DNA of 47,317 bases. Source: Minisyncoccota bacterium (lineage in GTDB: Bacteria > Patescibacteriota > Minisyncoccia > JAHIHE01 > JAGLIN01). The notes below the pieces were generated by a model. That model was not told the origin of the DNA. It made no database searches and was given only the letters and a program-made list of their open reading frames with translations. Position numbers and translations under genes: made by a program. This document shows, piece after piece, positions 1-47,317 of this stretch (positions within the stretch are counted from its first letter, which is position 1; each line of letters begins with the position of its first letter). The stretch covers positions 1-47,317 of the forward strand of contig JAGLOZ010000029.1 in assembly GCA_023137595.1 (NCBI GenBank), given 5' to 3'.

Positions 1-26
1 AAAAATAAAAATTAAGATATAAAATC

Positions 27-284
27 ATGGATCATAAAGAACAATTAAATAATTTTTTAAAAGAAGGAGAAGGCTGGTTTAAAAAACATCATTTTCCTCA
101 AGATTTTCCAGTTTTTATTGTTCAAATATCAGAAGCAATTAATAAGTTTAGTGAAAGTGTAAATAAACAAGCAGAAAGTAATAAAAAGTTGTCACAATCA
201 ATCAATTATGCCACATGGGTTGTTGCAATTATTGCTTTAGTAGCTTTGGTCTGGGATGTTGTTAAAACTTTTTATGTAAATTAA
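27..284 (+). CDS. hypothetical small protein with C-terminal transmembrane helix
   Basis: 85-aa ORF with a hydrophobic C-terminal stretch (YATWVVAIIALVALVWDVV). No family recognised. Confidence 0.35.
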   Translation: MDHKEQLNNFLKEGEGWFKKHHFPQDFPVFIVQISEAINKFSESVNKQAESNKKLSQSINYATWVVAIIALVALVWDVVKTFYVN

Positions 285-305
285 TCAGTTGAGTTAAATA
301 TTAAA

Positions 306-1382
306 ATGAAAAAACTTAAAATCGCATTTTATTCTACAAATGAATTTTCTTGTCCTTTGCCAGAGGAGATAATATACGCTCCAATGGGTCTAGCTCAAAA
401 AGTTGTAACGGAATTAGCAAATAGAGGACATGGTATCACTTTATATACTTCTTCCGATTCAAAGATAAAAATGAAAAAAGTAACCGATGGATTGGTTTCG
501 TATTATAAGCTCAAGGACAAAGCGACGAGCGGGGGATTTCACGATCAGTTGCAGATGACTCTATATGAGCAGCTTTTGGCGTCAAGAATGTATGAGGATT
601 CTCAAAAGGGAAAATTTGATATTATTCACGCTTTTCATCTTGTACCGAAAATTCTTCCTTTCGTAAATCTTACGAAGACGCCGACAGTTTTTACCTTGCA
701 TGATCCGATGGATGCGAGCTGGAATAAGATAATCAAATATTGTAAATGGAAAAATAAGGCGAATTATGTTTCCATTAGCAATAATCAAAGAAAGGGGATG
801 CCTGATTTGAATTATGCCGCGACGGTGTATAACGGTCTGGATATTAAAAGGTTTGAATTCCAAAAAAAGCATAAAAACTATCTGGCTTTTCTGGGCAGGT
901 TTTCTTCTGAGAAGGGAGTTGATACGGCTGTGAAAGTTGCCGCGAAATCCGGCGAAAAGATTAAAATTGCGGGAAACATCTGGGGCAATGGATTTTATAA
1001 TGAAAAAGTGAAACCATATTTGAAAAAAGGAGAAATTGAGAATGTCGGACTTTTAAAAGAAAATCAGCTGTCAGATTTTCTTGGCGGCGCGAAAGCTCTT
1101 CTTTTTCCAATTCGTTGGGAAGAGCCGTTTGGATTGGCAATGATCGAGGCAATGGCCTGTGGCGTCCCGGTTATCGCTTTTAACAGGGGCTCAGCCTCTG
1201 AAGTTATAAAACATGGCAAAACAGGTTTTATTGTTGAGAATGAAGAAGAAATGACAGAAGCCATAAAAAACATTGACAAGATCGATCGTGAAGATTGCCG
1301 AAAGCATATTGAAAACAATTTTACTGTTAAAAAAATGGTTGATGGATATGAGGAGGTTTATAAAAGAGTATTAAGTAGCTAG
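306..1382 (+). CDS. glycosyltransferase, GT-B fold, family 4-like
   Basis: 358-aa ORF. The C-terminal motif EEPFGLAMIEAMACGVPVIAFNRGSASEVIKHGKTGF is typical of GT4/GT1 retaining glycosyltransferases. Confidence 0.85.
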   Translation: MKKLKIAFYSTNEFSCPLPEEIIYAPMGLAQKVVTELANRGHGITLYTSSDSKIKMKKVTDGLVSYYKLKDKATSGGFHDQLQMTLYEQLLASRMYEDSQKGKFDIIHAFHLVPKILPFVNLTKTPTVFTLHDPMDASWNKIIKYCKWKNKANYVSISNNQRKGMPDLNYAATVYNGLDIKRFEFQKKHKNYLAFLGRFSSEKGVDTAVKVAAKSGEKIKIAGNIWGNGFYNEKVKPYLKKGEIENVGLLKENQLSDFLGGAKALLFPIRWEEPFGLAMIEAMACGVPVIAFNRGSASEVIKHGKTGFIVENEEEMTEAIKNIDKIDREDCRKHIENNFTVKKMVDGYEEVYKRVLSS

Positions 1383-1515
1383 CTAGCAATTAAATATTAA
1401 GCAGGAATATGTATAAAATTTTTTTAAAAATAGAGTTTTATGATATAATATAAATATTCCTGAAATTAGATGTTTTTGTAGTATAATAAAGTTTAAATAT
1501 CGTTAAATTTAGAAT

Positions 1516-1558
1516 AAAAAAATACTATTACTGTCTAAATAAATTGACCGTAATAGTA
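1516..1558 (-). terminator. rho-independent terminator of the 1577-1777 gene
   Basis: A 9-bp stem (TACTATTAC 1523-1531 with GTAATAGTA 1550-1558) is followed on the minus strand by a T7 run (plus-strand A run 1516-1522). Confidence 0.6.
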
Positions 1559-1576
1559 ATTATCTGTTGTTGCTAT

Positions 1577-1777
1577 TTATTTTTTAGTAACAGCAACAAG
1601 ATATTCTCTACTACTTATAAAGCCCTGACGAGAATGACTCTGTAATGAATTCTTAAAGCTAGAAACTTCATAGCCTTTTTCTTCAAGATTTTTATAAAAT
1701 TCATTTTCATCTGAAGTTTTAACCTTGTATACATTGGCTCCAAGATGTTTAGAACCTTCAATTTCTGGGTAAATCAT
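1577..1777 (-). CDS. hypothetical small protein (start refined to the internal ATG)
   Basis: On the minus strand AAGGAGAT lies 6 nt upstream of the ATG at 1777-1775, giving MIYPEIEGSKHLG... (66 aa). A hairpin plus T7 terminator lies 19 nt after the stop. Confidence 0.45.
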   Translation of the reverse strand: MIYPEIEGSKHLGANVYKVKTSDENEFYKNLEEKGYEVSSFKNSLQSHSRQGFISSREYLVAVTKK

Positions 1778-1935
1778 TTTTTTATCTCCTTGTGTTAGTA
1801 AAATTAATCTATCACAATATTTCTGAAAAGTCAAATATATATGGATAAAATCTGAAAATGTGTTTGAATTTTAATATGATGTAAAATATATGAAATTTGA
1901 TTTGCAAAATCTTTTTTAAAAAGTAAAAAAATAAA

Positions 1936-3987
1936 ATGCTAAATAATTTTTTTAATCCTAAGTCAATCGCTGTTATTGGCGCATCATCTAACAGAAAAAA
2001 GTTAGGATACGGAATGCTGAGAAACATTCTTGATCACGGTTATCGCGGGAAAGTCTATCCGGTGAATTTAAAATATAATAAAGTTCAGGGAATAAAAGCT
2101 TATTCAAGTGTTTTGGATATAGGTCAAAAGATTGATCTAGCTGTCATTGTCATACCGGCGCGAGCGGTTAATTTTGTTTTGACTGAGTGCGGAAAAGCAA
2201 AGATCAAAAACGTTATAATCATAAGCGCTGGGTTTAAGGAAATAGGAAAAGAAGGGATTGTTCTTGAGCAAGAGATGAAGGAAATTTCAAAGAAATATGA
2301 GATTAATATTCTTGGTCCAAATTGTCTTGGAATTCTGGATTCTACAAGCAATTTGAATGCATCATTCGCAGAAGGTATGGTTCAAAAGGGCTCAATTGGA
2401 TTTATTTCCCAATCTGGAGCAATATGCACAGGAATGCTTGATTGGGCGAATTTAAATAATGTCGGATTCTCAAGATTTGTGAGTATGGGAAATAAGGCAA
2501 TGATCTCTGAGATTGAATTGTTAGAATTTTTTAAGACCGACAAGAAGACAAAAGCAGTTTTGGCTTACTTGGAAAGCATTGAGAGGGGAAAAGAGTTTAT
2601 GAAAGTTGCCGCGGAGCTGGCAAAAATTAAACCTCTTTTCATAATTAAGCCTGGAACAAGCAAGGCATCTTGCAAAGCGATGAAGTCTCATACTGGAGCG
2701 CTTGCTAATAAAGAAGAAGCAGTCAAAGTTGCTTTTTCTCAAGCTGGTATTGTTCGTGTGAATAACCTCGAGGAATTGTTTAGTGTTGCAAAATTACTTT
2801 CTCGTTATGATAGCTTGAATAGCGATAAAATTGCCATCATTACCAATGCTGGAGGTCCAGGAGTGATCTCCACTGATGAGGTAGAAGGCAATGGTTTGAA
2901 AATGGCAATTTTTAAAAAAGAGACAACAAATATTTTAAAAAATGGCTTACCGCCTACGGCAAATATACATAATCCGGTTGATGTGATCGGTGACGCTAAA
3001 GCTGACAGATATGAAATTGCCATTGAAGCATTGTTGGCTGACAAGAATGTTAGTGGAATAATTTCTATTTTAACTCCGCAGAAAACTACTGAAATAAAAA
3101 AGACAGCGAATTCTCTTGTAAAATTTTCAAAAAAAAGTTCAAAACCGGTTCTGGCAAGCTTTATTGGAGGAGTTTCAATCGAAAATGAAGTCAAGATGCT
3201 CAATAAAAGTTCCTTGGCTTTTTATAATTATCCTTCACAAGCGGCATTTTCGTTGGGAAAACTTTGGCAGTACAAAAAGGCGAAAAAAGATGCTGCGAAT
3301 TATTTGAAGATATTAAATGCCGATAGAAGTAAACAAGGCAACAAAGAGAAAGTTTTAAGCAAAAAAATGGATTTTATCCAGTCATTGAATGTTTTGAAAT
3401 CTTATAAAATTCCAATAGTGAGATCGCTCTTGGCAAAAAATTCCTCTCAAGCTATCAAACTTGCTAAAGAAATAGGATATCCGGTTGCCTTGAAAATATC
3501 TTCAAGTAAAATTAGCCACAAGACTGAAGTTGGCGGAGTGAAAATAAACATAAACGACGATTTGGAAGTTAAGGAATATTTTGATGAAGCTAGGAAAAAA
3601 CTTGGGGCTAAGTTAGATGGCATCGTTATTCAGCCTATGGTCAAGGGAGCAGAGATCATTTTAGGCGTTAAAAAGGATGAAAATTTTGGACATTTGATAA
3701 TGTTTGGTCTTGGAGGAATTTTTACGGAAATCGCTAAAGATGTTTCATTCAGATTTGCGCCAATTGATAGAAAAGAAGCGTTAAAAATGATCAGAGAAAT
3801 AAAGTCATTCAAAATTTTAGACGGGTATAGAAATTTGCCTAAAGCGAATTTGGATTCTATCGCAGATGCCTTAGTTGGTCTATCTAATTTAATTTCCGAA
3901 CATAAAGAAATCAAAGAATTGGATATTAATCCTTTGATTGTGACAGAAAAAGGGTGTTTTGCGGTAGACGTTCGGATAGAAATATAA
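1936..3987 (+). CDS. acetate--CoA ligase (ADP-forming), fused alpha/beta subunits
   Basis: 683 aa. The N-terminal CoA-binding and succinyl-CoA-synthetase-like flavodoxin domains (FFNPKSIAVIGASSN, GPNCLGI, ISQSGA) are followed by a C-terminal ATP-grasp domain (GYPVALKISS...HKTEVGGV). Confidence 0.85.
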   Translation: MLNNFFNPKSIAVIGASSNRKKLGYGMLRNILDHGYRGKVYPVNLKYNKVQGIKAYSSVLDIGQKIDLAVIVIPARAVNFVLTECGKAKIKNVIIISAGFKEIGKEGIVLEQEMKEISKKYEINILGPNCLGILDSTSNLNASFAEGMVQKGSIGFISQSGAICTGMLDWANLNNVGFSRFVSMGNKAMISEIELLEFFKTDKKTKAVLAYLESIERGKEFMKVAAELAKIKPLFIIKPGTSKASCKAMKSHTGALANKEEAVKVAFSQAGIVRVNNLEELFSVAKLLSRYDSLNSDKIAIITNAGGPGVISTDEVEGNGLKMAIFKKETTNILKNGLPPTANIHNPVDVIGDAKADRYEIAIEALLADKNVSGIISILTPQKTTEIKKTANSLVKFSKKSSKPVLASFIGGVSIENEVKMLNKSSLAFYNYPSQAAFSLGKLWQYKKAKKDAANYLKILNADRSKQGNKEKVLSKKMDFIQSLNVLKSYKIPIVRSLLAKNSSQAIKLAKEIGYPVALKISSSKISHKTEVGGVKININDDLEVKEYFDEARKKLGAKLDGIVIQPMVKGAEIILGVKKDENFGHLIMFGLGGIFTEIAKDVSFRFAPIDRKEALKMIREIKSFKILDGYRNLPKANLDSIADALVGLSNLISEHKEIKELDINPLIVTEKGCFAVDVRIEI

Positions 3988-4019
3988 TAATAAATTTCTT
4001 ATAAAATTAAACAAAATCA

Positions 4020-5042
4020 ATGGAAATACCAAAAGAAAAAATAAAAGATGATATAGGAAAATTTATAGATCCTTTTCATATTGACAAAAAAAGACAAGAG
4101 AAGGTTTATGATGAGATCAGAGAGAATGCGAAAGGGGACTTTGACTTTTTTGTTCTGACGATTTTTTCCGGAATAATCATTACTTTAGGTCTTGTGGTTA
4201 ATTCTTCGGCGGTTGTTATCGGTGGAATGCTTCTAGCGCCTTTGGTTTGGCCGATATTGTCTCTGTCAATGGCTATTATAAAAGGAAGATCAAGGCTTAT
4301 CCAAGATTCTGTTTTCACTTTACTTCGAAGCACGGCTTTGATTTTTGTAATCGCTCTTTTTTTAGGGCTTATGTCTCCGGATTATGCTTTGCAGGGAAGC
4401 GAATTTTTATCTCGGACTTCTCCGACAATTTTTGAATTGTTTATTGCGTTGGCCGCGGGATTTGTCGGGGCATTTGTGATTACTTATCCCAAAATCGGTG
4501 CTGCGATCGCCGGTGTTGTTATTGCGGCAGCAATTGTTCCTCCTATAGCAGTTATGGGCATCTCAGTCTCTCATGGAAATCTTGGGATGGCAGGTGGATC
4601 CTTTATTCTTTTTATGTCAAACTTAATAGCTGTTACATTTTCGTCTTCAATTTTATTTTTAATTGCCAGATTTAAGGGTCCTTCATCCGAGAAAGGACAA
4701 GAACGGAGAAAAAGTAATATCCGTTGGGCTTTAATTCTTTTATTTGTGATGACAATACCACTGTTTTTAATTACAAGCAAAGTTGTAAAAGAAAATAATC
4801 AGCAAAATATAGTTCGAGATGTGACAAAGGTTATAATTCCTGATTCAAATATAACAGATGTCAAAATTAGCGAAAAGAATAATATATCTACTGTTTATAT
4901 AACCATTCAACATTCCGGAAGTTTAACAGAAAAGCAAATTAATGAATTAAAAGATATTTTATCTATAAAGATGGACAAGATCGTAGTTCCTAGAATAACA
5001 ATCGTTCCGATAATTAAGACCTGGGAAGATGTTAGCCAATAA
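4020..5042 (+). CDS. DUF389-family integral membrane protein
   Basis: 340 aa with multiple TM helices. The pattern LLAPLVWPILSLSMAI resembles the DUF389/TIGR00341 family. Confidence 0.65.
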   Translation: MEIPKEKIKDDIGKFIDPFHIDKKRQEKVYDEIRENAKGDFDFFVLTIFSGIIITLGLVVNSSAVVIGGMLLAPLVWPILSLSMAIIKGRSRLIQDSVFTLLRSTALIFVIALFLGLMSPDYALQGSEFLSRTSPTIFELFIALAAGFVGAFVITYPKIGAAIAGVVIAAAIVPPIAVMGISVSHGNLGMAGGSFILFMSNLIAVTFSSSILFLIARFKGPSSEKGQERRKSNIRWALILLFVMTIPLFLITSKVVKENNQQNIVRDVTKVIIPDSNITDVKISEKNNISTVYITIQHSGSLTEKQINELKDILSIKMDKIVVPRITIVPIIKTWEDVSQ

Positions 5043-5407
5043 AGTTGTGGAAAGGATAAATAAAAGTTATAATACAAGAAGATATTGAAAAAAACTAGCA
5101 GAATTTCTAATTTTCAATTTATAATTTCTATTAAATTTTTTATGAATCAATTTTCAAATAATCATTTGCCATTCTGAATTTATTTCAGGATCTTCTACCT
5201 ATTACAGTAATCAAACCTATGAATCTTCAAATATTTTGACTGGGACGAAAACACAGTTGCCGTGTTGAATAAAAAACGATTAAATTTACATTGTAAATAA
5301 AGGAGGCTCTGAAAAACTAATAAAATTCTATTAAAATACAAAAGATTCTAAAACAAGTTCAGAATGACAACATAAGAAAAGTTTTAAAGTTATTAATATA
5401 AAGTATC

Positions 5408-5977
5408 ATGAAAAACATCTATCAAATTAGAATTCATTCTCGCGGAGGACAGGGAGCAAAAACCGCGGCGCAGATCATTGCTGAGGCTTCAATTGAAGAA
5501 GGGTGCTTTGCGCAGGCTTTTTCGGAATATGGTCCGGAACGGTCAGGAGCTCCGATGAAGACATTTCTTAGAATCAGCAAAAAACCAATTATGCTTCATA
5601 GTGATGTTCGAACGCCTGATATGGTCGTTGTTTTGGATCCGTCTCTTCTTTTGAATGTTGACGTGACAGAAGGTCTTGCTGATGGCGGAATTGTGATTTT
5701 GAATACTTGCGAGGATGTTGAAAGTCTAAAAAAGAAATTAAGTAAAAAGAATTGTAAGGTTTATACAGTTGATGCTAAAGGAATTGCAATGAGGATTATT
5801 GGAAGAGACTTGCCGAATACAGCGATTATGGGTGCGATCATAAAACTTGTTCCTTTAATTCCATACAAGCATGCGATTGAAGAAACCAGAGAAAAGTTTG
5901 AAAAGAAATTGTCAGAAGATTTAGTGGAAAAGAATGTTGAGGCTTTGAGAGAGGGATATGAGAGCGTGGAAATATAG
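5408..5977 (+). CDS. porG: 2-oxoacid (pyruvate):ferredoxin oxidoreductase, gamma subunit
   Basis: 189 aa. The N-terminus IRIHSRGGQGAKTAAQIIAEA and the motif FSEYGPERSGAP are typical of POR/KOR gamma subunits. Confidence 0.8.
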   Translation: MKNIYQIRIHSRGGQGAKTAAQIIAEASIEEGCFAQAFSEYGPERSGAPMKTFLRISKKPIMLHSDVRTPDMVVVLDPSLLLNVDVTEGLADGGIVILNTCEDVESLKKKLSKKNCKVYTVDAKGIAMRIIGRDLPNTAIMGAIIKLVPLIPYKHAIEETREKFEKKLSEDLVEKNVEALREGYESVEI

Positions 5978-6132
5978 TTCTGAATTTACTTGGGTTTATT
6001 TTTTGAAAATGAAAGTTAATATTTGCTAAATACGATTAGAATTTTTAATTTCCAATTTTTAATTTTATAAATAATCTTTAATAGCAAAATTTTTAAACTT
6101 TTTTATAAATGTTAAAATGTTAATATGTTAGT

Positions 6133-6438
6133 ATGACTAATCTAAAAACAGCGAAACAAATCCCCATTGGGGGAAAAATAATTGAAGCGGGGAATTCAAA
6201 AGAATTCAAAACTGGAAGTTGGAAGGCAAAAATGCCAATCCGAGACAAAGAAAAATGCATTCATTGCATGCGTTGCGCCGTATTTTGTCCTGATATGGCT
6301 ATAAAAACAAAGAAGGTTAAAGTAGATGGCAAAGAAAAGCTTCAAGTAACAGACGCGGATATGGATTATTGCAAAGGTTGCGGTATTTGCGAGGTTGAAT
6401 GTCCTGTGAAAGCGATTAAAATGAAAGATGTGTGTTAA
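6133..6438 (+). CDS. porD: 2-oxoacid:ferredoxin oxidoreductase, delta subunit (2x[4Fe-4S] ferredoxin)
   Basis: 101 aa with two cysteine clusters, CIHCMRCAVFCP and CKGCGICEVECP. Confidence 0.8.
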   Translation: MTNLKTAKQIPIGGKIIEAGNSKEFKTGSWKAKMPIRDKEKCIHCMRCAVFCPDMAIKTKKVKVDGKEKLQVTDADMDYCKGCGICEVECPVKAIKMKDVC

Positions 6439-6789
6439 CATTGATTTTTTTAAAAAACAATAAATTTACTTGATGCTTGTCAGTTTTTGTCAGTGGATTT
6501 TTATTTGGAATTTGGCATTTAGAATAATAAATTCAGTGTTTCTTTGAATTACGGAGCACTGTTTTCCTATTATTTTGAATTCAATAAGAGCGAAAAATCT
6601 GTAAGCAGTATTATGCGAAAGAATAATTGTTTTAAATATAATCAACAGATATCTCAAGCGCTTCACTTTAGCGAGATGACAACTAAATAATAGAAATAAA
6701 AAGTTTAAGTCAGAAAAATTGAACTAGCAGAGGAAGAGTTGTTATAGAACAAATTTATTGAATTCTGTATAGATATTTGATCCGGAAAA

Positions 6790-6830
6790 ATAAAAAAAAC
6801 ACAGAAGCATTATTTTTTACTTCTATGTGT
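6790..6830 (-). terminator. rho-independent terminator
   Basis: ACACAGAAG (6799-6807) pairs with CTTCTATGTGT (6820-6830), giving 9 bp with a 2-nt bulge. On the minus strand it is followed by T8 (plus-strand A run 6792-6799). Confidence 0.55.
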
Positions 6831-6834
6831 AATT

Positions 6835-7038
6835 TTAAAGATTAGTCTCCTGATAAAAGTTTTGGCCCGGACCTCTTGATGCATGCATCTGTATTATTTC
6901 TTTTCCAATTGATATTGTAAAAAAATAAAGTCGATACCAGCCTTTATTTCGTCGTTTGCTTGTCATTGTTCTACGCGATATAACCGTTCCCTGCTCTTTA
7001 TGGCCATCTTCATATTCTAGAGTTACCTTTTTTCCCAT
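6835..7038 (-). CDS. hypothetical small protein
   Basis: 67-aa ORF. GGTGA lies about 6 nt upstream of the ATG on the minus strand. A hairpin plus T8 terminator follows directly after the stop. No family recognised. Confidence 0.35.
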   Translation of the reverse strand: MGKKVTLEYEDGHKEQGTVISRRTMTSKRRNKGWYRLYFFTISIGKEIIQMHASRGPGQNFYQETNL

Positions 7039-7219
7039 TTGTAATCACCAAATTAACTTATATATTACTTTGAATTATAGAATATCTTCGTTTATAATTC
7101 AAAGCACTTTTCATTATACATTAATAAACCATTTTGTCAACAGTCGCTGCTTACATTCTATTTCAAAGTGTAATTAATTCAAAATAAATTCATTTTTCCA
7201 AATTCCAAATTTTAATCCC

Positions 7220-7981
7220 ATGATCCCATATTTTACCTTCCAAGAGATAAATTTAGGCGTGATAACGATTCAAGTTTGGGGGCTTATGGCGTTTCTGGGA
7301 TTTTTAGTTGCTTTATTTTTTTCCATAAAAGAAGGAAAGAAAAAGGGGATAGATGAGGAAAATATTTGGGATGTAATGATTGTTTCCTTGGTCGGAATTA
7401 TTATCGGCTCAAGAATTTTCTATCTAATTTTTAATTTTGAAGAATTTACGAGCTTAGTTGATGTTTTTAATATATATAATAACGGTGGATTTTCTTTTTT
7501 AGGTGGAGCAATAGTAGCCTCAGTATTAATATATATATATTCAAGAATTAAAAAAATAGATATTTATAAATTGGGTGATGTTTTAGCTCCTGGGGCAATA
7601 GTAGCAATAATAATAACAAGACTCGGATGTTTTTTAATTTATGATCATCTGGGAAAGGTTACGAGTCTTCCTTGGGGAAGAGAATATATTGATCAAACAA
7701 TAAGGCATCCAGTGGCGCTATATCATTTAATGAGCTGCATCATTGTTCTGTATTTGATACAACATTTTAAAAAGAAGCGTTTAAAAAAAGGAGTTTTAGT
7801 TTTGTTGTTTGTATTTTTTTATTCTTCTTCAAGATTTTTTATTGATTTTGCGCGTTGTTCCGATTTAGCTGTCTGTGATAGTCGTTATTTAAATTTAACT
7901 TATATTCAGTGGACTCTATTGTTTGTAATTCCATTTACGGTTTATATGTTAAAAAGAAAAATAGACCTCTTGCGTAATTAA
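7220..7981 (+). CDS. lgt: prolipoprotein diacylglyceryl transferase
   Basis: 253-aa polytopic membrane protein with Lgt-like motifs: GGFSFLGGAI, RLGCFLIYDHLG and PWG...HPVALY. Confidence 0.85.
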   Translation: MIPYFTFQEINLGVITIQVWGLMAFLGFLVALFFSIKEGKKKGIDEENIWDVMIVSLVGIIIGSRIFYLIFNFEEFTSLVDVFNIYNNGGFSFLGGAIVASVLIYIYSRIKKIDIYKLGDVLAPGAIVAIIITRLGCFLIYDHLGKVTSLPWGREYIDQTIRHPVALYHLMSCIIVLYLIQHFKKKRLKKGVLVLLFVFFYSSSRFFIDFARCSDLAVCDSRYLNLTYIQWTLLFVIPFTVYMLKRKIDLLRN

Positions 7982-8119
7982 TTTCGTGACGAAATTTTCA
8001 GATTTTGAGGCATAATTTTTCAAATAATTTTTGAGGTTTAGCCAAGGCTAAGCCGAAAAATTTTTGGGAAATTTGACCAAAATCTGGAAATTGCAGTAGA
8101 AAGTAATTACGCAAGAGGT
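7965..8119. repeat. 155-nt long imperfect inverted repeat (hairpin) overlapping the lgt stop codon
   Basis: The terminal arms ACCTCTTGCGTAATTA (7965-7980) and TAATTACGCAAGAGGT (8104-8119) are 16-nt perfect complements. The inner arms pair at roughly three quarters of positions. The apex is TTAGCC-AA-GGCTAA (8038-8051). Confidence 0.8.
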
Positions 8120-8173
8120 TTAATATGATTGTTTTTAAAATATCATTAATTAACATTAATTCTCATTAATTTT

Positions 8174-8217
8174 ACTATAGCCTCTTTTCCAGCGGCCGCT
8201 GGAAAAGAGGCTATAGT
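8174..8217. repeat. 44-bp perfect palindrome centred on GCGGCCGC
   Basis: ACTATAGCCTCTTTTCCAGCGGCCGCTGGAAAAGAGGCTATAGT equals its own reverse complement. It has a GC-rich core within AT-rich spacer. Confidence 0.9.
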
Positions 8218-8344
8218 TCTAGCGCTTCTGTTAATTGTATTAGACTGCCTGACATCAGTGCATACAGGGGAAGTGTAGAAGCTTAATTTATTATTATTTC
8301 TATGTTATAATATTAACAGAAACATTAATCCTATAAACTAAAAT

Positions 8345-9247
8345 ATGAAACAACACATTGAGAGAATATCAAATGGCCTTTATATCCTTCTTTTTGGTTT
8401 TGTTTTTTTGTGGATTTCGCTTGGTTTTGTCAAAATGAATGTAATTTTTCAACTTTTAAAATTGTGGCCGTTATTTTTTGTAATTGTTGGAATTGAGATT
8501 ATATTTAAAAGAGCCAAGCTGTCATTTTTGAAGTTACTTTCTCCTATTATTGTAATAAGTTCTGTAATTGGAATTATATTTGTTTCTCAGGCTGGTGATC
8601 TTTTTCATCAAAGACAAATAGAGATATTTAAAATAAACCAGAATTTTCTATCTGATGAAAAAATCGCGGATTTTAACGTAAACTTCTCCCTAGGAGAGCT
8701 GTTTATAATTGATGCCCATGATAATTCAATTAGCGGAGATCTAGCTGTTCCAAAAGGAATTGTTCCTGAATTGAATTTTAAGGAATTTGAAAAAGAAGAT
8801 CTTTATGAAATCTCTGGTAATCCATTGAGCGATTATGTTTTTAGCCCATGGGATAATAGTCATAAATGGGACATAAGAATTGGCAGAAATATTTCGTCTA
8901 AAATAAAAATAAAAACTTACGCGAGTAAAAACAAGTTTAATATGTCCAACCTTTCTGTTTCAGATTTTATATTGGATACTAAGATCAGTTCAAATGAAAT
9001 AATATTAAACGATACTATCAAAAAAATAAGAATTAATTCCGTTGGTTCTAAGTTAAGCATACTTATTCCCAAGGAAGTAGGAGTTAAGATATCTTTGAAT
9101 AAATTTTTAATAATTGATAATTTTAAGGAGCTGGGATTAAACAGGGGCTTTAAGGAATATGTTAGTCCAAATTATGAAGATGTGACAAAGAAAATTGATA
9201 TAGATTTGGATTTGAAATTTTCTGAATTGGAAATAAAATATTATTAG
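8345..9247 (+). CDS. membrane protein, possibly LiaF-like with a beta-rich (toast-rack/DUF4097-like) C-terminal domain
   Basis: 300 aa with N-terminal TM helices (LLKLWPLFFVIVGIEIIF). The C-terminal half has alternating beta-strand-like repeats (KIKIKTYASKN...KIRINSVGSKLSILIP). The family call is tentative. Confidence 0.45.
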   Translation: MKQHIERISNGLYILLFGFVFLWISLGFVKMNVIFQLLKLWPLFFVIVGIEIIFKRAKLSFLKLLSPIIVISSVIGIIFVSQAGDLFHQRQIEIFKINQNFLSDEKIADFNVNFSLGELFIIDAHDNSISGDLAVPKGIVPELNFKEFEKEDLYEISGNPLSDYVFSPWDNSHKWDIRIGRNISSKIKIKTYASKNKFNMSNLSVSDFILDTKISSNEIILNDTIKKIRINSVGSKLSILIPKEVGVKISLNKFLIIDNFKELGLNRGFKEYVSPNYEDVTKKIDIDLDLKFSELEIKYY

Positions 9248-9281
9248 TAGGATTAACTTGCTTAAACCCTAAATTTAGAAA

Positions 9282-9758
9282 TTGGATAGTTTTTATTATA
9301 ATTTAATAAAAAAACATCAGAGAAGGATGAGTTTTGTTGTTCTCGCATCATTTTTATCTACATTTATTTTTGTTCGTATTTACGTTGTATTGGGAACTGT
9401 CGGGATTATAAACGATCCTCATCTTTATATAAAAGGATATCATGTTCATCACCTTAATTATGGAATTTTTATTCTAGCTTTTGCTGGAATTCTCGCATTA
9501 TTTTTTCAAAATACTAAAAATAGGCTTAAAATAGGGATAATTTATGGAATAGGAATGGGATTAACCTTTGATGAATTTGGCATGTGGTTTAAGCTTGAAA
9601 ATGATTATTGGACGCGTCTAAGTTATGATGCAGTAGTCATAATAGGTTTGATTTTTGTTAGCGTAGTTTATTTTCCGTCTTTTTGGTATGGAATAATTTA
9701 TCATACAGAGAAAGGGATTGAAAAAATAAAAAGTGTTAAGAATAACGACAAAAATTAA
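9282..9758 (+). CDS. hypothetical integral membrane protein
   Basis: 158 aa with a TTG start and about 4 TM helices. It contains a GYHVHHLNYG motif. No family recognised. Confidence 0.45.
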   Translation: MDSFYYNLIKKHQRRMSFVVLASFLSTFIFVRIYVVLGTVGIINDPHLYIKGYHVHHLNYGIFILAFAGILALFFQNTKNRLKIGIIYGIGMGLTFDEFGMWFKLENDYWTRLSYDAVVIIGLIFVSVVYFPSFWYGIIYHTEKGIEKIKSVKNNDKN

Positions 9759-9812
9759 AAACAAAATTTATTTTGCAACAAAGCTATGGTTATAATTTGT
9801 TAAAACGATATT

Positions 9813-10958
9813 ATGAAGATAGGAATGTTTATAAATTATTACACTCCTTCAAAAGGAGGAATGGAAACTTCTGTTATTAATCTCTGCAAAGGACTTGAGA
9901 AAGCGGGGCATAAAACTTTCGTTTTTGCTCCTGAATATCCGAATTATAAAGATGAAAGTAAAAATGTTTTTCGATATAAAAGTTTTCGTTTTAATTATGG
10001 CGGTTATTTTTATGTGATTCCATTGCCATTTTTTTCTAAAGCGCGAGAAGCAGTGGAAAAATTAAATTTGGATATAATTCATAGCCATCAGCCATATTCT
10101 TTGGGCAATGAAGCGTTGAAATTTTCAAAAAAATTAAATATTCCTTTGGTTTTTACATATCACATTAAATATGAGGATTATAATCATTATGTGCCTTTGG
10201 TCCCTGAATCCACTTCAAGAAAATATATCAGAAAAATTACAACAAAATATTCAAATCAATGCGATAATATTATAGTTCCTTCAACTGCAATAAAAAAATT
10301 ATTAATTGATCATGAAATTAAAGCTCCAATAAACATTATACCAAGCGGAATTAATATTAATAATTTTCAAAATGATACTGGCAAAAAAGTAGAAATAAGA
10401 AAGAAGTATCAAATTGAACCAGACGAAATTCTACTTATCACCGCATGCAGGCTAACGGAAGAAAAGAACCTTGGATTTTTAATAAGATCTTTTGCCAAAA
10501 TCGTTTCAAAAGAAAAAAATGTAAAGTTTATGATGGTTGGTGATGGAGCTGTAAGAAAAGATTTAGAGAAAATGGCAAAAGAGTTTGAAATTAAGGACAA
10601 AATGATTTTTACGGGGCTTGTTGACAGAACTTCCATCGTAGATCTTTATCAGGCAAGTGATATTTTTGTTTTTGCCTCGCTTACAGAAACTCAAGGGCTT
10701 GTGGCGGTGGAAGCAATGGCGGCAGGAGATCCGGTTGTAGCGGTCAAAGCAAGTGGAATTGAGGATATTGTAAAGAATGGAGAAGACGGATTTTTAACTT
10801 CCGAGTCAGAAAATGAGTTTTGCGAGAGTGTTTTGAAGATCGTAAATGACAAAGAATTAAGAGAAAAAATGTCTTCTAATGCAAAAGTTAATTCAAGAAA
10901 ATTTGAAATTGCTCCATGGGCAAAGAAGGTGGTTGAATTGTATGAAAGCTTGATGTAG
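9813..10958 (+). CDS. glycosyltransferase family 4
   Basis: 381 aa. N-terminal motif GGMETSVINLCKGLEKAGH. C-terminal motif ETQGLVAVEAMAAGDPVVAVKASGIEDIVKNGEDGFL. Confidence 0.85.
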   Translation: MKIGMFINYYTPSKGGMETSVINLCKGLEKAGHKTFVFAPEYPNYKDESKNVFRYKSFRFNYGGYFYVIPLPFFSKAREAVEKLNLDIIHSHQPYSLGNEALKFSKKLNIPLVFTYHIKYEDYNHYVPLVPESTSRKYIRKITTKYSNQCDNIIVPSTAIKKLLIDHEIKAPINIIPSGININNFQNDTGKKVEIRKKYQIEPDEILLITACRLTEEKNLGFLIRSFAKIVSKEKNVKFMMVGDGAVRKDLEKMAKEFEIKDKMIFTGLVDRTSIVDLYQASDIFVFASLTETQGLVAVEAMAAGDPVVAVKASGIEDIVKNGEDGFLTSESENEFCESVLKIVNDKELREKMSSNAKVNSRKFEIAPWAKKVVELYESLM

Positions 10959-11233
10959 TTATGTTTAAATTGTGCCTGTTATTCTGAATACTGAACTAAA
11001 TTCAGCACAGGCCCGTTTCAGAATCTTTGTTATTTTAGGTTTTAATTTATTTTATTTAACTCTAATCATCATCTACGACGCAAACACAATTATTTTTTTA
11101 ATATCGTAATTGTGTTTTCATTCTAATCAAAATGTTTTGTGATTTATAGGTTTAATCAGCGTAATAGCTGATAGATTCTGAAACAAGTTCAGAATGACAA
11201 AAAATAATAGACGATAAATATAACAATACAACA

Positions 11234-11941
11234 ATGCTCTCAATAATCATCCCGACTAAAAACGAAGAAAAATATTTGCCAATGCTTTTGGAAAGCATCA
11301 AGAGACAGACTTTTAGGGATTATGAGATTATTGTGGCTGATAATAAGTCAGAAGACAAAACACAGGAGATCGCGAGGAAATATAATTGCGTTATAGTTCA
11401 GGGGGGAATGCCGGGACCCGGGAGAAATGCGGGGGCTAGATCTGCTAAAGGAGATGTATTACTTTTTTTGGATTCTGATACAGAACTTGAAAACGAAAGT
11501 TTTTTAGAATTGCTTGTTGAGGAATTTAATGACAGAAAACTGGATGCGGCTGTGCCAATGGCGTATGCTGATGGCACAAGCCTGGATAATCTTTTCTATG
11601 GGTTTTGGAATAATTTGGTCAAAGTATTTCAGCGCGTAAGTCCTTTTGCGGGAGGATGGTGCATATTTGCAACCAAAAACATTCACAATAAAATAAAAGG
11701 ATTTGATGAAAGAATTGTTTTGGGAGAAGATTCTGATTATGCGAAAAGAACGGCAAAAATTGGCAAATTCAGAGTTTTGCGAGGCGCCAAAGTTAAAGTT
11801 TCTCCGCGAAGGTTTGCCGAAGAAGGCCATTTAAAAATTATCATCCAAAGTATTTGGACGGGATTACACTGGGCCGTGAAAGGAAGAGATAAAGAAAACA
11901 AAGCAGGTTATAAATTTAATATTTACAAGGATAAGAAGTAG
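11234..11941 (+). CDS. glycosyltransferase family 2
   Basis: 235 aa. The sequences LSIIIPTKNEEKYLPMLLESIKRQTF, ADNKSEDKT and FLDSDT form a GT-A fold with a DxD motif. Confidence 0.85.
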   Translation: MLSIIIPTKNEEKYLPMLLESIKRQTFRDYEIIVADNKSEDKTQEIARKYNCVIVQGGMPGPGRNAGARSAKGDVLLFLDSDTELENESFLELLVEEFNDRKLDAAVPMAYADGTSLDNLFYGFWNNLVKVFQRVSPFAGGWCIFATKNIHNKIKGFDERIVLGEDSDYAKRTAKIGKFRVLRGAKVKVSPRRFAEEGHLKIIIQSIWTGLHWAVKGRDKENKAGYKFNIYKDKK

Positions 11942-11976
11942 TTCATTGACCATTATTCATCACCTCTTTTTTGGTC

Positions 11977-12167
11977 TTGACAAAAACTTTATATCTGTTA
12001 TACTGTCTAGTAATAAAGTAAAAACTTTTATGGAAACTTGTAGCACTACAACTATTTACGCTGTGAAAGTGATTAGCCTCCTAATTAGGTAGCTTGTTTT
12101 TAGTCTGGTTTAAAAAAAGAAAAAACCAAATTAAAAGTAATCTACGCAATGGGTAGGCTTTTTTGTT
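11977..12167 (+). promoter_or_regulatory. candidate leader-peptide attenuator C (Thr/Ile-rich leader), a paralog of the two Phe attenuators
   Basis: Promoter: TTGACA 11977-11982, 16-nt spacer with TG, TATACT 11999-12004. The leader ORF (12030-12092) encodes METCSTTTIYAVKVISLLIR. GTAGCTTGTTTTT (12089-12101, includes the TAG stop) can pair with AAAAGTAATCTAC (12133-12145) at 12 of 13 positions, including 2 G-U pairs. A short hairpin TCTAC/GTAGG (12141-12157) is followed by T6 and then GTT (12159-12167). Confidence 0.5.
12030..12092 (+). CDS. putative 20-aa leader peptide METCSTTTIYAVKVISLLIR
   Basis: It has the same length (20 codons) and the same R-TAG ending as the two Phe leaders. It starts 26 nt downstream of a consensus -10. 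Confidence 0.4.
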   Translation: METCSTTTIYAVKVISLLIR

Positions 12168-12194
12168 AAAAAAATAAAAAATATTATCTTCTTG

Positions 12195-12335
12195 GGACAG
12201 GTTTTATTTAGAATTTTATTATAAATAGAACCTGTCCAGAGGGGACGGCGCAAATTAATAAAAGCCATTCAACGTGATGGCAGGTATAAAACAAAGTCCC
12301 GGGTTATCCCCTGGGAATGGAAACCAATATTAATT
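12195..12335 (+). ncRNA. candidate structured 5' leader or riboswitch-like element upstream of the 34-aa sORF
   Basis: A 9-bp hairpin forms between GGACAGGTT (12195-12203) and AACCTGTCC (12229-12237). It is followed by GC-enriched nested complements: GGGAC 12242-12246 with GTCCC 12296-12300, GCCAT 12264-12268 with ATGGC 12277-12281, and CCAG-A-GGG 12236-12243 with CCCCTGG 12308-12314. No known family recognised. Confidence 0.35.
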
Positions 12336-12365
12336 TGTGAAAGTTTTTAGAAAAGGAGAGAGATC

Positions 12366-12470
12366 ATGGCAAAAAAAGTTGATGTATTAAAATCAGAAAA
12401 AGAAAGTACGGATCAAAGAATTCAACTTCGGATACTTAAAGAAACTTGGAGCGGATCGCCTCCAGTATAA
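12366..12470 (+). CDS. unannotated small ORF, 34 aa (MAKKVDVLKSEKESTDQRIQLRILKETWSGSPPV)
   Basis: AGGAG lies 7 nt upstream of the ATG. A strong terminator follows 24 nt after the TAA. The ORF is below the cutoff of the ORF track. Confidence 0.4.
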   Translation: MAKKVDVLKSEKESTDQRIQLRILKETWSGSPPV

Positions 12471-12493
12471 TGAATTTAGGAAGGATATTTTAC

Positions 12494-12535
12494 AGGAAAG
12501 TTGATATTGAGTTATCACTTTCCTCTTTTTTATTT
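12494..12535 (+). terminator. rho-independent terminator
   Basis: AGGAAAGTTGAT pairs with ATCACTTTCCT (11 bp, one bulge; 12494-12524). It is followed by CTTTTTTATTTT. Confidence 0.7.
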
Positions 12536-12669
12536 TAATATTTTACAATATATTGTTTTAATTTTTTGCGTGACATAGTTGTTCTGTGTCATTATAGTTT
12601 AACGATAAGAATTTCAAAATCACCATTCTACGTTCTCTTGAGAGCGGTTTATTATTTGTAATTTTAGCA

Positions 12670-12698
12670 AAAGACAGTCTTTTTTAAGGACTGTCTTT
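12670..12698 (-). terminator. hairpin downstream of tyrA, a possible weak or bidirectional terminator
   Basis: AAAGACAGTC (12670-12679) pairs with GACTGTCTTT (12689-12698). Only a short T run follows on either strand. Confidence 0.3.
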
Positions 12699-12759
12699 AT
12701 GATTTGCATGATCGCTATTATTACATTTGATTGAAAGATGTTTTAAAAATAATTTATCG

Positions 12760-13542
12760 TTAAGAATTTGAATTAAAATCGCTATTTTTTGTAATTTTGT
12801 CTTCAATTTTTCGACAAGAGTCTAAAAACTTTTGGCGAATCTTTTTCGCGTAAGGGTTGTAATTATTCATATCGTAAAAAAGTCTCCAAGTGTCTCCTGT
12901 CGTGTGGCGATATATTTTTAGTAGATCCGTATACCCAGGTGTAAATATTTCTTGTTCTCTGATTCCTGCGCTCCAAAGCGATCTTCCGAGAAAATGAACG
13001 AGACCCAGAGTTGCTGCGTTTTGCTTGTCATGATTCTGTGGAGTTGTTTGGATTATTTTAAGTCCTAAATTTCTAAAAAGCTTTCTTAACTCTTGTAATT
13101 TTGTTTTCGAAATATTAACGGGGCATAAAACGATCTGATGGCCCCTTAGATCCCAAACTTGTTTTTTCAGATTGAAATTTGTCGTGGCCGGCCCGAACAT
13201 CGGATGCGCTCCGATCGTATTCGCGTGAGTTGGCATATATTTTTTAAGCCATCTGCACGGATAAACTTTTACGGAGCAAACATCCATAACAATCGCGTCC
13301 GGTTTTACAAATCGGGATATGTTTTTAATGATTTCTTCGGTTTTGGATATCGGCACGGCGATAATGACAATATCGCTTTTTGATGTTGTTTCCAGATCAC
13401 AAAATTCTGCTCCTATAATTTTTGCTTTGTCTGGAATTTCTTTCTCATTTCTATAGTGATATATGCGGATTTCTGCGTTTTTTTTCAAAATGCTTGCCAG
13501 CAAAGATCCAAAATTTCCAAATCCGATTATTCCTATTGTCAT
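12760..13542 (-). CDS. tyrA: prephenate dehydrogenase
   Basis: 260 aa with an N-terminal Rossmann motif (IGIIGFGNFGSLLA) and the conserved AHPMFGP motif. It lies downstream of the PDT gene on the same strand. Confidence 0.85.
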   Translation of the reverse strand: MTIGIIGFGNFGSLLASILKKNAEIRIYHYRNEKEIPDKAKIIGAEFCDLETTSKSDIVIIAVPISKTEEIIKNISRFVKPDAIVMDVCSVKVYPCRWLKKYMPTHANTIGAHPMFGPATTNFNLKKQVWDLRGHQIVLCPVNISKTKLQELRKLFRNLGLKIIQTTPQNHDKQNAATLGLVHFLGRSLWSAGIREQEIFTPGYTDLLKIYRHTTGDTWRLFYDMNNYNPYAKKIRQKFLDSCRKIEDKITKNSDFNSNS

Positions 13543-13567
13543 ATTTCTAAAATTTAGATCTATAAAA

Positions 13568-14134
13568 TTACATGGTTGCCGCTATAAATGTCGTGAAGTT
13601 AAATTTTAAATCCTGTATTCCCTCTTCAAGCAGGTTTAATTCATATAGCTCTGCGCATTTTTTGCAGGCGATTATACCGGTGTCTGAAGAAATTTTTCCT
13701 TCATGCAGATCTTTTGCCGCACTGGCTGTGTCGGAATATTCCTGCAGTTCCAAATTTTCCCATTTTCTTTTCAAATACATTCTGCACTGTTTGAGCGCCT
13801 GCGGATGAGAAGCTATTTTTTTTATGTCTTCTGCCTTTGTTTTTGGTTTTGCGAGCAAACAATGTCTGACATTGATTTCAAATATATTTTCTATGTTAAA
13901 AATATATTCACTCATAGCATAAATTGCTTCATAAACGATACCGCCATTTGAATTCTCAATTGGAAAGATTCCTTTATCCATCTCTCCTTTTTTCAGGGCT
14001 TTCATTGTGTTTTTGACGCTTATTAAATATTTGATTTCATAGTTCTTTATGTTGTTATTGTGGCAATAATAATTAGCGGCTTCTTCCGAAAAGCTTCCAA
14101 TATTGCCCGAAACTCCGATTACTATTTTATTCAT
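13568..14134 (-). CDS. pheA: prephenate dehydratase catalytic domain protein lacking the ACT domain
   Basis: 188 aa with PDT motifs: GNIGSFSEEAA, FPIENSNGGIV and ASHPQALKQC. It ends at NFTTF (the position of the TRF motif), so no C-terminal ACT regulatory domain is present. Confidence 0.75.
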   Translation of the reverse strand: MNKIVIGVSGNIGSFSEEAANYYCHNNNIKNYEIKYLISVKNTMKALKKGEMDKGIFPIENSNGGIVYEAIYAMSEYIFNIENIFEINVRHCLLAKPKTKAEDIKKIASHPQALKQCRMYLKRKWENLELQEYSDTASAAKDLHEGKISSDTGIIACKKCAELYELNLLEEGIQDLKFNFTTFIAATM

Positions 14135-14281
14135 ATTTAATGAGTTTAATTATTTATAGGTTTATCTTATCATAAAATTAAAAAAGAGTCATTACTTTAA
14201 ACTCTGAATTCGAAAGGTAACTTCTAACTGTCATTGCGATGACAGTGAGGAGTTAATTCAAAAAGCTCCGAAAACCTTCTC

Positions 14282-14455
14282 TTGACATAATTATTCTTTT
14301 TGCTATACTAATATTATTGAAATAAAATATCTTATGAAATACACAAAAAACAATCAATTTTTCTTTTATAGCTTTTTTAGCCGTCACAAGCGATAGGTTG
14401 TTGTTATAGCTTGATTTTTCCAAAGAACAATCCATCGCAAAGATGGTTTTTTGTT
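14282..14455 (+). promoter_or_regulatory. Phe/Tyr leader-peptide transcription attenuator A in front of the aro operon
   Basis: Promoter: TTGACA 14282-14287, 16-nt spacer with TG, TATACT 14304-14309. The leader ORF is 14334-14396. GCGATAGGTTGTT (14390-14402, contains the TAG stop) is complementary to AACAATCCATCGC (14426-14438) at 12 of 13 positions, including one G-U. The hairpin CCATC-GCAAA-GATGG (14432-14446) is followed by T6 (14447-14452). The aroDEK ATG is at 14493. Confidence 0.75.
14334..14396 (+). CDS. leader peptide MKYTKNNQFFFYSFFSRHKR
   Basis: 20 codons. Five Phe and one Tyr codon fall within 8 consecutive codons (14358-14381). The ORF shares 54 of 63 nt with the second leader at 23728-23790. 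Confidence 0.7.
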   Translation: MKYTKNNQFFFYSFFSRHKR

Positions 14456-14492
14456 ATTTAAATTTAATTTTTATCAGTAATTTATATTATTT

Positions 14493-16388
14493 ATGTTATG
14501 TGGATGTGTTGGAGAAAAAAAGATTAATAATTGTCTAAATCAAATCATTAAAGCCGAGAATAACGGTGCGAAAATTATTGAATTGCGTCTTGATTATTTG
14601 GAACATAAAAATGATTTAAAGCAGATAATTTTATCTTCCAATTTGCCTGTTATCTGCACTAACAGAAATAGCGATCAAAGAATTTTGATTGAGGCGATAG
14701 ATGCCGGCGCAAAATATATTGATATGGATATTAATGAGATTGAATATGATGTTTTGAAATATGCCAGAAAAAAGGGATGTAGGATTATTCTTTCTTATCA
14801 TAATTATAAGGAAACTCCCTCATTAAAGGCAATACTTGCTATAGCAAAAAAATTTCAAAAAGATGCAGATATGATAAAGATAGTAACGACTGCAAGATCA
14901 CAAAAAAACAATGGCATTATTCTGTCGCTTTATGGCGCGATAGAATATCCTCTTATCGCTTTTAGCATGGGCGTGATCGGACAGCAAACTCGAATTGATT
15001 GTTTGGCGCATGGAGCATTGTGGACATATTGTAGTATTGGCCGCAAAAAAATAGCTTCTGGACAAATGAGCTTGGGTGAAATGGCAAAAGAAAAAATATA
15101 TTGTGTGATCGGAAGTCCGATCAGACACTCAATGAGTCCGGTTATGCATAATAAAAATTTCAAATCATTAGGTCTAAATGCAAATTATAGCGCAGTACAA
15201 GTCAGCAACCTTAGCCAATGGATGAAAACCGTTCAAAAAAGAGATATTCACGGGATCAATGTTACAATGCCTTACAAGACAGAAGTGATGAAATATTTAG
15301 ATGAGATTGATCCTTTGGCAGAGAAAATAGGCGCTGTAAATACGATTCATAATAGAAACGGAAAATTGATTGGTTATAACACAGACGCGTTTGGTGCTTT
15401 GCAGGCTATAAAAGAAAAGACAAAAAAATTGAAAAACAGAAAGGTGATAATATTAGGTTCAGGAGGAGCTGCCAGAGCGATCTCGTTTATTCTTGAAAGA
15501 GAAAAAACAGATGTAGTTATTATTTCCAGAAACATAAAAAAAGCAAAAGAAATTGGAAAAGCGTTGAAATATAATAATAAAAACATCAAAGAACAATTAC
15601 AGGAGGCGGATATTTTGATCAATTGTACTCCAATTGGAATGAATTCCAACGAAACTCCAGTGCCAAAAGAGAGTTTGAATAAAAATCTAGTTGTGTTTGA
15701 TATAGTTTATACTCCCATCAAAACAAAGCTCATCAGAGATGCCGAAGAGAAAGGATGCGAGACAATCTTGGGATATAAAATGCTTGCCTTTCAAGGAGCG
15801 CAGTCATTTCAAATTTGGACAGGAAAAAAGCCCAATGTTTCAATTATGCTTGATGCTGTCAAAAAACAACTTTTACCAAGTATAGTCTTGACGGGATTTA
15901 TGGGTTCTGGAAAAACAAGTGTGGGAAAAATATTAGCAAAAGATCTTGGACGAGAATTTATTGATATTGATGAGGAGATAGAAAAAAAGGAAAAAATGTC
16001 AATTAAAAATATTTTTAGAAATCACGGCGAAAAGCATTTTAGAAAATTGGAGAATGAAATTCTCAGAGATGTCGCGTCAAGAAAGAATGTAGTAATTTCC
16101 TGTGGCGGTGGAATTGTTCTTGAGGATAAAAACAGGCAAAGATTAAAATCTTTTATTACTGTTAATTTAAAGGCGGAACCAAGAACTATTGCTCAAAGAT
16201 TATCAAAGGATAAAAGCAGACCGTTATTATTCGGACTAAGCAACAAGGATAAAATAAAAAAAATATCTAGAATATTGAAAGAAAGAGAGAATTTATATAA
16301 AATTACGGCAGATTATTCCGTCAAGACAGACGGTCTCAGCAAAAAAGAAAGTGAAAAAGAAATTATGAGATCAATAATTAAAATTTAA
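14493..16388 (+). CDS. aroDEK: trifunctional 3-dehydroquinate dehydratase (type I) / shikimate dehydrogenase / shikimate kinase fusion
   Basis: 631 aa. The AroD-I part has ELRLDYL, SYHNYKETP and MIKIV. The AroE part has GSPIRHSMSPVMHN, NVTMPYK, NTD and GSGGAARA. The AroK part has the Walker A motif GFMGSGKTSVGK and SCGGGIV. Confidence 0.9.
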   Translation: MLCGCVGEKKINNCLNQIIKAENNGAKIIELRLDYLEHKNDLKQIILSSNLPVICTNRNSDQRILIEAIDAGAKYIDMDINEIEYDVLKYARKKGCRIILSYHNYKETPSLKAILAIAKKFQKDADMIKIVTTARSQKNNGIILSLYGAIEYPLIAFSMGVIGQQTRIDCLAHGALWTYCSIGRKKIASGQMSLGEMAKEKIYCVIGSPIRHSMSPVMHNKNFKSLGLNANYSAVQVSNLSQWMKTVQKRDIHGINVTMPYKTEVMKYLDEIDPLAEKIGAVNTIHNRNGKLIGYNTDAFGALQAIKEKTKKLKNRKVIILGSGGAARAISFILEREKTDVVIISRNIKKAKEIGKALKYNNKNIKEQLQEADILINCTPIGMNSNETPVPKESLNKNLVVFDIVYTPIKTKLIRDAEEKGCETILGYKMLAFQGAQSFQIWTGKKPNVSIMLDAVKKQLLPSIVLTGFMGSGKTSVGKILAKDLGREFIDIDEEIEKKEKMSIKNIFRNHGEKHFRKLENEILRDVASRKNVVISCGGGIVLEDKNRQRLKSFITVNLKAEPRTIAQRLSKDKSRPLLFGLSNKDKIKKISRILKERENLYKITADYSVKTDGLSKKESEKEIMRSIIKI

Positions 16389-16392
16389 TGGT

Positions 16393-16665
16393 ATGGAATT
16401 AAAAGAAATAAGAATAAAATTAGACAAAATAGATAACGACTTGGTTGAAATTGTCGCCAAAAGAATTGAATTAATTCCAGAAGTTGCTGAGTATAAGAAG
16501 GAACATAATCTTGAAAGGTATCAAAAAGGAAGAGAAGACCAAATTATTACAGAATTAAGAAAAAAGGCTTGTGAATTGAATGTTAATCCTGATCTAATAG
16601 AAGATCTGATAAAAAGGATCATTGAAGAATCTCATAGAATTGAAAAAGAAATTATGAAAAAATAA
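16393..16665 (+). CDS. chorismate mutase, AroQ class
   Basis: 90 aa, all-helical. The pattern LKEIRIKLDKIDNDLVEIVAKRIEL...RE matches CM type 2. Confidence 0.8.
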   Translation: MELKEIRIKLDKIDNDLVEIVAKRIELIPEVAEYKKEHNLERYQKGREDQIITELRKKACELNVNPDLIEDLIKRIIEESHRIEKEIMKK

Positions 16666-16829
16666 TTAAATTAGGAATTGCGTATTTGGCGTTTACAGAA
16701 GTTCAGTTTCTCCGTATTTGGTCGTGATTTACAATTTAAATGTTATATACAAGGCAGTACTTAAAATTAAATTGAATGTGTAGAGGTTGAATCTCTTATA
16801 TCTCTTAAGTTCTATAAATAATAAATTAT

Positions 16830-19196
16830 ATGTCTGAGGTCAAATTAATTTTAAACAAATGTGTTCTTGGGAGCGAATCGGTGAAAATTCCTTCATCAAA
16901 AAGTTTTACGCATAGAGCTATAGTTTGCGCCGCTTTGTCATCCGGCATTTCTAGGATTGAGAACCCTTTAATATGTGAAGATATTTTAGCAACGATAGAA
17001 GCGTGCAGATCTTTTGGAGCGAAAATAGAATTAAAAGGAAATGTGATTGAAATTGAAGGTATCGGTAATAATTGGAAGAAACAAAAGTCTAGCGTAAAAA
17101 TAAATTGCCGAGAATCCGGTTCGACAATGAGATTTATAATACCACTTTGCAGTGTTTTGTGTGAATCATCTGAGATTACTGGCAAAATAGGGCTTTTGAA
17201 TAGGCCGATCTATCCAATAATAGATGCGTTAAAACAATTAAATATAAACATAAAAGCAAACGGAAAATATCCACCTGTTCATATAAGAAAAGGAAAACCG
17301 AAAGCTTCTGTAATTCACATTGCCGGAAATATAAGTTCACAATATATTTCAGGGCTCTTGTTCTCTTTGCCATTGTTAGATGGTGATAGCACTTTGATTA
17401 TTACAACTGATTTGCAGTCAAAAGATTATGTTTTGATGACTATTGATGTATTAAAAAGGTTTGGCATTGAAATAATTACATCAAGCGATCTAAGAAAATT
17501 TACGATTAGAGGAAATCAGAACTATAAAGCTGTTAAATGTTATGCCGTGGAAGGGGATTATTCCGCAAGCGCTTTTTGGTTTGTTGCCGGGATTTTTGCT
17601 GCTAGAAGTAAGATAATCATCAAAGGGCTAAGACATTCTTCTCTTCAGGGAGACGCGCAAATTTTAGATATATTAAAAAAAATGGGCGCAGATATTAACT
17701 TTCAAAATGGTAATTTCATTGTCAAAAAAAATCGTTTGAAAGCAATTGAAATTGACGCGAAGAACATTCCTGATCTGGTGCCGATTCTTGCTGTTGCAGG
17801 GACTCAGGCTTATGGAAAAACAATCATAAAGAATATTGAGCGCATCAGAATCAAAGAATCTGATCGAGCAAAAGCAATTACAAGCCAGTTGAAAAAAATG
17901 GGCGCAGTAATTGTTGAAAAAAATAATTCACTGGAAATAAAAGGGCCGACAAAGCTTGTTGGATCGGAAATTGATACTTTTAATGATCATAGAATTGCTA
18001 TGTCAATAGCCGTTGCTTCTCTTGTGACCGAAGGAGAAACAGTCATCAATGATCCAATTTGCATAAAAAAATCATATCCGAATTATTTTGATGATCTAAG
18101 AAAATTAGGCGTAAATGTTGTTCCGATAACTTCAGAGTTTGGAAAAATCGTAAAGATGACGATCTATGGGGATTCTCATGGCAAAAAAGTGGGTGTATGT
18201 CTTGAGGGAATACCAGCTGGAATTCAAATATCAAGAGCTCAAATACAAGAAGAAGTTGATAAGCGCAAAAGCATTAGCTCACTGACTACTCCAAGAAGGG
18301 AAACAGATGCAGTAAAAATTGTTCAAGGAATAAGAAATAATCTGACCACGGGAGAAAAAATTAATTTGGAGATATTAAACAAGAATGTTAATTCTCATTC
18401 TTATGAGCTGATAAAAAACACGCCTCGACCAGGTCATGCGGATCTTGCTGTCAGGACAAAATATGCCAGTGTTTTTGATTATCGCGGAGGAGGTTTTGCT
18501 TCCGGCAGGATGACCGTGTGTATGGTTGCGGCTGGTTCAATTGCAAAGAAAATATTAGTTAATAATGGAATAAAAATCATTGCGTTCACAAAACAAGTCG
18601 GCAATGTGAAGATGAGCAAAAACCCAAGCTTTAAAGATTTAGAAAAAAATACTTATAAAAATTTGGCAAGGTGTCCTGACAATAAAGTCGCGTTAAAAAT
18701 GATAAAAAAAATTGAAGAAACAAAAAAGAAGAATGATTCAATCGGGGGCATTGTGGAGTGTATGATCATTGGCTTGCCTGTTGGACTCGGAGAGCCCTTA
18801 TTTAATTCTATGGAAAGTGTTCTTTCTCAAGCAATGTTTTCAATTCCTGCGATTAAAGCGGTAGAGTTTGGTTCTGGTTTCAAATCTGTTACTATGAGCG
18901 GAAGCAAACATAATGATAGTTTTCATTTTGATGAAAATGATAATATAATTTCTTCGTCAAATAATGCGGGAGGAATTTTAGGCGGGATAACGACCGGGAT
19001 GCCTATTATTTTCAGAATAGCGGTTAAGCCGACTGCTTCTATCGGTTCTGTGCAAAATACGGTTAGTTTTGAAACTTGCAGAGATGCTAAAATTACGGTT
19101 GGCGGAAGGCACGACCCTTGTATTGTCATTCGAGTTCCTCCAGTAGCTGAAGCGATGGCGTCAATTTCAATTCTTGATCTGTTGTATCGAGCATAA
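16830..19196 (+). CDS. aroAC: bifunctional EPSP synthase / chorismate synthase fusion
   Basis: 788 aa. The N-terminal ~430 aa are EPSPS (PSSKSFTHRAIVCAALS, ESGSTMRF, DHRIAMS). The C-terminal ~350 aa are chorismate synthase (YGDSHGKKVGV, RPGHADL, GGRHDPC). Confidence 0.9.
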   Translation: MSEVKLILNKCVLGSESVKIPSSKSFTHRAIVCAALSSGISRIENPLICEDILATIEACRSFGAKIELKGNVIEIEGIGNNWKKQKSSVKINCRESGSTMRFIIPLCSVLCESSEITGKIGLLNRPIYPIIDALKQLNINIKANGKYPPVHIRKGKPKASVIHIAGNISSQYISGLLFSLPLLDGDSTLIITTDLQSKDYVLMTIDVLKRFGIEIITSSDLRKFTIRGNQNYKAVKCYAVEGDYSASAFWFVAGIFAARSKIIIKGLRHSSLQGDAQILDILKKMGADINFQNGNFIVKKNRLKAIEIDAKNIPDLVPILAVAGTQAYGKTIIKNIERIRIKESDRAKAITSQLKKMGAVIVEKNNSLEIKGPTKLVGSEIDTFNDHRIAMSIAVASLVTEGETVINDPICIKKSYPNYFDDLRKLGVNVVPITSEFGKIVKMTIYGDSHGKKVGVCLEGIPAGIQISRAQIQEEVDKRKSISSLTTPRRETDAVKIVQGIRNNLTTGEKINLEILNKNVNSHSYELIKNTPRPGHADLAVRTKYASVFDYRGGGFASGRMTVCMVAAGSIAKKILVNNGIKIIAFTKQVGNVKMSKNPSFKDLEKNTYKNLARCPDNKVALKMIKKIEETKKKNDSIGGIVECMIIGLPVGLGEPLFNSMESVLSQAMFSIPAIKAVEFGSGFKSVTMSGSKHNDSFHFDENDNIISSSNNAGGILGGITTGMPIIFRIAVKPTASIGSVQNTVSFETCRDAKITVGGRHDPCIVIRVPPVAEAMASISILDLLYRA

Positions 19197-19223
19197 TTTA
19201 TTAAATAAAATAACCAAAAAAAT

Positions 19224-19985
19224 ATGAATAAAGAAAAGGAAATTCTACTGGCAAAAATCATTGATCCAGAGAAAAATCGCGTTGTAATTCTGCCAATGGA
19301 TCATGGTGTGAGCGAAGGTCCGATTGACGGACTGATAAATATGAAGGAAACAATTTTAAAGGTTAAGCAAGGAGGAGTTGACGCTATTGTGATTCATAAA
19401 GGAATTTATAAAAAATACAAAGAGGTGATTGGAGATTTACCGGCGCTAATTCATCTTTCTGCTTCGACAAAAATAGGAAATGTTTTAAAAAAAGTTCTGA
19501 TAGCAACAGTCCAAGAAATCAAAGAATTAGGAGCGCAAGGCGCGTCAATTCATGTAAACCTTGGCAATAAATATGAAGAAGATATGCTCAAAGATCTTGG
19601 AGTTGTTTCGCGAGAGTGCGAGAGAATCGGACTGCCGCTGCTTGCAATGATGTACCCAAGAGACGAAGAAAATGGAAGAATAATTTCATATACGGATTCA
19701 GAAAGAGTTAAACTTGCAGCCAGAGTGGCCTTTGAGTTGGGTGCTGATATTGTTAAGGTTCCATATACAGGCAGCGCGGAAAGTTTTCAGGAGGTTTGCC
19801 AAGGCGTTGATATTCCGGTTGTAATTGCTGGTGGGGCCAAGGGCAATGAAAAAGAAATGCTAAAGTCTATTAAGGATTGTGTAATGGTTGGCGCGGCTGG
19901 AGTTTCTATCGGACGCAATGCTTTTCAAGCTGATGATATACCCAGGACAATTGGAAAAATAAGAAGCGTTGTATATGATAACTAG
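19224..19985 (+). CDS. aroA': 2-amino-3,7-dideoxy-D-threo-hept-6-ulosonate (ADH) synthase, archaeal-type (class I aldolase DhnA/FbaB family)
   Basis: 253 aa. The sequences ILPMDHGVSEGPI, IHVNLG, LLAMMYPR, ADIVKVPYTG and AAGVSIGRNAFQ closely recall MJ0400-type proteins. The gene sits directly upstream of DHQ synthase II. Confidence 0.7.
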   Translation: MNKEKEILLAKIIDPEKNRVVILPMDHGVSEGPIDGLINMKETILKVKQGGVDAIVIHKGIYKKYKEVIGDLPALIHLSASTKIGNVLKKVLIATVQEIKELGAQGASIHVNLGNKYEEDMLKDLGVVSRECERIGLPLLAMMYPRDEENGRIISYTDSERVKLAARVAFELGADIVKVPYTGSAESFQEVCQGVDIPVVIAGGAKGNEKEMLKSIKDCVMVGAAGVSIGRNAFQADDIPRTIGKIRSVVYDN

Positions 19986-20013
19986 TTTTTAATTAAAAAA
20001 TAAAAATAATTTC

Positions 20014-21021
20014 ATGAAAAAGTTTTGGTATAAAATATTAAATTGGGATAAAAGATTAGTTTCAGCTGCAATTGAAAGCGGATTTGATTCTATCTATGTA
20101 TCGTCCGATGATGTCAAAAAAGTCAGAGAACTCTCCAGAATAGGAGTTATTTCAAACAACAAAGAGGCTGATCTAGTTTTAGATAAAGACGTTAAAGAGA
20201 TTATTATCAAGTCAAAGGAATCAGAAAAAGATATTGTTAATTTAAATGGAAAAATTCCTGTTATTATAAAAAATAAAGATTGGACTATAATTCCTCTTGA
20301 AAATTTGATTTCCAAAACGACTAATTTAATTCAGTATGTAGAAAATTACAAAGAGGCGAAGGTTGCTCTTGAAACGATGGAAAAAGGCGCTGACGGCATT
20401 GTCCTTGAGACAAATGATATGAATGAGATTAAAAAAGTTGGGAATCTGATCAGAGAGATCCAGAACGAGAAATTATCTTTGACAGAAGTTGAGATAGACA
20501 GAATCAAACAAGTTGGAATCGGTGATCGTGTTGTTGTTGACACTTCAAGCATTTTGAAACCGGGACAAGGGATATTGGCGGGAGACTCATCCTCTGCGAT
20601 GTTTTTAGTATATAATGAAAATGTTCAAACTCCTTATTGCGATCCTCGTCCTTTTAGGGTTAATGCGGGAGGAGTTCATGCTTATGTTCAGATAGCAGGA
20701 GATAAAACAAAATATTTAGGAGAGCTGGCAAGCGGATCAAAAATAATGGTTGTTGATCAAAACGGAAATACGCAAGAAGCTATTATTGGACGAGTTAAAA
20801 TTGAAAAGAGACCAATGCTGGCAGTATATGCTCATTATCATAATAAAAAGATGAGTTTGATAATGCAGAATGCAGAAACGATTCGGTTAACGAAAAAAGA
20901 TGGAAGTCCTATTTCCGTTACAAAATTGAAAAAGGGAGATAGGGTTTTAGCAAATCTTGAGCAAGATGGGGTTGGTAGGCATTTCGGTCAAAAAATTAAA
21001 GAAACTATTTTAGAAAAATAA
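20014..21021 (+). CDS. aroB': 3-dehydroquinate synthase II (archaeal-type)
   Basis: 335 aa with N-terminal FWYKI..WDKRLVSAAIESGFDSIYV and C-terminal GRVKIEKRPMLAVYA, as in the DHQS type II family (MJ1249-like). Confidence 0.75.
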   Translation: MKKFWYKILNWDKRLVSAAIESGFDSIYVSSDDVKKVRELSRIGVISNNKEADLVLDKDVKEIIIKSKESEKDIVNLNGKIPVIIKNKDWTIIPLENLISKTTNLIQYVENYKEAKVALETMEKGADGIVLETNDMNEIKKVGNLIREIQNEKLSLTEVEIDRIKQVGIGDRVVVDTSSILKPGQGILAGDSSSAMFLVYNENVQTPYCDPRPFRVNAGGVHAYVQIAGDKTKYLGELASGSKIMVVDQNGNTQEAIIGRVKIEKRPMLAVYAHYHNKKMSLIMQNAETIRLTKKDGSPISVTKLKKGDRVLANLEQDGVGRHFGQKIKETILEK

Positions 21022-21025
21022 TAAA

Positions 21026-22417
21026 ATGGAAAAAAGAAGATCAAAAATAATAGTAAATAAATTTGGCGGTGGAATTCTAACTTCAAGATATATTCTTGTT
21101 GCCAAAAAACGGATTGAACAGCAAATAGAAAAAGGCTATAGCCCGATTGTTGTAGTTTCAGCGCTAAACGGAGTGACAGACGATCTAGTTGAATTCTTTT
21201 CTGAGCTTAATAATGTAAATCTGCGAAGAAGAAAAGAAAATAGAAATGAAAACAGACATATCGAGAATTTAATTGATTTGTTCATTAAGGATATCAGAAA
21301 AAAGCATATCTTAATGATGCGAAGAGTGAAAATAAGCGAAGAAGATCAAGACAAGATAATGCTTTCTTTTGATCAAGTATTTCAGGAAATGAAAGATGAT
21401 TTTGCTGCTAGCACTCGTTTTGGAGGTTTGGATATGGTTCAAGATAAAATTCTTTCATATGGAGAGCGACTAAGCGCTTTGTTTTTCTGTGTATTTTTGA
21501 ATGTAAATGACATCAAAGCTAAAATATTTCTAGCAGAGGATATTCCAATTACAACGGATAACGTTCATTTGAATGCAAATATTAATTATAATGAAGCATC
21601 AAGAAATACTAGAAAAACATTAAAGTCTATGAATGCGATACCTATTATAAACGGATTTACCGGAAGGGATAAGGATGGAAATATTACAACCTTGGGAAGG
21701 GGTGGAACAGACACAACAGCGTGTTTTGTCGGAGCGGCGCTAAAAGCAGATAGGGTTGTCTTGTGGAAAGATACAAAGGGAGTATTATCCGCAGATCCGC
21801 GGATCATTCAAAATGCTAAAACAATCGCTTATCTCAGCTATGAAGAAGCAGTTGAATCTGGAAAGATCGTCCACGACAAAGCCATTTCTTATGTGAAAGA
21901 CTCTAAGACCCCTTTGGAAATTGTTTCTATATCTGATACAAAAAAATATACTTTGGTTGGACCCCAAAGCAAAGAAGATGTCGGCGCTAAAATTATTGGC
22001 TTCAAAAAAGAATTAATGCTTATGGTTATAACCGATGATAGGGTGAGCGAATATGGATTTCTTTTTGGTGTTGCAAAAATTTTGAGTTTCCATAAAATTA
22101 ATATGGTTTTAATTCGCAATACTCGCGACAGTCTTCATGTTGTAGTTGAAAATGATAATGTCAATCTAGAGAAGGCGTTAGAGGAATTGAAAAGGAAAAA
22201 ATATTTAATTTGTTGTTGGCCTGTTTGTATGATAACTTTAATCGGCAGTTTGAATTGGAAAATGGTTAATATTTTCAATGATGTGCTTTTAGAAAATTGT
22301 TCAAATCCTCAATTAGGCGCTTTTCCTTATAAACATTGCGTTCGACTGGAAGCTGTCGTAAAAAGTACAGAAATGAAAAAAGTTATGCGCGAACTTCACA
22401 AGAAGTTTATTAATTGA
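21026..22417 (+). CDS. aspartate kinase
   Basis: 463 aa with VNKFGGGIL, VVVSALNGVTDDL and GRGGTDTTA, and a C-terminal ACT-like region. It starts 4 nt after the aroB' stop. Confidence 0.8.
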   Translation: MEKRRSKIIVNKFGGGILTSRYILVAKKRIEQQIEKGYSPIVVVSALNGVTDDLVEFFSELNNVNLRRRKENRNENRHIENLIDLFIKDIRKKHILMMRRVKISEEDQDKIMLSFDQVFQEMKDDFAASTRFGGLDMVQDKILSYGERLSALFFCVFLNVNDIKAKIFLAEDIPITTDNVHLNANINYNEASRNTRKTLKSMNAIPIINGFTGRDKDGNITTLGRGGTDTTACFVGAALKADRVVLWKDTKGVLSADPRIIQNAKTIAYLSYEEAVESGKIVHDKAISYVKDSKTPLEIVSISDTKKYTLVGPQSKEDVGAKIIGFKKELMLMVITDDRVSEYGFLFGVAKILSFHKINMVLIRNTRDSLHVVVENDNVNLEKALEELKRKKYLICCWPVCMITLIGSLNWKMVNIFNDVLLENCSNPQLGAFPYKHCVRLEAVVKSTEMKKVMRELHKKFIN

Positions 22418-22511
22418 GATTTTGCTTTGAGATATACTAATATTTTAAAGCATGGAAATAAAAATATGTATTTTAAAACCTAATATATTAATAAAATAAT
22501 TAAGTTAGATT

Positions 22512-23597
22512 ATGAAAAAATATAAAGTAGGAATTTTAGGGGCAACTGGCATGGTCGGTCAAAATTATATTAAATTATTAGAAGATCATCCTTGGTTTGA
22601 TATTTCTTATCTGGCAGCTTCTCCCAGGACTGCGGGAGAAAAATATGGCAGAGAGATGAAAGACAAATGGCAAATGGATGTTGCTATGCCAGAGAATGTG
22701 CTTAATATAGTCCTTGAAGATGTTGGTAATGTTGAAAAAATCAAAGGAAAATGTGACCTTGTTTTTTCTTCGTTTGGGATGAATAGTGATGAAAAGATCA
22801 GAGATTGTGAAAATAAATATGCAAAATTTGGCCTGCCGGTTGTCTCTAGCTCTTCTGCCAACAGGCATACAAAAGATGTGCCGATGATCGTTCCGGAAGT
22901 GAATTCCGGACATTTAGAAATGATTAAAATTCAGAAAAAAAATCACTTATGGGATAAAGGATTTATTGTCACTAAGCCAAATTGCAGCTTACAAAGTTAT
23001 ATTATTCCGGTGTATGCGCTAATGAAAGCCGGTTATGAAGTCAAGAAAATGATAGTTACGACTTTGCAAGCAGTCTCCGGAGGGGGGTATCCCGGCATAG
23101 CAAGTTTAGATATGATTGATAATGTTGTTCCTTATATCGGAGGAGAAGAAGAAAAGAGTGAAACAGAACCATTAAAAGTACTAGGAAAAATTGAAAATGG
23201 AAATTATAAAAATTTTGATGATTTGAAAATTTCAGCGCACTGTAATCGAGTTCCCGTAGCAGATGGTCATTTAGCATGCGTGAGTATGCTTTTTGGAAAA
23301 AATAAACCAAACAAAAGCGAGATTATAAATATTTGGAGAGATTTTAGACCAGATATTCAAGGATTAAATTTACCGTTTGCTCCGAGTCCTACTATCATAT
23401 ATAAAGAAGAAGAGAATAGACCTCAACCCAAAAAGGATCGCCAAGAAGGAAATGGCATGGCGATTACGATTGGAAGATTGAGAGAGTGTAATGTTTTTGA
23501 TCATAAATTTACTTGTTTAAGCCACAACACTATCAGAGGAGCAGCAGGCGGCGGAATTTTGCTTGCAGAACTTTTAGCAAAAAAAAGGTTGATTTAG
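22512..23597 (+). CDS. asd: aspartate-semialdehyde dehydrogenase (archaeal/fungal-type branch)
   Basis: 361 aa with KVGILGATGMVGQ (Rossmann), the active-site motif KPNCSLQ, and RVPVADGHLACV. Confidence 0.85.
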   Translation: MKKYKVGILGATGMVGQNYIKLLEDHPWFDISYLAASPRTAGEKYGREMKDKWQMDVAMPENVLNIVLEDVGNVEKIKGKCDLVFSSFGMNSDEKIRDCENKYAKFGLPVVSSSSANRHTKDVPMIVPEVNSGHLEMIKIQKKNHLWDKGFIVTKPNCSLQSYIIPVYALMKAGYEVKKMIVTTLQAVSGGGYPGIASLDMIDNVVPYIGGEEEKSETEPLKVLGKIENGNYKNFDDLKISAHCNRVPVADGHLACVSMLFGKNKPNKSEIINIWRDFRPDIQGLNLPFAPSPTIIYKEEENRPQPKKDRQEGNGMAITIGRLRECNVFDHKFTCLSHNTIRGAAGGGILLAELLAKKRLI

Positions 23598-23666
23598 TGG
23601 GACAGAATTAATTTATTTATCAGAATTTACAAAGCCGTAAATGCAGAAAAAAACGGAAACATATGG

Positions 23667-23849
23667 TTGACATATATTATCTATATGCTATTATTGTTTT
23701 TAGATAAAGAATCAGTTCAATATAATTATGAATCATACAAAGAATAATCAATTTTTCTTTTTTAGCTTTTTTAGCCGTCATCTGCGATAGGTTGTTTTTT
23801 CAGCATAATTTTCTCAAAAAACAATCCATCGCAAAGATGGTTTTTTGTT
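23667..23849 (+). promoter_or_regulatory. Phe leader-peptide transcription attenuator B (paralog of A)
   Basis: Promoter: TTGACA 23667-23672, 16-nt spacer with TG, TATTAT 23689-23694. The leader ORF is 23728-23790. GCGATAGGTTGTTTTTT (23784-23800) is complementary to AAAAAACAATCCATCGC (23816-23832). The hairpin CCATC-GCAAA-GATGG (23826-23840) is followed by T6. The 30 nt at 23820-23849 are identical to 14426-14455. Confidence 0.75.
23728..23790 (+). CDS. leader peptide MNHTKNNQFFFFSFFSRHLR
   Basis: 20 codons, with six Phe codons within seven consecutive codons (23752-23772). The TAG stop lies inside the antiterminator strand. Confidence 0.7.
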   Translation: MNHTKNNQFFFFSFFSRHLR

Positions 23850-24013
23850 TGTTTAAAGGCGCTTGTAATTGCAATAATAAGAATGGAATTTACCCTTTAG
23901 GGTTTCAAAAATCACTGAAATTCTGGAGGGTGGATTTAAGAAATCACCTAAAACAAAAAGATTCTTTGAACCGATAACGGCGGAATTAAAACTAAAGTAA
24001 AAGAGGCAGAAAT

Positions 24014-24151
24014 ATGAATGAAATAAAAGATGAAATTGAAGTGAGGGATCCCATTCTTAAAATTGCCGACAAAGTGCATCAAGGAATGGAAAAAGGAAGA
24101 GAGTTGGACAAAAGACGTAATTCTTTTGCAGGGCGTCAGAATGGATTCTGA
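24014..24151 (+). CDS. unannotated small ORF, 45 aa (MNEIKDEIEVRDPILKIADKVHQGMEKGRELDKRRNSFAGRQNGF)
   Basis: AGAGG lies 7 nt upstream of the ATG. It is the first ORF downstream of attenuator B. The terminator hairpin overlaps its stop codon. It is below the ORF-track cutoff. Confidence 0.4.
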   Translation: MNEIKDEIEVRDPILKIADKVHQGMEKGRELDKRRNSFAGRQNGF

Positions 24152-24166
24152 TGCCCTTTATTTATT
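24131..24166 (+). terminator. rho-independent terminator
   Basis: GGGCGTCAGAA (24131-24141) pairs with TTCTGATGCCC (24146-24156), 11 bp including one G-U, with loop TGGA. It is followed by TTTATTTATT. Confidence 0.65.
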
Positions 24167-24241
24167 ATTAAAGGTTTTTGTCATTTGATATTGTATAGCT
24201 CTGGATGCCCGGTGTCTTTGGAGACACGGGGTGTCTATAGG

Positions 24242-24281
24242 AGAAGAGAGTCAAAAACGATGACTCTCTTCTTTTCTATTT
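24242..24281 (+). terminator. second plus-strand terminator-like hairpin
   Basis: GAAGAGAGTCA (24243-24253) pairs perfectly with TGACTCTCTTC (24261-24271) over 11 bp. It is followed by TTTTCTATTT. There is no T run in the minus orientation. Confidence 0.5.
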
Positions 24282-24293
24282 AGAATCTTATTT

Positions 24294-24860
24294 CTATTTT
24301 TCCACTGCCAAAAAATTTGTGAAATTAAACTTCAAGTCTTGTATTCCTTTTTCCATAACAATAAGACCATATAAAGTAGCGCAGCTTTCAGGGGCGAGGA
24401 CGGCAGTGTCCTTGGAAAGATTTCCCTCTGAGAGGTCTTTTGCTGATTTCGCGGTATCTTCAGTCTCATGCAGGCCAGTTTCTCCCCAGTTTCTCTTAAG
24501 ATAAGTTTTGCATTGCTTGAGCGCCTGATCATGAGAGGCTATGTTCTTTATATCTTCTTTTTCAATTCCTGGTTTTGTTAGCAAGCAATGAACCACGGGA
24601 ATTTCAAAAATTTCTTTTATTTTGAATGTATGCCTTGAGATCGCATAAACACTTTCAATAACAACACCGCCGTTTGAGTTTTCAATTGGAAAGATGCCCA
24701 AGTCAATTTCTTTTTTGTCAATTTCAGTGAGGACTTTTTCTACGGAAATAAGGCATTTAATTTCATAGTTTTTGATGCCATTTTTTCTAGCGTGTTCATT
24801 TGCGGCTTGTTCCGAAAAACTGCCGATATCGCCAGAAACGCCGATTTTTATTTTTTTCAT
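24294..24860 (-). CDS. pheA: prephenate dehydratase catalytic domain paralog lacking the ACT domain
   Basis: 188 aa, the same length as the 13568-14134 product and roughly 60 percent identical by eye (GDIGSFSEQAA, FPIENSNGGVV, ASHDQALKQC, NFTNF). Confidence 0.75.
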   Translation of the reverse strand: MKKIKIGVSGDIGSFSEQAANEHARKNGIKNYEIKCLISVEKVLTEIDKKEIDLGIFPIENSNGGVVIESVYAISRHTFKIKEIFEIPVVHCLLTKPGIEKEDIKNIASHDQALKQCKTYLKRNWGETGLHETEDTAKSAKDLSEGNLSKDTAVLAPESCATLYGLIVMEKGIQDLKFNFTNFLAVEK

Positions 24861-24886
24861 AGAGTTAGTTTATATTAATTTATTTT

Positions 24887-24972
24887 GTAGAAACGCGATT
24901 TATCTAGTTTAGATGCGGTATAAATTTTTGTTAAATTAAAACATCTTTAGACGCGATAAATCACGCCTCTAC
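24887..24972. repeat. inverted repeat between topA and pheA2
   Basis: GTAGAAACGCGATTTATC (24887-24904) and GATAAATCACGCCTCTAC (24955-24972) are complementary at 14 of 18 positions. Confidence 0.6.
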
Positions 24973-25073
24973 TATATGTTGGTAATAGCTGTCTGGATAG
25001 GTACTGTGGAACTTTCAAGAGTGGTTGGGGTGAATAGTCTTGGATGAAACCTCTTAAAACAGAACAGAAAACA

Positions 25074-27305
25074 TCATTTACATTCCTTGCTTGAACAAGT
25101 CACGCTGTCGTTTTTTGCGTAAACCATCAGGCTATCGCATTTTGAGCACTTTTCTCCAGTCGGTTTACTCCAGAGCGCATGTTTGCAGGACGGATATTGA
25201 TTACAGGCATAAAAAATTTTGCCTGCCTTTGATTTTTTTTCAACGATCTCTCCTTTGTCGCACTCTGGACATTGGACACCGGTAGATTTTACTATTGATT
25301 TTATATTTTTACAGTCAGGATAACCGGAACAGCCGAGAAATTTTCCATAACGGCCGATTTTAAATGTCATCGGCTTTCCGCATTTTTCGCAAACTTCATT
25401 GGTGGTTTCTGGTTCTTCTATTTCTCCCTTGTCATTCAGCTGTTTTGTGTTTTTGCAGTCTGGGTAATTACTGCAGGCCATAAATTTTCCAAATCTGCCA
25501 AGTTTGATAATCATCGGCGATTTACACTTTTCACATTTTTCGTTTGTTTTTTCTTCAGTAAGCTCTTTTTTGTCTATTTCTTTTTCTTTTTCCATTAAAT
25601 TTTTGTTAAACGGTTTATAAAAATCATTTAATATTATAACCCAGTCTTTTTTATTTTCTGCTACTTTATCCAAGTCTTCTTCCATTTTTGCGGTAAACTT
25701 AACATCTACAATTTTGGGAAAGTGTTCAACCAAAAGCTTATTTACTATAACGCCAATTTCTTGCGGATGAAGTCTTTTTTCAATTTTCTCAATGTAGCCT
25801 CTATCCTGAATCGTGCTAATGGTTGGAGCATAGGTTGAAGGTCGTCCAATTCCAAGTTCTTCAAGAACTTTAATTAAACTTGCTTCGTTAAATCTGGCAG
25901 GAGGTTGAGTAAAATGTTGTTCGCTTATAATTTTTATAAGGCCTAATTTTTCTTTTTCTGTCAGTTCTGGCAAGACGATTTCTTCTGATTTCATCGGATG
26001 TACCTTTAAAAATCCTTCAAATTTTATCGTTGAACCGTTCGCTCGTAATGTATATTTGTCGCCTGCGAGAATATCAATGCTGGTTGAATCTACAATAGCG
26101 CTTGCCATTTGAGATGCTACCATTCTTTGCCAAATCAGTTCATATAATTTGAATTGTTTGCTGTCTAAAAATTCTTTAATACTTTCCGCATCAAGTTCCG
26201 GGTTTGTCGGACGAATGGCTTCATGCGCTTCTTGCGCTCCTTTGCTTTTTGTTTTGAAAAATCTTCTTTCGGAATATTCTTTGCCAAATTTAGCTTTGAT
26301 ATATTTATCAGCCGATTCAAGAGAGCTTTTACTCAGGCTCAAAGAGTCGGTTCTCATATAGGTTATCAAACCGCTTGAACCTTTTTGACCGAGGCTAATT
26401 CCCTCATAAAGTTGCTGAGCGATCATCATCGTTTGTTTGGCGCTATAACCGAATTTATTGCTGGAAGCTTGTTGTAAAGTGCTGGTCGTAAAAGGCGGCA
26501 GGGGGTTTTTCTTAGTTTCCTTTTTGGTTATTTTTTCAATTTCATAATTTGCTTTTTCAAGATCTTGTTTGATTTTTTCTGCTTCATCTTGATTTTTTAC
26601 GCCAAGTTTTCCAATTGACTTGCTATCAACCTTAACTAGCCTTGCTTCGAAACTTTCTTGTGATTTATCTGTAATTTTTTTTAGTTCTGCTGTGATATTC
26701 CAATATTCCTCTGGTTTGAATTTATTAATTTCTTCCTCTTTCTCAACAATGAGACGAACTGCCACAGATTGAACTCGTCCCGCCGAAAGTCCGTAGCGGA
26801 TTTTTTTCCAGAGAAGAGGGGATAGTTTGTATCCGACAAGACGATCTAAAATTCTTCTGGCTTGTTGAGCGTCAACTAAATTCATATCTATATCACGGGG
26901 ATTTTTCAAAGCTTCTTTAATGGCTGATTTTGTGATTTCATGAAAAACTATTCTTTTGTATTTTTTTTCTGATTTTCCATTTCCGAATCCTTTCAAATTT
27001 AATAATTGAGCCAAATGCCATGAAATTGCTTCCCCTTCACGGTCTTCATCAGACGCCAGGATAATTTCATCACATTCTTTCGCCTGTTTTTTCAGTTCCG
27101 TAGCCTGTTTTTTGCTTTTTGGGTTGATAACATATTCCGGCTCAAAATCATTTTCCGTATCAACCCCCAACTTACTTTTTGGCAGATCGCGAAGATGTCC
27201 AAAAGAAGATTTGACAATATATTCTTTTCCTAAAAATTTGGAAATAGTTTTCGCTTTTGTGGGAGATTCTACGATGATTAGTTTTTTGGTTTTTAGGGTT
27301 GACAT
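25074..27305 (-). CDS. topA: DNA topoisomerase I
   Basis: 743 aa with a TOPRIM domain (LIIVESPTKAKTISKFLG, SDEDREGEAISWH), the catalytic region YMRTDS, and four C-terminal CxxC...CxxC zinc-ribbon repeats. Confidence 0.95.
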   Translation of the reverse strand: MSTLKTKKLIIVESPTKAKTISKFLGKEYIVKSSFGHLRDLPKSKLGVDTENDFEPEYVINPKSKKQATELKKQAKECDEIILASDEDREGEAISWHLAQLLNLKGFGNGKSEKKYKRIVFHEITKSAIKEALKNPRDIDMNLVDAQQARRILDRLVGYKLSPLLWKKIRYGLSAGRVQSVAVRLIVEKEEEINKFKPEEYWNITAELKKITDKSQESFEARLVKVDSKSIGKLGVKNQDEAEKIKQDLEKANYEIEKITKKETKKNPLPPFTTSTLQQASSNKFGYSAKQTMMIAQQLYEGISLGQKGSSGLITYMRTDSLSLSKSSLESADKYIKAKFGKEYSERRFFKTKSKGAQEAHEAIRPTNPELDAESIKEFLDSKQFKLYELIWQRMVASQMASAIVDSTSIDILAGDKYTLRANGSTIKFEGFLKVHPMKSEEIVLPELTEKEKLGLIKIISEQHFTQPPARFNEASLIKVLEELGIGRPSTYAPTISTIQDRGYIEKIEKRLHPQEIGVIVNKLLVEHFPKIVDVKFTAKMEEDLDKVAENKKDWVIILNDFYKPFNKNLMEKEKEIDKKELTEEKTNEKCEKCKSPMIIKLGRFGKFMACSNYPDCKNTKQLNDKGEIEEPETTNEVCEKCGKPMTFKIGRYGKFLGCSGYPDCKNIKSIVKSTGVQCPECDKGEIVEKKSKAGKIFYACNQYPSCKHALWSKPTGEKCSKCDSLMVYAKNDSVTCSSKECK

Positions 27306-27400
27306 ATTTTTAATTTTGGATATTATTACAGCAAATAGAAGATTAGTTGACTTGCTTTTTTATAAAACATTAAGCAGGCTCTAACTGGAGGTAGTAAACA

Positions 27401-27805
27401 ATGAGTAAATTATCAGTTGTCGTATTACTGTTATTGGCTGTGACAGTAGGAGGGTGCGTAGAAGAAGAGCCTATTGTATATGATATGAACGATGAACTAC
27501 AAGATTTGTTTGAAAAAGCGATAAAGGAGAACGCTAATACAAGTTCAAATCTTTTTGAAACGAAAAATAAGGTCATCGGTTACAACAATTTTTTTGTTGT
27601 TGGAGTAATAGAGAAAGATGGAGTAAAATGTTTAGAAGAGGAAGCTTTTTCTTCAGAGCCTGTTTATTCCATCACTTTCGTTGATGGAAAGGTTTGGATG
27701 GTTAACAACGAACCATTTAAATATGATACAAATTCTCCAACTGGATTATATATTTATAAGAGTGTTGTATTTGAAACTTTTAAAATAAAGAAAATTATCA
27801 CATAG
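27401..27805 (+). CDS. putative lipoprotein
   Basis: 134 aa. GGAGG lies 8 nt upstream of the ATG. The signal peptide has a lipobox-like LAVTVGGC. Confidence 0.55.
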   Translation: MSKLSVVVLLLLAVTVGGCVEEEPIVYDMNDELQDLFEKAIKENANTSSNLFETKNKVIGYNNFFVVGVIEKDGVKCLEEEAFSSEPVYSITFVDGKVWMVNNEPFKYDTNSPTGLYIYKSVVFETFKIKKIIT

Positions 27806-27900
27806 ATGGGGCTTTCGAATAAGTCTCTTTTTTTTATCTCATTAAATTTTAAGTCAAGATCTAAACTGATTAAAATTAAAACTTTTTACTTTATAAGTTT

Positions 27901-28998
27901 TCAGCTTTCTTTTATATATTTCATCCCGCCAACGTTTTTGACTTTACCTTTTATCTCCATAAGTGTCAATAAACTGGAAATGGCTGTTACATTCATTTTA
28001 ATGATTTTTGCGAGTTGGTCAATGTGAATTGGTTCGTCAGGATGTAAATTTTTCAAAATCAGCGCTTCCTCTTTATTGTCAGGGATTATTTCTCGTGCTT
28101 TTTTTATTTCTATTGCAGATTCAAGGTTAAGTTCTTCTAGAATGTCTTCTGCTTTTGTAACAAGTTTTGCTCCAAGCCTGATAAGATTATTAGAGCCTTT
28201 GGAGGTTGGGGAATATATGCTTCCTGGAATAGCGAACACTTCTCTGTTTTGTTCAAGCGCGAATTTAGCGATAATCAGCGAACCTGAAGATTCTGCTGCT
28301 TCAATAACTAAAATTCCTAAAGACAGGCCGCTAATAATTCTGTTGCGGGCAGGAAAGTGTTGCTTGAGAGGGGGAGTGCCAACTGGATATTCACTGACAA
28401 TTGCTCCTCCACTTGAAATTATTTCTTCGGCAATTTGATAATGGCTTGACGGGTAAATGCTATTTGTATCAATTCCGCCTCCCAAAATCGCAATAGTTTT
28501 GTTTTTCAATTTCAAGCACTCTCTGTGTGCAATGCCATCAATGCCAAGCGCCATTCCGCTTACAATTAACAATCCTGCTTGCGACAGTTCTCTTGCTAGC
28601 TGAGAAGTAACTTGTCTTCCATAGGTAGAAACTTTTCTTGAGCCAACAATGGCGATTGCAACCACCTCCTTTTTTATTTCTCCCTTATAATACAACAAAG
28701 CCGGAGCAGTGTGAATTTCTCCCAGAAGCTCTGGATATAATCCGTCGTTCGTTGTTACTATTTTTATGCCTTCTTTTTCAAGTTTCTCAAATTCTTTTTC
28801 AGGAGAAATTTCTTTTTTAAACTGAATGATTTTTCCTATTACATTTTTTTCCAATCCTGCTTTCTCGTATTCCCCTAAACCTGCATTCCACGCATTTTCC
28901 ATTGTATCAAAATAGATTTGCAGTTTTTTGAAGCGTAACGGTCCCATTTGAGGGATGAGATTGAAAGCGTTGTAAAATTTATGGTCAGGGGTTGACAT
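27901..28998 (-). CDS. dprA: DNA processing protein DprA (Smf)
   Basis: 365 aa with VGSRKVSTYG, GMALGIDGIAHRE, PARNRIISGLS and a C-terminal winged-helix-like tail. Confidence 0.9.
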   Translation of the reverse strand: MSTPDHKFYNAFNLIPQMGPLRFKKLQIYFDTMENAWNAGLGEYEKAGLEKNVIGKIIQFKKEISPEKEFEKLEKEGIKIVTTNDGLYPELLGEIHTAPALLYYKGEIKKEVVAIAIVGSRKVSTYGRQVTSQLARELSQAGLLIVSGMALGIDGIAHRECLKLKNKTIAILGGGIDTNSIYPSSHYQIAEEIISSGGAIVSEYPVGTPPLKQHFPARNRIISGLSLGILVIEAAESSGSLIIAKFALEQNREVFAIPGSIYSPTSKGSNNLIRLGAKLVTKAEDILEELNLESAIEIKKAREIIPDNKEEALILKNLHPDEPIHIDQLAKIIKMNVTAISSLLTLMEIKGKVKNVGGMKYIKES

Positions 28999-29179
28999 AT
29001 TTTTAAAAGTATGATAAAATGTCTTGTTGAGTGAAAAATGGCGGAATTAATGGTAAATATCGGATATTATTCCGGGGTGAGATCTTTAGCCTGAGAATAA
29101 GGCTAGTTGGCTTAGTTTTAAATTTGGGCCAAAGCTCTTGCTTCAACTTTTTACTTTACAAGCTTTATAAGTTTTTAAC

Positions 29180-29315
29180 TTACTGTCCACTATCCTGTTT
29201 ATGAGCGGTGAAAATATAACAACCCCTCCTTAGTTGTATGATTAGCCTTAAAGTCATGGTCTATTTTTCTCGTAAAGCTAGATCCTGCGCTTGTAAACAG
29301 GATAGTGGTCGGTAA
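29180..29315. ncRNA. candidate structured RNA or MITE-like element with a long closing stem
   Basis: CCACTATCCTGTTTA (29187-29201) and TAAACAGGATAGTGG (29294-29308) are perfect complements. Pairing extends to about 28 bp (29180-29207 with 29288-29315). An internal hairpin ACAAC-CCCTCCTTA-GTTGT (29219-29237) exposes a CCUCC loop on the plus strand. Confidence 0.35.
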
Positions 29316-29456
29316 ATAATAATAATCTCCAATTCTCAATTATATAATTGTTAAATTGATTAAGATAATTTTTATAAGAAGAAAATCGGATATTAAATTT
29401 TAGTATTTGATTTTTTTGTTATAAGGAAATTATAAAAAATAAAGGAGGCTATTTGA

Positions 29457-29789
29457 ATGGCAGAAGACAGGGAATTAACGCATTATGAAAAGATGCTTTT
29501 AGGTGAAATAGAGAATGAAATGAAAAAACTTTCAAAAGATCTTGAAGTTAAAATAAAAGAGAAATTGGAAGTTGGAAGCAAAGAAGCAAAGGAAATTGTG
29601 TCTAACTTATTAGAAGATTCACGGATGATTGTGAATGATCCTCATGAGCTATTGTCAATTCTAAACGGAGAAAGAGGAGTGGAGAAGGTTCGTGATTTAC
29701 TTCAAAAACATGTAATTCTTGATAATATTAATTTTGCTTTTAAGACTGTTGAACCAGTGAAGCAACAATTTAACAATACAACAATCTAA
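29457..29789 (+). CDS. hypothetical protein
   Basis: 110 aa. A strong AAGGAGG lies 8 nt upstream of the ATG. The 3' end overlaps the pth 3' end by 20 nt. Confidence 0.55.
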   Translation: MAEDRELTHYEKMLLGEIENEMKKLSKDLEVKIKEKLEVGSKEAKEIVSNLLEDSRMIVNDPHELLSILNGERGVEKVRDLLQKHVILDNINFAFKTVEPVKQQFNNTTI

Positions 29790-30303
29790 CAATTTCATTC
29801 TCAATCTCTTCAATCACTTCCTCAATAATCTCCATCTCATCTTTACCAAACCCCTCTAGCACAAACTTTTCAGTTGGTGTTTTTTTGTTTTTGGTCATTA
29901 TTCCGATTCTGATTCTTGTAAAATCTTTTGTTCCGAGACAGTCAATAATTGACTGGACTCCTTTGTGTCCGCCGGAATTTCTATTTTTCGAAATTTTATA
30001 TTCTCCAAGCGGAATATCAAGATCGTCGTGAATGACAATTATATCTCTCGGGTCAATTTTGTAATAATCTAAAACAGCGCGAACCGCTTGTCCGGAACTA
30101 TTCATAAAAGTCAAAGGTTTGACTAATATAACTTTTTCATTATCTATTGCATCTTGCGAAATTTCAGCGTTGAATTTGGAATTGAAACCGGAAACCGGAA
30201 ACTGAAAATTATTCGCTATTTTATTTACGACTAAAAAGCCGGTGTTGTGTCGGGTTTTTTCATATTTTTTTCCTGGATTTCCAAGACCAATAATCAGTTT
30301 CAT
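29770..30303 (-). CDS. pth: peptidyl-tRNA hydrolase
   Basis: 177 aa with LIIGLGNPGKKYEKTRHNTGF, IHDDLD and GGHKGV. Confidence 0.92.
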   Translation of the reverse strand: MKLIIGLGNPGKKYEKTRHNTGFLVVNKIANNFQFPVSGFNSKFNAEISQDAIDNEKVILVKPLTFMNSSGQAVRAVLDYYKIDPRDIIVIHDDLDIPLGEYKISKNRNSGGHKGVQSIIDCLGTKDFTRIRIGIMTKNKKTPTEKFVLEGFGKDEMEIIEEVIEEIENEIVRLLYC

Positions 30304-30326
30304 TTGAGTGGATTATAAATATAAAT

Positions 30327-30465
30327 GTCATTGCGAGGAGCCTGAGAGAGCGTAGCGAACGAGATGGCGACGAAGCAATCCCGTGACTATGTTCACTGTG
30401 TGTAGTTACGGGATTGCTTCGTCGGCTTTTCTCTCACTTCGTTCGTTCAGCCTTCTCGCAATAAC
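30327..30465. repeat. 139-nt palindromic intergenic element (GTCATTGCGA-type termini)
   Basis: The 58-nt arms at 30327-30384 and 30408-30465 are complementary at 45 of 58 positions, including 15 consecutive at the inner end (ACGAAGCAATCCCGT). The loop is 23 nt. Confidence 0.85.
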
Positions 30466-30474
30466 AATGAGATC

Positions 30475-31803
30475 TCAAAATCCTCTTCCTAACACAATCA
30501 CAAAGTCTGCTTTACTGGAATTATTTTCTGATACTTCTATTATAACAGCATTAAACTTTTCTTTCAAAAATTCCAGCGTTTCCGGCTTCTGCTCTTTTGA
30601 ATTATCATAAATTTGAACGCCGGAAAAGTCCGGCAGATCTATGTTGGTAGAATTTGTAATTCTATAACCTAATTCTTCTAAATCTTGCGCTACCTTATTT
30701 GCAAGATCCAGCGCGCCTGTGCCGTTTTTGATTTCAATATCGGCGCCTTCTTCTTGGATAAGTTCTATTCTCTCTTGTGAAATTTCAATGTCAAATATAT
30801 TTTCGCTTAAATTTTTTATTTGGTCGTAACTGTCATCTTTTGCTTGTAAAGTGTATCCCATTCCTATGTGAGTGCGGTTCAAATATGTCTTTGTGTCTAT
30901 GGTTTTTGCGGTAATTCTATGATTCTTTGTTTCCTTTGCAATTTTGTAAAATCGAGGAAGCTCTTTCAACTGAATATCTGTTTTCATATTACCGCTTAAA
31001 GAATTCAATATATTCTTGAAAGTTATAACGTCAAATTTTGTGTATTTTTCAAACATTTTTTGTTTTGTGGATTTAATTATGGCTTGTTGTCTTTGAATGC
31101 GGTCAAAATCTCCCATTTTACTATGTCTTGAACGGGCGACTTTCAATGCAGTTGCGCCGTCCAAATGATGCCAACCTTTCGAAATGTAAAAAGGGTCATA
31201 TCCGCGGTTAAAATTTGGGTATGTTGGATCATTTATGTCAGTTTCTAAATAAACATCTATGCCGCCCAAGTCATCAATAATTTTTGTAAATCCTTGAAAG
31301 TCTAATTGTACATAGTAATGGATATCAAGACCGGAAATCTCATTCGCCACTTTTTTTATCAGGTCAATCCCGTTTTTTTTCGCGCTTTTATCTCCAAAAA
31401 CTTTGATCGCGTTGATTTTGGTGTTTATATTGGTTTCTGGTATTTGAACATACATATCTCTCGGAAATGAAAGAAGGGCGGCTTCTTTTTCTTGTGGTTT
31501 AATGCTGGCAATCATAATCGTGTCTGTAAGTTCGCCCCCGCTATGGCCTTCTCCTCCAGTTCCTAAAAACAGAATATTAATTCTATTATTTTCTTCTCCT
31601 CTCAGCTCTTTTGTCGGATTAAAGACTAATTCTCTAAATTGCTTGATTATTGAGCTTTGCTCTTGACCAGCCGAAAATATTTTTTGACCAGCCGAAAATA
31701 TTTCATAAGAAAAAGCTGCGACAAAAATTGCCAAGATTAGAAATGCAAACGCAAATAATTTTAAAATTAACTTAAACATCGTTATATTTTTATATCGTTG
31801 CAT
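30475..31803 (-). CDS. LytR-CpsA-Psr (LCP) family cell-envelope phosphotransferase
   Basis: 442 aa with an N-terminal TM helix, an LCP domain (INILFLGTGGEGHSGGELTDTIMIASI, SFPRD, RSRH) and a C-terminal LytR_C-like domain. Confidence 0.85.
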   Translation of the reverse strand: MQRYKNITMFKLILKLFAFAFLILAIFVAAFSYEIFSAGQKIFSAGQEQSSIIKQFRELVFNPTKELRGEENNRINILFLGTGGEGHSGGELTDTIMIASIKPQEKEAALLSFPRDMYVQIPETNINTKINAIKVFGDKSAKKNGIDLIKKVANEISGLDIHYYVQLDFQGFTKIIDDLGGIDVYLETDINDPTYPNFNRGYDPFYISKGWHHLDGATALKVARSRHSKMGDFDRIQRQQAIIKSTKQKMFEKYTKFDVITFKNILNSLSGNMKTDIQLKELPRFYKIAKETKNHRITAKTIDTKTYLNRTHIGMGYTLQAKDDSYDQIKNLSENIFDIEISQERIELIQEEGADIEIKNGTGALDLANKVAQDLEELGYRITNSTNIDLPDFSGVQIYDNSKEQKPETLEFLKEKFNAVIIEVSENNSSKADFVIVLGRGF

Positions 31804-32017
31804 TGTTTAAACACATCCTGTATATAAATTCTAATTTTATTTTATAATAAACAGGCAGCATTGTCTAATCAAAATCATATAATCAAAATCATATAAACAC
31901 TTAAACAAGGTTTTATCAATTTTTTTAGAGTTGATGTTGGCAATTATAGTAAATTAGATATTAAAATGATTTAATCTCAAAGCTATTGCAATTAAAATAT
32001 TTTTAAATGATCTGCCA

Positions 32018-32046
32018 TTGACTTGTGATTGAAAAACATGTATTAT
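32018..32046 (+). promoter_or_regulatory. sigma70-type promoter upstream of lepB
   Basis: TTGACT 32018-32023, 17-nt spacer, TATTAT 32041-32046. It lies 51 nt upstream of the ATG. Confidence 0.5.
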
Positions 32047-32097
32047 TAGGTTGTAGTTTTGGGGATAAAAAAATAATTTAAACAATTTTAAAAATAA

Positions 32098-32709
32098 ATG
32101 ACAGAATTAGACAACAAACTAAAGAACAACAAAGAAATTAAGAGTGAATCATCTTTTTCAGAATTAAAAGATTTTTCTTTCGAGACAATAAAAGTGATAA
32201 TTATAAGCCTGATTATCATTATCGGAATCAGGTCTTTTGTTATGCAGCCGTTTTTTGTTAGTGGGAAAAGTATGGAACCTAATTTTCATAACGGTGATTA
32301 TCTGATAGTAGATGAAATTAGTTATAGGTTTGGCGAGCCAAAGCGCGGTGATGTAATTATTTTTCACTACCCAAACGATCCAAGAGAGTTTTATATAAAA
32401 AGAATAATTGCTCTTCCGGGAGAAAAAGTAGAAATTGCGGATAATGGAATAACTATATATAACACTGAAAATATAAGCGGTTTTAAGCTTGATGAGATAT
32501 ATATTCCATCCGAAACACAAACAACTGGAAATTATGTTAAAGAATTAAAGAACGATGAATATTATGTTTTGGGAGACAATAGAACGGCTAGCGCAGATTC
32601 TCGTGTTTGGGGAGTTCTTGAAGAGCATTTTATCGTAGGTCGCGCTTGGATCAGAGCATGGCCATTTAGAGATTTTTCTGTGTTTGAGGAGATGAATTAT
32701 GAATTATAA
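32098..32709 (+). CDS. lepB: signal peptidase I
   Basis: 203 aa with GKSMEPNF (catalytic Ser), YIKRIIALPGE (catalytic Lys box) and GDNRTASADSR. Confidence 0.9.
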   Translation: MTELDNKLKNNKEIKSESSFSELKDFSFETIKVIIISLIIIIGIRSFVMQPFFVSGKSMEPNFHNGDYLIVDEISYRFGEPKRGDVIIFHYPNDPREFYIKRIIALPGEKVEIADNGITIYNTENISGFKLDEIYIPSETQTTGNYVKELKNDEYYVLGDNRTASADSRVWGVLEEHFIVGRAWIRAWPFRDFSVFEEMNYEL

Positions 32710-32820
32710 ATTGGAGATAAGAACAGATTCTTGTAAGCAAGTAAAAGTGAAAAAACTTTAAGTAGGATTAAATTGTGTATGTGTCTATAAAGGTTTATTT
32801 CTTATTTTAAATTCAAATCT

Positions 32821-33354
32821 ATGAAAATAGTTGCTATCTGTGGAAGTCCTCGAAGAGGAAATACCGAGTTTGTTTTAAAAAGAATTTTAACTAAAGCTGA
32901 AGAATTAGGAGCAAGAACAGAGCTTGTTTTATTACGGGAAAAAAGAATTGAATTTTGCAATGGGTGCTTGAGTTGCGAAAATGATTTTAAGTGTTCTATA
33001 AGAGATGATATGCAGATTATATATCCAAGCCTAGAAGGAAGTGATTTAATAATTTTTGGATCTCCTACTTACTTTGATTGTATAAGCGGTTTGATGAAGA
33101 ATTTTATTGATCGGTTAAATCCAATAACAAGCAAGAAAGGCTTGGAAAATAAAAAATTTTCTTTTATGACAGTTGGACAAGCGAATATAGCGTCTCTCAA
33201 TAAAACAATTAAATATATTGAGAATTTTGCCGATCTAACAAAAATGTTATTTATTGGAGATTTGAGTTTGATTGCGAAAAATCCTCAAGATATTGAAAAC
33301 AATCCCGAAAGCATACAGAAAATAGATGAATTTACAAAAGGATTGATTGGTTAA
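32821..33354 (+). CDS. flavodoxin-fold NAD(P)H-dependent FMN reductase / iron-sulfur flavoprotein-like protein
   Basis: 177 aa with MKIVAICGSPRRGNTE, a cysteine cluster (CNGCLSCE) and GSPTYF. Confidence 0.65.
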   Translation: MKIVAICGSPRRGNTEFVLKRILTKAEELGARTELVLLREKRIEFCNGCLSCENDFKCSIRDDMQIIYPSLEGSDLIIFGSPTYFDCISGLMKNFIDRLNPITSKKGLENKKFSFMTVGQANIASLNKTIKYIENFADLTKMLFIGDLSLIAKNPQDIENNPESIQKIDEFTKGLIG

Positions 33355-33383
33355 TTATTTTCGAGACAATAGTATTGTTGGTT

Positions 33384-33507
33384 GTAATTGCGAACGATTA
33401 GAGAGAGCGTGACAATCTCTGAATTAATATTATCTGACTTAATATTATAAATTAATGCGTATAAATTTGGTGTTGCCGTGTTGCTCTGATGAGCTCCTCG
33501 CAATGAT
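33384..33507. repeat. palindromic intergenic element related to 30327-30465
   Basis: The left end is GTAATTGCGAACGATTAGAGAGAGCGT. The right end CCTCGCAATGAT is the reverse complement of ATCATTGCGAGG. It shares ATTGCGA and GAGAGAGCGT with the 30327 element. Confidence 0.6.
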
Positions 33508-33581
33508 ATCTTGCAATAATTAAGAATTAAAATATAAATAAAATTCATAATTCCAAATTCATAATTCATAATTCAATAATT

Positions 33582-34910
33582 ATGCCTCGAGTAAAAAAAC
33601 AAGAGAAAAAAGAAATAATAAAAAGAAGAAGAAAAAAATTAGCTCCGATTCAAACAGTTAAAGGCATGAAAGATATTCTACCGCCAGAACAGTTTATTTG
33701 GAATTATGTATTGGAAACTGGCAGGAAATTATGCAATGATTTTGGATTTGGGAGGATTGAAACTCCTATTTTAGAGCGTACTGAATTGTTTCATAGGGGC
33801 GTGGGGCAAATTACTGATATAGTGGAAAAAGAAATGTTTTCTTTCGAAACACAAGGAGGAGATAGAGTTTCTTTGAGGCCGGAAGGAACTGCCGGTGTTG
33901 TTAGGGCCTACATTGAAAATGGGATGAATAAATGGTCTCAACCGGTGAAGCTTTATTACGAAGGTCCGATGTTTCGTTATGAAAAGCCGCAAGCGGGGAG
34001 ATTTAGGCAGCATCATCAATTTGGCTTTGAAATTTTTGGAGACGAATGTCCCGCAATTGACGCACAGATAATATATTTAGCATGGAAGGTTTTTCAGAAA
34101 ATCGGCATAAAGAACACAACCATTCAAATTAATAGTATCGGTTGCAGCGAATGTCGGCCAGCCTATAAAAAACTTTTGACTGATTATTATGAAATGAAAA
34201 TAAACAAATTATGTCTGGATTGCAAAAGAAGACTGATTAATAATCCGTTGCGTCTTTTGGACTGCAAGGAAGAGAAGTGTATGCAGGTTGCTTCAGCGGC
34301 TCCGCAAATTATTGATCATCTTTGCGAGGAGTGTCACGATCACTTCAAAAATGTTCTGGAGTTTTTGGACGAACTTGAAATTTCTTATGTTTTGAATTCT
34401 AGTCTTGTTCGCGGTCTTGACTATTATACAAAAACTGTTTTTGAGGTCTGGGAAAGTAGTGCTGAGGGCGCTCAGTCTTCTTTGGGCGGTGGAGGAAGGT
34501 ATGATGATCTTGTCAGAACTTTAGGAGGAGAAGAAACTTTTGCTATTGGATTTTCATTTGGAATTGAAAGAGCGGTAGAGCGTTTATTGCAAAGAGGATT
34601 TTATTTAGAGCAAAAAATAAGTAAAGACGTTTTTCTTGTGCAATTGGGAAATATGGCAAGAAAAAAGATATTAAGGCTTTTTGATATTTTAATAGATAAT
34701 GACGTTACGGTCGGTGAGTCTCTTGGGCGTGGTAGTATAAAATCCCAGCTAAGAATGGCAAATAGATTGAATTCAAAAATTGCCTTGATCATTGGACAAA
34801 AGGAAGCGATAGATGGTACTGTTATTATTAGAGATATGGAAAGCGGAATGCAGGAAGTCGTTACGATAGAAAGCGTTATCTTGGAGGTTAAGAAGAGACT
34901 GAAGAAATAA
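33582..34910 (+). CDS. hisS: histidine--tRNA ligase
   Basis: 442 aa with GMKDILP, class II motif 2 (MFRYEKPQAGRFRQHHQFGFEIFG), GGGGRYD, and a C-terminal anticodon-binding domain. Confidence 0.95.
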   Translation: MPRVKKQEKKEIIKRRRKKLAPIQTVKGMKDILPPEQFIWNYVLETGRKLCNDFGFGRIETPILERTELFHRGVGQITDIVEKEMFSFETQGGDRVSLRPEGTAGVVRAYIENGMNKWSQPVKLYYEGPMFRYEKPQAGRFRQHHQFGFEIFGDECPAIDAQIIYLAWKVFQKIGIKNTTIQINSIGCSECRPAYKKLLTDYYEMKINKLCLDCKRRLINNPLRLLDCKEEKCMQVASAAPQIIDHLCEECHDHFKNVLEFLDELEISYVLNSSLVRGLDYYTKTVFEVWESSAEGAQSSLGGGGRYDDLVRTLGGEETFAIGFSFGIERAVERLLQRGFYLEQKISKDVFLVQLGNMARKKILRLFDILIDNDVTVGESLGRGSIKSQLRMANRLNSKIALIIGQKEAIDGTVIIRDMESGMQEVVTIESVILEVKKRLKK

Positions 34911-34914
34911 AAAT

Positions 34915-34973
34915 AAATTGCTCTATTGCTAAATTGTTATGCATAGCATAGCAATTTAGCAATAGAGCAATTT
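34915..34973. repeat. 22-bp perfect-stem hairpin built from AAATTG/CAATTT words
   Basis: AAATTGCTCTATTGCTAAATTG (34915-34936) pairs perfectly with CAATTTAGCAATAGAGCAATTT (34952-34973). The intervening TTATGCATAGCATAG begins with a conserved 14-nt loop motif, TTATGCATAGCATA. Confidence 0.85.
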
Positions 34974-35052
34974 AACAATCTGAGAGATTACTTAGAAAAA
35001 TTAGTTGTAAAATTAAATTTAAAATAATTGAAATACATAAATCTTAAAATTA

Positions 35053-35382
35053 ATGAATTGTATTTTCTGTAAAATTATAAAAAAAGAAATTCCTGCAGGT
35101 ATTGTTTTTGAAAATAAAGATATAATTGCATTTAAGGATGTAAATCCAATTGCCCCGGTGCATGTACTTGTGATTCCCAAAAAGCATATCATATCTGTCG
35201 CTGACGCGAGTGATGACGATGTTTTGTTGATGGGGAAATTGATAATGGTTGCTAAAAAAATTGCTGAAGATTTGAAAATTTCAAATAAAGGATACAAACT
35301 TCTTGTGAGAGTTGGAAAGGGAGGCGGGCAGGAGGTGGGTCATCTTCATTTGCATCTTTTGGGTGGAGCATATAACGTATAA
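35053..35382 (+). CDS. HIT-family nucleotide hydrolase (HinT-like)
   Basis: 109 aa with CIFCKII and the histidine triad HLHLHLLGG. Confidence 0.9.
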   Translation: MNCIFCKIIKKEIPAGIVFENKDIIAFKDVNPIAPVHVLVIPKKHIISVADASDDDVLLMGKLIMVAKKIAEDLKISNKGYKLLVRVGKGGGQEVGHLHLHLLGGAYNV

Positions 35383-35448
35383 CGCAAAACATATAACGAT
35401 CTTATATCATATTTTACGTTATACGTTACACGTTACACATTATACGTT
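35369..35448. repeat. inverted arrays of ATAACGT/ACGTTAT words
   Basis: CATATAACGTATAACGCAAAACATATAACGATC faces ACGTTATACGTTACACGTTACACATTATACGTT. The repeat overlaps the HIT gene stop codon. Confidence 0.7.
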
Positions 35449-35503
35449 GCTCTTTGCAGTATTTTCCAATTGTAAGATGATACCAAAATGCAGGAAAGTC
35501 TGC

Positions 35504-35531
35504 TTGCTAAATTTTTACTTTGTGTTATACT
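35504..35531 (+). promoter_or_regulatory. sigma70-type promoter upstream of rpsU
   Basis: TTGCTA 35504-35509, 16-nt spacer ending in TGT (extended -10), TATACT 35526-35531. Confidence 0.5.
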
Positions 35532-35589
35532 AGTTTCAGCTAGTTTTTTAATTCAAACTTAAATTTAATAGAAAGTTAGAGGTGAAAAA

Positions 35590-35832
35590 ATGATAGAAGT
35601 AAAGAAAAAAGACAATGAAAGTATAGGAAGTCTTTTAAGGCGTTTTTCTAAAAAAGTTCAGCAAAGCGGGCTGCTTTTGCAGGCGCGAAGTTCAAGATTT
35701 AAAGACAAAAATTTAAGCAGAACAGAAAGAAGAAAGAGCGCGCTGAGAAGAAATGAGATCACAGGCGAAAAAGAAAAACTTAGAAAACTTGGAAAGCTTG
35801 AAGAAGACTTCAGGACGCAATCAAGGTATTAA
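35590..35832 (+). CDS. rpsU: 30S ribosomal protein S21
   Basis: 80 aa, basic, with SIGSLLRRFSKKVQQSGLL...RTERRKSALRR. GAGGTG lies 6 nt upstream of the ATG. Confidence 0.85.
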   Translation: MIEVKKKDNESIGSLLRRFSKKVQQSGLLLQARSSRFKDKNLSRTERRKSALRRNEITGEKEKLRKLGKLEEDFRTQSRY

Positions 35833-35880
35833 TGTGTAGTTTGCGTCTTTATTACTTTATGGTTAAAAATAAAAAAAGCA

Positions 35881-36336
35881 ATGAACCTAAGAGACAAAAT
35901 TCAAAATGATCTCAAGGACGCGATGAAAAGCGGTGATGGTATAACTCGCGGCGTTTTAAGGATGCTCAATTCGGATTTTAAGAATTTAGAAATAGACAGT
36001 AAAAAGAAACTGACGGATGATGATATCGTAAAAATTATTAAAAGAAATGTCAAAGGTCGCATAGATTCAATTGAGCAATATGAAAAAGGAAATAGGGAAG
36101 ATTTGGCTGCCCAGGAAAAAAAGGAACTGAAAATTCTGGAGAAATATATGCCAGAACAGATGAACGAGGAAGAAATTAGAAAAATAGTCATTGATATTAT
36201 TAAAAGATCAGAAGCATCAATTGTTTCTGATTTTGGTAAAGTAATGGGAATGGCAATGAAAGAAACTGGTGGAAATGTAGATGGAAGTGTGGTAAGTAGG
36301 ACTGTGAAAGAAGAATTGGAAAAAATTGGAAATTAA
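35881..36336 (+). CDS. yqeY: GatB/YqeY domain-containing protein
   Basis: 151 aa with LKDAMKSGD, VLRMLNS..KN.EID and YMP. It lies downstream of rpsU, as in many bacteria. Confidence 0.85.
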   Translation: MNLRDKIQNDLKDAMKSGDGITRGVLRMLNSDFKNLEIDSKKKLTDDDIVKIIKRNVKGRIDSIEQYEKGNREDLAAQEKKELKILEKYMPEQMNEEEIRKIVIDIIKRSEASIVSDFGKVMGMAMKETGGNVDGSVVSRTVKEELEKIGN

Positions 36337-36401
36337 TTTCTACCCGGCTTTAGCCGAGGGTTTATGAGGTTTTAACCTCGCGAGGTTTAGTTTGATTCTT
36401 T

Positions 36402-36898
36402 ATGGAATTTTATTCAAGATTTTTTGTTTTTATGTCATATATATCAATTAGGCACGCTAAATTAAATGAACTATTTCGAATAAAATATATTACCAAACTC
36501 GCTTATAAAATTCCCTATAAAGAAAATACATTAATTACCAGATCACACGAACCTGATAATATTAAAAGTGGTTTTTCTAAAAAAGAATTTTTTATAATTG
36601 TCGCTGTTTTCAATGATAAGATGATCGGCGCCATTAGATATAAATTTTCCAAAAAAATAGTTTGTATTTTTACAAATTAGCAGTTCTAAAAACAAATAGA
36701 AATAAAGGTGTTGGTAAATTATTAATAAATCAAGTTGAAGCAGTGGCTAAGAGAAAAGGGATTGTAAAAATATTACTTGAATGCATGCAAGAGAAAGAGC
36801 TACCTGAATATTACAAAAAATTTGGATACAGAATAGATAAAGTCAAACGACACCAAGGTCATCACGATGTTTATATGTCAAAAAAAATAGAAATTTAA
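36402..36898 (+). pseudogene. GNAT-family N-acetyltransferase interrupted by a frameshift in an A7 run
   Basis: ORF 36402-36680 ends ...MIGAIRYKFSKK. ORF 36662-36898 carries the acetyl-CoA motif LAVLKTNRNKGVGKLL. Adding one A to the A7 run (36651-36657) gives the continuous RYKFSKKNSLYFYKLAVL. Confidence 0.6.
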
Positions 36899-36917
36899 TA
36901 GTATGGTATGTTAAATT

Positions 36918-37367
36918 ATGACTCTTCTAATTAAAAACTTCACTAAAAATAAACTCAATCCAAAGCACCTCAATAAAATTGCTGAAAAAACTTTGGAAGT
37001 TGCTAAGTTTAAAAAACCAACGGAAATAAGCTTGGTAATAGTTGGAGAAAAGAGAATAAGGTTATTGAATAAAAAATTTAGGGGTATAGACATGATTACA
37101 GATGTGCTGTCTTTCGGAGATGAGGAAGTAAAAAGCGGGTCTGCAAAATTTATAAGTCCTCCAAACAAAATTATATATCTAGGCGAAATTTTTATTTGTT
37201 ATTCACAAGCGAGAAAACAAGCCAGAGAAAAAAAGCATTCTACAAAAAAAGAAATAGCTGTTTTGTTTATTCATGGAATTTTACATTTAGTAGGATATGA
37301 TCACAAAGGAAGCTATGAAGATTCGGAGATGAAAGACATAGAAAGAAAGATTCTATCGTTTTTGTAG
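36918..37367 (+). CDS. ybeY: rRNA maturation endoribonuclease YbeY
   Basis: 149 aa with the zinc motif HGILHLVGYDH. Confidence 0.9.
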   Translation: MTLLIKNFTKNKLNPKHLNKIAEKTLEVAKFKKPTEISLVIVGEKRIRLLNKKFRGIDMITDVLSFGDEEVKSGSAKFISPPNKIIYLGEIFICYSQARKQAREKKHSTKKEIAVLFIHGILHLVGYDHKGSYEDSEMKDIERKILSFL

Positions 37368-37412
37368 ATTTTGATTCGGAAATTTAGTGTTGGTGTTTTT
37401 AATAAAAATTAC

Positions 37413-37475
37413 ATTGTTACATTGTTAAATTGCTGTATTGTTATGCATGGTATGGCAATTTAACAATTTAACAAT
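37413..37475. repeat. 21-bp-stem hairpin of ATTGTTA/TAACAAT words with a conserved loop
   Basis: ATTGTTACATTGTTAAATTGC (37413-37433) pairs with GCAATTTAACAATTTAACAAT (37455-37475) at 19 of 21 positions. The loop contains TTATGCATGGTATG. Confidence 0.8.
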
Positions 37476-37492
37476 TTAACAATTTAGTATGT

Positions 37493-37870
37493 ATGATAGT
37501 ATTTAGTTTTAAAAAACTTGCTAGAAGTTTTTCACATGCAATTAGAGGATTCAGGTGTGTTTTTCGGGAGCAAAATTTTAAAATACAGATTATATTTTCT
37601 ATTGCTGTTTTTGTTCTAATATTATTTTTCAATCTCAAGTTGTGGGAAATAGTTGTTTTGATCATGATGATTACTCTTGTTTTGGTATTGGAAATCATTA
37701 ATTCAATTTTTGAGAGAATTATGGATATTCTACAGCCAAGAGTTCATCCTTACGCAAAAACGGTAAAAGATATGATGGCTTCGGCAGTTCTGACGGCATC
37801 TTTAGGGGCTTTTTTTATCGGTTTATTGATTTTCTGGCCTCATTTTAAGGATATTGTCCAATGTTTTTGA
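37493..37870 (+). CDS. dgkA: diacylglycerol/undecaprenol kinase
   Basis: 125 aa with three TM helices, FSHAIRGFRCVFREQNF and EIINSIFERIMD. Confidence 0.85.
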   Translation: MIVFSFKKLARSFSHAIRGFRCVFREQNFKIQIIFSIAVFVLILFFNLKLWEIVVLIMMITLVLVLEIINSIFERIMDILQPRVHPYAKTVKDMMASAVLTASLGAFFIGLLIFWPHFKDIVQCF

Positions 37871-37960
37871 AGAAAGCTTTTTTATTTTTTAAAAATGTAT
37901 TATAATACAAACAATGAATAATGAATCATGAACAAGGAATCATGGATTTAAAATTATCAT

Positions 37961-38002
37961 TCATAATTCATTATTCATAATTCATTATTCATAATTCATT
38001 AT
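37961..38002. repeat. 3 perfect tandem copies of the 14-nt unit TCATAATTCATTAT, ending 1 nt before the ftsA ATG
   Basis: The units lie at 37961-37974, 37975-37988 and 37989-38002. An inverted partner, AATGAATAATGAATCATGAA, lies at about 37914-37932. Confidence 0.85.
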
Positions 38003-38003
38003 T

Positions 38004-39248
38004 ATGTCAAGAGGAGATATTCTAATAGGGATTGATATCGGGACTAGCGCAATTCGAACTGTTATTTCTCAAAAACAGGGAGAAGAGTCAAAGCCTCTGG
38101 TTTTGGGAGTTGGCGTAGCTTCTTCGTTTGGAATTAACAATGGAGTTGTTGTTGATATTGAAGAGACTATCAATGCGATAACTAAATCAAAGGAATTGGC
38201 AGAAAGAACGGCTGGAATTCCGGTTGAACACGCGTTCGTGAGTATAAATGGAAATCATATTTGTTCTCAATTTTCCAAAGGTGTTGTTGCTGTTTCAAGG
38301 GCAGATGGAGAGATTAGCGAGGAAGATATAAACAGAGTTATTGTTGCTTCACAGGCAATATCAATGCCGAATAATAAGGAAATAATTGATGTGATCCCAT
38401 GTAGCTATACAATTGACGGACAAGAACAAATAAAAGATCCGACAGGAATGAACGGTGTGCGGCTTGAGGTAAATGCTTTGGTAATTGAAGGGTCGGTTCC
38501 ATTTATAAAAAATTTATATAAATGCATACAGCGTTGCGGGATTGATATAGATGATCTGGTTTTTTCTCCTCTTGCTGTCGCAAAGGCAGTTTTGTTAAAG
38601 CGTCAAAGAGAATTGGGAGTAGTCGTGATTGATATTGGAAAGGGCACAACTGGAATTTCTGTTTTTGAAGATGGCAATATATTGCATTCAACCGTTATTC
38701 CGTTCGGAGCAGGCCACATTACAAACGATATTGCCATAGGGCTTAGAACTTCAATTGATGTTGCTGAAAAAATAAAACTTGAATATGGCACCGTGCTCGC
38801 TGCTGACATAAATAAGAAAGATAAAATAGATCTTTCTCGGATTGATAAAAATGAAGAAGGAGTTTTTACCAGAAGATATATTGCAGAAATTATTGAAGCA
38901 AGAACTGAAGAGATATTCGTAATGGTAGACAAAGAACTTAAAAAAATTGACAGAAGCGGCATGCTTCCGGCAGGAGCTGTTATAACCGGTGGCGGCGCTA
39001 AAATGCCGGGAATTGTTGCTATGGCGAAAGAGACCCTTCGCTTGCCGGCGCAAATTGGTTTTCCTGTTGAATTAAATGGAATAATTGACAGGGTTGATGA
39101 TCCTTCATTCGCCACGGTAATGGGACTTATTATGTGGGAGGCTGATGAAAATGGAGTTTTTTCTTCAGGCGGTGGAAAATTTAAGCTTCCGTCACTAGGT
39201 GGAATTGGGCAAAAAGTGCGAAAAATTTTCAAGACTTTTTTGCCGTAA
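38004..39248 (+). CDS. ftsA: cell division protein FtsA
   Basis: 414 aa, actin-like ATPase with IGIDIGTSAIR, VVIDIGKGTTGISVF and ITGGGAKMPG. Confidence 0.92.
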   Translation: MSRGDILIGIDIGTSAIRTVISQKQGEESKPLVLGVGVASSFGINNGVVVDIEETINAITKSKELAERTAGIPVEHAFVSINGNHICSQFSKGVVAVSRADGEISEEDINRVIVASQAISMPNNKEIIDVIPCSYTIDGQEQIKDPTGMNGVRLEVNALVIEGSVPFIKNLYKCIQRCGIDIDDLVFSPLAVAKAVLLKRQRELGVVVIDIGKGTTGISVFEDGNILHSTVIPFGAGHITNDIAIGLRTSIDVAEKIKLEYGTVLAADINKKDKIDLSRIDKNEEGVFTRRYIAEIIEARTEEIFVMVDKELKKIDRSGMLPAGAVITGGGAKMPGIVAMAKETLRLPAQIGFPVELNGIIDRVDDPSFATVMGLIMWEADENGVFSSGGGKFKLPSLGGIGQKVRKIFKTFLP

Positions 39249-39345
39249 AATGGAATTATAAATAATGAATTAAGAATCATGAATTGTGACGGTTTGTGAA
39301 ATTAGAAAAAATTGTTTTTGAGAAAATATGAGTGATTTACATTTT

Positions 39346-39444
39346 GTCATTTCGATTGGAGAGAGGCGAAAAGAGAAATCCCTTAAATAATATAAGCTTC
39401 AATAATAATATTGAAGAGATTCCTTACCCAAGGCTTGGAAAGAC
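39346..39444. repeat. palindromic intergenic element with GTCATTTCGA / TTGGAAAGAC termini
   Basis: The left end is GTCATTTCGATTGGAGAGAGGCGAAAAGAGAAATCCC. The right end GAGATTCCTTACCCAAGGCTTGGAAAGAC is the reverse complement of GTCTTTCC... An internal perfect 8-bp hairpin is CTTCAATA-ATAA-TATTGAAG. Confidence 0.55.
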
Positions 39445-39484
39445 ATAAAAATTTATATAAAATTATTTTTTAACTGTGAGATTT

Positions 39485-39961
39485 ATGAAAAAATTACCGT
39501 AAAATATAATTTTATACTTTATTATTGCAATACTTTTAATTTTAGTAGGATTTATTTACATAGATAAACAGGTCTATATATCACATCAAAATGATGCAAT
39601 TGAAAATAATTTGACAGAGGAAGAGGCTTATCAAGAGTATCTAAAAATTATAAACGAATCTAATGAAATATTAAAAATAAAAGAGCAGCAAAAAGAAATT
39701 AACAGAAAAGATGAATTTATTAAGGTAGTAATAAATAAATTAGGCAATGAACATTATATAGACATACAGAATGGAAATGAGTCTTATTGCATATGGAGAT
39801 ATAGTGCTGGAAATGGTAACATTCCATATATTGAATTAACAAAAGCAAAAACACTAAACGAAAAACATCATCTCGTTTTAAGCGATTCTTTCTGGGATTT
39901 TAGTGTCTATTGTTTTGATGATTTTGGTAATAATTATATTGGGAATTTAGATAAAGAATAA
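39485..39961 (+). pseudogene. membrane-anchored hypothetical protein with an in-frame TAA at codon 6
   Basis: ATG 39485 encodes MKKLP, then TAA (39500-39502), then in the same frame NIILYFIIAILLILVGFIYIDKQ... This continues into the ORF-track entry 39611-39961, which starts at TTG. Confidence 0.4.
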
Positions 39962-40015
39962 TTTTATCTTTGAAGATTGATTTTTAAAGATACGCAAATC
40001 GTGATATTATTTTTT

Positions 40016-40043
40016 TAATCCCTAATCCCTAATTCCTAATTCT
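40016..40043. repeat. four tandem heptamers: TAATCCC TAATCCC TAATTCC TAATTCT
   Basis: Read directly from the spacer upstream of ftsZ. Confidence 0.8.
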
Positions 40044-40116
40044 TGTTTTTCTTGCCTAAATTTTCAAAAAAAGCTATTATAACAATACAACAATATAACA
40101 ATTTATTAAAAAATAT

Positions 40117-41331
40117 ATGAAAGAAATTAAGCCGGAATTTGAAACATTTGCCAGAATTAAGGTGGTTGGTGTTGGTGGTAGCGGCAATCACGTTATAACC
40201 AGAATGATTGAAGCGGGGTTGAGCGGGGTTGAGTTTATTGGTGTTAACACAGATTCTCAAGATCTTCACCATTGTAAGTCCCAAGAGAAAATTCATATTG
40301 GGAAAAACTTGACAAGAGGGCTCGGCGCTGGGATGAATGCTGATGTAGGAAGACAGGCGGCAGAAGAGAACAAAGATGAAATTCAGGATGTTTTAAAGAA
40401 TACAGATATGGTTTTTATAACTTGCGGACTTGGAGGAGGAACGGGAACTGGAGCTGCGCCAATTATCGCCGAAGCCGCCAAAGAAGCCGGAGCTCTTACT
40501 GTCGCGGTTGTAACTAAGCCGTTTGCGTTTGAGGGAATTCAAAGAAAGAGAATTGCTGAAGAAGGTTTAGAGAATTTAATAAATCAAGTTGATACAATCA
40601 TAACTATTCCCAACGACAAGATACTTCAGGTAATAGACAAGAAAACTTTATTGCTAGATTCGTTTAGAATTGCGGATGATATATTAAGACAAGGCGTGCA
40701 AGGAATTTCTGATCTGATAACTCTTCCTGGAATTGTAAATGTGGATTTTGCCGATGTAAAATCCATTATGCAAAATACAGGATCTTCGTTGATGGGTATT
40801 GGAAAAGCGTCTGGCGAAAATAGGGCAACTGAAGCGGCGAAACAAGCGATTAACAGCCCTCTTCTAGAGCTATCTATTGATGGTGCAAAGGGTGTTTTGT
40901 TTAATGTTAGCGGTGGATCTGATCTGACTATGGTAGAGGTGAGCGAGGCAGCGAATGTTATCACAGAATTTATTGATGATGAAGCAAAAGTTATATTTGG
41001 CGCTATCACGGATGAAAATTTAAAGAAAGGAGATATCAAAGTTACGGTAATTGCAACAGGTTTTAACGGACAGTCTGGTAAAAAAGAATCCTCAATTGAT
41101 GATATTAGGAGAATAAATGATTTAGAAAATATATTAAAAAAAGAAGATAATAATGATGATAATAACAAAGAAATTGAACCAAAAGAAATGAATAAAAGTG
41201 ATTTTAAAGAAACTGATTCTGAGATTGAACAAGAAAGCAATATGTTTTCTCCAAAAATAAATTCTATAGATACTGATGATGAATATGATGTCCCGGCATT
41301 CATTAGAAAAAAAATGAAAAAAGATAAATAA
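40117..41331 (+). CDS. ftsZ: cell division protein FtsZ
   Basis: 404 aa with the tubulin signature [16 protein letters not shown] and a T7 loop. It has an acidic low-complexity linker and a C-terminal peptide DVPAFIRKK. Confidence 0.97.
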
Positions 41332-41549
41332 ACGAAATAATGGCAATGTTCTTATGGAGATGGATTTTTTAATGTAAAGATGATTTATAAAATTTTAGAT
41401 GTTTAAATTGTCAAATTGTTATATCGCTAAATTGCTAAATTGTCATTAGTATAATATAAGTGACGTGACAGTTTTAAGGCAGTTTTTTGTTTGACTTAAA
41501 TTAAACGCAATTTCAACTCATAAATTAAAAAATTTTCTAAATCAAAAAA

Positions 41550-42899
41550 ATGAAAAAGCAAACGCCATTTAATTTGGCTTCAATGCCAAAACTCATTATA
41601 TCTGTCACTTTAATTGTAATGCTAGGAGCTTTGTTTGGGGCAACAAGCTATTTGGCAAGAATGCCCAAAATAGATTTGCCGATTGTAAATCCTATCATTA
41701 AAGCTCAATGCGAAGTTAATTCTGATTGCGAGTTAGTTTACGTTGGTTCTGATAAATGTCCGCCATGTGATAAAGCGAGGGATGATTTTGAGTGTCTTAA
41801 TGAAGACAAAGCCAAAAAGATAAGAAATAACGGGGATGGTTCTTCTGTTATATGCGCGCCGTGTTCTAATGGTTTTGATAAATATAATTGTGGATGCGAA
41901 AATGGAAAATGTGAGAAAATTAAAACAGAGTCAAGGGAAATAATTCTCACAACAGATAAAATGGAATATGGGACAAGAGAAGAAATAAGATTAATTGTAA
42001 AAAATGATTCAGAAAATTCAATTTGGTATCTATTGGACGCTCATTCAATCAGTTTGAATTTATTTGGCTATCAAAACGGGGAATGGGTTTTTGTTCCGAT
42101 TTTGCCTTTCCCTCCTTTTTCTTCGGAATATATTCCTCAGAAATTTGAGCTCGAATCGTCTGAATCAGTAAGTCTAGAATATGTTCCAATAAAGCATATT
42201 GACAGAGTTTTTCTAAATTTTTCTAAATATAAAATAGGTTTTGACTATAGGCAGAATGAAGAATCGGGTAGATATATAGAATCTTTTTCCAACGAATTTA
42301 CGATTAAAGAAAAACTAGCGCTTGATCCGAGGTGCGGGGAGGAAATTAGAACCTTTGATAAGGAAGGAGCAGGGCATGTTTTAGTGGGACATGGAATTAA
42401 ATTTAATTTAAGTGAAGAGAAATGTATTGTAGTATATGCTGGTAGAGAAACATGGTCAGTTGAATCTCCCTTTGAAACTTTAGAAGAATGTCAGGAGGTT
42501 TGCGAGAAAAAGAATATTGACATTTCCGACTGGCAGATTTATCAGAATGAAGAATTTGGGTTTGAGGTGAAGTATCCAAAAAAAGAAATAGATATCTCAA
42601 TAAACAATGATACTTATTTATCTGGAGTGGGAATAATTTTTTCATCCAATTCTTTTAGAGTGATCACAGGTTTAAGTCATAAAGGAAACATTTCAGATTA
42701 TAGATATATGGATATACCATCCCAAAAGATTAAGAAAGACGGTTTTCAAATTTATTCACTTAAAAACTCATCCGTGCCATTTGTAGCATTTGCTAAGGAA
42801 TTTAATGATAATATATATATCATTGAATTTCAGGGAGATACGGAATTGAATTTTAATGAAGAAAAAATCCTCTCCACTTTTAAATTTATAGAAAAATAA
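41550..42899 (+). CDS. hypothetical membrane-anchored extracytoplasmic protein with an N-terminal Cys-rich region
   Basis: 449 aa with an N-terminal TM helix. About 12 Cys residues fall in residues 50-125 (CEVNSDCE...CPPCD...CAPCS...CGCENGKCE). No family recognised. Confidence 0.5.
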   Translation: MKKQTPFNLASMPKLIISVTLIVMLGALFGATSYLARMPKIDLPIVNPIIKAQCEVNSDCELVYVGSDKCPPCDKARDDFECLNEDKAKKIRNNGDGSSVICAPCSNGFDKYNCGCENGKCEKIKTESREIILTTDKMEYGTREEIRLIVKNDSENSIWYLLDAHSISLNLFGYQNGEWVFVPILPFPPFSSEYIPQKFELESSESVSLEYVPIKHIDRVFLNFSKYKIGFDYRQNEESGRYIESFSNEFTIKEKLALDPRCGEEIRTFDKEGAGHVLVGHGIKFNLSEEKCIVVYAGRETWSVESPFETLEECQEVCEKKNIDISDWQIYQNEEFGFEVKYPKKEIDISINNDTYLSGVGIIFSSNSFRVITGLSHKGNISDYRYMDIPSQKIKKDGFQIYSLKNSSVPFVAFAKEFNDNIYIIEFQGDTELNFNEEKILSTFKFIEK

Positions 42900-42944
42900 A
42901 AGGTGAAATATCATATTTATTAAACGACACTAAACTAAAACTCA

Positions 42945-44684
42945 ATGAATCAAAAAATAAAAGTGAAACAAATTAGAAAGAGGGACGGCAGGGTTGTGAA
43001 GTTTGAAAAAGCTAAAGTTGTCAAGGCAATTCACAAAGCGTTATCCGCTACTGGCGAGGGGAATAAACGCAACGCACAGGAATTGGCAAAAAAAGTAGAT
43101 TGTGAAATGAATAAAAGATTTACGGTCAGAAACGGCGGAGGGAAGATGAAAGCGGAAATTCCGACCGTTGAAGAAGTGCAAGATATTGTGGAAAATTTTT
43201 TGATTAGGGAAAATTATATTGATACGGCAAAATCTTATATAATCTATAGAGAGCAACATAGGCTTCTTCGGGAAAGTCAGGATGTTTTAAAAAAATCAGT
43301 AGACCTCGTTGATGATTATTTGAAAGAAATTGATTGGCAGGTTAAAGAAAACAGTAATATGTCCTATTCACTGCAAGGTTTAAATAATTATATTGCCAAT
43401 GTAATAACTTCCAAATATTGGGTTGAGAAAATTTATCCTCCAGAAATTAGAGAAGCGTATAACAAAGGCGATTTTCATATTCATGATCTTGGACTTCTTG
43501 CGGTTTATTGCTGCGGGTGGGATTTGAAAGATTTAATCACTAACGGGTTTGGTGGTGTTAGCGGAAAGAGCGAAAGCAAGGCTCCAAAACATTTTAGATC
43601 AGCATTAGGCCAGGTTGTAAATTTTTTCTATACGCTTCAGGGAGAAGCTGCCGGTGCTCAGGCTTTTTCAAATTTTGACACTCTTTTAGCGCCATTTATT
43701 AAATATGACCAGCTTACTTATCGAGACATAAAACAAGCCATTCAGGAATTTGTATTTAACATGAATGTGCCGACCAGAGTAGGATTTCAAACGCCATTTA
43801 CAAACATTACTATGGATTTGACAGTTCCTTCAACTCTTGCTGATGAAGCTGTTATAATCGGCGGGGTTCCTCAAAAAGAACAGTATAAAGATTTTACAAA
43901 TGAAATAAGCCTTTTGAATAAGGCTTTCGCTGAAATTATGCTGGAAGGAGACGCCTCTGGCAGAGTTTTTACTTTTCCCATTCCAACATACAATATAACG
44001 GATAATTTCAATTGGGATGATCCAAACCTTGAACCGATCTGGGAAATGACCGCAAAATACGGCATTCCATATTTTGCGAATTATATAAATAGTGACATGA
44101 AGCCGGAAGATGCCAGATCAATGTGTTGTAGGTTGCGTCTTGATAACAGGGAGCTTTATAAGCGCGGGGGAGGGCTGTTTGGAGCCTATCCGCTTACTGG
44201 CTCTATAGGAGTTGTAACGATTAACTTGCCAAGAATTGGATATTTAGCCAAAGGCAAGAAAGATTTCTATGATAATTTAAGAAGAGCTATGGATCTTGCA
44301 AAAGAAAGTTTGGAAATTAAAAGGAAAACTCTTGAGAATTTTACGGAAAAAGGGTTGTATCCATATTCAAAACATTTTCTTGCCAATATGAAGCTTCAAA
44401 GAGGGGAATATTGGAGTAATCATTTTTCAACTATCGGAATTATCGGAATGAATGAAGCTTTGCAAAATTTTCTCGGAGAAAAATATGACATCGCAACTAA
44501 AAAAGGCAACAAATTTGCCGAAGAAGTTTTAGAATTTATGCGCGATAGAATTGTGAAATACCAAGAAGAAACAGGAGGACTTTATAATCTTGAAGCGACT
44601 CCGGGAGAGGGAACTTCATACAGGCTGGCAAAGAAAGATATCACGAAGTATCCAGATATCATTACAGCGGCAATAGAAGTATAA
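42945..44684 (+). CDS. nrdD: anaerobic ribonucleoside-triphosphate reductase, apparently 3'-truncated (no glycyl-radical domain)
   Basis: 579 aa with an N-terminal ATP-cone (VRKRDGRVVKFEKAKVVKAI), an NrdD core and the active-site motif MCCRLRLD. The ORF ends about 186 aa after that Cys, at ...YPDIITAAIEV. No C-terminal Zn-Cys cluster or glycyl-radical motif (G-Y type) is visible. Confidence 0.75.
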   Translation: MNQKIKVKQIRKRDGRVVKFEKAKVVKAIHKALSATGEGNKRNAQELAKKVDCEMNKRFTVRNGGGKMKAEIPTVEEVQDIVENFLIRENYIDTAKSYIIYREQHRLLRESQDVLKKSVDLVDDYLKEIDWQVKENSNMSYSLQGLNNYIANVITSKYWVEKIYPPEIREAYNKGDFHIHDLGLLAVYCCGWDLKDLITNGFGGVSGKSESKAPKHFRSALGQVVNFFYTLQGEAAGAQAFSNFDTLLAPFIKYDQLTYRDIKQAIQEFVFNMNVPTRVGFQTPFTNITMDLTVPSTLADEAVIIGGVPQKEQYKDFTNEISLLNKAFAEIMLEGDASGRVFTFPIPTYNITDNFNWDDPNLEPIWEMTAKYGIPYFANYINSDMKPEDARSMCCRLRLDNRELYKRGGGLFGAYPLTGSIGVVTINLPRIGYLAKGKKDFYDNLRRAMDLAKESLEIKRKTLENFTEKGLYPYSKHFLANMKLQRGEYWSNHFSTIGIIGMNEALQNFLGEKYDIATKKGNKFAEEVLEFMRDRIVKYQEETGGLYNLEATPGEGTSYRLAKKDITKYPDIITAAIEV

Positions 44685-44736
44685 TTAGTTTTTTATGAGT
44701 ACGATTATGTGTATTAAAAACAAAATTATTATAAAT

Positions 44737-44776
44737 AAAAACCGCGAATAATTTTTCTGTTTGCGGTTTTTTATTT
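44737..44776 (+). terminator. rho-independent terminator between nrdD and nrdG
   Basis: AAAAACCGC (44737-44745) pairs with GCGGTTTTT (44763-44771). A TTTTTTATTTT run follows. Confidence 0.6.
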
Positions 44777-44842
44777 TATGTCGTTCTGCTGAAATAATTC
44801 TAACTTTATCACTTTTTTAACTTTCTACTTTATAACTTTTTT

Positions 44843-45565
44843 ATGTTCATAGGCGGATTTCAAAAATTTACAATGCTGGATTATCCGGGAAAAATTGCCG
44901 CGGTTGTTTTTACAATGGGTTGTAATTTTAGGTGTCCATATTGTCATAATCCTGAATTAGTAGATTCAAAATTAATTGATTATGAAAACGAAATTAAAGA
45001 AAATGATGTTCTTAAATTTTTAGATTCAAGAAAAGGGGATTTGGACGGAATTTGTATTACCGGCGGAGAGCCGACTTTGCAGCTTGGTTTGAAAGAATTT
45101 ATAAAAAAAATAAAAAAAATGGGATTTTCTATAAAACTTGATACAAATGCTTCTCATTCTAGTATTGTTTCTGAATTAATAGAAGATAATTTGGTTGATT
45201 ATTGGGCGATAGACATAAAAACAACTCCAGAAAAATATAAGATTATGACGAAAAAAGATGATATTATAGAAAATATAGAAAAAAGTATAAGTTTAATAAC
45301 GGGCAGTTGCAGTGAATTGGAACTTAGAACAACAGTTGCGCCTGGATATGTAAATCAGAAAGATTTTGACGAGATAATAAACTGGATAAACGGAATTGAT
45401 CAGAATATTTTTTCAAAACTATTTCGCTACTCAATTCAGAATTTTAGACCAGAAAAAACCTTGCACAATGGCTTTGAAAATGTAAAACCTTACGAAAAAA
45501 AAGAACTAGAAAAAATGTCTAAGAAATTGAAAAAATATTGCGGGAATGTTGTGGTGCTGGATTGA
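44843..45565 (+). CDS. nrdG: anaerobic ribonucleotide reductase activating protein (radical SAM)
   Basis: 240 aa with FTMLDYPGKIAAVVFTMGCNFRCPYCHN and ITGGEPTL. Confidence 0.85.
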   Translation: MFIGGFQKFTMLDYPGKIAAVVFTMGCNFRCPYCHNPELVDSKLIDYENEIKENDVLKFLDSRKGDLDGICITGGEPTLQLGLKEFIKKIKKMGFSIKLDTNASHSSIVSELIEDNLVDYWAIDIKTTPEKYKIMTKKDDIIENIEKSISLITGSCSELELRTTVAPGYVNQKDFDEIINWINGIDQNIFSKLFRYSIQNFRPEKTLHNGFENVKPYEKKELEKMSKKLKKYCGNVVVLD

Positions 45566-45705
45566 ATTATGAATTATGAATTATGGATTTGGCTCTTGGA
45601 GCGAGGATTCCAGTCTGAATATGTGGAAATATCTAAAGTTTCAAGTTTGTCGTATGGTTGTGAGGCTGTATTTAAAACACTTGCTCTAATTCTTAATTCT
45701 TAACT

Positions 45706-45975
45706 ATGCGTTTCAAATGCAAAGTCATTACAAGAGCTTCAAGAAATGAAGTTTTAGGAATTGATAATTTAAATCAATTGGATGTTGGGTTTAAAAATAA
45801 TAGCGTTGATAAATTGCCAGAATTAAAGATTTATCTTACTGCTGTTCCGGTGGATGGAAAAGCAAACAAAGAACTGATAAAATTATTATCAAAAGAATTG
45901 AATATTGGCAAGAGTAAGATTATCATTATTAAGGGTGAAAAAAATAAAGAAAAAATAATTGAGGTTTTGTTTTGA
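45706..45975 (+). CDS. DUF167 (YggU-like) family protein
   Basis: 89 aa with ASRNEV, a beta-alpha pattern, and AVPVDGKANKELIKLLSKEL, typical of UPF0235. Confidence 0.75.
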   Translation: MRFKCKVITRASRNEVLGIDNLNQLDVGFKNNSVDKLPELKIYLTAVPVDGKANKELIKLLSKELNIGKSKIIIIKGEKNKEKIIEVLF

Positions 45976-45995
45976 AATAAAAAAAGCAGAAATGA

Positions 45996-46244
45996 TTAGA
46001 AACCACTCTGCACTTTGTGTACGCGTTGATCATTTATTTCGAATTGAACTTCTGATCCTAACTCATTTTGTATGATTGTTGATTTAGATACTTTTCCTGA
46101 CTTATCTTGTATAGATATTTCAAAAACCTCGTAAATTAATTTTTCAATGAAACCTTCGGTATTATCTACTGTTACCAGGTCTCCTTTCTCTATTTTATCT
46201 CCTTCTTCAATTTTAAGTCTAATTTCATCCTTAATTTCAGTCAT
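45996..46244 (-). CDS. hypothetical small acidic protein
   Basis: 82 aa. AAGGAG lies 11 nt upstream of the ATG on the minus strand. Confidence 0.55.
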   Translation of the reverse strand: MTEIKDEIRLKIEEGDKIEKGDLVTVDNTEGFIEKLIYEVFEISIQDKSGKVSKSTIIQNELGSEVQFEINDQRVHKVQSGF

Positions 46245-46300
46245 TTTGACCTTAATCTCCTTATGACGTTATAATAATAATAATTTAAAAATAAGTCAAA

Positions 46301-47317
46301 TTGGTGGCAGAAAAAATAGATTATTTTAATAATCTAACAAAATCTAAAATTTTTCTTTTCATCTGCCTCTCTTTTATTCTCGGAATTTTTTTAGGCTCTT
46401 ATTTTTCAATTTCAATCTGGATTTTATTTTTGGAAGTGGGATTTTTCATCTCACTTGTTTTTTTATTGCGGGATAATAAAAAAGCAAGAATAATATTATT
46501 GCTAGTCATTTTTGTTTTACTGGGTTTTATAAGAATTGAAAGCGGGAAATTAAGCGAGGATAGAATTTTGGAAATAGAAAGTTTGAATAATCAGAAAATG
46601 ACAATAGAGGGAAAAATTTCCGAAAGTCCGGAGATTAAAAATAATAAACAGAAAATAATTCTTGAAAATTTAAAGGATATTAAAAATAGTAATAATATTG
46701 ACGGCAAGATCATTGTTTATACTGAACGATATCCGGAATATGATTTTAGAGACAAAATAAAATTTGAAAGTAAAATAAATATGCCTGAGGATTTTGACGG
46801 TTTTGAATATAGAAACTATCTTTTTGCAAAAGGAATTTATTATATCGTGTATTATCCTGAGATAGAAGTAGTAGAGAAAAACGATGCGGGAATTAATTTC
46901 CAAATTTTACAATTTAGAACATATGCAAACAAACTAATCAAAAAAATATTTTCAGAACCACAGGCGGGGATTGTAAGTGCGATGACATTAGGAGTAAGAT
47001 CAGGAATAAGCTCTGAGACATTAGAAAGCTTCAATAAAACCGGCACAAGGCACATTATAGCCATTTCAGGGCTTCATATGATGATTGTGTCGGTCGTATT
47101 TATGTATTTGTTGCTTGCTATCGGATTAAAGAGAAATTACGCGTTTTATTTTGCGATTTTGGGAATTGCTTTCTTTGTCGCTCTTGTTGGTTTTCCTCCT
47201 TCTGCTGTTCGCGCGGCTGTAATGGGAGGGCTTGTATTATTCGCAGTGAAAGTCGGGCGGCTTAACACCGCTGGCAATGCGGTTGTTTTTGCCGGGGTTT
47301 TGATGCTTTTATATGAT
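46301..47317 (+). CDS. comEC: competence protein ComEC/Rec2, N-terminal part (runs off the window end)
   Basis: This frame is open from TTG 46301 / GTG 46304 to the window end (339 codons). It is not in the ORF track because no stop is reached. It has TM helices, a DUF4131-like region, and the competence-domain motifs TGTRHIIAISGLHM and PSAVRAAVMG. Confidence 0.85.
   Translation, partial: MVAEKIDYFNNLTKSKIFLFICLSFILGIFLGSYFSISIWILFLEVGFFISLVFLLRDNKKARIILLLVIFVLLGFIRIESGKLSEDRILEIESLNNQKMTIEGKISESPEIKNNKQKIILENLKDIKNSNNIDGKIIVYTERYPEYDFRDKIKFESKINMPEDFDGFEYRNYLFAKGIYYIVYYPEIEVVEKNDAGINFQILQFRTYANKLIKKIFSEPQAGIVSAMTLGVRSGISSETLESFNKTGTRHIIAISGLHMMIVSVVFMYLLLAIGLKRNYAFYFAILGIAFFVALVGFPPSAVRAAVMGGLVLFAVKVGRLNTAGNAVVFAGVLMLLYD

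Follow-up and report, generated by a model that had tools for sequence, protein, structure and literature searches.

A probable Phe/Tyr-responsive leader-peptide attenuator upstream of an archaeal-type shikimate operon in a Patescibacteria bacterium

The E. coli pheA leader (pheL) and pheST leader (pheM) each combine a short ORF carrying Phe codons with attenuation by alternative 2:3 and 3:4 RNA helices, and the classical trp, phe and his leaders of E. coli additionally possess a 1:2 protector/pause hairpin. The usual picture of the CPR/Patescibacteria is of reduced episymbionts in which amino-acid biosynthesis is scant and few cis-regulatory RNAs are known. Naville and Gautheret (2010; PMC2965389), noting that leader peptides had until then been recorded in Proteobacteria and Actinobacteria alone, added Firmicutes His leaders, located upstream of hisS/hisZ paralogues in Bacilli; the CPR was not covered. 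A Leu/phe leader in Lactococcus lactis was listed by Weinberg et al. (2010; PMC2864571). An earlier reading of the DNA analysed here, made from its letters alone (the sequence-only reading), proposed a Phe/Tyr attenuator and knew of none described for a reduced, AT-rich CPR-like genome. Our full-text literature search for leader peptide and attenuation together with Patescibacteria or candidate phyla radiation likewise found no paper joining these subjects, and leader-peptide attenuation has apparently not yet been described for Patescibacteria.

The window, by which we mean the whole analysed stretch of 47,317 nucleotides, has a GC content of 33% and a bacterial gene content (Lgt, DprA, bacterial TopA, Pth, LepB, LytR-CpsA-Psr). 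Its HisRS is 74-92% identical to proteins labelled Patescibacteria or Candidatus Pacebacteria/Paceibacterota, and the assignment of the contig to the CPR therefore holds. The promoter, ORF, complementary segments and terminator that the sequence-only reading described within 14282-14455 were recovered base for base. This cassette, referred to below as copy 1 (W1), consists of the following features.

14282..14309, + strand: promoter, with the -35 hexamer TTGACA (14282-87), a 16-nt spacer and an extended -10 element TGcTATACT (14301-09; TG at 14301-02, hexamer TATACT at 14304-14309); 11/12 match with TG
14334..14396, + strand: leader ORF 1, 20 codons from the ATG at 14334 plus a TAG stop (14394-14396), encoding MKYTKNNQFFFYSFFSRHKR; homologous to the leaders of copy 2 (W2) and of the relatives L087 and L082
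14390..14405, + strand: segment 2, the antiterminator 5' arm, GCGAUAGGUUGUU (14390-14402) plus a weak extension, with the leader stop inside it (folding, shuffles, covariation)
14423..14438, + strand: segment 3, the antiterminator 3' arm, containing AACAAUCCAUCGC (14426-14438) and overlapping the terminator 5' arm CCAUC at 14432-36 (folding, shuffles, covariation)
14432..14452, + strand: intrinsic terminator (3:4), CCAUC (14432-36)-gcaaa-GAUGG (14442-46) followed by U6 (14447-52) (terminator scan)

The ORF carries FFFYSFFS at 14358-14381, that is, five Phe and one Tyr in eight codons, compared with a genome-wide Phe content of ∼4.5%; the codons that we consider regulatory are those for FFFYSFF (14358-14378). 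Segments GCGAUAGGUUGUU and AACAAUCCAUCGC pair at 12 of 13 positions, through 11 Watson-Crick pairs and one G-U, with one A/C mismatch (A14395/C14433), which bears out both the complementarity and the placement of the stop within segment 2 noted previously. The terminator stem has only 5 bp (-5.5 kcal/mol alone, -9.1 with an A/U extension), and its U6 tract lies 40 nt from the ATG (14493) of the fused aroD-aroE-aroK gene, aroDEK. Across the 47 kb of the window there are nine promoter matches of at least 11/12 (+ strand, 6; - strand, 3), that of copy 2 among them. No Shine-Dalgarno sequence precedes leader ORF 1, but this is normal for the genome, as such a motif was seen before just 3 of the 39 genes in the window. 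A minus-strand 60-aa ORF (14253-14435) was rejected as a gene, being the Lys-rich complement of the Phe run with a counterpart of different length at copy 2.

Four features typical of leader-peptide attenuators are thus found here: a promoter-proximal short ORF, a cluster of cognate codons, an intrinsic terminator, and an antiterminator that shares a strand with that terminator. A significant 1:2 protector/pause hairpin, which is typical of the class but not strictly defining, was not found. We consider that the element probably acts as a ribosome-mediated (leader-peptide) attenuator of transcription that responds to the supply of charged tRNA-Phe and, less strongly, of charged tRNA-Tyr. We infer that the ORF is translated, that transcripts end at the U tract, that transcription and translation are coupled, and that the element responds to Phe. 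The promoter would place the transcription start at ∼14316-14318, so that transcription would begin ∼17 nt upstream of the 20-codon ORF. When Phe-tRNA is plentiful, the ribosome would pass FFFYSFF and reach the UAG in segment 2, occluding that segment; segment 3 would then pair with segment 4 (CCAUC/GAUGG plus U6), and transcription would end 40 nt upstream of aroDEK. Under a shortage of Phe-tRNA, the ribosome would stall on the Phe/Tyr run with its footprint ending short of segment 2. The free segment 2 would pair with segment 3, in a helix predicted to be far more stable than the terminator, and with the terminator blocked polymerase would read through into the shikimate genes, the chorismate mutase gene and the aspartate-semialdehyde genes, whose product enters the archaeal-type route to dehydroquinate.

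The operon downstream of copy 1, as assigned by Pfam, comprises:

14493..23597, + strand: the whole operon
14493-16388, + strand: aroDEK, the aroD-aroE-aroK fusion and first gene
16393-16665, + strand: chorismate mutase (CM_2)
16830-19196, + strand: aroA-aroC fusion
19224-19985, + strand: DeoC-family, ADH-synthase-like aldolase
20014-21021, + strand: dehydroquinate synthase II
21026-22417, + strand: aspartate kinase
22512-23597, + strand: aspartate-semialdehyde dehydrogenase (asd), the last gene

The DeoC-family aldolase and dehydroquinate synthase II constitute the archaeal ADH route to dehydroquinate, for which aspartate kinase and aspartate-semialdehyde dehydrogenase supply the precursor. 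The genes for prephenate dehydratase and prephenate dehydrogenase (Pfam) diverge from the operon. Since the operon makes chorismate/prephenate and these two enzymes are encoded divergently from it, sensing of Phe and Tyr fits the pathway. The upstream regions of the two prephenate dehydratase genes showed no Phe leaders. Within the operon, the + strand has a single marginal terminator match (6 bp, 21463-21480, in the aspartate kinase ORF); a scan of 14000-25100 on both strands found 8 terminators, compared with a mean of 5.7 in shuffled sequence, and the marginal match lies within the number expected from shuffles. Since its genes are closely spaced and internal terminators are absent, the whole 9-kb operon would be under the control of the leader.

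A second, nearly identical cassette (copy 2) is located in the same window at 23667-23846, 3' of asd (which ends at 23597), and does not stand directly before a biosynthetic gene. Its features, and those of the small ORF that follows it, are:

23667..23694, + strand: promoter, TTGACA, 16 nt, TGcTATTAT; 11/12 match with TG
23728..23790, + strand: leader ORF 2, MNHTKNNQFFFFSFFSRHLR, with its TAG stop (23788-90) inside segment 2 (alignment to copy 1)
23784..23846, + strand: switch, with segment 2 GCGAUAGGUUGUUUUUU (23784-23800) and segment 3 AAAAAACAAUCCAUCGC (23816-23832) (folding, shuffles)
23826-23840, + strand: terminator CCAUC/GAUGG, followed by U6 (23841-46) (terminator scan)
24014..24157, + strand: 45-aa ORF (24014-24151), preceded by a Shine-Dalgarno-like AGAGG, and a 12-bp hairpin terminator (24130-24157; terminator scan)

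The two copies show 83% mean column identity over ∼230 aligned nucleotides and diverge right past the terminator U tract. Homologous leaders, each with its own antiterminator and terminator, were also identified before aroDEK in two relatives, L087 and L082, whose AroDEK proteins are 56-60% identical; L083 has the same sequence as L082 and was counted once. In L087, the leader peptide MSMNYTNNQFYFFSFYSQKN is followed by CUGAUAGGUUAUUUGCGU, which pairs with ACGUAAGCGGCCUAUCAG, and the terminator (386-409 plus a U run; terminator scan) ends 25 nt upstream of aroDEK. The L082 leader peptide is MIISNRSPKNNNFFFFFTPSHDRLFVRIS (...KNNNFFFFF...). Its antiterminator pairs UGACAGG-U-UGUU..UGCGUA with UACGCA-AACA-UC-CCUGUCA, and its terminator hairpin ACAUCCCU/AGGGCUGU plus U run was identified by folding only and not by the terminator scan. 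In this relative the leader stop lies ∼19 nt beyond the GACAGG core, outside segment 2, and the cassette is 360 nt from aroDEK; a BLASTP search for a homologous small ORF in the intervening spacer showed no similarity. A profile built from the four leaders recovered all four copies in nhmmer searches with E values of 1e-29 to 1e-33, and found no others over 750 kb of fetched loci.

A fifth element is analogous but non-homologous, that is, an independent Phe/Tyr-rich leader. On the minus strand of a third relative, L089 (L089rc), a promoter (TTGACA-16-TAAGAT) and a 33-codon ORF containing NFFFSFFVFYYFFIF are found directly before a divergent ADH-synthase-like gene. The stop of this leader lies inside UUGAGGC, which pairs with GCCUCGA of the terminator (140-117, minus strand, by scan), followed by U7.

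The sequence-only reading had proposed two alternative RNA structures. By folding, the 2:3 antiterminator and the 3:4 terminator both exist and are mutually exclusive. The comparison of energies it had suggested came out in its favour: the unconstrained minimum free energy (MFE) structure of 14316-14460 contains the 2:3 helix, and in copy 1 the 2:3 state (-13.6 kcal/mol) is more stable than the terminator stem (-5.5), with the same ordering in the other copies. The complementarity of segments 2 and 3 of copy 1 exceeds that of 2000/2000 shuffles, and for every one of the five elements only 0-4 of 2000 shuffles equalled or surpassed the energy of the 2:3 duplex. These numbers bear on the simplest alternative, namely that a T-rich ORF and a hairpin came together by chance in AT-rich intergenic DNA. 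Phe-rich short ORFs are indeed abundant in this AT-rich DNA at 33% GC, so that the ORF alone proves nothing, and the terminator stem has a mere 5 bp. Against chance stand the shuffle results, the four homologous copies with their low nhmmer E values, and the fact that the best two promoter matches of 14000-25100, an 11-kb stretch, belong to the two cassettes. Conservation effectively refutes the chance reading, which we regard as exceedingly improbable.

We assessed the effect of a translating ribosome by a masking simulation in which a 28-nt footprint (A site -15 to +12) was placed at each codon and the probability of the terminator stem computed; the simulation is heuristic, treats the RNA at equilibrium and assumes the footprint. 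With the A site on or before the main Phe/Tyr run, the terminator probability was at most 0.07 in the five elements, except that L087 and L089rc flip at the last aromatic codons (F15 and Y16 in L087; the last Phe, F31, in L089rc). One to three codons past the run, it was 0.79-0.98 in copy 1, L087, L082 and L089rc and 0.71-0.99 in copy 2. In L082, where the stop is distant, a ribosome halted there would again leave the 5' part of segment 2 uncovered. Pairing of a 1:2 type was not significant: segment 1/2 duplexes were equalled or beaten by 221 to 1677 of 2000 shuffles, and a 1:2-like helix is present in the MFE structure of L087 only. The likeness to the E. coli pheA, pheST and trp leaders claimed earlier thus extends to the 2:3 versus 3:4 switch and not to the 1:2 protector. 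For three of the four homologous copies, folding predicts read-through of an untranslated transcript. This default speaks against the proposed mechanism, as does the lack of a significant 1:2 hairpin, which leaves no evident means of synchronising ribosome and polymerase.

The covariation test proposed along with the original reading also favoured it. In the core helix of the antiterminator, three of the eight pairs show compensatory double changes (G-C/C-G, C-G/U-A and U-A/C-G). Of the alignment cells in this helix 95.7% are paired, versus at most 43.5% when the partner strand is slid by 1-3 columns. These statistics are weak because the homologous element is available from only three independent lineages plus one paralogue, and the observed values were reached in 22 of 500 shuffles of this alignment. 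Only the antiterminator core was used, since, measured against the conserved segment 3, the terminator stems of the window stand ∼3 nt out of register with those of L087 and L082. Part of segment 3 nevertheless always forms the terminator 5' arm, so that what is conserved is the overlap and not the sequence of the terminator.

Alignment of the leaders distinguished constraint on the ORF from constraint on the RNA. Within the aromatic run the variation is synonymous (TTT/TTC, AGC/AGT) or consists of Phe/Tyr swaps, and the indel that precedes the run has a length divisible by three and keeps the frame. Past the run the peptide tails differ (SRHKR, SRHLR, SQKN, TPSHDRLFVRIS), in L082 even in reading frame, yet the RNA motif GAYAGGUUGUU is kept. 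Peptide conservation is therefore limited to the N-terminal part and the Phe/Tyr run, a pattern that points to regulation by the ORF and not to a function of its peptide. It fits the view that the only conserved “product” of the leader would be the position of the ribosome, and argues against a functional micropeptide.

The same alignment bears on the possibility that the short ORF is not translated at all and that something other than a ribosome works the switch in trans, for example a small molecule, an RNA-binding protein or an uncharged tRNA. A terminator/antiterminator switch is in itself no proof of translation, T-rich runs yield Phe codons in more than one frame, the peptide tail is unconserved, and the ORF lacks a Shine-Dalgarno sequence; the last point loses force because that lack is genome-wide. 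Against this possibility stand the synonymous changes and Phe/Tyr swaps within the run, the in-frame indel before it, the ATG that opens the frame carrying the aromatic run in all five elements, and the leader stop that falls inside segment 2 in four of them (copies 1 and 2, L087 and L089rc). Segments 2 and 3 are separated by an A-rich spacer of variable length (∼13 to 50 nt) that has no conserved fold, so that no aptamer is evident. The whole window gave no match at the gathering score to any riboswitch, T-box or known leader family of Rfam, sub-threshold matches being noise; the T-box model (RF00230) also had no match at E ≤ 10 in 14100-14600 or 23600-24300. Control by a trans-acting factor in place of a ribosome therefore seems improbable to us.

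A different objection is that the cassette is an independent small unit, a micropeptide gene or an sRNA, and that aroDEK is transcribed from a separate, unrecognised promoter to which the cassette is adjacent only incidentally. In keeping with this, copy 2 comes after the operon with only a small ORF downstream, the L082 cassette is at some distance from its aroDEK, and another cassette of the window likewise precedes just a small ORF. On the other hand, no promoter-like site was found between the U tract and aroDEK, either in the 40 nt of the window or in the ∼25 nt of L087. A 2:3 helix that overlaps the terminator and is maintained by compensatory changes would be needless for a plain terminator, the peptide is conserved just in its N-terminal part and Phe/Tyr run, and the association of such cassettes with aromatic-pathway genes recurs in three other contigs. 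Taken together, these points make an independent unit distinctly improbable, and we favour a leader that attenuates the aromatic operon.

The stretch that follows copy 2 is nonetheless of interest in its own right. It comprises 440 nt, is very structured (z = -7.7) and contains the 45-aa ORF; the region downstream of copy 2 showed no similarity to the fetched loci. In 1.84 billion representatives the 45-aa ORF has one homologue, P0241, which is 78% identical with an in-frame 4-aa indel, and the ORF is on this account probably a real small protein. It is likely the target of copy 2 and would as such be under Phe control. The ORF adjoins one of the two prephenate dehydratase paralogues, both of which are without the ACT regulatory domain. 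Separately, a third cassette of promoter, short ORF and terminator was observed at 11977-12165, preceding just a small ORF. One could imagine that the Phe attenuator is the cis element of a small Phe-responsive regulon, with the 45-aa protein as a new regulator that acts in trans on aromatic amino-acid metabolism and whose production would signal how far tRNA-Phe is charged, and, more broadly, that a promoter, a short-ORF attenuator, a structured spacer and a small ORF with a Shine-Dalgarno sequence (11977-12530 being another instance) form a recurrent, undescribed layout in Patescibacteria. We offer this as speculation that is rather unlikely to be correct.

A search of relatives for Phe-run ORFs before aroDEK, which the sequence-only reading had put forward as a check, was successful in part: the leader was found in two relatives, and as a paralogous copy in the same contig, but was lacking from ∼10 others (L001/L081, L002, L003, L084/L085, L088, L090, L093, L095, L096). 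The leaderless relatives are 54-64% identical over the N-terminal AroD domain, and in them aroDEK abuts the upstream gene or follows an AT-rich spacer. Scanning genome contigs with the AroDEK alignment gave three close relatives only, none of the three with a leader, and scanning metagenome contigs with the AroD-domain alignment gave two distant matches only. A search with an N-terminal fragment added two close relatives, L095 (a degraded 253-aa aroD remnant) and L096 (a short contig), both without a leader. Carriers of the fused aroDEK are partly archaeal, judging from the genomic context of L086 and from sequence labels. The operon is thus patchy in distribution and has probably moved horizontally between DPANN and CPR. 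The leader itself is confined to the subclade with the gene order aroDEK, CM, aroAC.

If the proposed attenuation is correct, at least one Pacebacteria-like lineage would make its own Phe and Tyr via an archaeal-type shikimate entry and would tune the aromatic pathway by tRNA charging. Such control would imply functional transcription-translation coupling, as well as efficient Shine-Dalgarno-less initiation on a 20-codon ORF, in an uncultivated phylum, and it would extend the range of leader-peptide attenuation past Proteobacteria, Actinobacteria and Firmicutes (PMC2965389). A duplicate copy that may control a small protein, and the archaeal-type pathway that would be governed, take the case beyond the routine. 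At ∼170 nt, the cassette is compact and testable in heterologous assays.

Among described systems, E. coli pheL and pheM are similar in having a short ORF in which Phe codons, with some Tyr codons, form a run, a stop next to or inside segment 2, mutually exclusive 2:3 antiterminator and 3:4 terminator helices, and control of Phe-related genes; the charging of tRNA-Phe would likewise be read through the position of the ribosome. The present element differs from them in lacking a significant 1:2 hairpin and a Shine-Dalgarno sequence, in the weak 5-bp terminators of the window, and in its Patescibacteria/CPR host. Unlike E. coli pheA, the genes concerned are those of the whole common shikimate pathway with its archaeal-type entry, together with chorismate mutase and the aspartate-semialdehyde genes. 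With the Rfam Phe_leader model (RF01859), copy 1 scored 15.2 bits (E = 8.8) against a gathering score of 55, and copy 2 had no match at E ≤ 10. Homology to them is thus lacking in both sequence and structure, and the element would work like pheL/pheM yet belong outside those sequence families. The L. lactis Leu/phe leader (RF01743) likewise contains Phe codons and is a candidate leader-peptide attenuator from beyond the Proteobacteria; its model had no match to either copy at E ≤ 10 (14100-14600 and 23600-24300), and both the phylum and the regulated genes are different here. The His leaders of Bacilli and the actinobacterial leaders (PMC2965389) also represent leader-peptide attenuation outside the Proteobacteria, apparently of independent origin, and were recognised, as here, by comparative analysis of a short ORF with cognate codons and a premature terminator. 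Compared with those leaders, the Patescibacteria element would sense another amino acid, and in another phylum.

Leader copy 1, which precedes aroDEK, has a nearly identical counterpart immediately 3' of the final aro-operon gene, encoding the leader peptide MNHTKNNQFFFFSFFSRHLR and followed by a 45-aa ORF. The sequence elements found at this end of the operon were as follows.

23667-23846: leader copy 2, with promoter, Phe-leader, antiterminator and terminator
~23878-23945: hairpin of ~21 bp, G-U pairs included
24014-24157: 45-aa ORF MNEIKDEIEVRDPILKIADKVHQGMEKGRELDKRRNSFAGRQNGF, including its terminator, 3' of leader copy 2
~24205-24232: GC-rich hairpin
~24240-24275: bidirectional terminator, common to the convergent prephenate dehydratase gene

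A Shine-Dalgarno sequence precedes the 45-aa ORF, which ends in a 12-bp terminator of its own. The ORF matched no Pfam family and had a single homologue (P0241, 78% identity, with an in-frame indel), which is encoded on a 553-nt ENA contig. The stretch at 23850-24290, in which both hairpins and the bidirectional terminator lie, is exceptionally structured (minimum free energy -135.9 kcal/mol; z = -7.7) and matched no Rfam family.

A third cassette with the layout of the Phe-leader cassettes was observed at 11977-12545.

within 11977-12545: promoter TTGACA-16-TGtTATACT
12030-12092: Thr-rich 20-codon ORF METCSTTTIYAVKVISLLIR
12366-12470: 34-aa ORF, preceded by a strong Shine-Dalgarno sequence and followed by a terminator

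A long hairpin that terminates in T6 contains the 3' end of the Thr-rich ORF in its 5' arm, and the spacer between this hairpin and the 34-aa ORF is again highly structured (z = -5.75). The cassette may represent another small-protein gene under attenuator control. When all genes of the window were considered, a Shine-Dalgarno-like motif preceded only 3 of 39; clear GGAGG-type motifs precede small or uncharacterised ORFs, namely those at 27401 and 29457, the 34-aa ORF and the 45-aa ORF.

At the other end of the operon, the divergent region common to the aro operon and the prephenate dehydratase/dehydrogenase genes contains a perfect inverted repeat, 35 nt 5' of the -35 element of the aro promoter; this repeat is a possible operator site for a regulatory DNA-binding protein. 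Prephenate dehydratase itself is present as two paralogues, 61% identical to each other, both consisting of the catalytic PDT domain alone, without the ACT regulatory domain.

14227-14246: inverted repeat ACTGTCAT-TGCG-ATGACAGT, with an imperfect extension to 14218-14255
13568-14134, minus strand: prephenate dehydratase paralogue, 188 aa
24294-24860, minus strand: prephenate dehydratase paralogue, 188 aa

Further features were observed at three loci from relatives.

L089, 273..100, minus strand: Phe/Tyr leader MNLIKINNTISLNVWENFFFSFFVFYYFFIFIT with its own promoter and terminator
L095, 3363-4124: AroD remnant, 253 aa
L082, 200-1633: IS66-family transposase, just 5' of the leader
L082, 1915-2273: 360-nt spacer between the leader terminator and aroDEK

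The L089 leader is analogous but non-homologous to those of the window, and its predicted target is a divergent ADH-synthase-like gene, not aroDEK. The L082 spacer holds a short ORF with a Shine-Dalgarno sequence. Among relatives of the AroD domain, the L095 remnant is the closest (64% identity); in it, AroD is fused directly to the C-terminal part of shikimate dehydrogenase. The remnant lies outside any aro gene context and has the appearance of a decayed gene, with a structured, GC-rich element 5' of it.

Shikimate entry in the operon (19224-23597) follows the archaeal route, through ADH-synthase and DHQ-synthase-II, and is supplied by the aspartate kinase and asd genes that the operon carries. 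For HisRS, many relatives show identities of 74-92%; for AroDEK, even the closest relatives reach only 60-64%. The aroD-E-K fusion is, moreover, shared with DPANN-type archaeal contigs (loci L086, L001, L004, L011 and L094 were compared). These sequence comparisons suggest horizontal transfer and a patchy distribution of the aro operon; in L086 the neighbours of the fusion are archaeal ribosomal and exosome genes.

Follow-up and report, generated by a model that had tools for sequence, protein, structure and literature searches.

The window (the whole stretch of 47,317 nucleotides that was analysed, from contig JAGLOZ010000029.1) contains a four-gene block at 19224–23597 that lies 3′ of genes for an AroD-E-K fusion, a chorismate mutase and an AroA-C fusion, with all of these genes on the same strand. 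The genes of aromatic amino acid synthesis at this locus are the following.

12760–13542, − strand: tyrA, prephenate dehydrogenase (PF02153; NF006409 at 128 bits, below the cutoff)
13568–14134, − strand: prephenate dehydratase 1 (PDT1), divergent to the operon (PF00800, E = 3e-44)
14493–16388, + strand: aroD (type I dehydroquinase)-aroE (shikimate dehydrogenase)-aroK (shikimate kinase) trifunctional fusion (Pfam, NCBIfam)
16393–16665, + strand: chorismate mutase, AroQ/CM_2 (PF01817, E = 8e-20)
16830–19196, + strand: aroA (EPSP synthase)-aroC (chorismate synthase) bifunctional fusion (TIGR01356, 414.9 bits; TIGR00033, 390.7 bits)
19224–19985, + strand: ADH synthase-type class I aldolase (2-amino-3,7-dideoxy-D-threo-hept-6-ulosonate synthase, MJ0400-like; 253 aa; PRK07226 and MJ0400 matches)
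20014–21021, + strand: 3-dehydroquinate synthase II (DHQS II, MJ1249-like; 335 aa; PF01959, NF002627)
21026–22417, + strand: aspartate kinase (AK; 463 aa; TIGR00657, PDB match 3c1m)
22512–23597, + strand: aspartate-semialdehyde dehydrogenase (ASD), archaeal/fungal type, asd_EA (361 aa; TIGR00978, 1ys4)
24294–24860, − strand: prephenate dehydratase 2, a paralogue with 61% identity to PDT1

The gaps within the four-gene block are 28, 4 and 94 nt on the ORF map, and no terminator-like site is present between the genes from 14493 to 23597; the genes are predicted to be co-transcribed. We consider it probable that the region from 14282 to ~23650 is a ~9.1-kb Patescibacteria (CPR) operon that leads to chorismate and prephenate via the aspartate-semialdehyde (ASA) route and carries its own precursor supply. 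No earlier description of such an operon was found in the searchable literature. The window also encodes lgt, dprA, pth, LytR-Cps-Psr, ftsA/ftsZ, ybeY and topA, and the close DHQS II homologues that bear names all come from Patescibacteria MAGs; this bacterial gene set and these homologues support the bacterial, CPR-like host that a preliminary description of the locus had supposed. The four ORFs of the block lie at the positions and on the + strand given there, and profile searches bear out the families to which they had been assigned.

The 253-aa protein matches PF01791 (DeoC, E = 2e-48) and scores 277.6 bits against the NCBIfam ADH-synthase subfamily PRK07226 (cutoff 241), with a score narrowly under the cutoff of the ADH synthase equivalog TIGR01949 (272.3 bits; cutoff 299.45). 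Its top match in a PDB search is MJ0400 (2qjg, 218 bits), followed at a distance by the T. tenax FBP aldolase (117 bits), and the equivalents of Asp33, Tyr153 and Lys184 of MJ0400 are kept. The 335-aa protein matches PF01959 over its full length (E = 6e-118), exceeds the cutoff of the equivalog NF002627 (421; cutoff 392) and is 48% identical to the DHQS II of Methanotorris igneus. These matches support, at family level, the reading of this pair as ADH synthase and DHQS II. The narrowly missed equivalog cutoff is a point in favour of a different assignment, in which the DeoC protein is a glycolytic/gluconeogenic class I FBP aldolase or the pair forms a GriI/GriH-like 3-amino-4-hydroxybenzoate system, whose enzymes share both families and also use ASA. 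Moreover, the Halobacterium homologue of MJ0400 has FBP aldolase activity and no detectable reaction with ASA and DKFP (PMC4162585), which makes the co-substrate outside methanogens uncertain. However, the 253-aa protein reaches only 143.6 with the model for archaeal class I FBP aldolases (cutoff 430), which speaks against the FBP-aldolase grouping that the preliminary description had set against its own reading, and MJ0400 lies above the FBP aldolases by 100 bits. The BagB/FevI and BagC/FevH models likewise give only 167.6 (cutoff 500) and 147.8 (cutoff 750), and the pair is embedded in a complete DHQ-to-prephenate set in a window with no other DHQ source. An FBP aldolase or a Gri-type system is therefore scarcely credible here.

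The next two genes encode an aspartate kinase and an archaeal/fungal-type ASD, as had been proposed. The kinase matches TIGR00657 over residues 7–462 (253.8; cutoff 208.7), and its top PDB match is the M. jannaschii aspartokinase 3c1m (112 bits). The ASD scores 357.9 with asd_EA (TIGR00978, cutoff 301.2) compared with 97 for the bacterial asd_B model, and its top PDB match is the M. jannaschii ASD 1ys4 (292 bits). Alignment with the latter enzyme showed that the Cys of the TKPNCS motif and the His of the DGH motif, which we take to be the catalytic residues, are kept.

The chemistry proposed for this locus follows the M. jannaschii pathway of White (2004) as it is summarised in PMC4162585. Aspartate kinase and ASD would convert L-aspartate through aspartyl-4-phosphate to ASA, to which the MJ0400-type aldolase would add a three-carbon unit by way of a Lys Schiff base to give 2-amino-3,7-dideoxy-D-threo-hept-6-ulosonate; DKFP in particular is a presumed substrate. 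Oxidative deamination and cyclisation by DHQS II would then yield 3-dehydroquinate, which the fused AroD-E-K and AroA-C proteins and chorismate mutase would carry to prephenate; from there, TyrA and both prephenate dehydratases, encoded close by, would produce the keto acids that precede Tyr and Phe. The AroD-E-K fusion comprises the Pfam domains DHquinase_I, Shikimate_dh_N/SDH_C and SKI (NCBIfam aroE, 274.6 bits; shikimate kinase, 158.6 bits). PDT1 consists of the PDT domain only, with no ACT domain, and covers positions 4–181 of the 284-position NCBIfam model. The cluster lacks DAHP synthase and AroB, as claimed previously: neither the DAHP-synthase nor the DHQ_synthase (AroB) Pfam domain occurs in the window ORFs of at least 100 aa that were scanned, which are all the non-overlapping ones but 39611–39961 and 44843–45565; precomputed Pfam annotation of the following 10 kb of the contig, which takes in these two ORFs, shows neither domain. 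The description of the window as a nearly self-contained Phe/Tyr pathway applies to aroDEK, chorismate mutase, aroAC, tyrA and the two prephenate dehydratases; it does not extend to an aminotransferase, which is absent from the window, or to a DKFP-forming enzyme, which was found neither in the window nor in the next 10 kb.

The arrangement of the block was compared among 14 GTDB Patescibacteria species loci and six non-CPR contexts (Lindowbacteria, Delftia, Aminicenantes, the bacteria L024 and L026, and Undinarchaeales). The four-gene block is present in 12 of the 14 related loci, and its gene order is common to Parcubacteria, Moranbacteria, Roizmanbacteria and one Gracilibacteria MAG; the Gracilibacteria loci L015 and L016 have DHQS II without the block. 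AK lies directly 3′ of DHQS II in 12/14 loci, as in the window, and ASD follows directly in 11/14, with that of L013 located 2.5 kb further. In L007–L009 and L018, the ASD slot is occupied by the bacterial asd_B (394 and 391 bits) in place of asd_EA; the gene lineage has changed there, but the ASD function has been kept. An aminotransferase gene is also present in L010, and in L011 the ASD gene is followed by an aspartate-aminotransferase-like gene, for which the archaeal AspAT model is the best match, and by an archaeal-type PEP carboxylase gene (TIGR02751, 464 bits; cutoff 146), which would extend the supply line from PEP through oxaloacetate and Asp to ASA. The DeoC-DHQS pair is found in each of the six non-CPR contexts, in none of which an AK or ASD gene adjoins it.

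The DNA ahead of aroD-E-K, and a second copy just 3′ of asd, have the following features.

14282–14309, + strand: sigma-70-type promoter, TTGACA, 16 nt, TGcTATACT (extended −10), by pattern match only
14334–14396, + strand: leader ORF of 20 codons, MKYTKNNQFFFYSFFSRHKR and stop, with six Phe/Tyr codons among codons 9–15
14389–14398, + strand: predicted antiterminator segment (GCGAUAGG); it shares bases with the leader stop codon and can pair with the terminator's 5′ arm
14432–14452, + strand: predicted intrinsic terminator within the attenuator, CCATC-GCAAA-GATGG and then T6
23667–23846, + strand: second copy of promoter, leader (MNHTKNNQFFFFSFFSRHLR and stop, 23728–23790) and terminator (23826–23846)

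The promoter, a pattern match only, agrees with the consensus at 11 of 12 positions and has the TG motif, and in most related loci an equivalent TTGACA box lies 5′ of the leader. All 11 loci with upstream DNA have an F/Y/W-rich leader ORF ahead of the block, for which the chance expectation is 3–19% per locus (product ~3e-13), and a hairpin with a U-run is located between every leader and the first gene. The lack of a Shine-Dalgarno motif at the leader ORF is normal here, since only 1 of 35 genes of this organism has one. In the window, the antiterminator duplex has a predicted energy of −7.6 kcal/mol (−4.0 ± 1.7 in shuffles), and the pairing outperforms shuffled sequences in 12/12 leaders (z from −2.2 to −7.9, mean −4.6). 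The antiterminator segment is located at the leader stop codon or up to ~30 nt upstream, within the 3′ part of the ORF, and the three-segment relationship is constant even though the arm sequences vary by locus (CCATC, GCCTC, ATCTCC, CCCCGC, CCGGCC and others). Under constrained MFE folding, 9 of the 12 leaders change over from antiterminator to terminator, whereas in L006, L017 and L018 the terminator persists even with a stalled ribosome. The second copy is a 131-nt repeat with 85% identity to 14332–14462 and shows the same folding switch. This arrangement looks like classical leader-peptide attenuation, of which no report in CPR bacteria was found in the literature. When Phe/Tyr-tRNAs are scarce, the ribosome would stall in the FFFYSFF run of the leader, leaving the stop-codon segment open for pairing with the terminator's 5′ arm, and transcription would read through; when they are plentiful, a ribosome at the stop codon would mask the segment, and the terminator would form and halt transcription. 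Because this attenuator-like Phe/Tyr leader heads the presumed transcription unit, expression of AK and ASD would appear to respond to the aromatic amino acid supply.

In a rival reading, AK and ASD serve the synthesis of lysine/diaminopimelate, threonine or methionine, as ordinary enzymes of the aspartate family, and adjoin the aromatic genes by chance. In its favour, both are universal entry enzymes of that family, DAP or Lys may be required for the peptidoglycan that CPR bacteria make, and the ASA-forming genes of Halobacterium are not co-regulated with aromatic biosynthesis (PMC4162585). Against this, the adjacency in 12/14 CPR loci spans several classes and has outlasted replacement of the ASD subfamily, the annotated flanks have no hom, thrB, dapA or dapB-like gene, and the leader of the unit has Phe/Tyr codons instead of Lys/Thr/Met codons. 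We consider a chance association unlikely, although AK and ASD may serve both purposes. The gene order kept in 12/14 CPR loci and missing from the six non-CPR contexts, together with the Phe/Tyr leader in front, supports the view that AK and ASD were placed in the operon as a dedicated supply of ASA.

The preliminary description had further suggested that an archaeal-like module was acquired. Among solved or characterised homologues, those of Methanocaldococcaceae come out best for each of the four proteins (MJ0400, the Methanotorris DHQS II, and the ASD and AK of M. jannaschii), and the PEP carboxylase and aminotransferase of L011 are of archaeal affinity. However, the GC content of the block (0.32–0.39) is the same as that of the flanks, and homologues with 54–72% identity and the same synteny occur across many CPR classes. 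The window DHQS II is no closer to methanogens (39–46% identity) than to other bacteria (41–47%). In an NJ tree of DHQS II, other bacteria adjoin the CPR clade (Lindowbacteria, Aminicenantes, Halothiobacillaceae and Delftia, without bootstrap support), and bootstrap values are poor, with no stable sister group. A recent horizontal transfer from an archaeon is thus very unlikely; since GC matches the flanks, DHQS II is equidistant and the sister group is unstable, any transfer must be old, and an ancient transfer in either direction is possible. Of the earlier interpretation, the ASA-fed shikimate entry with its dedicated AK and ASD and the CPR host are supported, while archaeal acquisition is not established. 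A CPR bacterium with a tiny genome would accordingly make Phe and Tyr by an "archaeal" route from aspartate semialdehyde.

The DKFP/ASA pathway was reportedly described in M. jannaschii by White in 2004 and in M. maripaludis by Porat et al. in 2006. The window resembles the M. jannaschii pathway in both enzyme families (MJ0400, with its three residues kept, and MJ1249) and in the canonical aroD-to-aroC downstream route. The genes of this pathway are scattered in methanogens, whereas in the Patescibacteria host the ADH synthase and DHQS II genes are adjacent in one probable operon with AK and ASD, and one relative adds PEP carboxylase and an aminotransferase. The window also differs in that no MJ1585-type DKFP-forming aldolase is seen nearby and that regulation is by a predicted bacterial leader-peptide attenuator. 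The non-CPR bacterial pairs (Lindowbacteria, Aminicenantes, Delftia, L024 and L026) likewise have a DeoC-family gene directly followed by DHQS II, often within aro/trp operons, but differ in having no adjoining AK or ASD; the Delftia pair has a catabolic-looking, transposase-flanked context. The Streptomyces GriI/GriH enzymes (BagB/BagC, FevI/FevH) of 3-amino-4-hydroxybenzoate synthesis share homologous families and the ASA substrate, but their branch NCBIfam models score far under cutoff here, and they belong to a secondary-metabolite cluster, unlike the primary aromatic amino acid context of the window. Finally, the leader resembles the E. coli pheA/pheST, trp, his, thr, leu and ilv attenuators in having a short ORF with successive codons for the regulating amino acids and an intrinsic terminator whose 5′ arm alternatively pairs with a segment ending the leader ORF. 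It differs from them in its CPR host, its minimal three-segment design with the antiterminator located at the leader stop codon or slightly ahead of it, its mixed Phe, Tyr and occasionally Trp codons, its lack of a Shine-Dalgarno motif and its probable control of the aro genes together with AK and ASD.

The four genes of the block, which encode ADH synthase (ADHS, an MJ0400-type class I aldolase), 3-dehydroquinate synthase II (DHQS II), aspartate kinase (AK) and aspartate-semialdehyde dehydrogenase (ASD), lie on one strand and are separated by gaps of 28, 4 and 94 nt. The positions in the preliminary description match the ORF coordinates exactly, all on the forward strand, and its four family identities agree with the results of profile searches (Pfam, NCBIfam). 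Public annotation already gives these enzymes their names, and all are members of known families.

19224-19985, forward strand: ADHS, 253 aa (profile and solved-structure searches)
20014-21021, forward strand: DHQS II, 335 aa (PF01959 end to end, NF002627)
21026-22417, forward strand: AK, 463 aa (TIGR00657)
22512-23597, forward strand: ASD of the archaeal/fungal type, 361 aa (TIGR00978, asd_EA)

Profile search places the 253-aa protein in the DeoC/LacD family of class I aldolases. For the ADH-synthase subfamily model of NCBIfam (PRK07226) its score is 277.6 bits, above the cutoff of 241, and for the equivalog TIGR01949 272.3, narrowly under the cutoff of 299.45, while models of sister families score far lower (Fbpase1_Arch, 143.6; LsrF-type, 117.7; BagB/FevI, 167.6). 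A search of solved structures (PDB) gave MJ0400 of Methanocaldococcus jannaschii as clearly the best match, with 218 bits compared to 117 for a Thermoproteus FBP aldolase. The MJ0400 residues Asp33 (PMDHG), Tyr153 (MMYPR) and Lys184 (ADIVK) are kept in the alignment; in MJ0400, Lys184 is the Schiff-base lysine and Asp33 the proton acceptor (PMC4162585). As these residues are also common to class I FBP aldolases, they indicate a competent active site rather than a substrate specificity.

For DHQS II, residues 2–335 align with positions 1–344 of the 344 in PF01959 (394 bits), and the protein scores 421 on the equivalog NF002627 against a cutoff of 392. It is 48% identical over its full length to DHQS II of Methanotorris igneus (282 bits), a member of the Methanocaldococcaceae, the family in which, we take it, DHQS II activity was demonstrated. 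A sequence search found no solved DHQS II structure. AK scores 253.8 on TIGR00657 (cutoff 208.7; residues 7–462) and 247 on the monofunctional equivalog TIGR00656, under the cutoff of 402. Pfam detects only the kinase domain in this protein, and the regulatory domain is therefore divergent. ASD scores 357.9 on asd_EA (cutoff 301.2) and aligns with M. jannaschii ASD (1ys4) at 292 bits, with the TKPNCS and DGH motifs, whose Cys and His are presumably catalytic, in place; comparators are bacterial ASDs at ~50 bits and the Sulfolobus malonyl-CoA reductase paralogue at 225 bits.

The remaining pathway genes surround the block. Upstream on the same strand are an aroD-aroE-aroK fusion, a chorismate mutase gene and an aroA-aroC fusion, and the opposite strand carries tyrA and two prephenate dehydratase (PDT) genes. 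Neither DAHP synthase nor AroB domains were detected among the window ORFs of at least 100 aa scanned with Pfam. Precomputed gene calls covering a further 10 kb of the source contig (86.8 kb in all), and with it two window ORFs outside the direct Pfam scan, show none either. These 10 kb contain housekeeping genes only; besides DAHP synthase and AroB, they also lack dap, hom and aminotransferase genes. The proposal of a near-complete Phe/Tyr gene set held for the steps from 3-dehydroquinate (DHQ) to the keto-acid precursors of Phe and Tyr, which are encoded in the window, but not for the final transamination or for the formation of DKFP (6-deoxy-5-ketofructose-1-phosphate), as neither an aminotransferase nor anything like the DKFP-forming step is encoded there. 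The presumed host, a bacterium of the CPR (Patescibacteria) type, was borne out by the bacterial flanking genes (lgt, dprA, pth, LytR-Cps-Psr, lepB, ybeY, ftsA, ftsZ and topA) and by the close DHQS II homologues carrying names, all of which come from Patescibacteria MAGs (Parcubacteria, Moranbacteria, Roizmanbacteria, Gracilibacteria and Peregrinibacteria) with identities of 55–74%. The contig derives from a metagenome (ENA ERZ23498442), and the window has a GC content of ~33%. A Shine-Dalgarno-like motif (GGAG, GAGG, AGGA or AAGG in the 20 nt before the start) precedes only one of 35 window genes, and A and T predominate in the sequences before the starts; the organism appears to initiate translation without Shine-Dalgarno pairing.

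Further upstream, at 1936-6438, are genes for a 683-aa protein of the ADP-forming acetyl-CoA synthetase type (CoA-binding, Succ_CoA_lig and ATP-grasp_5 domains), a pyruvate:ferredoxin oxidoreductase gamma-type subunit and a 2x[4Fe-4S] ferredoxin. Such genes would fit a CPR bacterium that lives anaerobically by fermentation.

To place the block in context, the window proteins were mapped onto 14 species-representative Patescibacteria loci encoding a DHQS II relative (fetched loci are denoted by L numbers), with the Gracilibacteria loci re-read in genetic code 25. The ADHS gene, which adjoins that of DHQS II across the 28-nt gap in the window, is likewise adjacent to it in L006, L008-L013 and L017-L019, the CPR loci with upstream DNA showing an ADHS gene. 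AK lies directly 3' of DHQS II in 12 of the 14 loci, followed directly by ASD in 11; in L013, an inserted gene intervenes and ASD comes 2.5 kb later. DHQS II occurs by itself only in two Gracilibacteria loci (L015 and L016). The occupant of the ASD slot varies: asd_EA fills it in the window and other loci, and the bacterial-type asd_B in L007-L009 and L018 (394 and 391 bits, TIGR01296). In the Moranbacteria MAG L011, ASD is followed, within 13506-16260, by an aspartate-aminotransferase-like gene, which L010 shares, and an archaeal-type PEP carboxylase gene (TIGR02751, 464 bits, cutoff 146), ahead of aroA. Judged from its gene content, the L011 operon encodes the full route that leads from PEP to L-aspartate semialdehyde (ASA) by way of oxaloacetate, aspartate and aspartyl-phosphate, and onward to chorismate. 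Retention of the ASD slot despite a swapped occupant, together with the extension in L011, argues for selection on function and against an accident of gene order.

As a contrast set, we used six DHQS II contexts from outside CPR (Lindowbacteria, Delftia, Aminicenantes, two other bacteria and an Undinarchaeales archaeon). An aldolase gene accompanies DHQS II in all six, several of them within aro/trp operons, and the ADHS and DHQS II genes are adjacent in five, with two genes in between in L026. AK or ASD is found beside DHQS II in none of the six. Within this sample, the linkage to ASA supply is a CPR feature. The conserved AK-ASD linkage lends indirect support to ASA as a probable substrate of ADHS.

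A scan for promoters and terminators, together with inspection of the region between the promoter and the first structural gene, revealed the following elements upstream of aroDEK.

14282-14309, forward strand: near-consensus promoter, TTGACA, 16 nt, TGcTATACT (promoter/terminator scan)
14334-14396, forward strand: leader ORF of 20 codons, MKYTKNNQFFFYSFFSRHKR, with a run of aromatic codons
14432-14452, forward strand: small hairpin followed by a T-run, a terminator (promoter/terminator scan)
Predicted switch pairing in the window: GCGAUAGG (antiterminator segment) with CCAUCGC (5' arm of the terminator)

Promoter, leader and terminator together have the anatomy of a predicted leader-peptide attenuator responsive to Phe/Tyr. 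Eleven loci have 350 nt or more before the first gene of the block, and in all 11 an aromatic-rich short ORF (at least five aromatic residues in an eight-residue window) is present on the coding strand just upstream. Examples are L017 (MKIVQLWFSYFYFYFTL...), L013 (MKNTEVKKYFWFYFFTD...), L011 (...QIYYFFYFFFN...) and L012 (...SFYFYFYPE). Random strand-specific 350-nt windows of the same locus contain an ORF of this kind with a chance of 3–19% per locus, giving a joint probability of ~3e-13; L008/L009 and L017/L019 are close pairs, leaving about eight independent lineages among the leader loci.

A GC-rich hairpin with a U-tract lies between leader and first gene for all 12 leaders (the L018 terminator was located by hand), and the 5' arm of each terminator can pair instead with a segment at the leader stop codon or up to ~30 nt upstream of it (12/12). 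Compared with 500 shuffled versions of the same upstream sequence, these antiterminator duplexes are stronger, at z values from -2.2 to -7.9 (mean -4.6). The arms vary by locus and the three-segment relationship is constant, which amounts to covariation of the kind expected for a functional switch. In constrained MFE folds, a ribosome on the aromatic codons leads to the antiterminator and one at the stop codon to the terminator in nine of the 12 leaders; in L006, L017 and L018, the terminator is thermodynamically favoured in both ribosome states. This computational evidence suggests that ribosome position may switch the leader between antiterminator and terminator. Rfam at gathering thresholds gave no match across the whole window, and on this ground we rejected a T-box or a known riboswitch ahead of the operon; ARAGORN found no tRNA in the window.

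In relatives, the leader lies directly ahead of the ADHS gene, and in the window it precedes aroDEK because the aro genes have moved ahead of the ADHS gene in this lineage. In both arrangements AK and ASD are located behind a predicted Phe/Tyr sensor, and no other single observation argues as strongly that what they make goes into the aromatic pathway. It is possible that AK and ASD are in dual use and also feed other ASA-consuming pathways. The reading of the pair as an ASA supply for aromatic synthesis, first made from the window, has gained ground: AK adjoins DHQS II in 12 of 14 CPR loci, the association survives the ASD swap, and the genes stand behind the Phe/Tyr leader.

Both PDT paralogues, at 13568-14134 and 24294-24860 on the reverse strand, are 188 aa long and 61% identical, and consist of the catalytic PDT domain without the ACT regulatory domain. 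The ACT domain usually confers Phe feedback inhibition on prephenate dehydratase, and control by Phe may have shifted here from PDT feedback to the transcriptional attenuator.

Additional elements of similar layout are present 3' of the block and ahead of the first leader.

23667-23694 and 23826-23846, forward strand: second promoter/terminator pair, just after asd (promoter/terminator scan)
23728-23790, forward strand: second leader ORF of 20 codons, MNHTKNNQFFFFSFFSRHLR, a Phe leader
11977-12004, forward strand: third near-consensus promoter, TTGACA, 16 nt, TGtTATACT (pattern match)

The first and second leader regions share a 131-nt repeat with 85% identity. The second copy faces the 3' end of the convergent second PDT gene and may serve as a 3' terminator of the operon, control a small RNA or peptide, or be a decaying duplicate. 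We rejected the explanation that a PDT gene and its leader were copied together in a simple segmental duplication, as the repeat spacings differ (10726 vs 9394 nt) and the leaders lie on opposite sides of the PDTs. Beyond the second leader are ~170 nt rich in hairpins, a 45-codon ORF (24014-24151) preceded by AAGAGG, a Shine-Dalgarno-like motif that is odd in a genome otherwise lacking such motifs, and a strong 12-bp terminator (24130-24157). The third promoter is followed by a 20-codon ORF, METCSTTTIYAVKVISLLIR, that is not aromatic-rich, then by hairpins and a 34-codon ORF (12366-12470) with a strong AAGGAG, and no long forward-strand gene comes after it. The layout of 11977-12475 resembles the region behind the second leader, and part of it aligns weakly with that region. 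The 45-aa ORF product has no NCBIfam match, and neither it nor the 34-aa product has a homologue in any fetched locus. Rfam searches of 23600-24300 and 11940-12765 at permissive E-values returned only implausible sub-threshold matches (for example, miRNA families, and sau-63 at 34.9 bits against a gathering threshold of 100).

By analogy with the M. jannaschii pathway (White 2004 and Porat 2006, as cited in PMC4162585 and PMC9885046), AK and ASD would make ASA, and the MJ0400-type aldolase would move a three-carbon unit from a keto-sugar phosphate onto it. DHQS II would then carry out NAD-dependent oxidative deamination and cyclisation of the aldolase product to give 3-dehydroquinate, with canonical enzymes handling the remaining steps. 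The genes are closely spaced and no terminator-like site was seen between any two of them in 14493-23597, which suggests that they may be co-transcribed. In M. jannaschii the keto-sugar phosphate is DKFP. The experimental basis of the route from ASA and DKFP to dehydroquinate is the in vitro study of two M. jannaschii enzymes, together with genetics in M. maripaludis. A homologous Halobacterium aldolase cleaved FBP and gave no detectable reaction with ASA and DKFP, and ASA genes are not co-regulated with the aromatic pathway in haloarchaea (PMC4162585).

Tentatively, and with confidence somewhat below even, we propose that in many Patescibacteria AK and ASD have been withdrawn from the aspartate family into a dedicated, Phe/Tyr-attenuated aromatic arm, in some lineages starting from PEP via an archaeal-type PEP carboxylase and an aminotransferase. 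The ring would be made without erythrose-4-phosphate and, given that no enzyme forming DKFP is evident, perhaps from a sugar-phosphate donor other than DKFP.

The best characterised or solved homologues of all four block proteins come from Methanocaldococcaceae, which, with the archaeal-type PEP carboxylase in L011, gives the module an archaeal flavour. In a neighbour-joining tree of 156 DHQS II proteins, the CPR proteins cluster, with a Delftia sequence nested among them; their neighbours are Lindowbacteria, Aminicenantes and Halothiobacillaceae, and methanogen, Asgard and DPANN sequences are further off. Of 100 bootstraps on a reduced set, only 46 gave a CPR clade (whether or not it included Delftia), and no sister group was stable. 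The window DHQS II is 54–72% identical to CPR sequences, 41–47% to those of other bacteria and 39–46% to those of methanogens. The module is old within CPR. The acquisition of an archaeal-like module, as suggested in the preliminary description, could not be demonstrated, given the weak bootstraps, the similar identities to methanogens and to other bacteria, and a block GC content equal to that of the flanks.

The Delftia acidovorans (Betaproteobacteria) DHQS II (L022 and L023; 8001-9011 in L022) is the top match in a 50%-identity library (46%, 341 bits) and falls within or beside the CPR clade in the neighbour-joining tree. It is accompanied by genes for a DeoC aldolase, a shikimate dehydrogenase, a transposase, an IclR regulator and sugar/MFS transporters, which points to horizontal transfer and perhaps to a function in quinate/shikimate catabolism. 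A protein of the green alga Ostreobium quekettii annotated as 3-dehydroquinate synthase (P0236; 398 aa) is a DHQS II family member, with 179 bits against the window protein, and hints that type II DHQ synthase also occurs in some algae or associated microbes.

In the searchable literature, which leaves most subscription journals outside it, we found no CPR operon joining the ADHS-DHQS II pair to AK and ASD, sometimes with aspartate aminotransferase and PEP carboxylase, no in-place swap of ASD type, neither this Phe/Tyr attenuator nor any other CPR leader-peptide attenuator, and no link of this ASA-based pathway to CPR bacteria; such absence is not proof of novelty. The locking of ADHS and DHQS II to AK and ASD is independent comparative-genomic evidence for ASA as the physiological substrate; the operon is kept across many CPR lineages, persists through the ASD swap and, in one locus, reaches as far as PEP carboxylase. 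If the proposal is true, this would be the first bacterial evidence, independent of M. jannaschii enzymology, on the in vivo substrates of ADHS. The compact, clonable CPR operons suit work on the sugar donor. To our knowledge, the usual description of CPR bacteria is that they cannot make amino acids; the wide occurrence and tight organisation of this Phe/Tyr module show that some lineages keep a costly biosynthesis, which bears on exchange with hosts. If true, ribosome-mediated attenuation would also be at work in CPR bacteria without Shine-Dalgarno-led initiation. A conserved attenuator would carry a textbook mechanism into a large uncultivated part of the bacterial tree, and the amino acid composition of leaders offers a sequence-only handle on what an operon responds to.

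The window also differs from its relatives in how the shikimate enzymes are joined. AroD-AroE-AroK (14493-16388) is a single ORF of 631 aa and AroA-AroC (16830-19196) one of 788 aa; related CPR loci with these enzymes gave separate tblastn matches, and in L010-L013 the order is aroA, aroK, aroE, aroD and then aroC. Identical fusion ORFs are called in the independently assembled L001 and L002, and the fusions are therefore not assembly artefacts. The AroD-AroE-AroK and AroA-AroC proteins partly recall the eukaryotic AROM multi-enzyme.

What the first reader, a model, noticed from the sequence alone, without database searches (positions are those of the whole stretch)
23667..24166. Second Phe attenuator (paralog) that controls only an unannotated 45-aa sORF, convergent with a pheA paralog
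The region 23667-23849 repeats the architecture of attenuator A. The promoter is TTGACA-16 nt-TATTAT. The 20-codon leader is MNHTKNNQFFFFSFFSRHLR, sharing 54 of 63 nt with leader A. The TAG stop lies in GCGAUAGGUUGUUUUUU, which can pair with AAAAAACAAUCCAUCGC. A 30-nt block (23820-23849) carrying the terminator is 100 percent identical to 14426-14455. The 23-nt loop between the paired strands has the same length in both copies but only 15 of 23 identical positions. This pattern of conserved paired strands and a diverged loop is what a functional RNA switch predicts. The only plausible coding sequence downstream is a 45-aa ORF (24014-24151, AGAGG 7 nt upstream of the ATG), ended by an 11-bp terminator. 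It faces the 3' end of the ACT-less prephenate dehydratase paralog (24294-24860, minus strand). A Phe-starvation-induced micro-protein or transcript of unknown function would be new biology. The sORF N-terminus (MNEIKDEI) resembles that of the 82-aa ORF at 45996-46244 (MTEIKDEI), which may be chance.
Basis: partly seen in the sequence, partly recalled or inferred. Interest (0 to 1): 0.75.

Follow-up and report, generated by a model that had tools for sequence, protein, structure and literature searches.

The report
Phe attenuator copy driving a small ORF
This is a real, conserved phenylalanine-sensing leader-peptide switch in a candidate-phyla-radiation bacterium; here it now precedes only a structured RNA hairpin and a 45-codon gene, because the tRNA-Phe-like element and a neighbouring gene that follow it in related genomes have been deleted.

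Summary
Window 23667-23856 carries a consensus promoter, a 20-codon Phe-rich leader ORF (23728-23790), an antiterminator/terminator pair, and a 131-nt stretch 85% identical to the attenuator at 14282-14455 that heads the aro operon. The element is not a stray duplicate. I found 14 full copies of the same attenuator (two in the window, 12 elsewhere), plus one truncated copy and one variant, in about a dozen related Patescibacteria contigs. All full copies have TTGACA promoters, and the antiterminator shows compensatory changes.

In relatives the B-type unit, convergent on the ACT-less pheA2, continues as attenuator, conserved hairpin "E", tRNA-Phe(GAA) or a degenerate tRNA-like element, then cargo. 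The cargo is pheA, an aminotransferase, or small genes X and Y.

In the window, exact collinear anchors to one close relative (L008) indicate that the tRNA-like piece and X are deleted. They also indicate that a non-homologous 45-aa cassette occupies the Y slot.

The sORF has one known homolog (70% identity, in-frame indel, dN/dS about 0.33), so it is probably coding. Its function is unknown.

This is a new variant of classical ribosome-mediated attenuation, in an unusual phylum and with unusual cargo.

The parts
23667..23694 (+). Sigma-70-type promoter of attenuator B: -35 TTGACA at 23667-23672, extended -10 TGcTATTAT ending at 23694.
   Evidence: The scan scores it 11 of 12. A perfect TTGACA sits at the same relative position in every family copy retrieved with its 5' flank.
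23728..23790 (+). Leader ORF, 20 codons: MNHTKNNQFFFFSFFSRHLR*. Six Phe codons fall within codons 9-15. The TAG stop lies inside the 5' strand of the antiterminator.
   Evidence: Fourteen full copies share the pattern M..NN(Q/W)FFF..F(F)SR(H/Q)xR*.
23773..23842 (+). Antiterminator helix. It has three paired segments: 23773-23779 with 23836-23842, 23783-23788 with 23828-23833, and 23790-23800 with 23816-23826.
   Evidence: MFE folds are. In one search, 92.9% of cells are paired across 10 copies, against 31-54% in slid controls, and 2 pairs show double compensatory changes.
23826..23846 (+). Intrinsic terminator: CCAUC-GCAAA-GAUGG plus U6. Its 5' arm is shared with the antiterminator 3' strand. 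It is also the first plus-strand terminator after asd (stop at 23597).
   Evidence: Scan. The constrained fold with a ribosome at the stop codon yields the terminator.
23886..23937 (+). Conserved hairpin "E": 22 bp, -27.2 kcal/mol.
   Evidence: Fold. RNAalifold on 8 loci gives 24 pairs, 7 of them with compensatory double changes. In relatives E lies between the attenuator and the tRNA-Phe or tRNA-like element.
23948..23963 (+). Remnant of the tRNA 3' trailer, CTAAAACAAAAAGATT. The tRNA-like element that precedes it in relatives is deleted here.
   Evidence: This 16-mer is identical to L008 5970-5955, which lies directly after the tRNA-like element. ARAGORN finds no tRNA in the window.
23980..23993 (+). 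Remnant of the 3' end of small gene X, GCGGAATTAAAACT. The body of X is deleted.
   Evidence: This 14-mer is identical to L008 5731-5718, the last codons of X. L012 carries AGCGGAATTAAAATT at the same place.
24002..24151 (+). RBS (AGAGG, 24002-24006) and the 45-aa sORF (24014-24151): MNEIKDEIEVRDPILKIADKVHQGMEKGRELDKRRNSFAGRQNGF.
   Evidence: ORF. The single homolog P0002 on contig L006 is 70% identical. There is an in-frame 12-nt indel and dN/dS is 0.33, with 25 nt differences giving 9 aa differences (P about 5e-5). The predicted structure is a single helix with pLDDT 75.
24130..24167 (+). Terminator hairpin overlapping the sORF 3' end, followed by a U-rich tail.
   Evidence: Scan (12 pairs); -19.4 kcal/mol. 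It is conserved in L006 with compensatory changes: C-G to U-A, G.U to G-C.
24229..24281 (+). Remnant of the Y 3' end (GGGTGTCTATA, 24229-24239), the conserved end-of-unit terminator hairpin (about 24240-24272) and its U tract.
   Evidence: The 11-mer is identical to L008 5484-5474. The hairpin folds at -21.2 kcal/mol. Matching GAGAGT..ACTCTC terminators occur in L008, L010 and L012.
24294..24860 (-). pheA2, an ACT-less prephenate dehydratase, convergent with the unit.
   Evidence: Pfam PDT only. The convergent arrangement with a Phe-attenuator unit recurs in L008, L010, L012, L014, L020, L022 and L024.
14282..14455 (+). Attenuator A, the paralogous copy heading the aro operon (14493-23597). 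pheA1-tyrA lie divergent to it.

Best explanation
Attenuator B is a functional ribosome-mediated, Phe-codon-sensing transcription attenuator.

**Mechanism (inferred from sequence)**
- Transcription starts about 7 nt after the -10 element at 23694.
- The 20-codon leader is translated.
- If charged tRNA-Phe is scarce, the ribosome stalls in FFFFSFF (codons 9-15). The segment UGCGAUAGGUUGUUUUUU stays free and pairs with AAAAAACAAUCCAUCGCA to form the antiterminator. RNA polymerase then reads on.
- If Phe-tRNA is plentiful, the ribosome reaches the UAG stop that lies inside that segment and covers it. CCAUC-GCAAA-GAUGG-U6 forms instead and transcription stops at about 23846.

**What it controls**
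- Read-through RNA carries the conserved hairpin E and the 45-aa sORF. It ends at the hairpin at 24130-24157 or at the one at about 24240-24272, before pheA2.
- No terminator lies between asd and B. B therefore also acts as the conditional 3' terminator of aro-operon transcripts.

**Evolutionary reading**
- B corresponds by position to a modular unit of this Patescibacteria clade: attenuator, E, tRNA-Phe(GAA) or a tRNA-like element, then cargo.
- In the window lineage the tRNA-like element and gene X were deleted.
- The Y slot holds a non-homologous small-gene cassette, the sORF.
- The biosynthetic genes sit under copy A.
For: **Anatomy.** Searches show all the parts. Constrained folds switch as the model requires: free or stalled gives the antiterminator at -16.8 to -27.7 kcal/mol, and a ribosome at the stop gives the terminator.

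**Family conservation.** There are 14 full copies, one truncated copy and one variant.
- All full copies have a Phe-rich leader whose stop codon lies in GAUAGG.
- Every copy retrieved with its 5' flank has a TTGACA promoter.
- The antiterminator is 92.9% paired with compensatory changes. A second terminator type has a matching compensatory antiterminator, GAGAUAGG/CCUGUCUC.

**Phe logic of the cargo.**
- aro operon: window copy A.
- pheA: L017, L019, L020.
- Aminotransferase: L022, L024.
- Canonical tRNA-Phe(GAA): L010, L022. ARAGORN also calls a D-loop-less 68-nt tRNA-Phe in L016.
- No consensus promoter lies between the attenuator and the tRNA in L010 or L016.

**Degenerate state of the window.** Collinear exact anchors to L008 cover E, the tRNA trailer, the X 3' end and the Y 3' end.

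**sORF coding signal.**

**No internal promoter or terminator.** No consensus promoter lies between 23857 and 24013, and no terminator lies between asd and B.
Against: - There are no expression data. Everything about regulation is inferred from sequence.
- The leader has no Shine-Dalgarno sequence, and neither do most family members.
- The terminator stem is only 5 bp (-6.2 kcal/mol alone).
- There is no obvious 1:2 "protector" hairpin, so untranslated transcripts would read through.
- In the window the cargo has no recognisable link to Phe metabolism.
- The sORF family has only two members in 1.84 billion representative proteins.
- L006, the only other sORF locus, is too short (142 nt upstream of E) to show whether a leader precedes it.
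- The deletion history rests on anchors to a single close relative, L008.
Confidence: 0.72

Rival explanations
1. The main selected role of B is to be the conditional terminator and 3'-end element of the aro operon. The sORF and the remnants downstream are evolutionary leftovers with no role of their own.
For: No plus-strand intrinsic terminator lies between the asd stop (23597) and the B terminator at 23826-23846. The downstream unit is visibly eroded, with the tRNA-like element and X deleted. The sORF family is tiny.
Against: B keeps its own consensus promoter. Hairpin E is intact and the sORF keeps its RBS. The sORF shows dN/dS of 0.33 and an in-frame indel against L006. This reading does not exclude the main explanation.
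Confidence: 0.3
2. The 45-codon ORF is not translated. The conserved downstream RNA (E plus the 24014-24167 stretch with its hairpin) acts as a non-coding RNA or is merely a 3' UTR or terminator region.
For: Part of the conservation with L006 falls in RNA hairpins. The terminator shows compensatory changes and overlaps the ORF's 3' end, where the two peptides differ. E is clearly an RNA-level element. Only two sequences support the coding signal.
Against: The RBS is conserved at the same spacing. The 12-nt indel is in frame. Synonymous changes are in excess, including TTG to CTC. The other two frames are full of stops in both sequences. The permutation test gives P about 5e-5. No Rfam family matches.
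Confidence: 0.25
3. B is a non-functional duplicate of A in the process of decay.
For: B has no biosynthetic cargo and lies next to deletion scars.
Against: B is as similar to the L008 attenuator (85.5% over 131 nt) as it is to A (85%). This indicates an old, constrained element and not a recent copy. The promoter, leader frame, stop-codon position, both helices and the U-tract are all intact. By position, B is the counterpart of the single copy in L010 and of the copy in L008.
Confidence: 0.08
4. Read-through from B produces antisense RNA across pheA2 and down-regulates it.
For: The convergent geometry with pheA2 is conserved in many relatives.
Against: Two strong plus-strand terminators (-19.4 and -21.2 kcal/mol) lie between the sORF and pheA2, and relatives conserve the second one. 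Repressing a prephenate dehydratase during Phe limitation would also be counter-productive.
Confidence: 0.05

Closest known systems
pheL-pheA (and pheM-pheST) leader-peptide attenuators of Enterobacteria; Rfam Phe_leader RF01859
   Same: A short leader ORF carries a run of Phe codons. Mutually exclusive antiterminator and terminator hairpins follow it, with an intrinsic terminator and U-tract. Ribosome position decides the outcome. In paralog A and in relatives the controlled genes belong to Phe biosynthesis.
   Different: - No sequence or structure match to RF01859, even at E <= 10.
- The host is a Patescibacteria (CPR) bacterium.
- The design is three-segment, with the stop codon inside the antiterminator 5' strand and no evident 1:2 pause/protector hairpin.
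- The B copy precedes a hairpin and a small ORF, not pheA.
- In relatives the unit carries a tRNA-Phe gene or a tRNA-like element.
leu/phe leader motif of Lactococcus (Rfam RF01743; recalled from memory, not re-read here)
   Same: It is a leader-peptide attenuator outside the Proteobacteria with Phe or Leu codon runs, found upstream of amino-acid genes.
   Different: No Rfam match was obtained. The sequence, host and cargo all differ.
T-box riboswitches
   Same: They are cis-acting leaders that respond to tRNA charging and choose between a terminator and an antiterminator. The 3' arm of E contains AGGGUGGA, which superficially resembles the T-box sequence.
   Different: There is no T-box Rfam hit. 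The UGG in E is not conserved (UGA, UAG or UAA in relatives) and simply covaries as part of a helix. Sensing here is through translation of Phe codons, not through tRNA binding.
Mixed tRNA-mRNA operons such as thrU-tyrU-glyT-thrT-tufB of E. coli (from general knowledge)
   Same: In relatives L010, L016 and L022 a tRNA gene is co-transcribed with downstream protein genes from one promoter.
   Different: Here the tRNA lies behind an attenuator that senses its own cognate amino acid, and in several lineages it has degenerated into a tRNA-like element. In the window itself the tRNA part is absent.

Membership tests
Ribosome-mediated leader-peptide transcription attenuator (Phe type) | Short leader ORF enriched in codons of the regulating amino acid | tested here: met
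   The 20-codon leader has 6 Phe in codons 9-15. The pattern is conserved in 14 full copies.
Ribosome-mediated leader-peptide transcription attenuator (Phe type) | Mutually exclusive antiterminator and terminator structures sharing a strand | tested here: met
   CCAUC (23826-23830) belongs to both helices. Constrained folds switch between them. The antiterminator is 92.9% paired with compensatory changes.
Ribosome-mediated leader-peptide transcription attenuator (Phe type) | Intrinsic terminator (hairpin plus U-tract) before the regulated genes | tested here: met
   Stem at 23826-23840 plus T6. The stem is short, at 5 bp.
Ribosome-mediated leader-peptide transcription attenuator (Phe type) | Leader stop codon placed so that a terminating ribosome masks the antiterminator 5' strand | tested here: met
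   UAG at 23788-23790 lies inside GCGAUAGG, and this holds in all 14 full copies.
Ribosome-mediated leader-peptide transcription attenuator (Phe type) | Controls genes for synthesis or use of the cognate amino acid | tested here: inconclusive
   Not met for B's own downstream ORF, whose function is unknown. Met for A (aro operon) and for relatives with pheA, an aminotransferase or tRNA-Phe. B also terminates the aro operon.
Ribosome-mediated leader-peptide transcription attenuator (Phe type) | Read-through increases when charged tRNA-Phe is limiting | not testable with these tools
   This needs in vivo or in vitro transcription-translation assays.
Rfam Phe_leader (RF01859) | Match to the covariance model at or above its gathering score | tested here: not met
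   No hit at the gathering threshold, and none at E <= 10 on 23600-24320.
T-box riboswitch | Stem I specifier plus a conserved T-box bulge, or an Rfam T-box match | tested here: not met
   No Rfam hit. The UGG in the 3' arm of E is not conserved.
tRNA-Phe gene within the unit | Cloverleaf with a GAA anticodon detected by ARAGORN | tested here: not met
   There are no tRNAs in the window. A tRNA-Phe is present in L010, L016 and L022. Degenerate tRNA-like elements occur in L006, L008, L012, L017 and L020.
Small-protein family Y of relatives (L008, L012, L014, L016) | Detectable sequence homology to the Y profile | tested here: not met
   hhalign gives probability 0.1. BLOSUM and DNA scores are no better than shuffles. 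Profile searches in both directions do not connect the two families.

The most novel reading that the evidence does not exclude
In this Patescibacteria clade the Phe leader-peptide attenuator is the front end of a modular, Phe-limitation-induced transcription unit. The unit consists of attenuator, conserved hairpin E, tRNA-Phe(GAA) or a tRNA-like derivative, and exchangeable small-protein cassettes (X, Y, or the 45-aa sORF) that swap between conserved flanks. Under this reading the window's sORF is a real microprotein induced by Phe starvation. The family as a whole would then couple sensing of charged tRNA-Phe to tRNA-Phe supply and to unknown small effectors.
Probability: 0.35. Interest if true: 0.7.

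Novelty: new variant of a known kind. Interest (0 to 1): 0.55.

Why it matters
- **Regulation in CPR bacteria.** Leader-peptide attenuation is textbook biology in Proteobacteria. To my knowledge it has not been described in CPR/Patescibacteria, organisms usually portrayed as lacking amino-acid biosynthesis and its regulation. I could not check the literature because the paper search failed.
- **What the family controls.** A whole family of such switches governs a complete aromatic pathway and pheA in these genomes. In some genomes it governs the tRNA-Phe gene itself, which would form an autoregulatory loop on the very molecule the switch senses. It also governs fast-evolving small proteins.
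- **What the window copy shows.** It shows how such a unit erodes while the switch is retained. It also offers a concrete, testable candidate for an amino-acid-starvation-induced microprotein.

Tried and rejected
1. **sORF as a diverged member of the Y family: rejected.** hhalign gives probability 0.1. Protein and DNA alignment scores fall within shuffles. Neither profile search links the families. The flanks are 100% identical to L008 and the spacing is the same (249 vs 247 nt), yet the interior shows no similarity. This points to cassette replacement and not to divergence.
2. **sORF related to the 82-aa ORF at 45996-46244: rejected.** The match is a low-complexity N-terminal stretch only.
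3. **Hairpin E as a T-box or other known RNA: rejected.** There is no Rfam hit, and the UGG motif is not conserved.
4. **Pfam searches.** Scans of the sORF and of the X and Y proteins gave nothing above noise.
5. **Structure prediction.** The sORF models as a single helix with pLDDT 75, too uninformative for a fold search.
6. **Genome-contig scan with Asd.** It returned one Paceibacterota genome with a different gene context. It was useful only for taxonomy.
7. **L006 as a test of whether the sORF always follows a Phe leader: inconclusive.** The contig has only 142 nt upstream of E, and other loci carry 200-340-nt MITE insertions at that position.
8. **Literature searches.** One returned nothing and five timed out. 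The novelty judgement therefore rests on the negative Rfam results and on general knowledge.

Full report
**1. Observation**

The region is exactly as described.
- The top direct repeat of the window pairs 14332-14462 with 23726-23856: 131 nt at 85% identity.
- Both copies start with a near-consensus extended -10 promoter. B has TTGACA-16-TATTAT (11 of 12). A has TTGACA-16-TATACT.
- Both encode a 20-codon leader: MNHTKNNQFFFFSFFSRHLR* in B and MKYTKNNQFFFYSFFSRHKR* in A. They share 54 of 63 nt. The correct coordinates of leader B are 23728-23790.
- A 30-nt block carrying the terminator is identical in the two copies.
- The region folds far better than shuffles: -33.7 kcal/mol, z = -3.7.
- The 45-aa ORF, its AGAGG RBS and a 12-bp terminator are present.
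- pheA2 is a PDT-only protein, 61% identical to pheA1.

**2. Genomic setting**

The organism is a Patescibacteria (CPR) bacterium.
- Its Asd is 66% identical to that of a Candidatus Paceibacterota MAG.
- Close pheA2 homologs are labelled Andersenbacteria, Pacebacteria or Patescibacteria.

Attenuator A heads a 9-kb aromatic operon at 14493-23597. The operon contains an AroD-AroE-AroK fusion, chorismate mutase, an AroA-AroC fusion, a DeoC-type aldolase, DHQ synthase II, aspartate kinase and Asd. pheA1-tyrA are divergent from A.

Attenuator B begins 70 nt after the asd stop. No plus-strand intrinsic terminator is predicted between asd and B's own terminator.

**3. The attenuator is a conserved family**

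I looked at contigs carrying pheA2 homologs and scanned metagenome contigs for TTTTTTAGCCGTCANNNGNGATAGGT. This recovered 14 full copies (two in the window, 12 elsewhere), one 5'-truncated copy and one variant.

All full copies share these features:
- a Phe-rich leader ending ...SR(H/Q)xR*;
- the stop codon inside GAUAGG.

Every copy retrieved with its 5' flank also has a perfect TTGACA -35 box.

On a 10-copy alignment the antiterminator is 92.9% paired, against 31-54% when the partner strand is slid. Two pairs carry double compensatory changes and several carry one-sided G.U changes.

A second terminator type (AUAGCC...GGCUAU) occurs in L014, L018 and L024. Its antiterminator is correspondingly changed to GAGAUAGG/CCUGUCUC. 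The alternative-structure logic is therefore what is conserved.

Constrained folding of the window copies behaves as the model requires. With the ribosome stalled at Phe codons 9-15 the antiterminator forms, at -16.8 to -25.7 kcal/mol. With the ribosome at the stop codon only the terminator can form.

**4. What normally follows this attenuator**

| Locus | What follows the attenuator |
|---|---|
| L010 | Single attenuator between divergent pheA1 and convergent pheA2; then hairpin E, canonical tRNA-Phe(GAA), two small ORFs |
| L022 | Two divergent units; one has E, canonical tRNA-Phe, aminotransferase |
| L016 | E, a 68-nt D-loop-less tRNA-Phe, small gene Y |
| L008, L012 | E, tRNA-like remnant (acceptor and T arm retained, ARAGORN-negative), X, Y |
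| L020 | E, tRNA-like remnant, PDT-ACT pheA, a 93-aa ORF |
| L017 | E, tRNA-like remnant, pheA |
| L019 | pheA directly |
| L024 | aminotransferase |
| L014, L018, L011 | X-like and Y-like small genes |

No consensus promoter lies between the attenuator and the tRNA in L010 or L016.

E is a genuine RNA hairpin. RNAalifold on 8 loci predicts 24 pairs, 7 of them with compensatory double changes.

**5. What the window has**

Exact collinear anchors to L008, whose pheA2 is 90% identical, are these:
- E 5' arm: 23 nt, window 23885;
- tRNA 3' trailer CTAAAACAAAAAGATT: window 23948;
- last codons of X, GCGGAATTAAAACT: window 23980;
- 3' end of Y, GGGTGTCTATA: window 24229, followed by the conserved end-of-unit terminator.

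The spacings show two deletions in the window:
- about 100 nt, covering the tRNA-like element and its 5' spacer;
- about 207 nt, covering the body of X.

The interval from the X end to the Y end is 249 nt in the window and 247 nt in L008. Even so, its content (RBS, sORF, terminator, spacer) shows no detectable similarity to Y. Since the flanks are identical, this indicates replacement by a different cassette and not divergence.

**6. The sORF**

- A search of 5.8 billion clustered proteins, and a profile search of 1.84 billion representatives, found a single relative: P0002 on the 553-nt contig L006.
- There the sORF follows E and a tRNA-like element that has an intact GAA anticodon arm.
- The two genes differ by an in-frame 12-nt indel.
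- They differ at 25 nt, but this produces only 9 amino-acid changes. dN/dS is 0.33, and random placement of the changes does as well in 5e-5 of trials.
- The RBS and its spacing are conserved.
- The terminator overlapping the 3' end shows compensatory changes, while the C-termini of the peptides differ.
- The peptide is predicted to be a single helix and has no Pfam match.

I conclude that it is probably a translated small gene of narrow distribution and unknown function.

**7. Mechanism and status**

Shown by computation:
- all the structural parts;
- their conservation and covariation;
- the Phe-related cargo of family members;
- the deletion scars;
- the coding signal of the sORF.

Inferred:
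- Phe-tRNA-dependent read-through;
- the transcription start site;
- translation of a leader that lacks a Shine-Dalgarno sequence;
- co-transcription of E and the sORF;
- the dual role of B as the conditional terminator of the aro operon.

A and B are as different from each other (85%) as B is from the L008 copy (85.5%). The duplication is therefore old and both copies are constrained.

The L010 arrangement is exactly what recombination between A and B would leave. It is equally what an insertion of the aro operon with attenuator duplication would start from. The direction cannot be decided here.

**8. Comparison with known systems**

- Functionally this is classical leader-peptide attenuation of the pheL/pheM type.
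- It is not a member of Rfam Phe_leader or of any other Rfam family.
- It lacks an evident 1:2 protector hairpin.
- It occurs in CPR bacteria.
- In its complete form it precedes a tRNA-Phe or tRNA-like element and small-protein cassettes.
- A T-box reading of E was tested and rejected.
- The literature could not be consulted: one search returned nothing and five timed out.

**9. Verdict**

The "sORF-only" cargo is a degenerate derivative of a richer conserved unit, and the sORF's link to Phe physiology is unproven.
- Novelty: new variant of a known kind.
- Interest: 0.55. This rests mainly on the clade-wide picture (an attenuator family in CPR, and tRNA-Phe behind a Phe leader), not on the window copy alone.

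Noticed in passing
window 14493-23597 (+): A Patescibacteria genome carries a complete aromatic amino-acid super-operon. It contains an AroD-AroE-AroK triple fusion, CM_2, an AroA-AroC fusion, a DeoC-type (ADH-synthase-like) aldolase, archaeal-type DHQ synthase II, and aspartate kinase plus Asd, which supply the aspartate semialdehyde this route needs. This is unusual for CPR bacteria.
   Followed up: partly
L010 11191-11267 (-); L022 7826-7900 (-); L016 1869-1936 (+): In relatives a tRNA-Phe(GAA) gene lies directly behind a Phe leader-peptide attenuator, with no consensus promoter in between. It is canonical in L010 and L022 and D-loop-less in L016. This would form an autoregulatory loop on the molecule the attenuator senses.
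   Followed up: partly
L008 ~5973-6039 (-), L006 ~233-300 (+), L012 ~10325-10375 (-), L017 ~4038-4108 (+), L020 ~8010-8070 (-), L022 ~8690-8760 (+): Degenerate tRNA-Phe-like elements lie in the 5' UTR between hairpin E and the cargo (pheA, X/Y or the sORF). They keep the acceptor stem and T arm, and often a GAA anticodon arm, but the D arm is lost and ARAGORN does not call them. They may be decaying genes, or retained RNase P/Z processing signals.
   Followed up: partly
window 23886-23948; L016 1801-1862; L022 8560-8700: A segment just 3' of hairpin E is complementary to E's 3' arm. It reads AAATCACC in the window and GAAATTCATC in L016 and L022. It gives a possible alternative pairing. E-like arms are also dispersed elsewhere: an inverted pair at L008 333-395 and a copy at L012 4789-4808 upstream of dprA.
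   Followed up: partly
window 5343-5401 and 11173-11231; L012 10540-10760, L014 11400-11440, L017 3690-3830, L019 3880-4010, L020 8200-8320: Short palindromic, MITE/REP-like inserts recur in these genomes. One family reads GTCATTCTGAACTTGTTTCAGAATC. Inserts of this kind repeatedly sit between the attenuator and its cargo in relatives.
   Followed up: no
window 29766-29795, 34914-34981, 37410-37493, 40075-40104, 41412-41446: Arrays of 8-nt periodic repeats (CAATTTAA / TAACAATT and their complement) lie at several intergenic positions (families D2, D3 and D5).
   Followed up: no
L011 12052 and 14119 (-); L014 10570-11319 (-); L018 218-; L024 6643-7173 (-): Small, fast-evolving protein families recur behind Phe attenuators across relatives. 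X has a GFYIKNGKIII / VVxxRGED motif and runs about 72-176 aa. Y has a DGIxSIEALI..AKR..FG motif and runs about 65-80 aa. Neither has a Pfam match. A profile search of 5.8 billion proteins returned only four Y proteins.
   Followed up: partly
L020 7134-7958 (-): One relative carries a third prephenate dehydratase, with an ACT domain (274 aa), under the attenuator and next to the ACT-less pheA2. In this clade the ACT-less paralogs may therefore not be the feedback-regulated enzyme.
   Followed up: no
window 38004-39248 and 40117-41331 (+): Two similar-sized ORFs (414 and 404 aa) each overlap a 225-aa antisense ORF. They are probably paralogs. I did not examine them.
   Followed up: no
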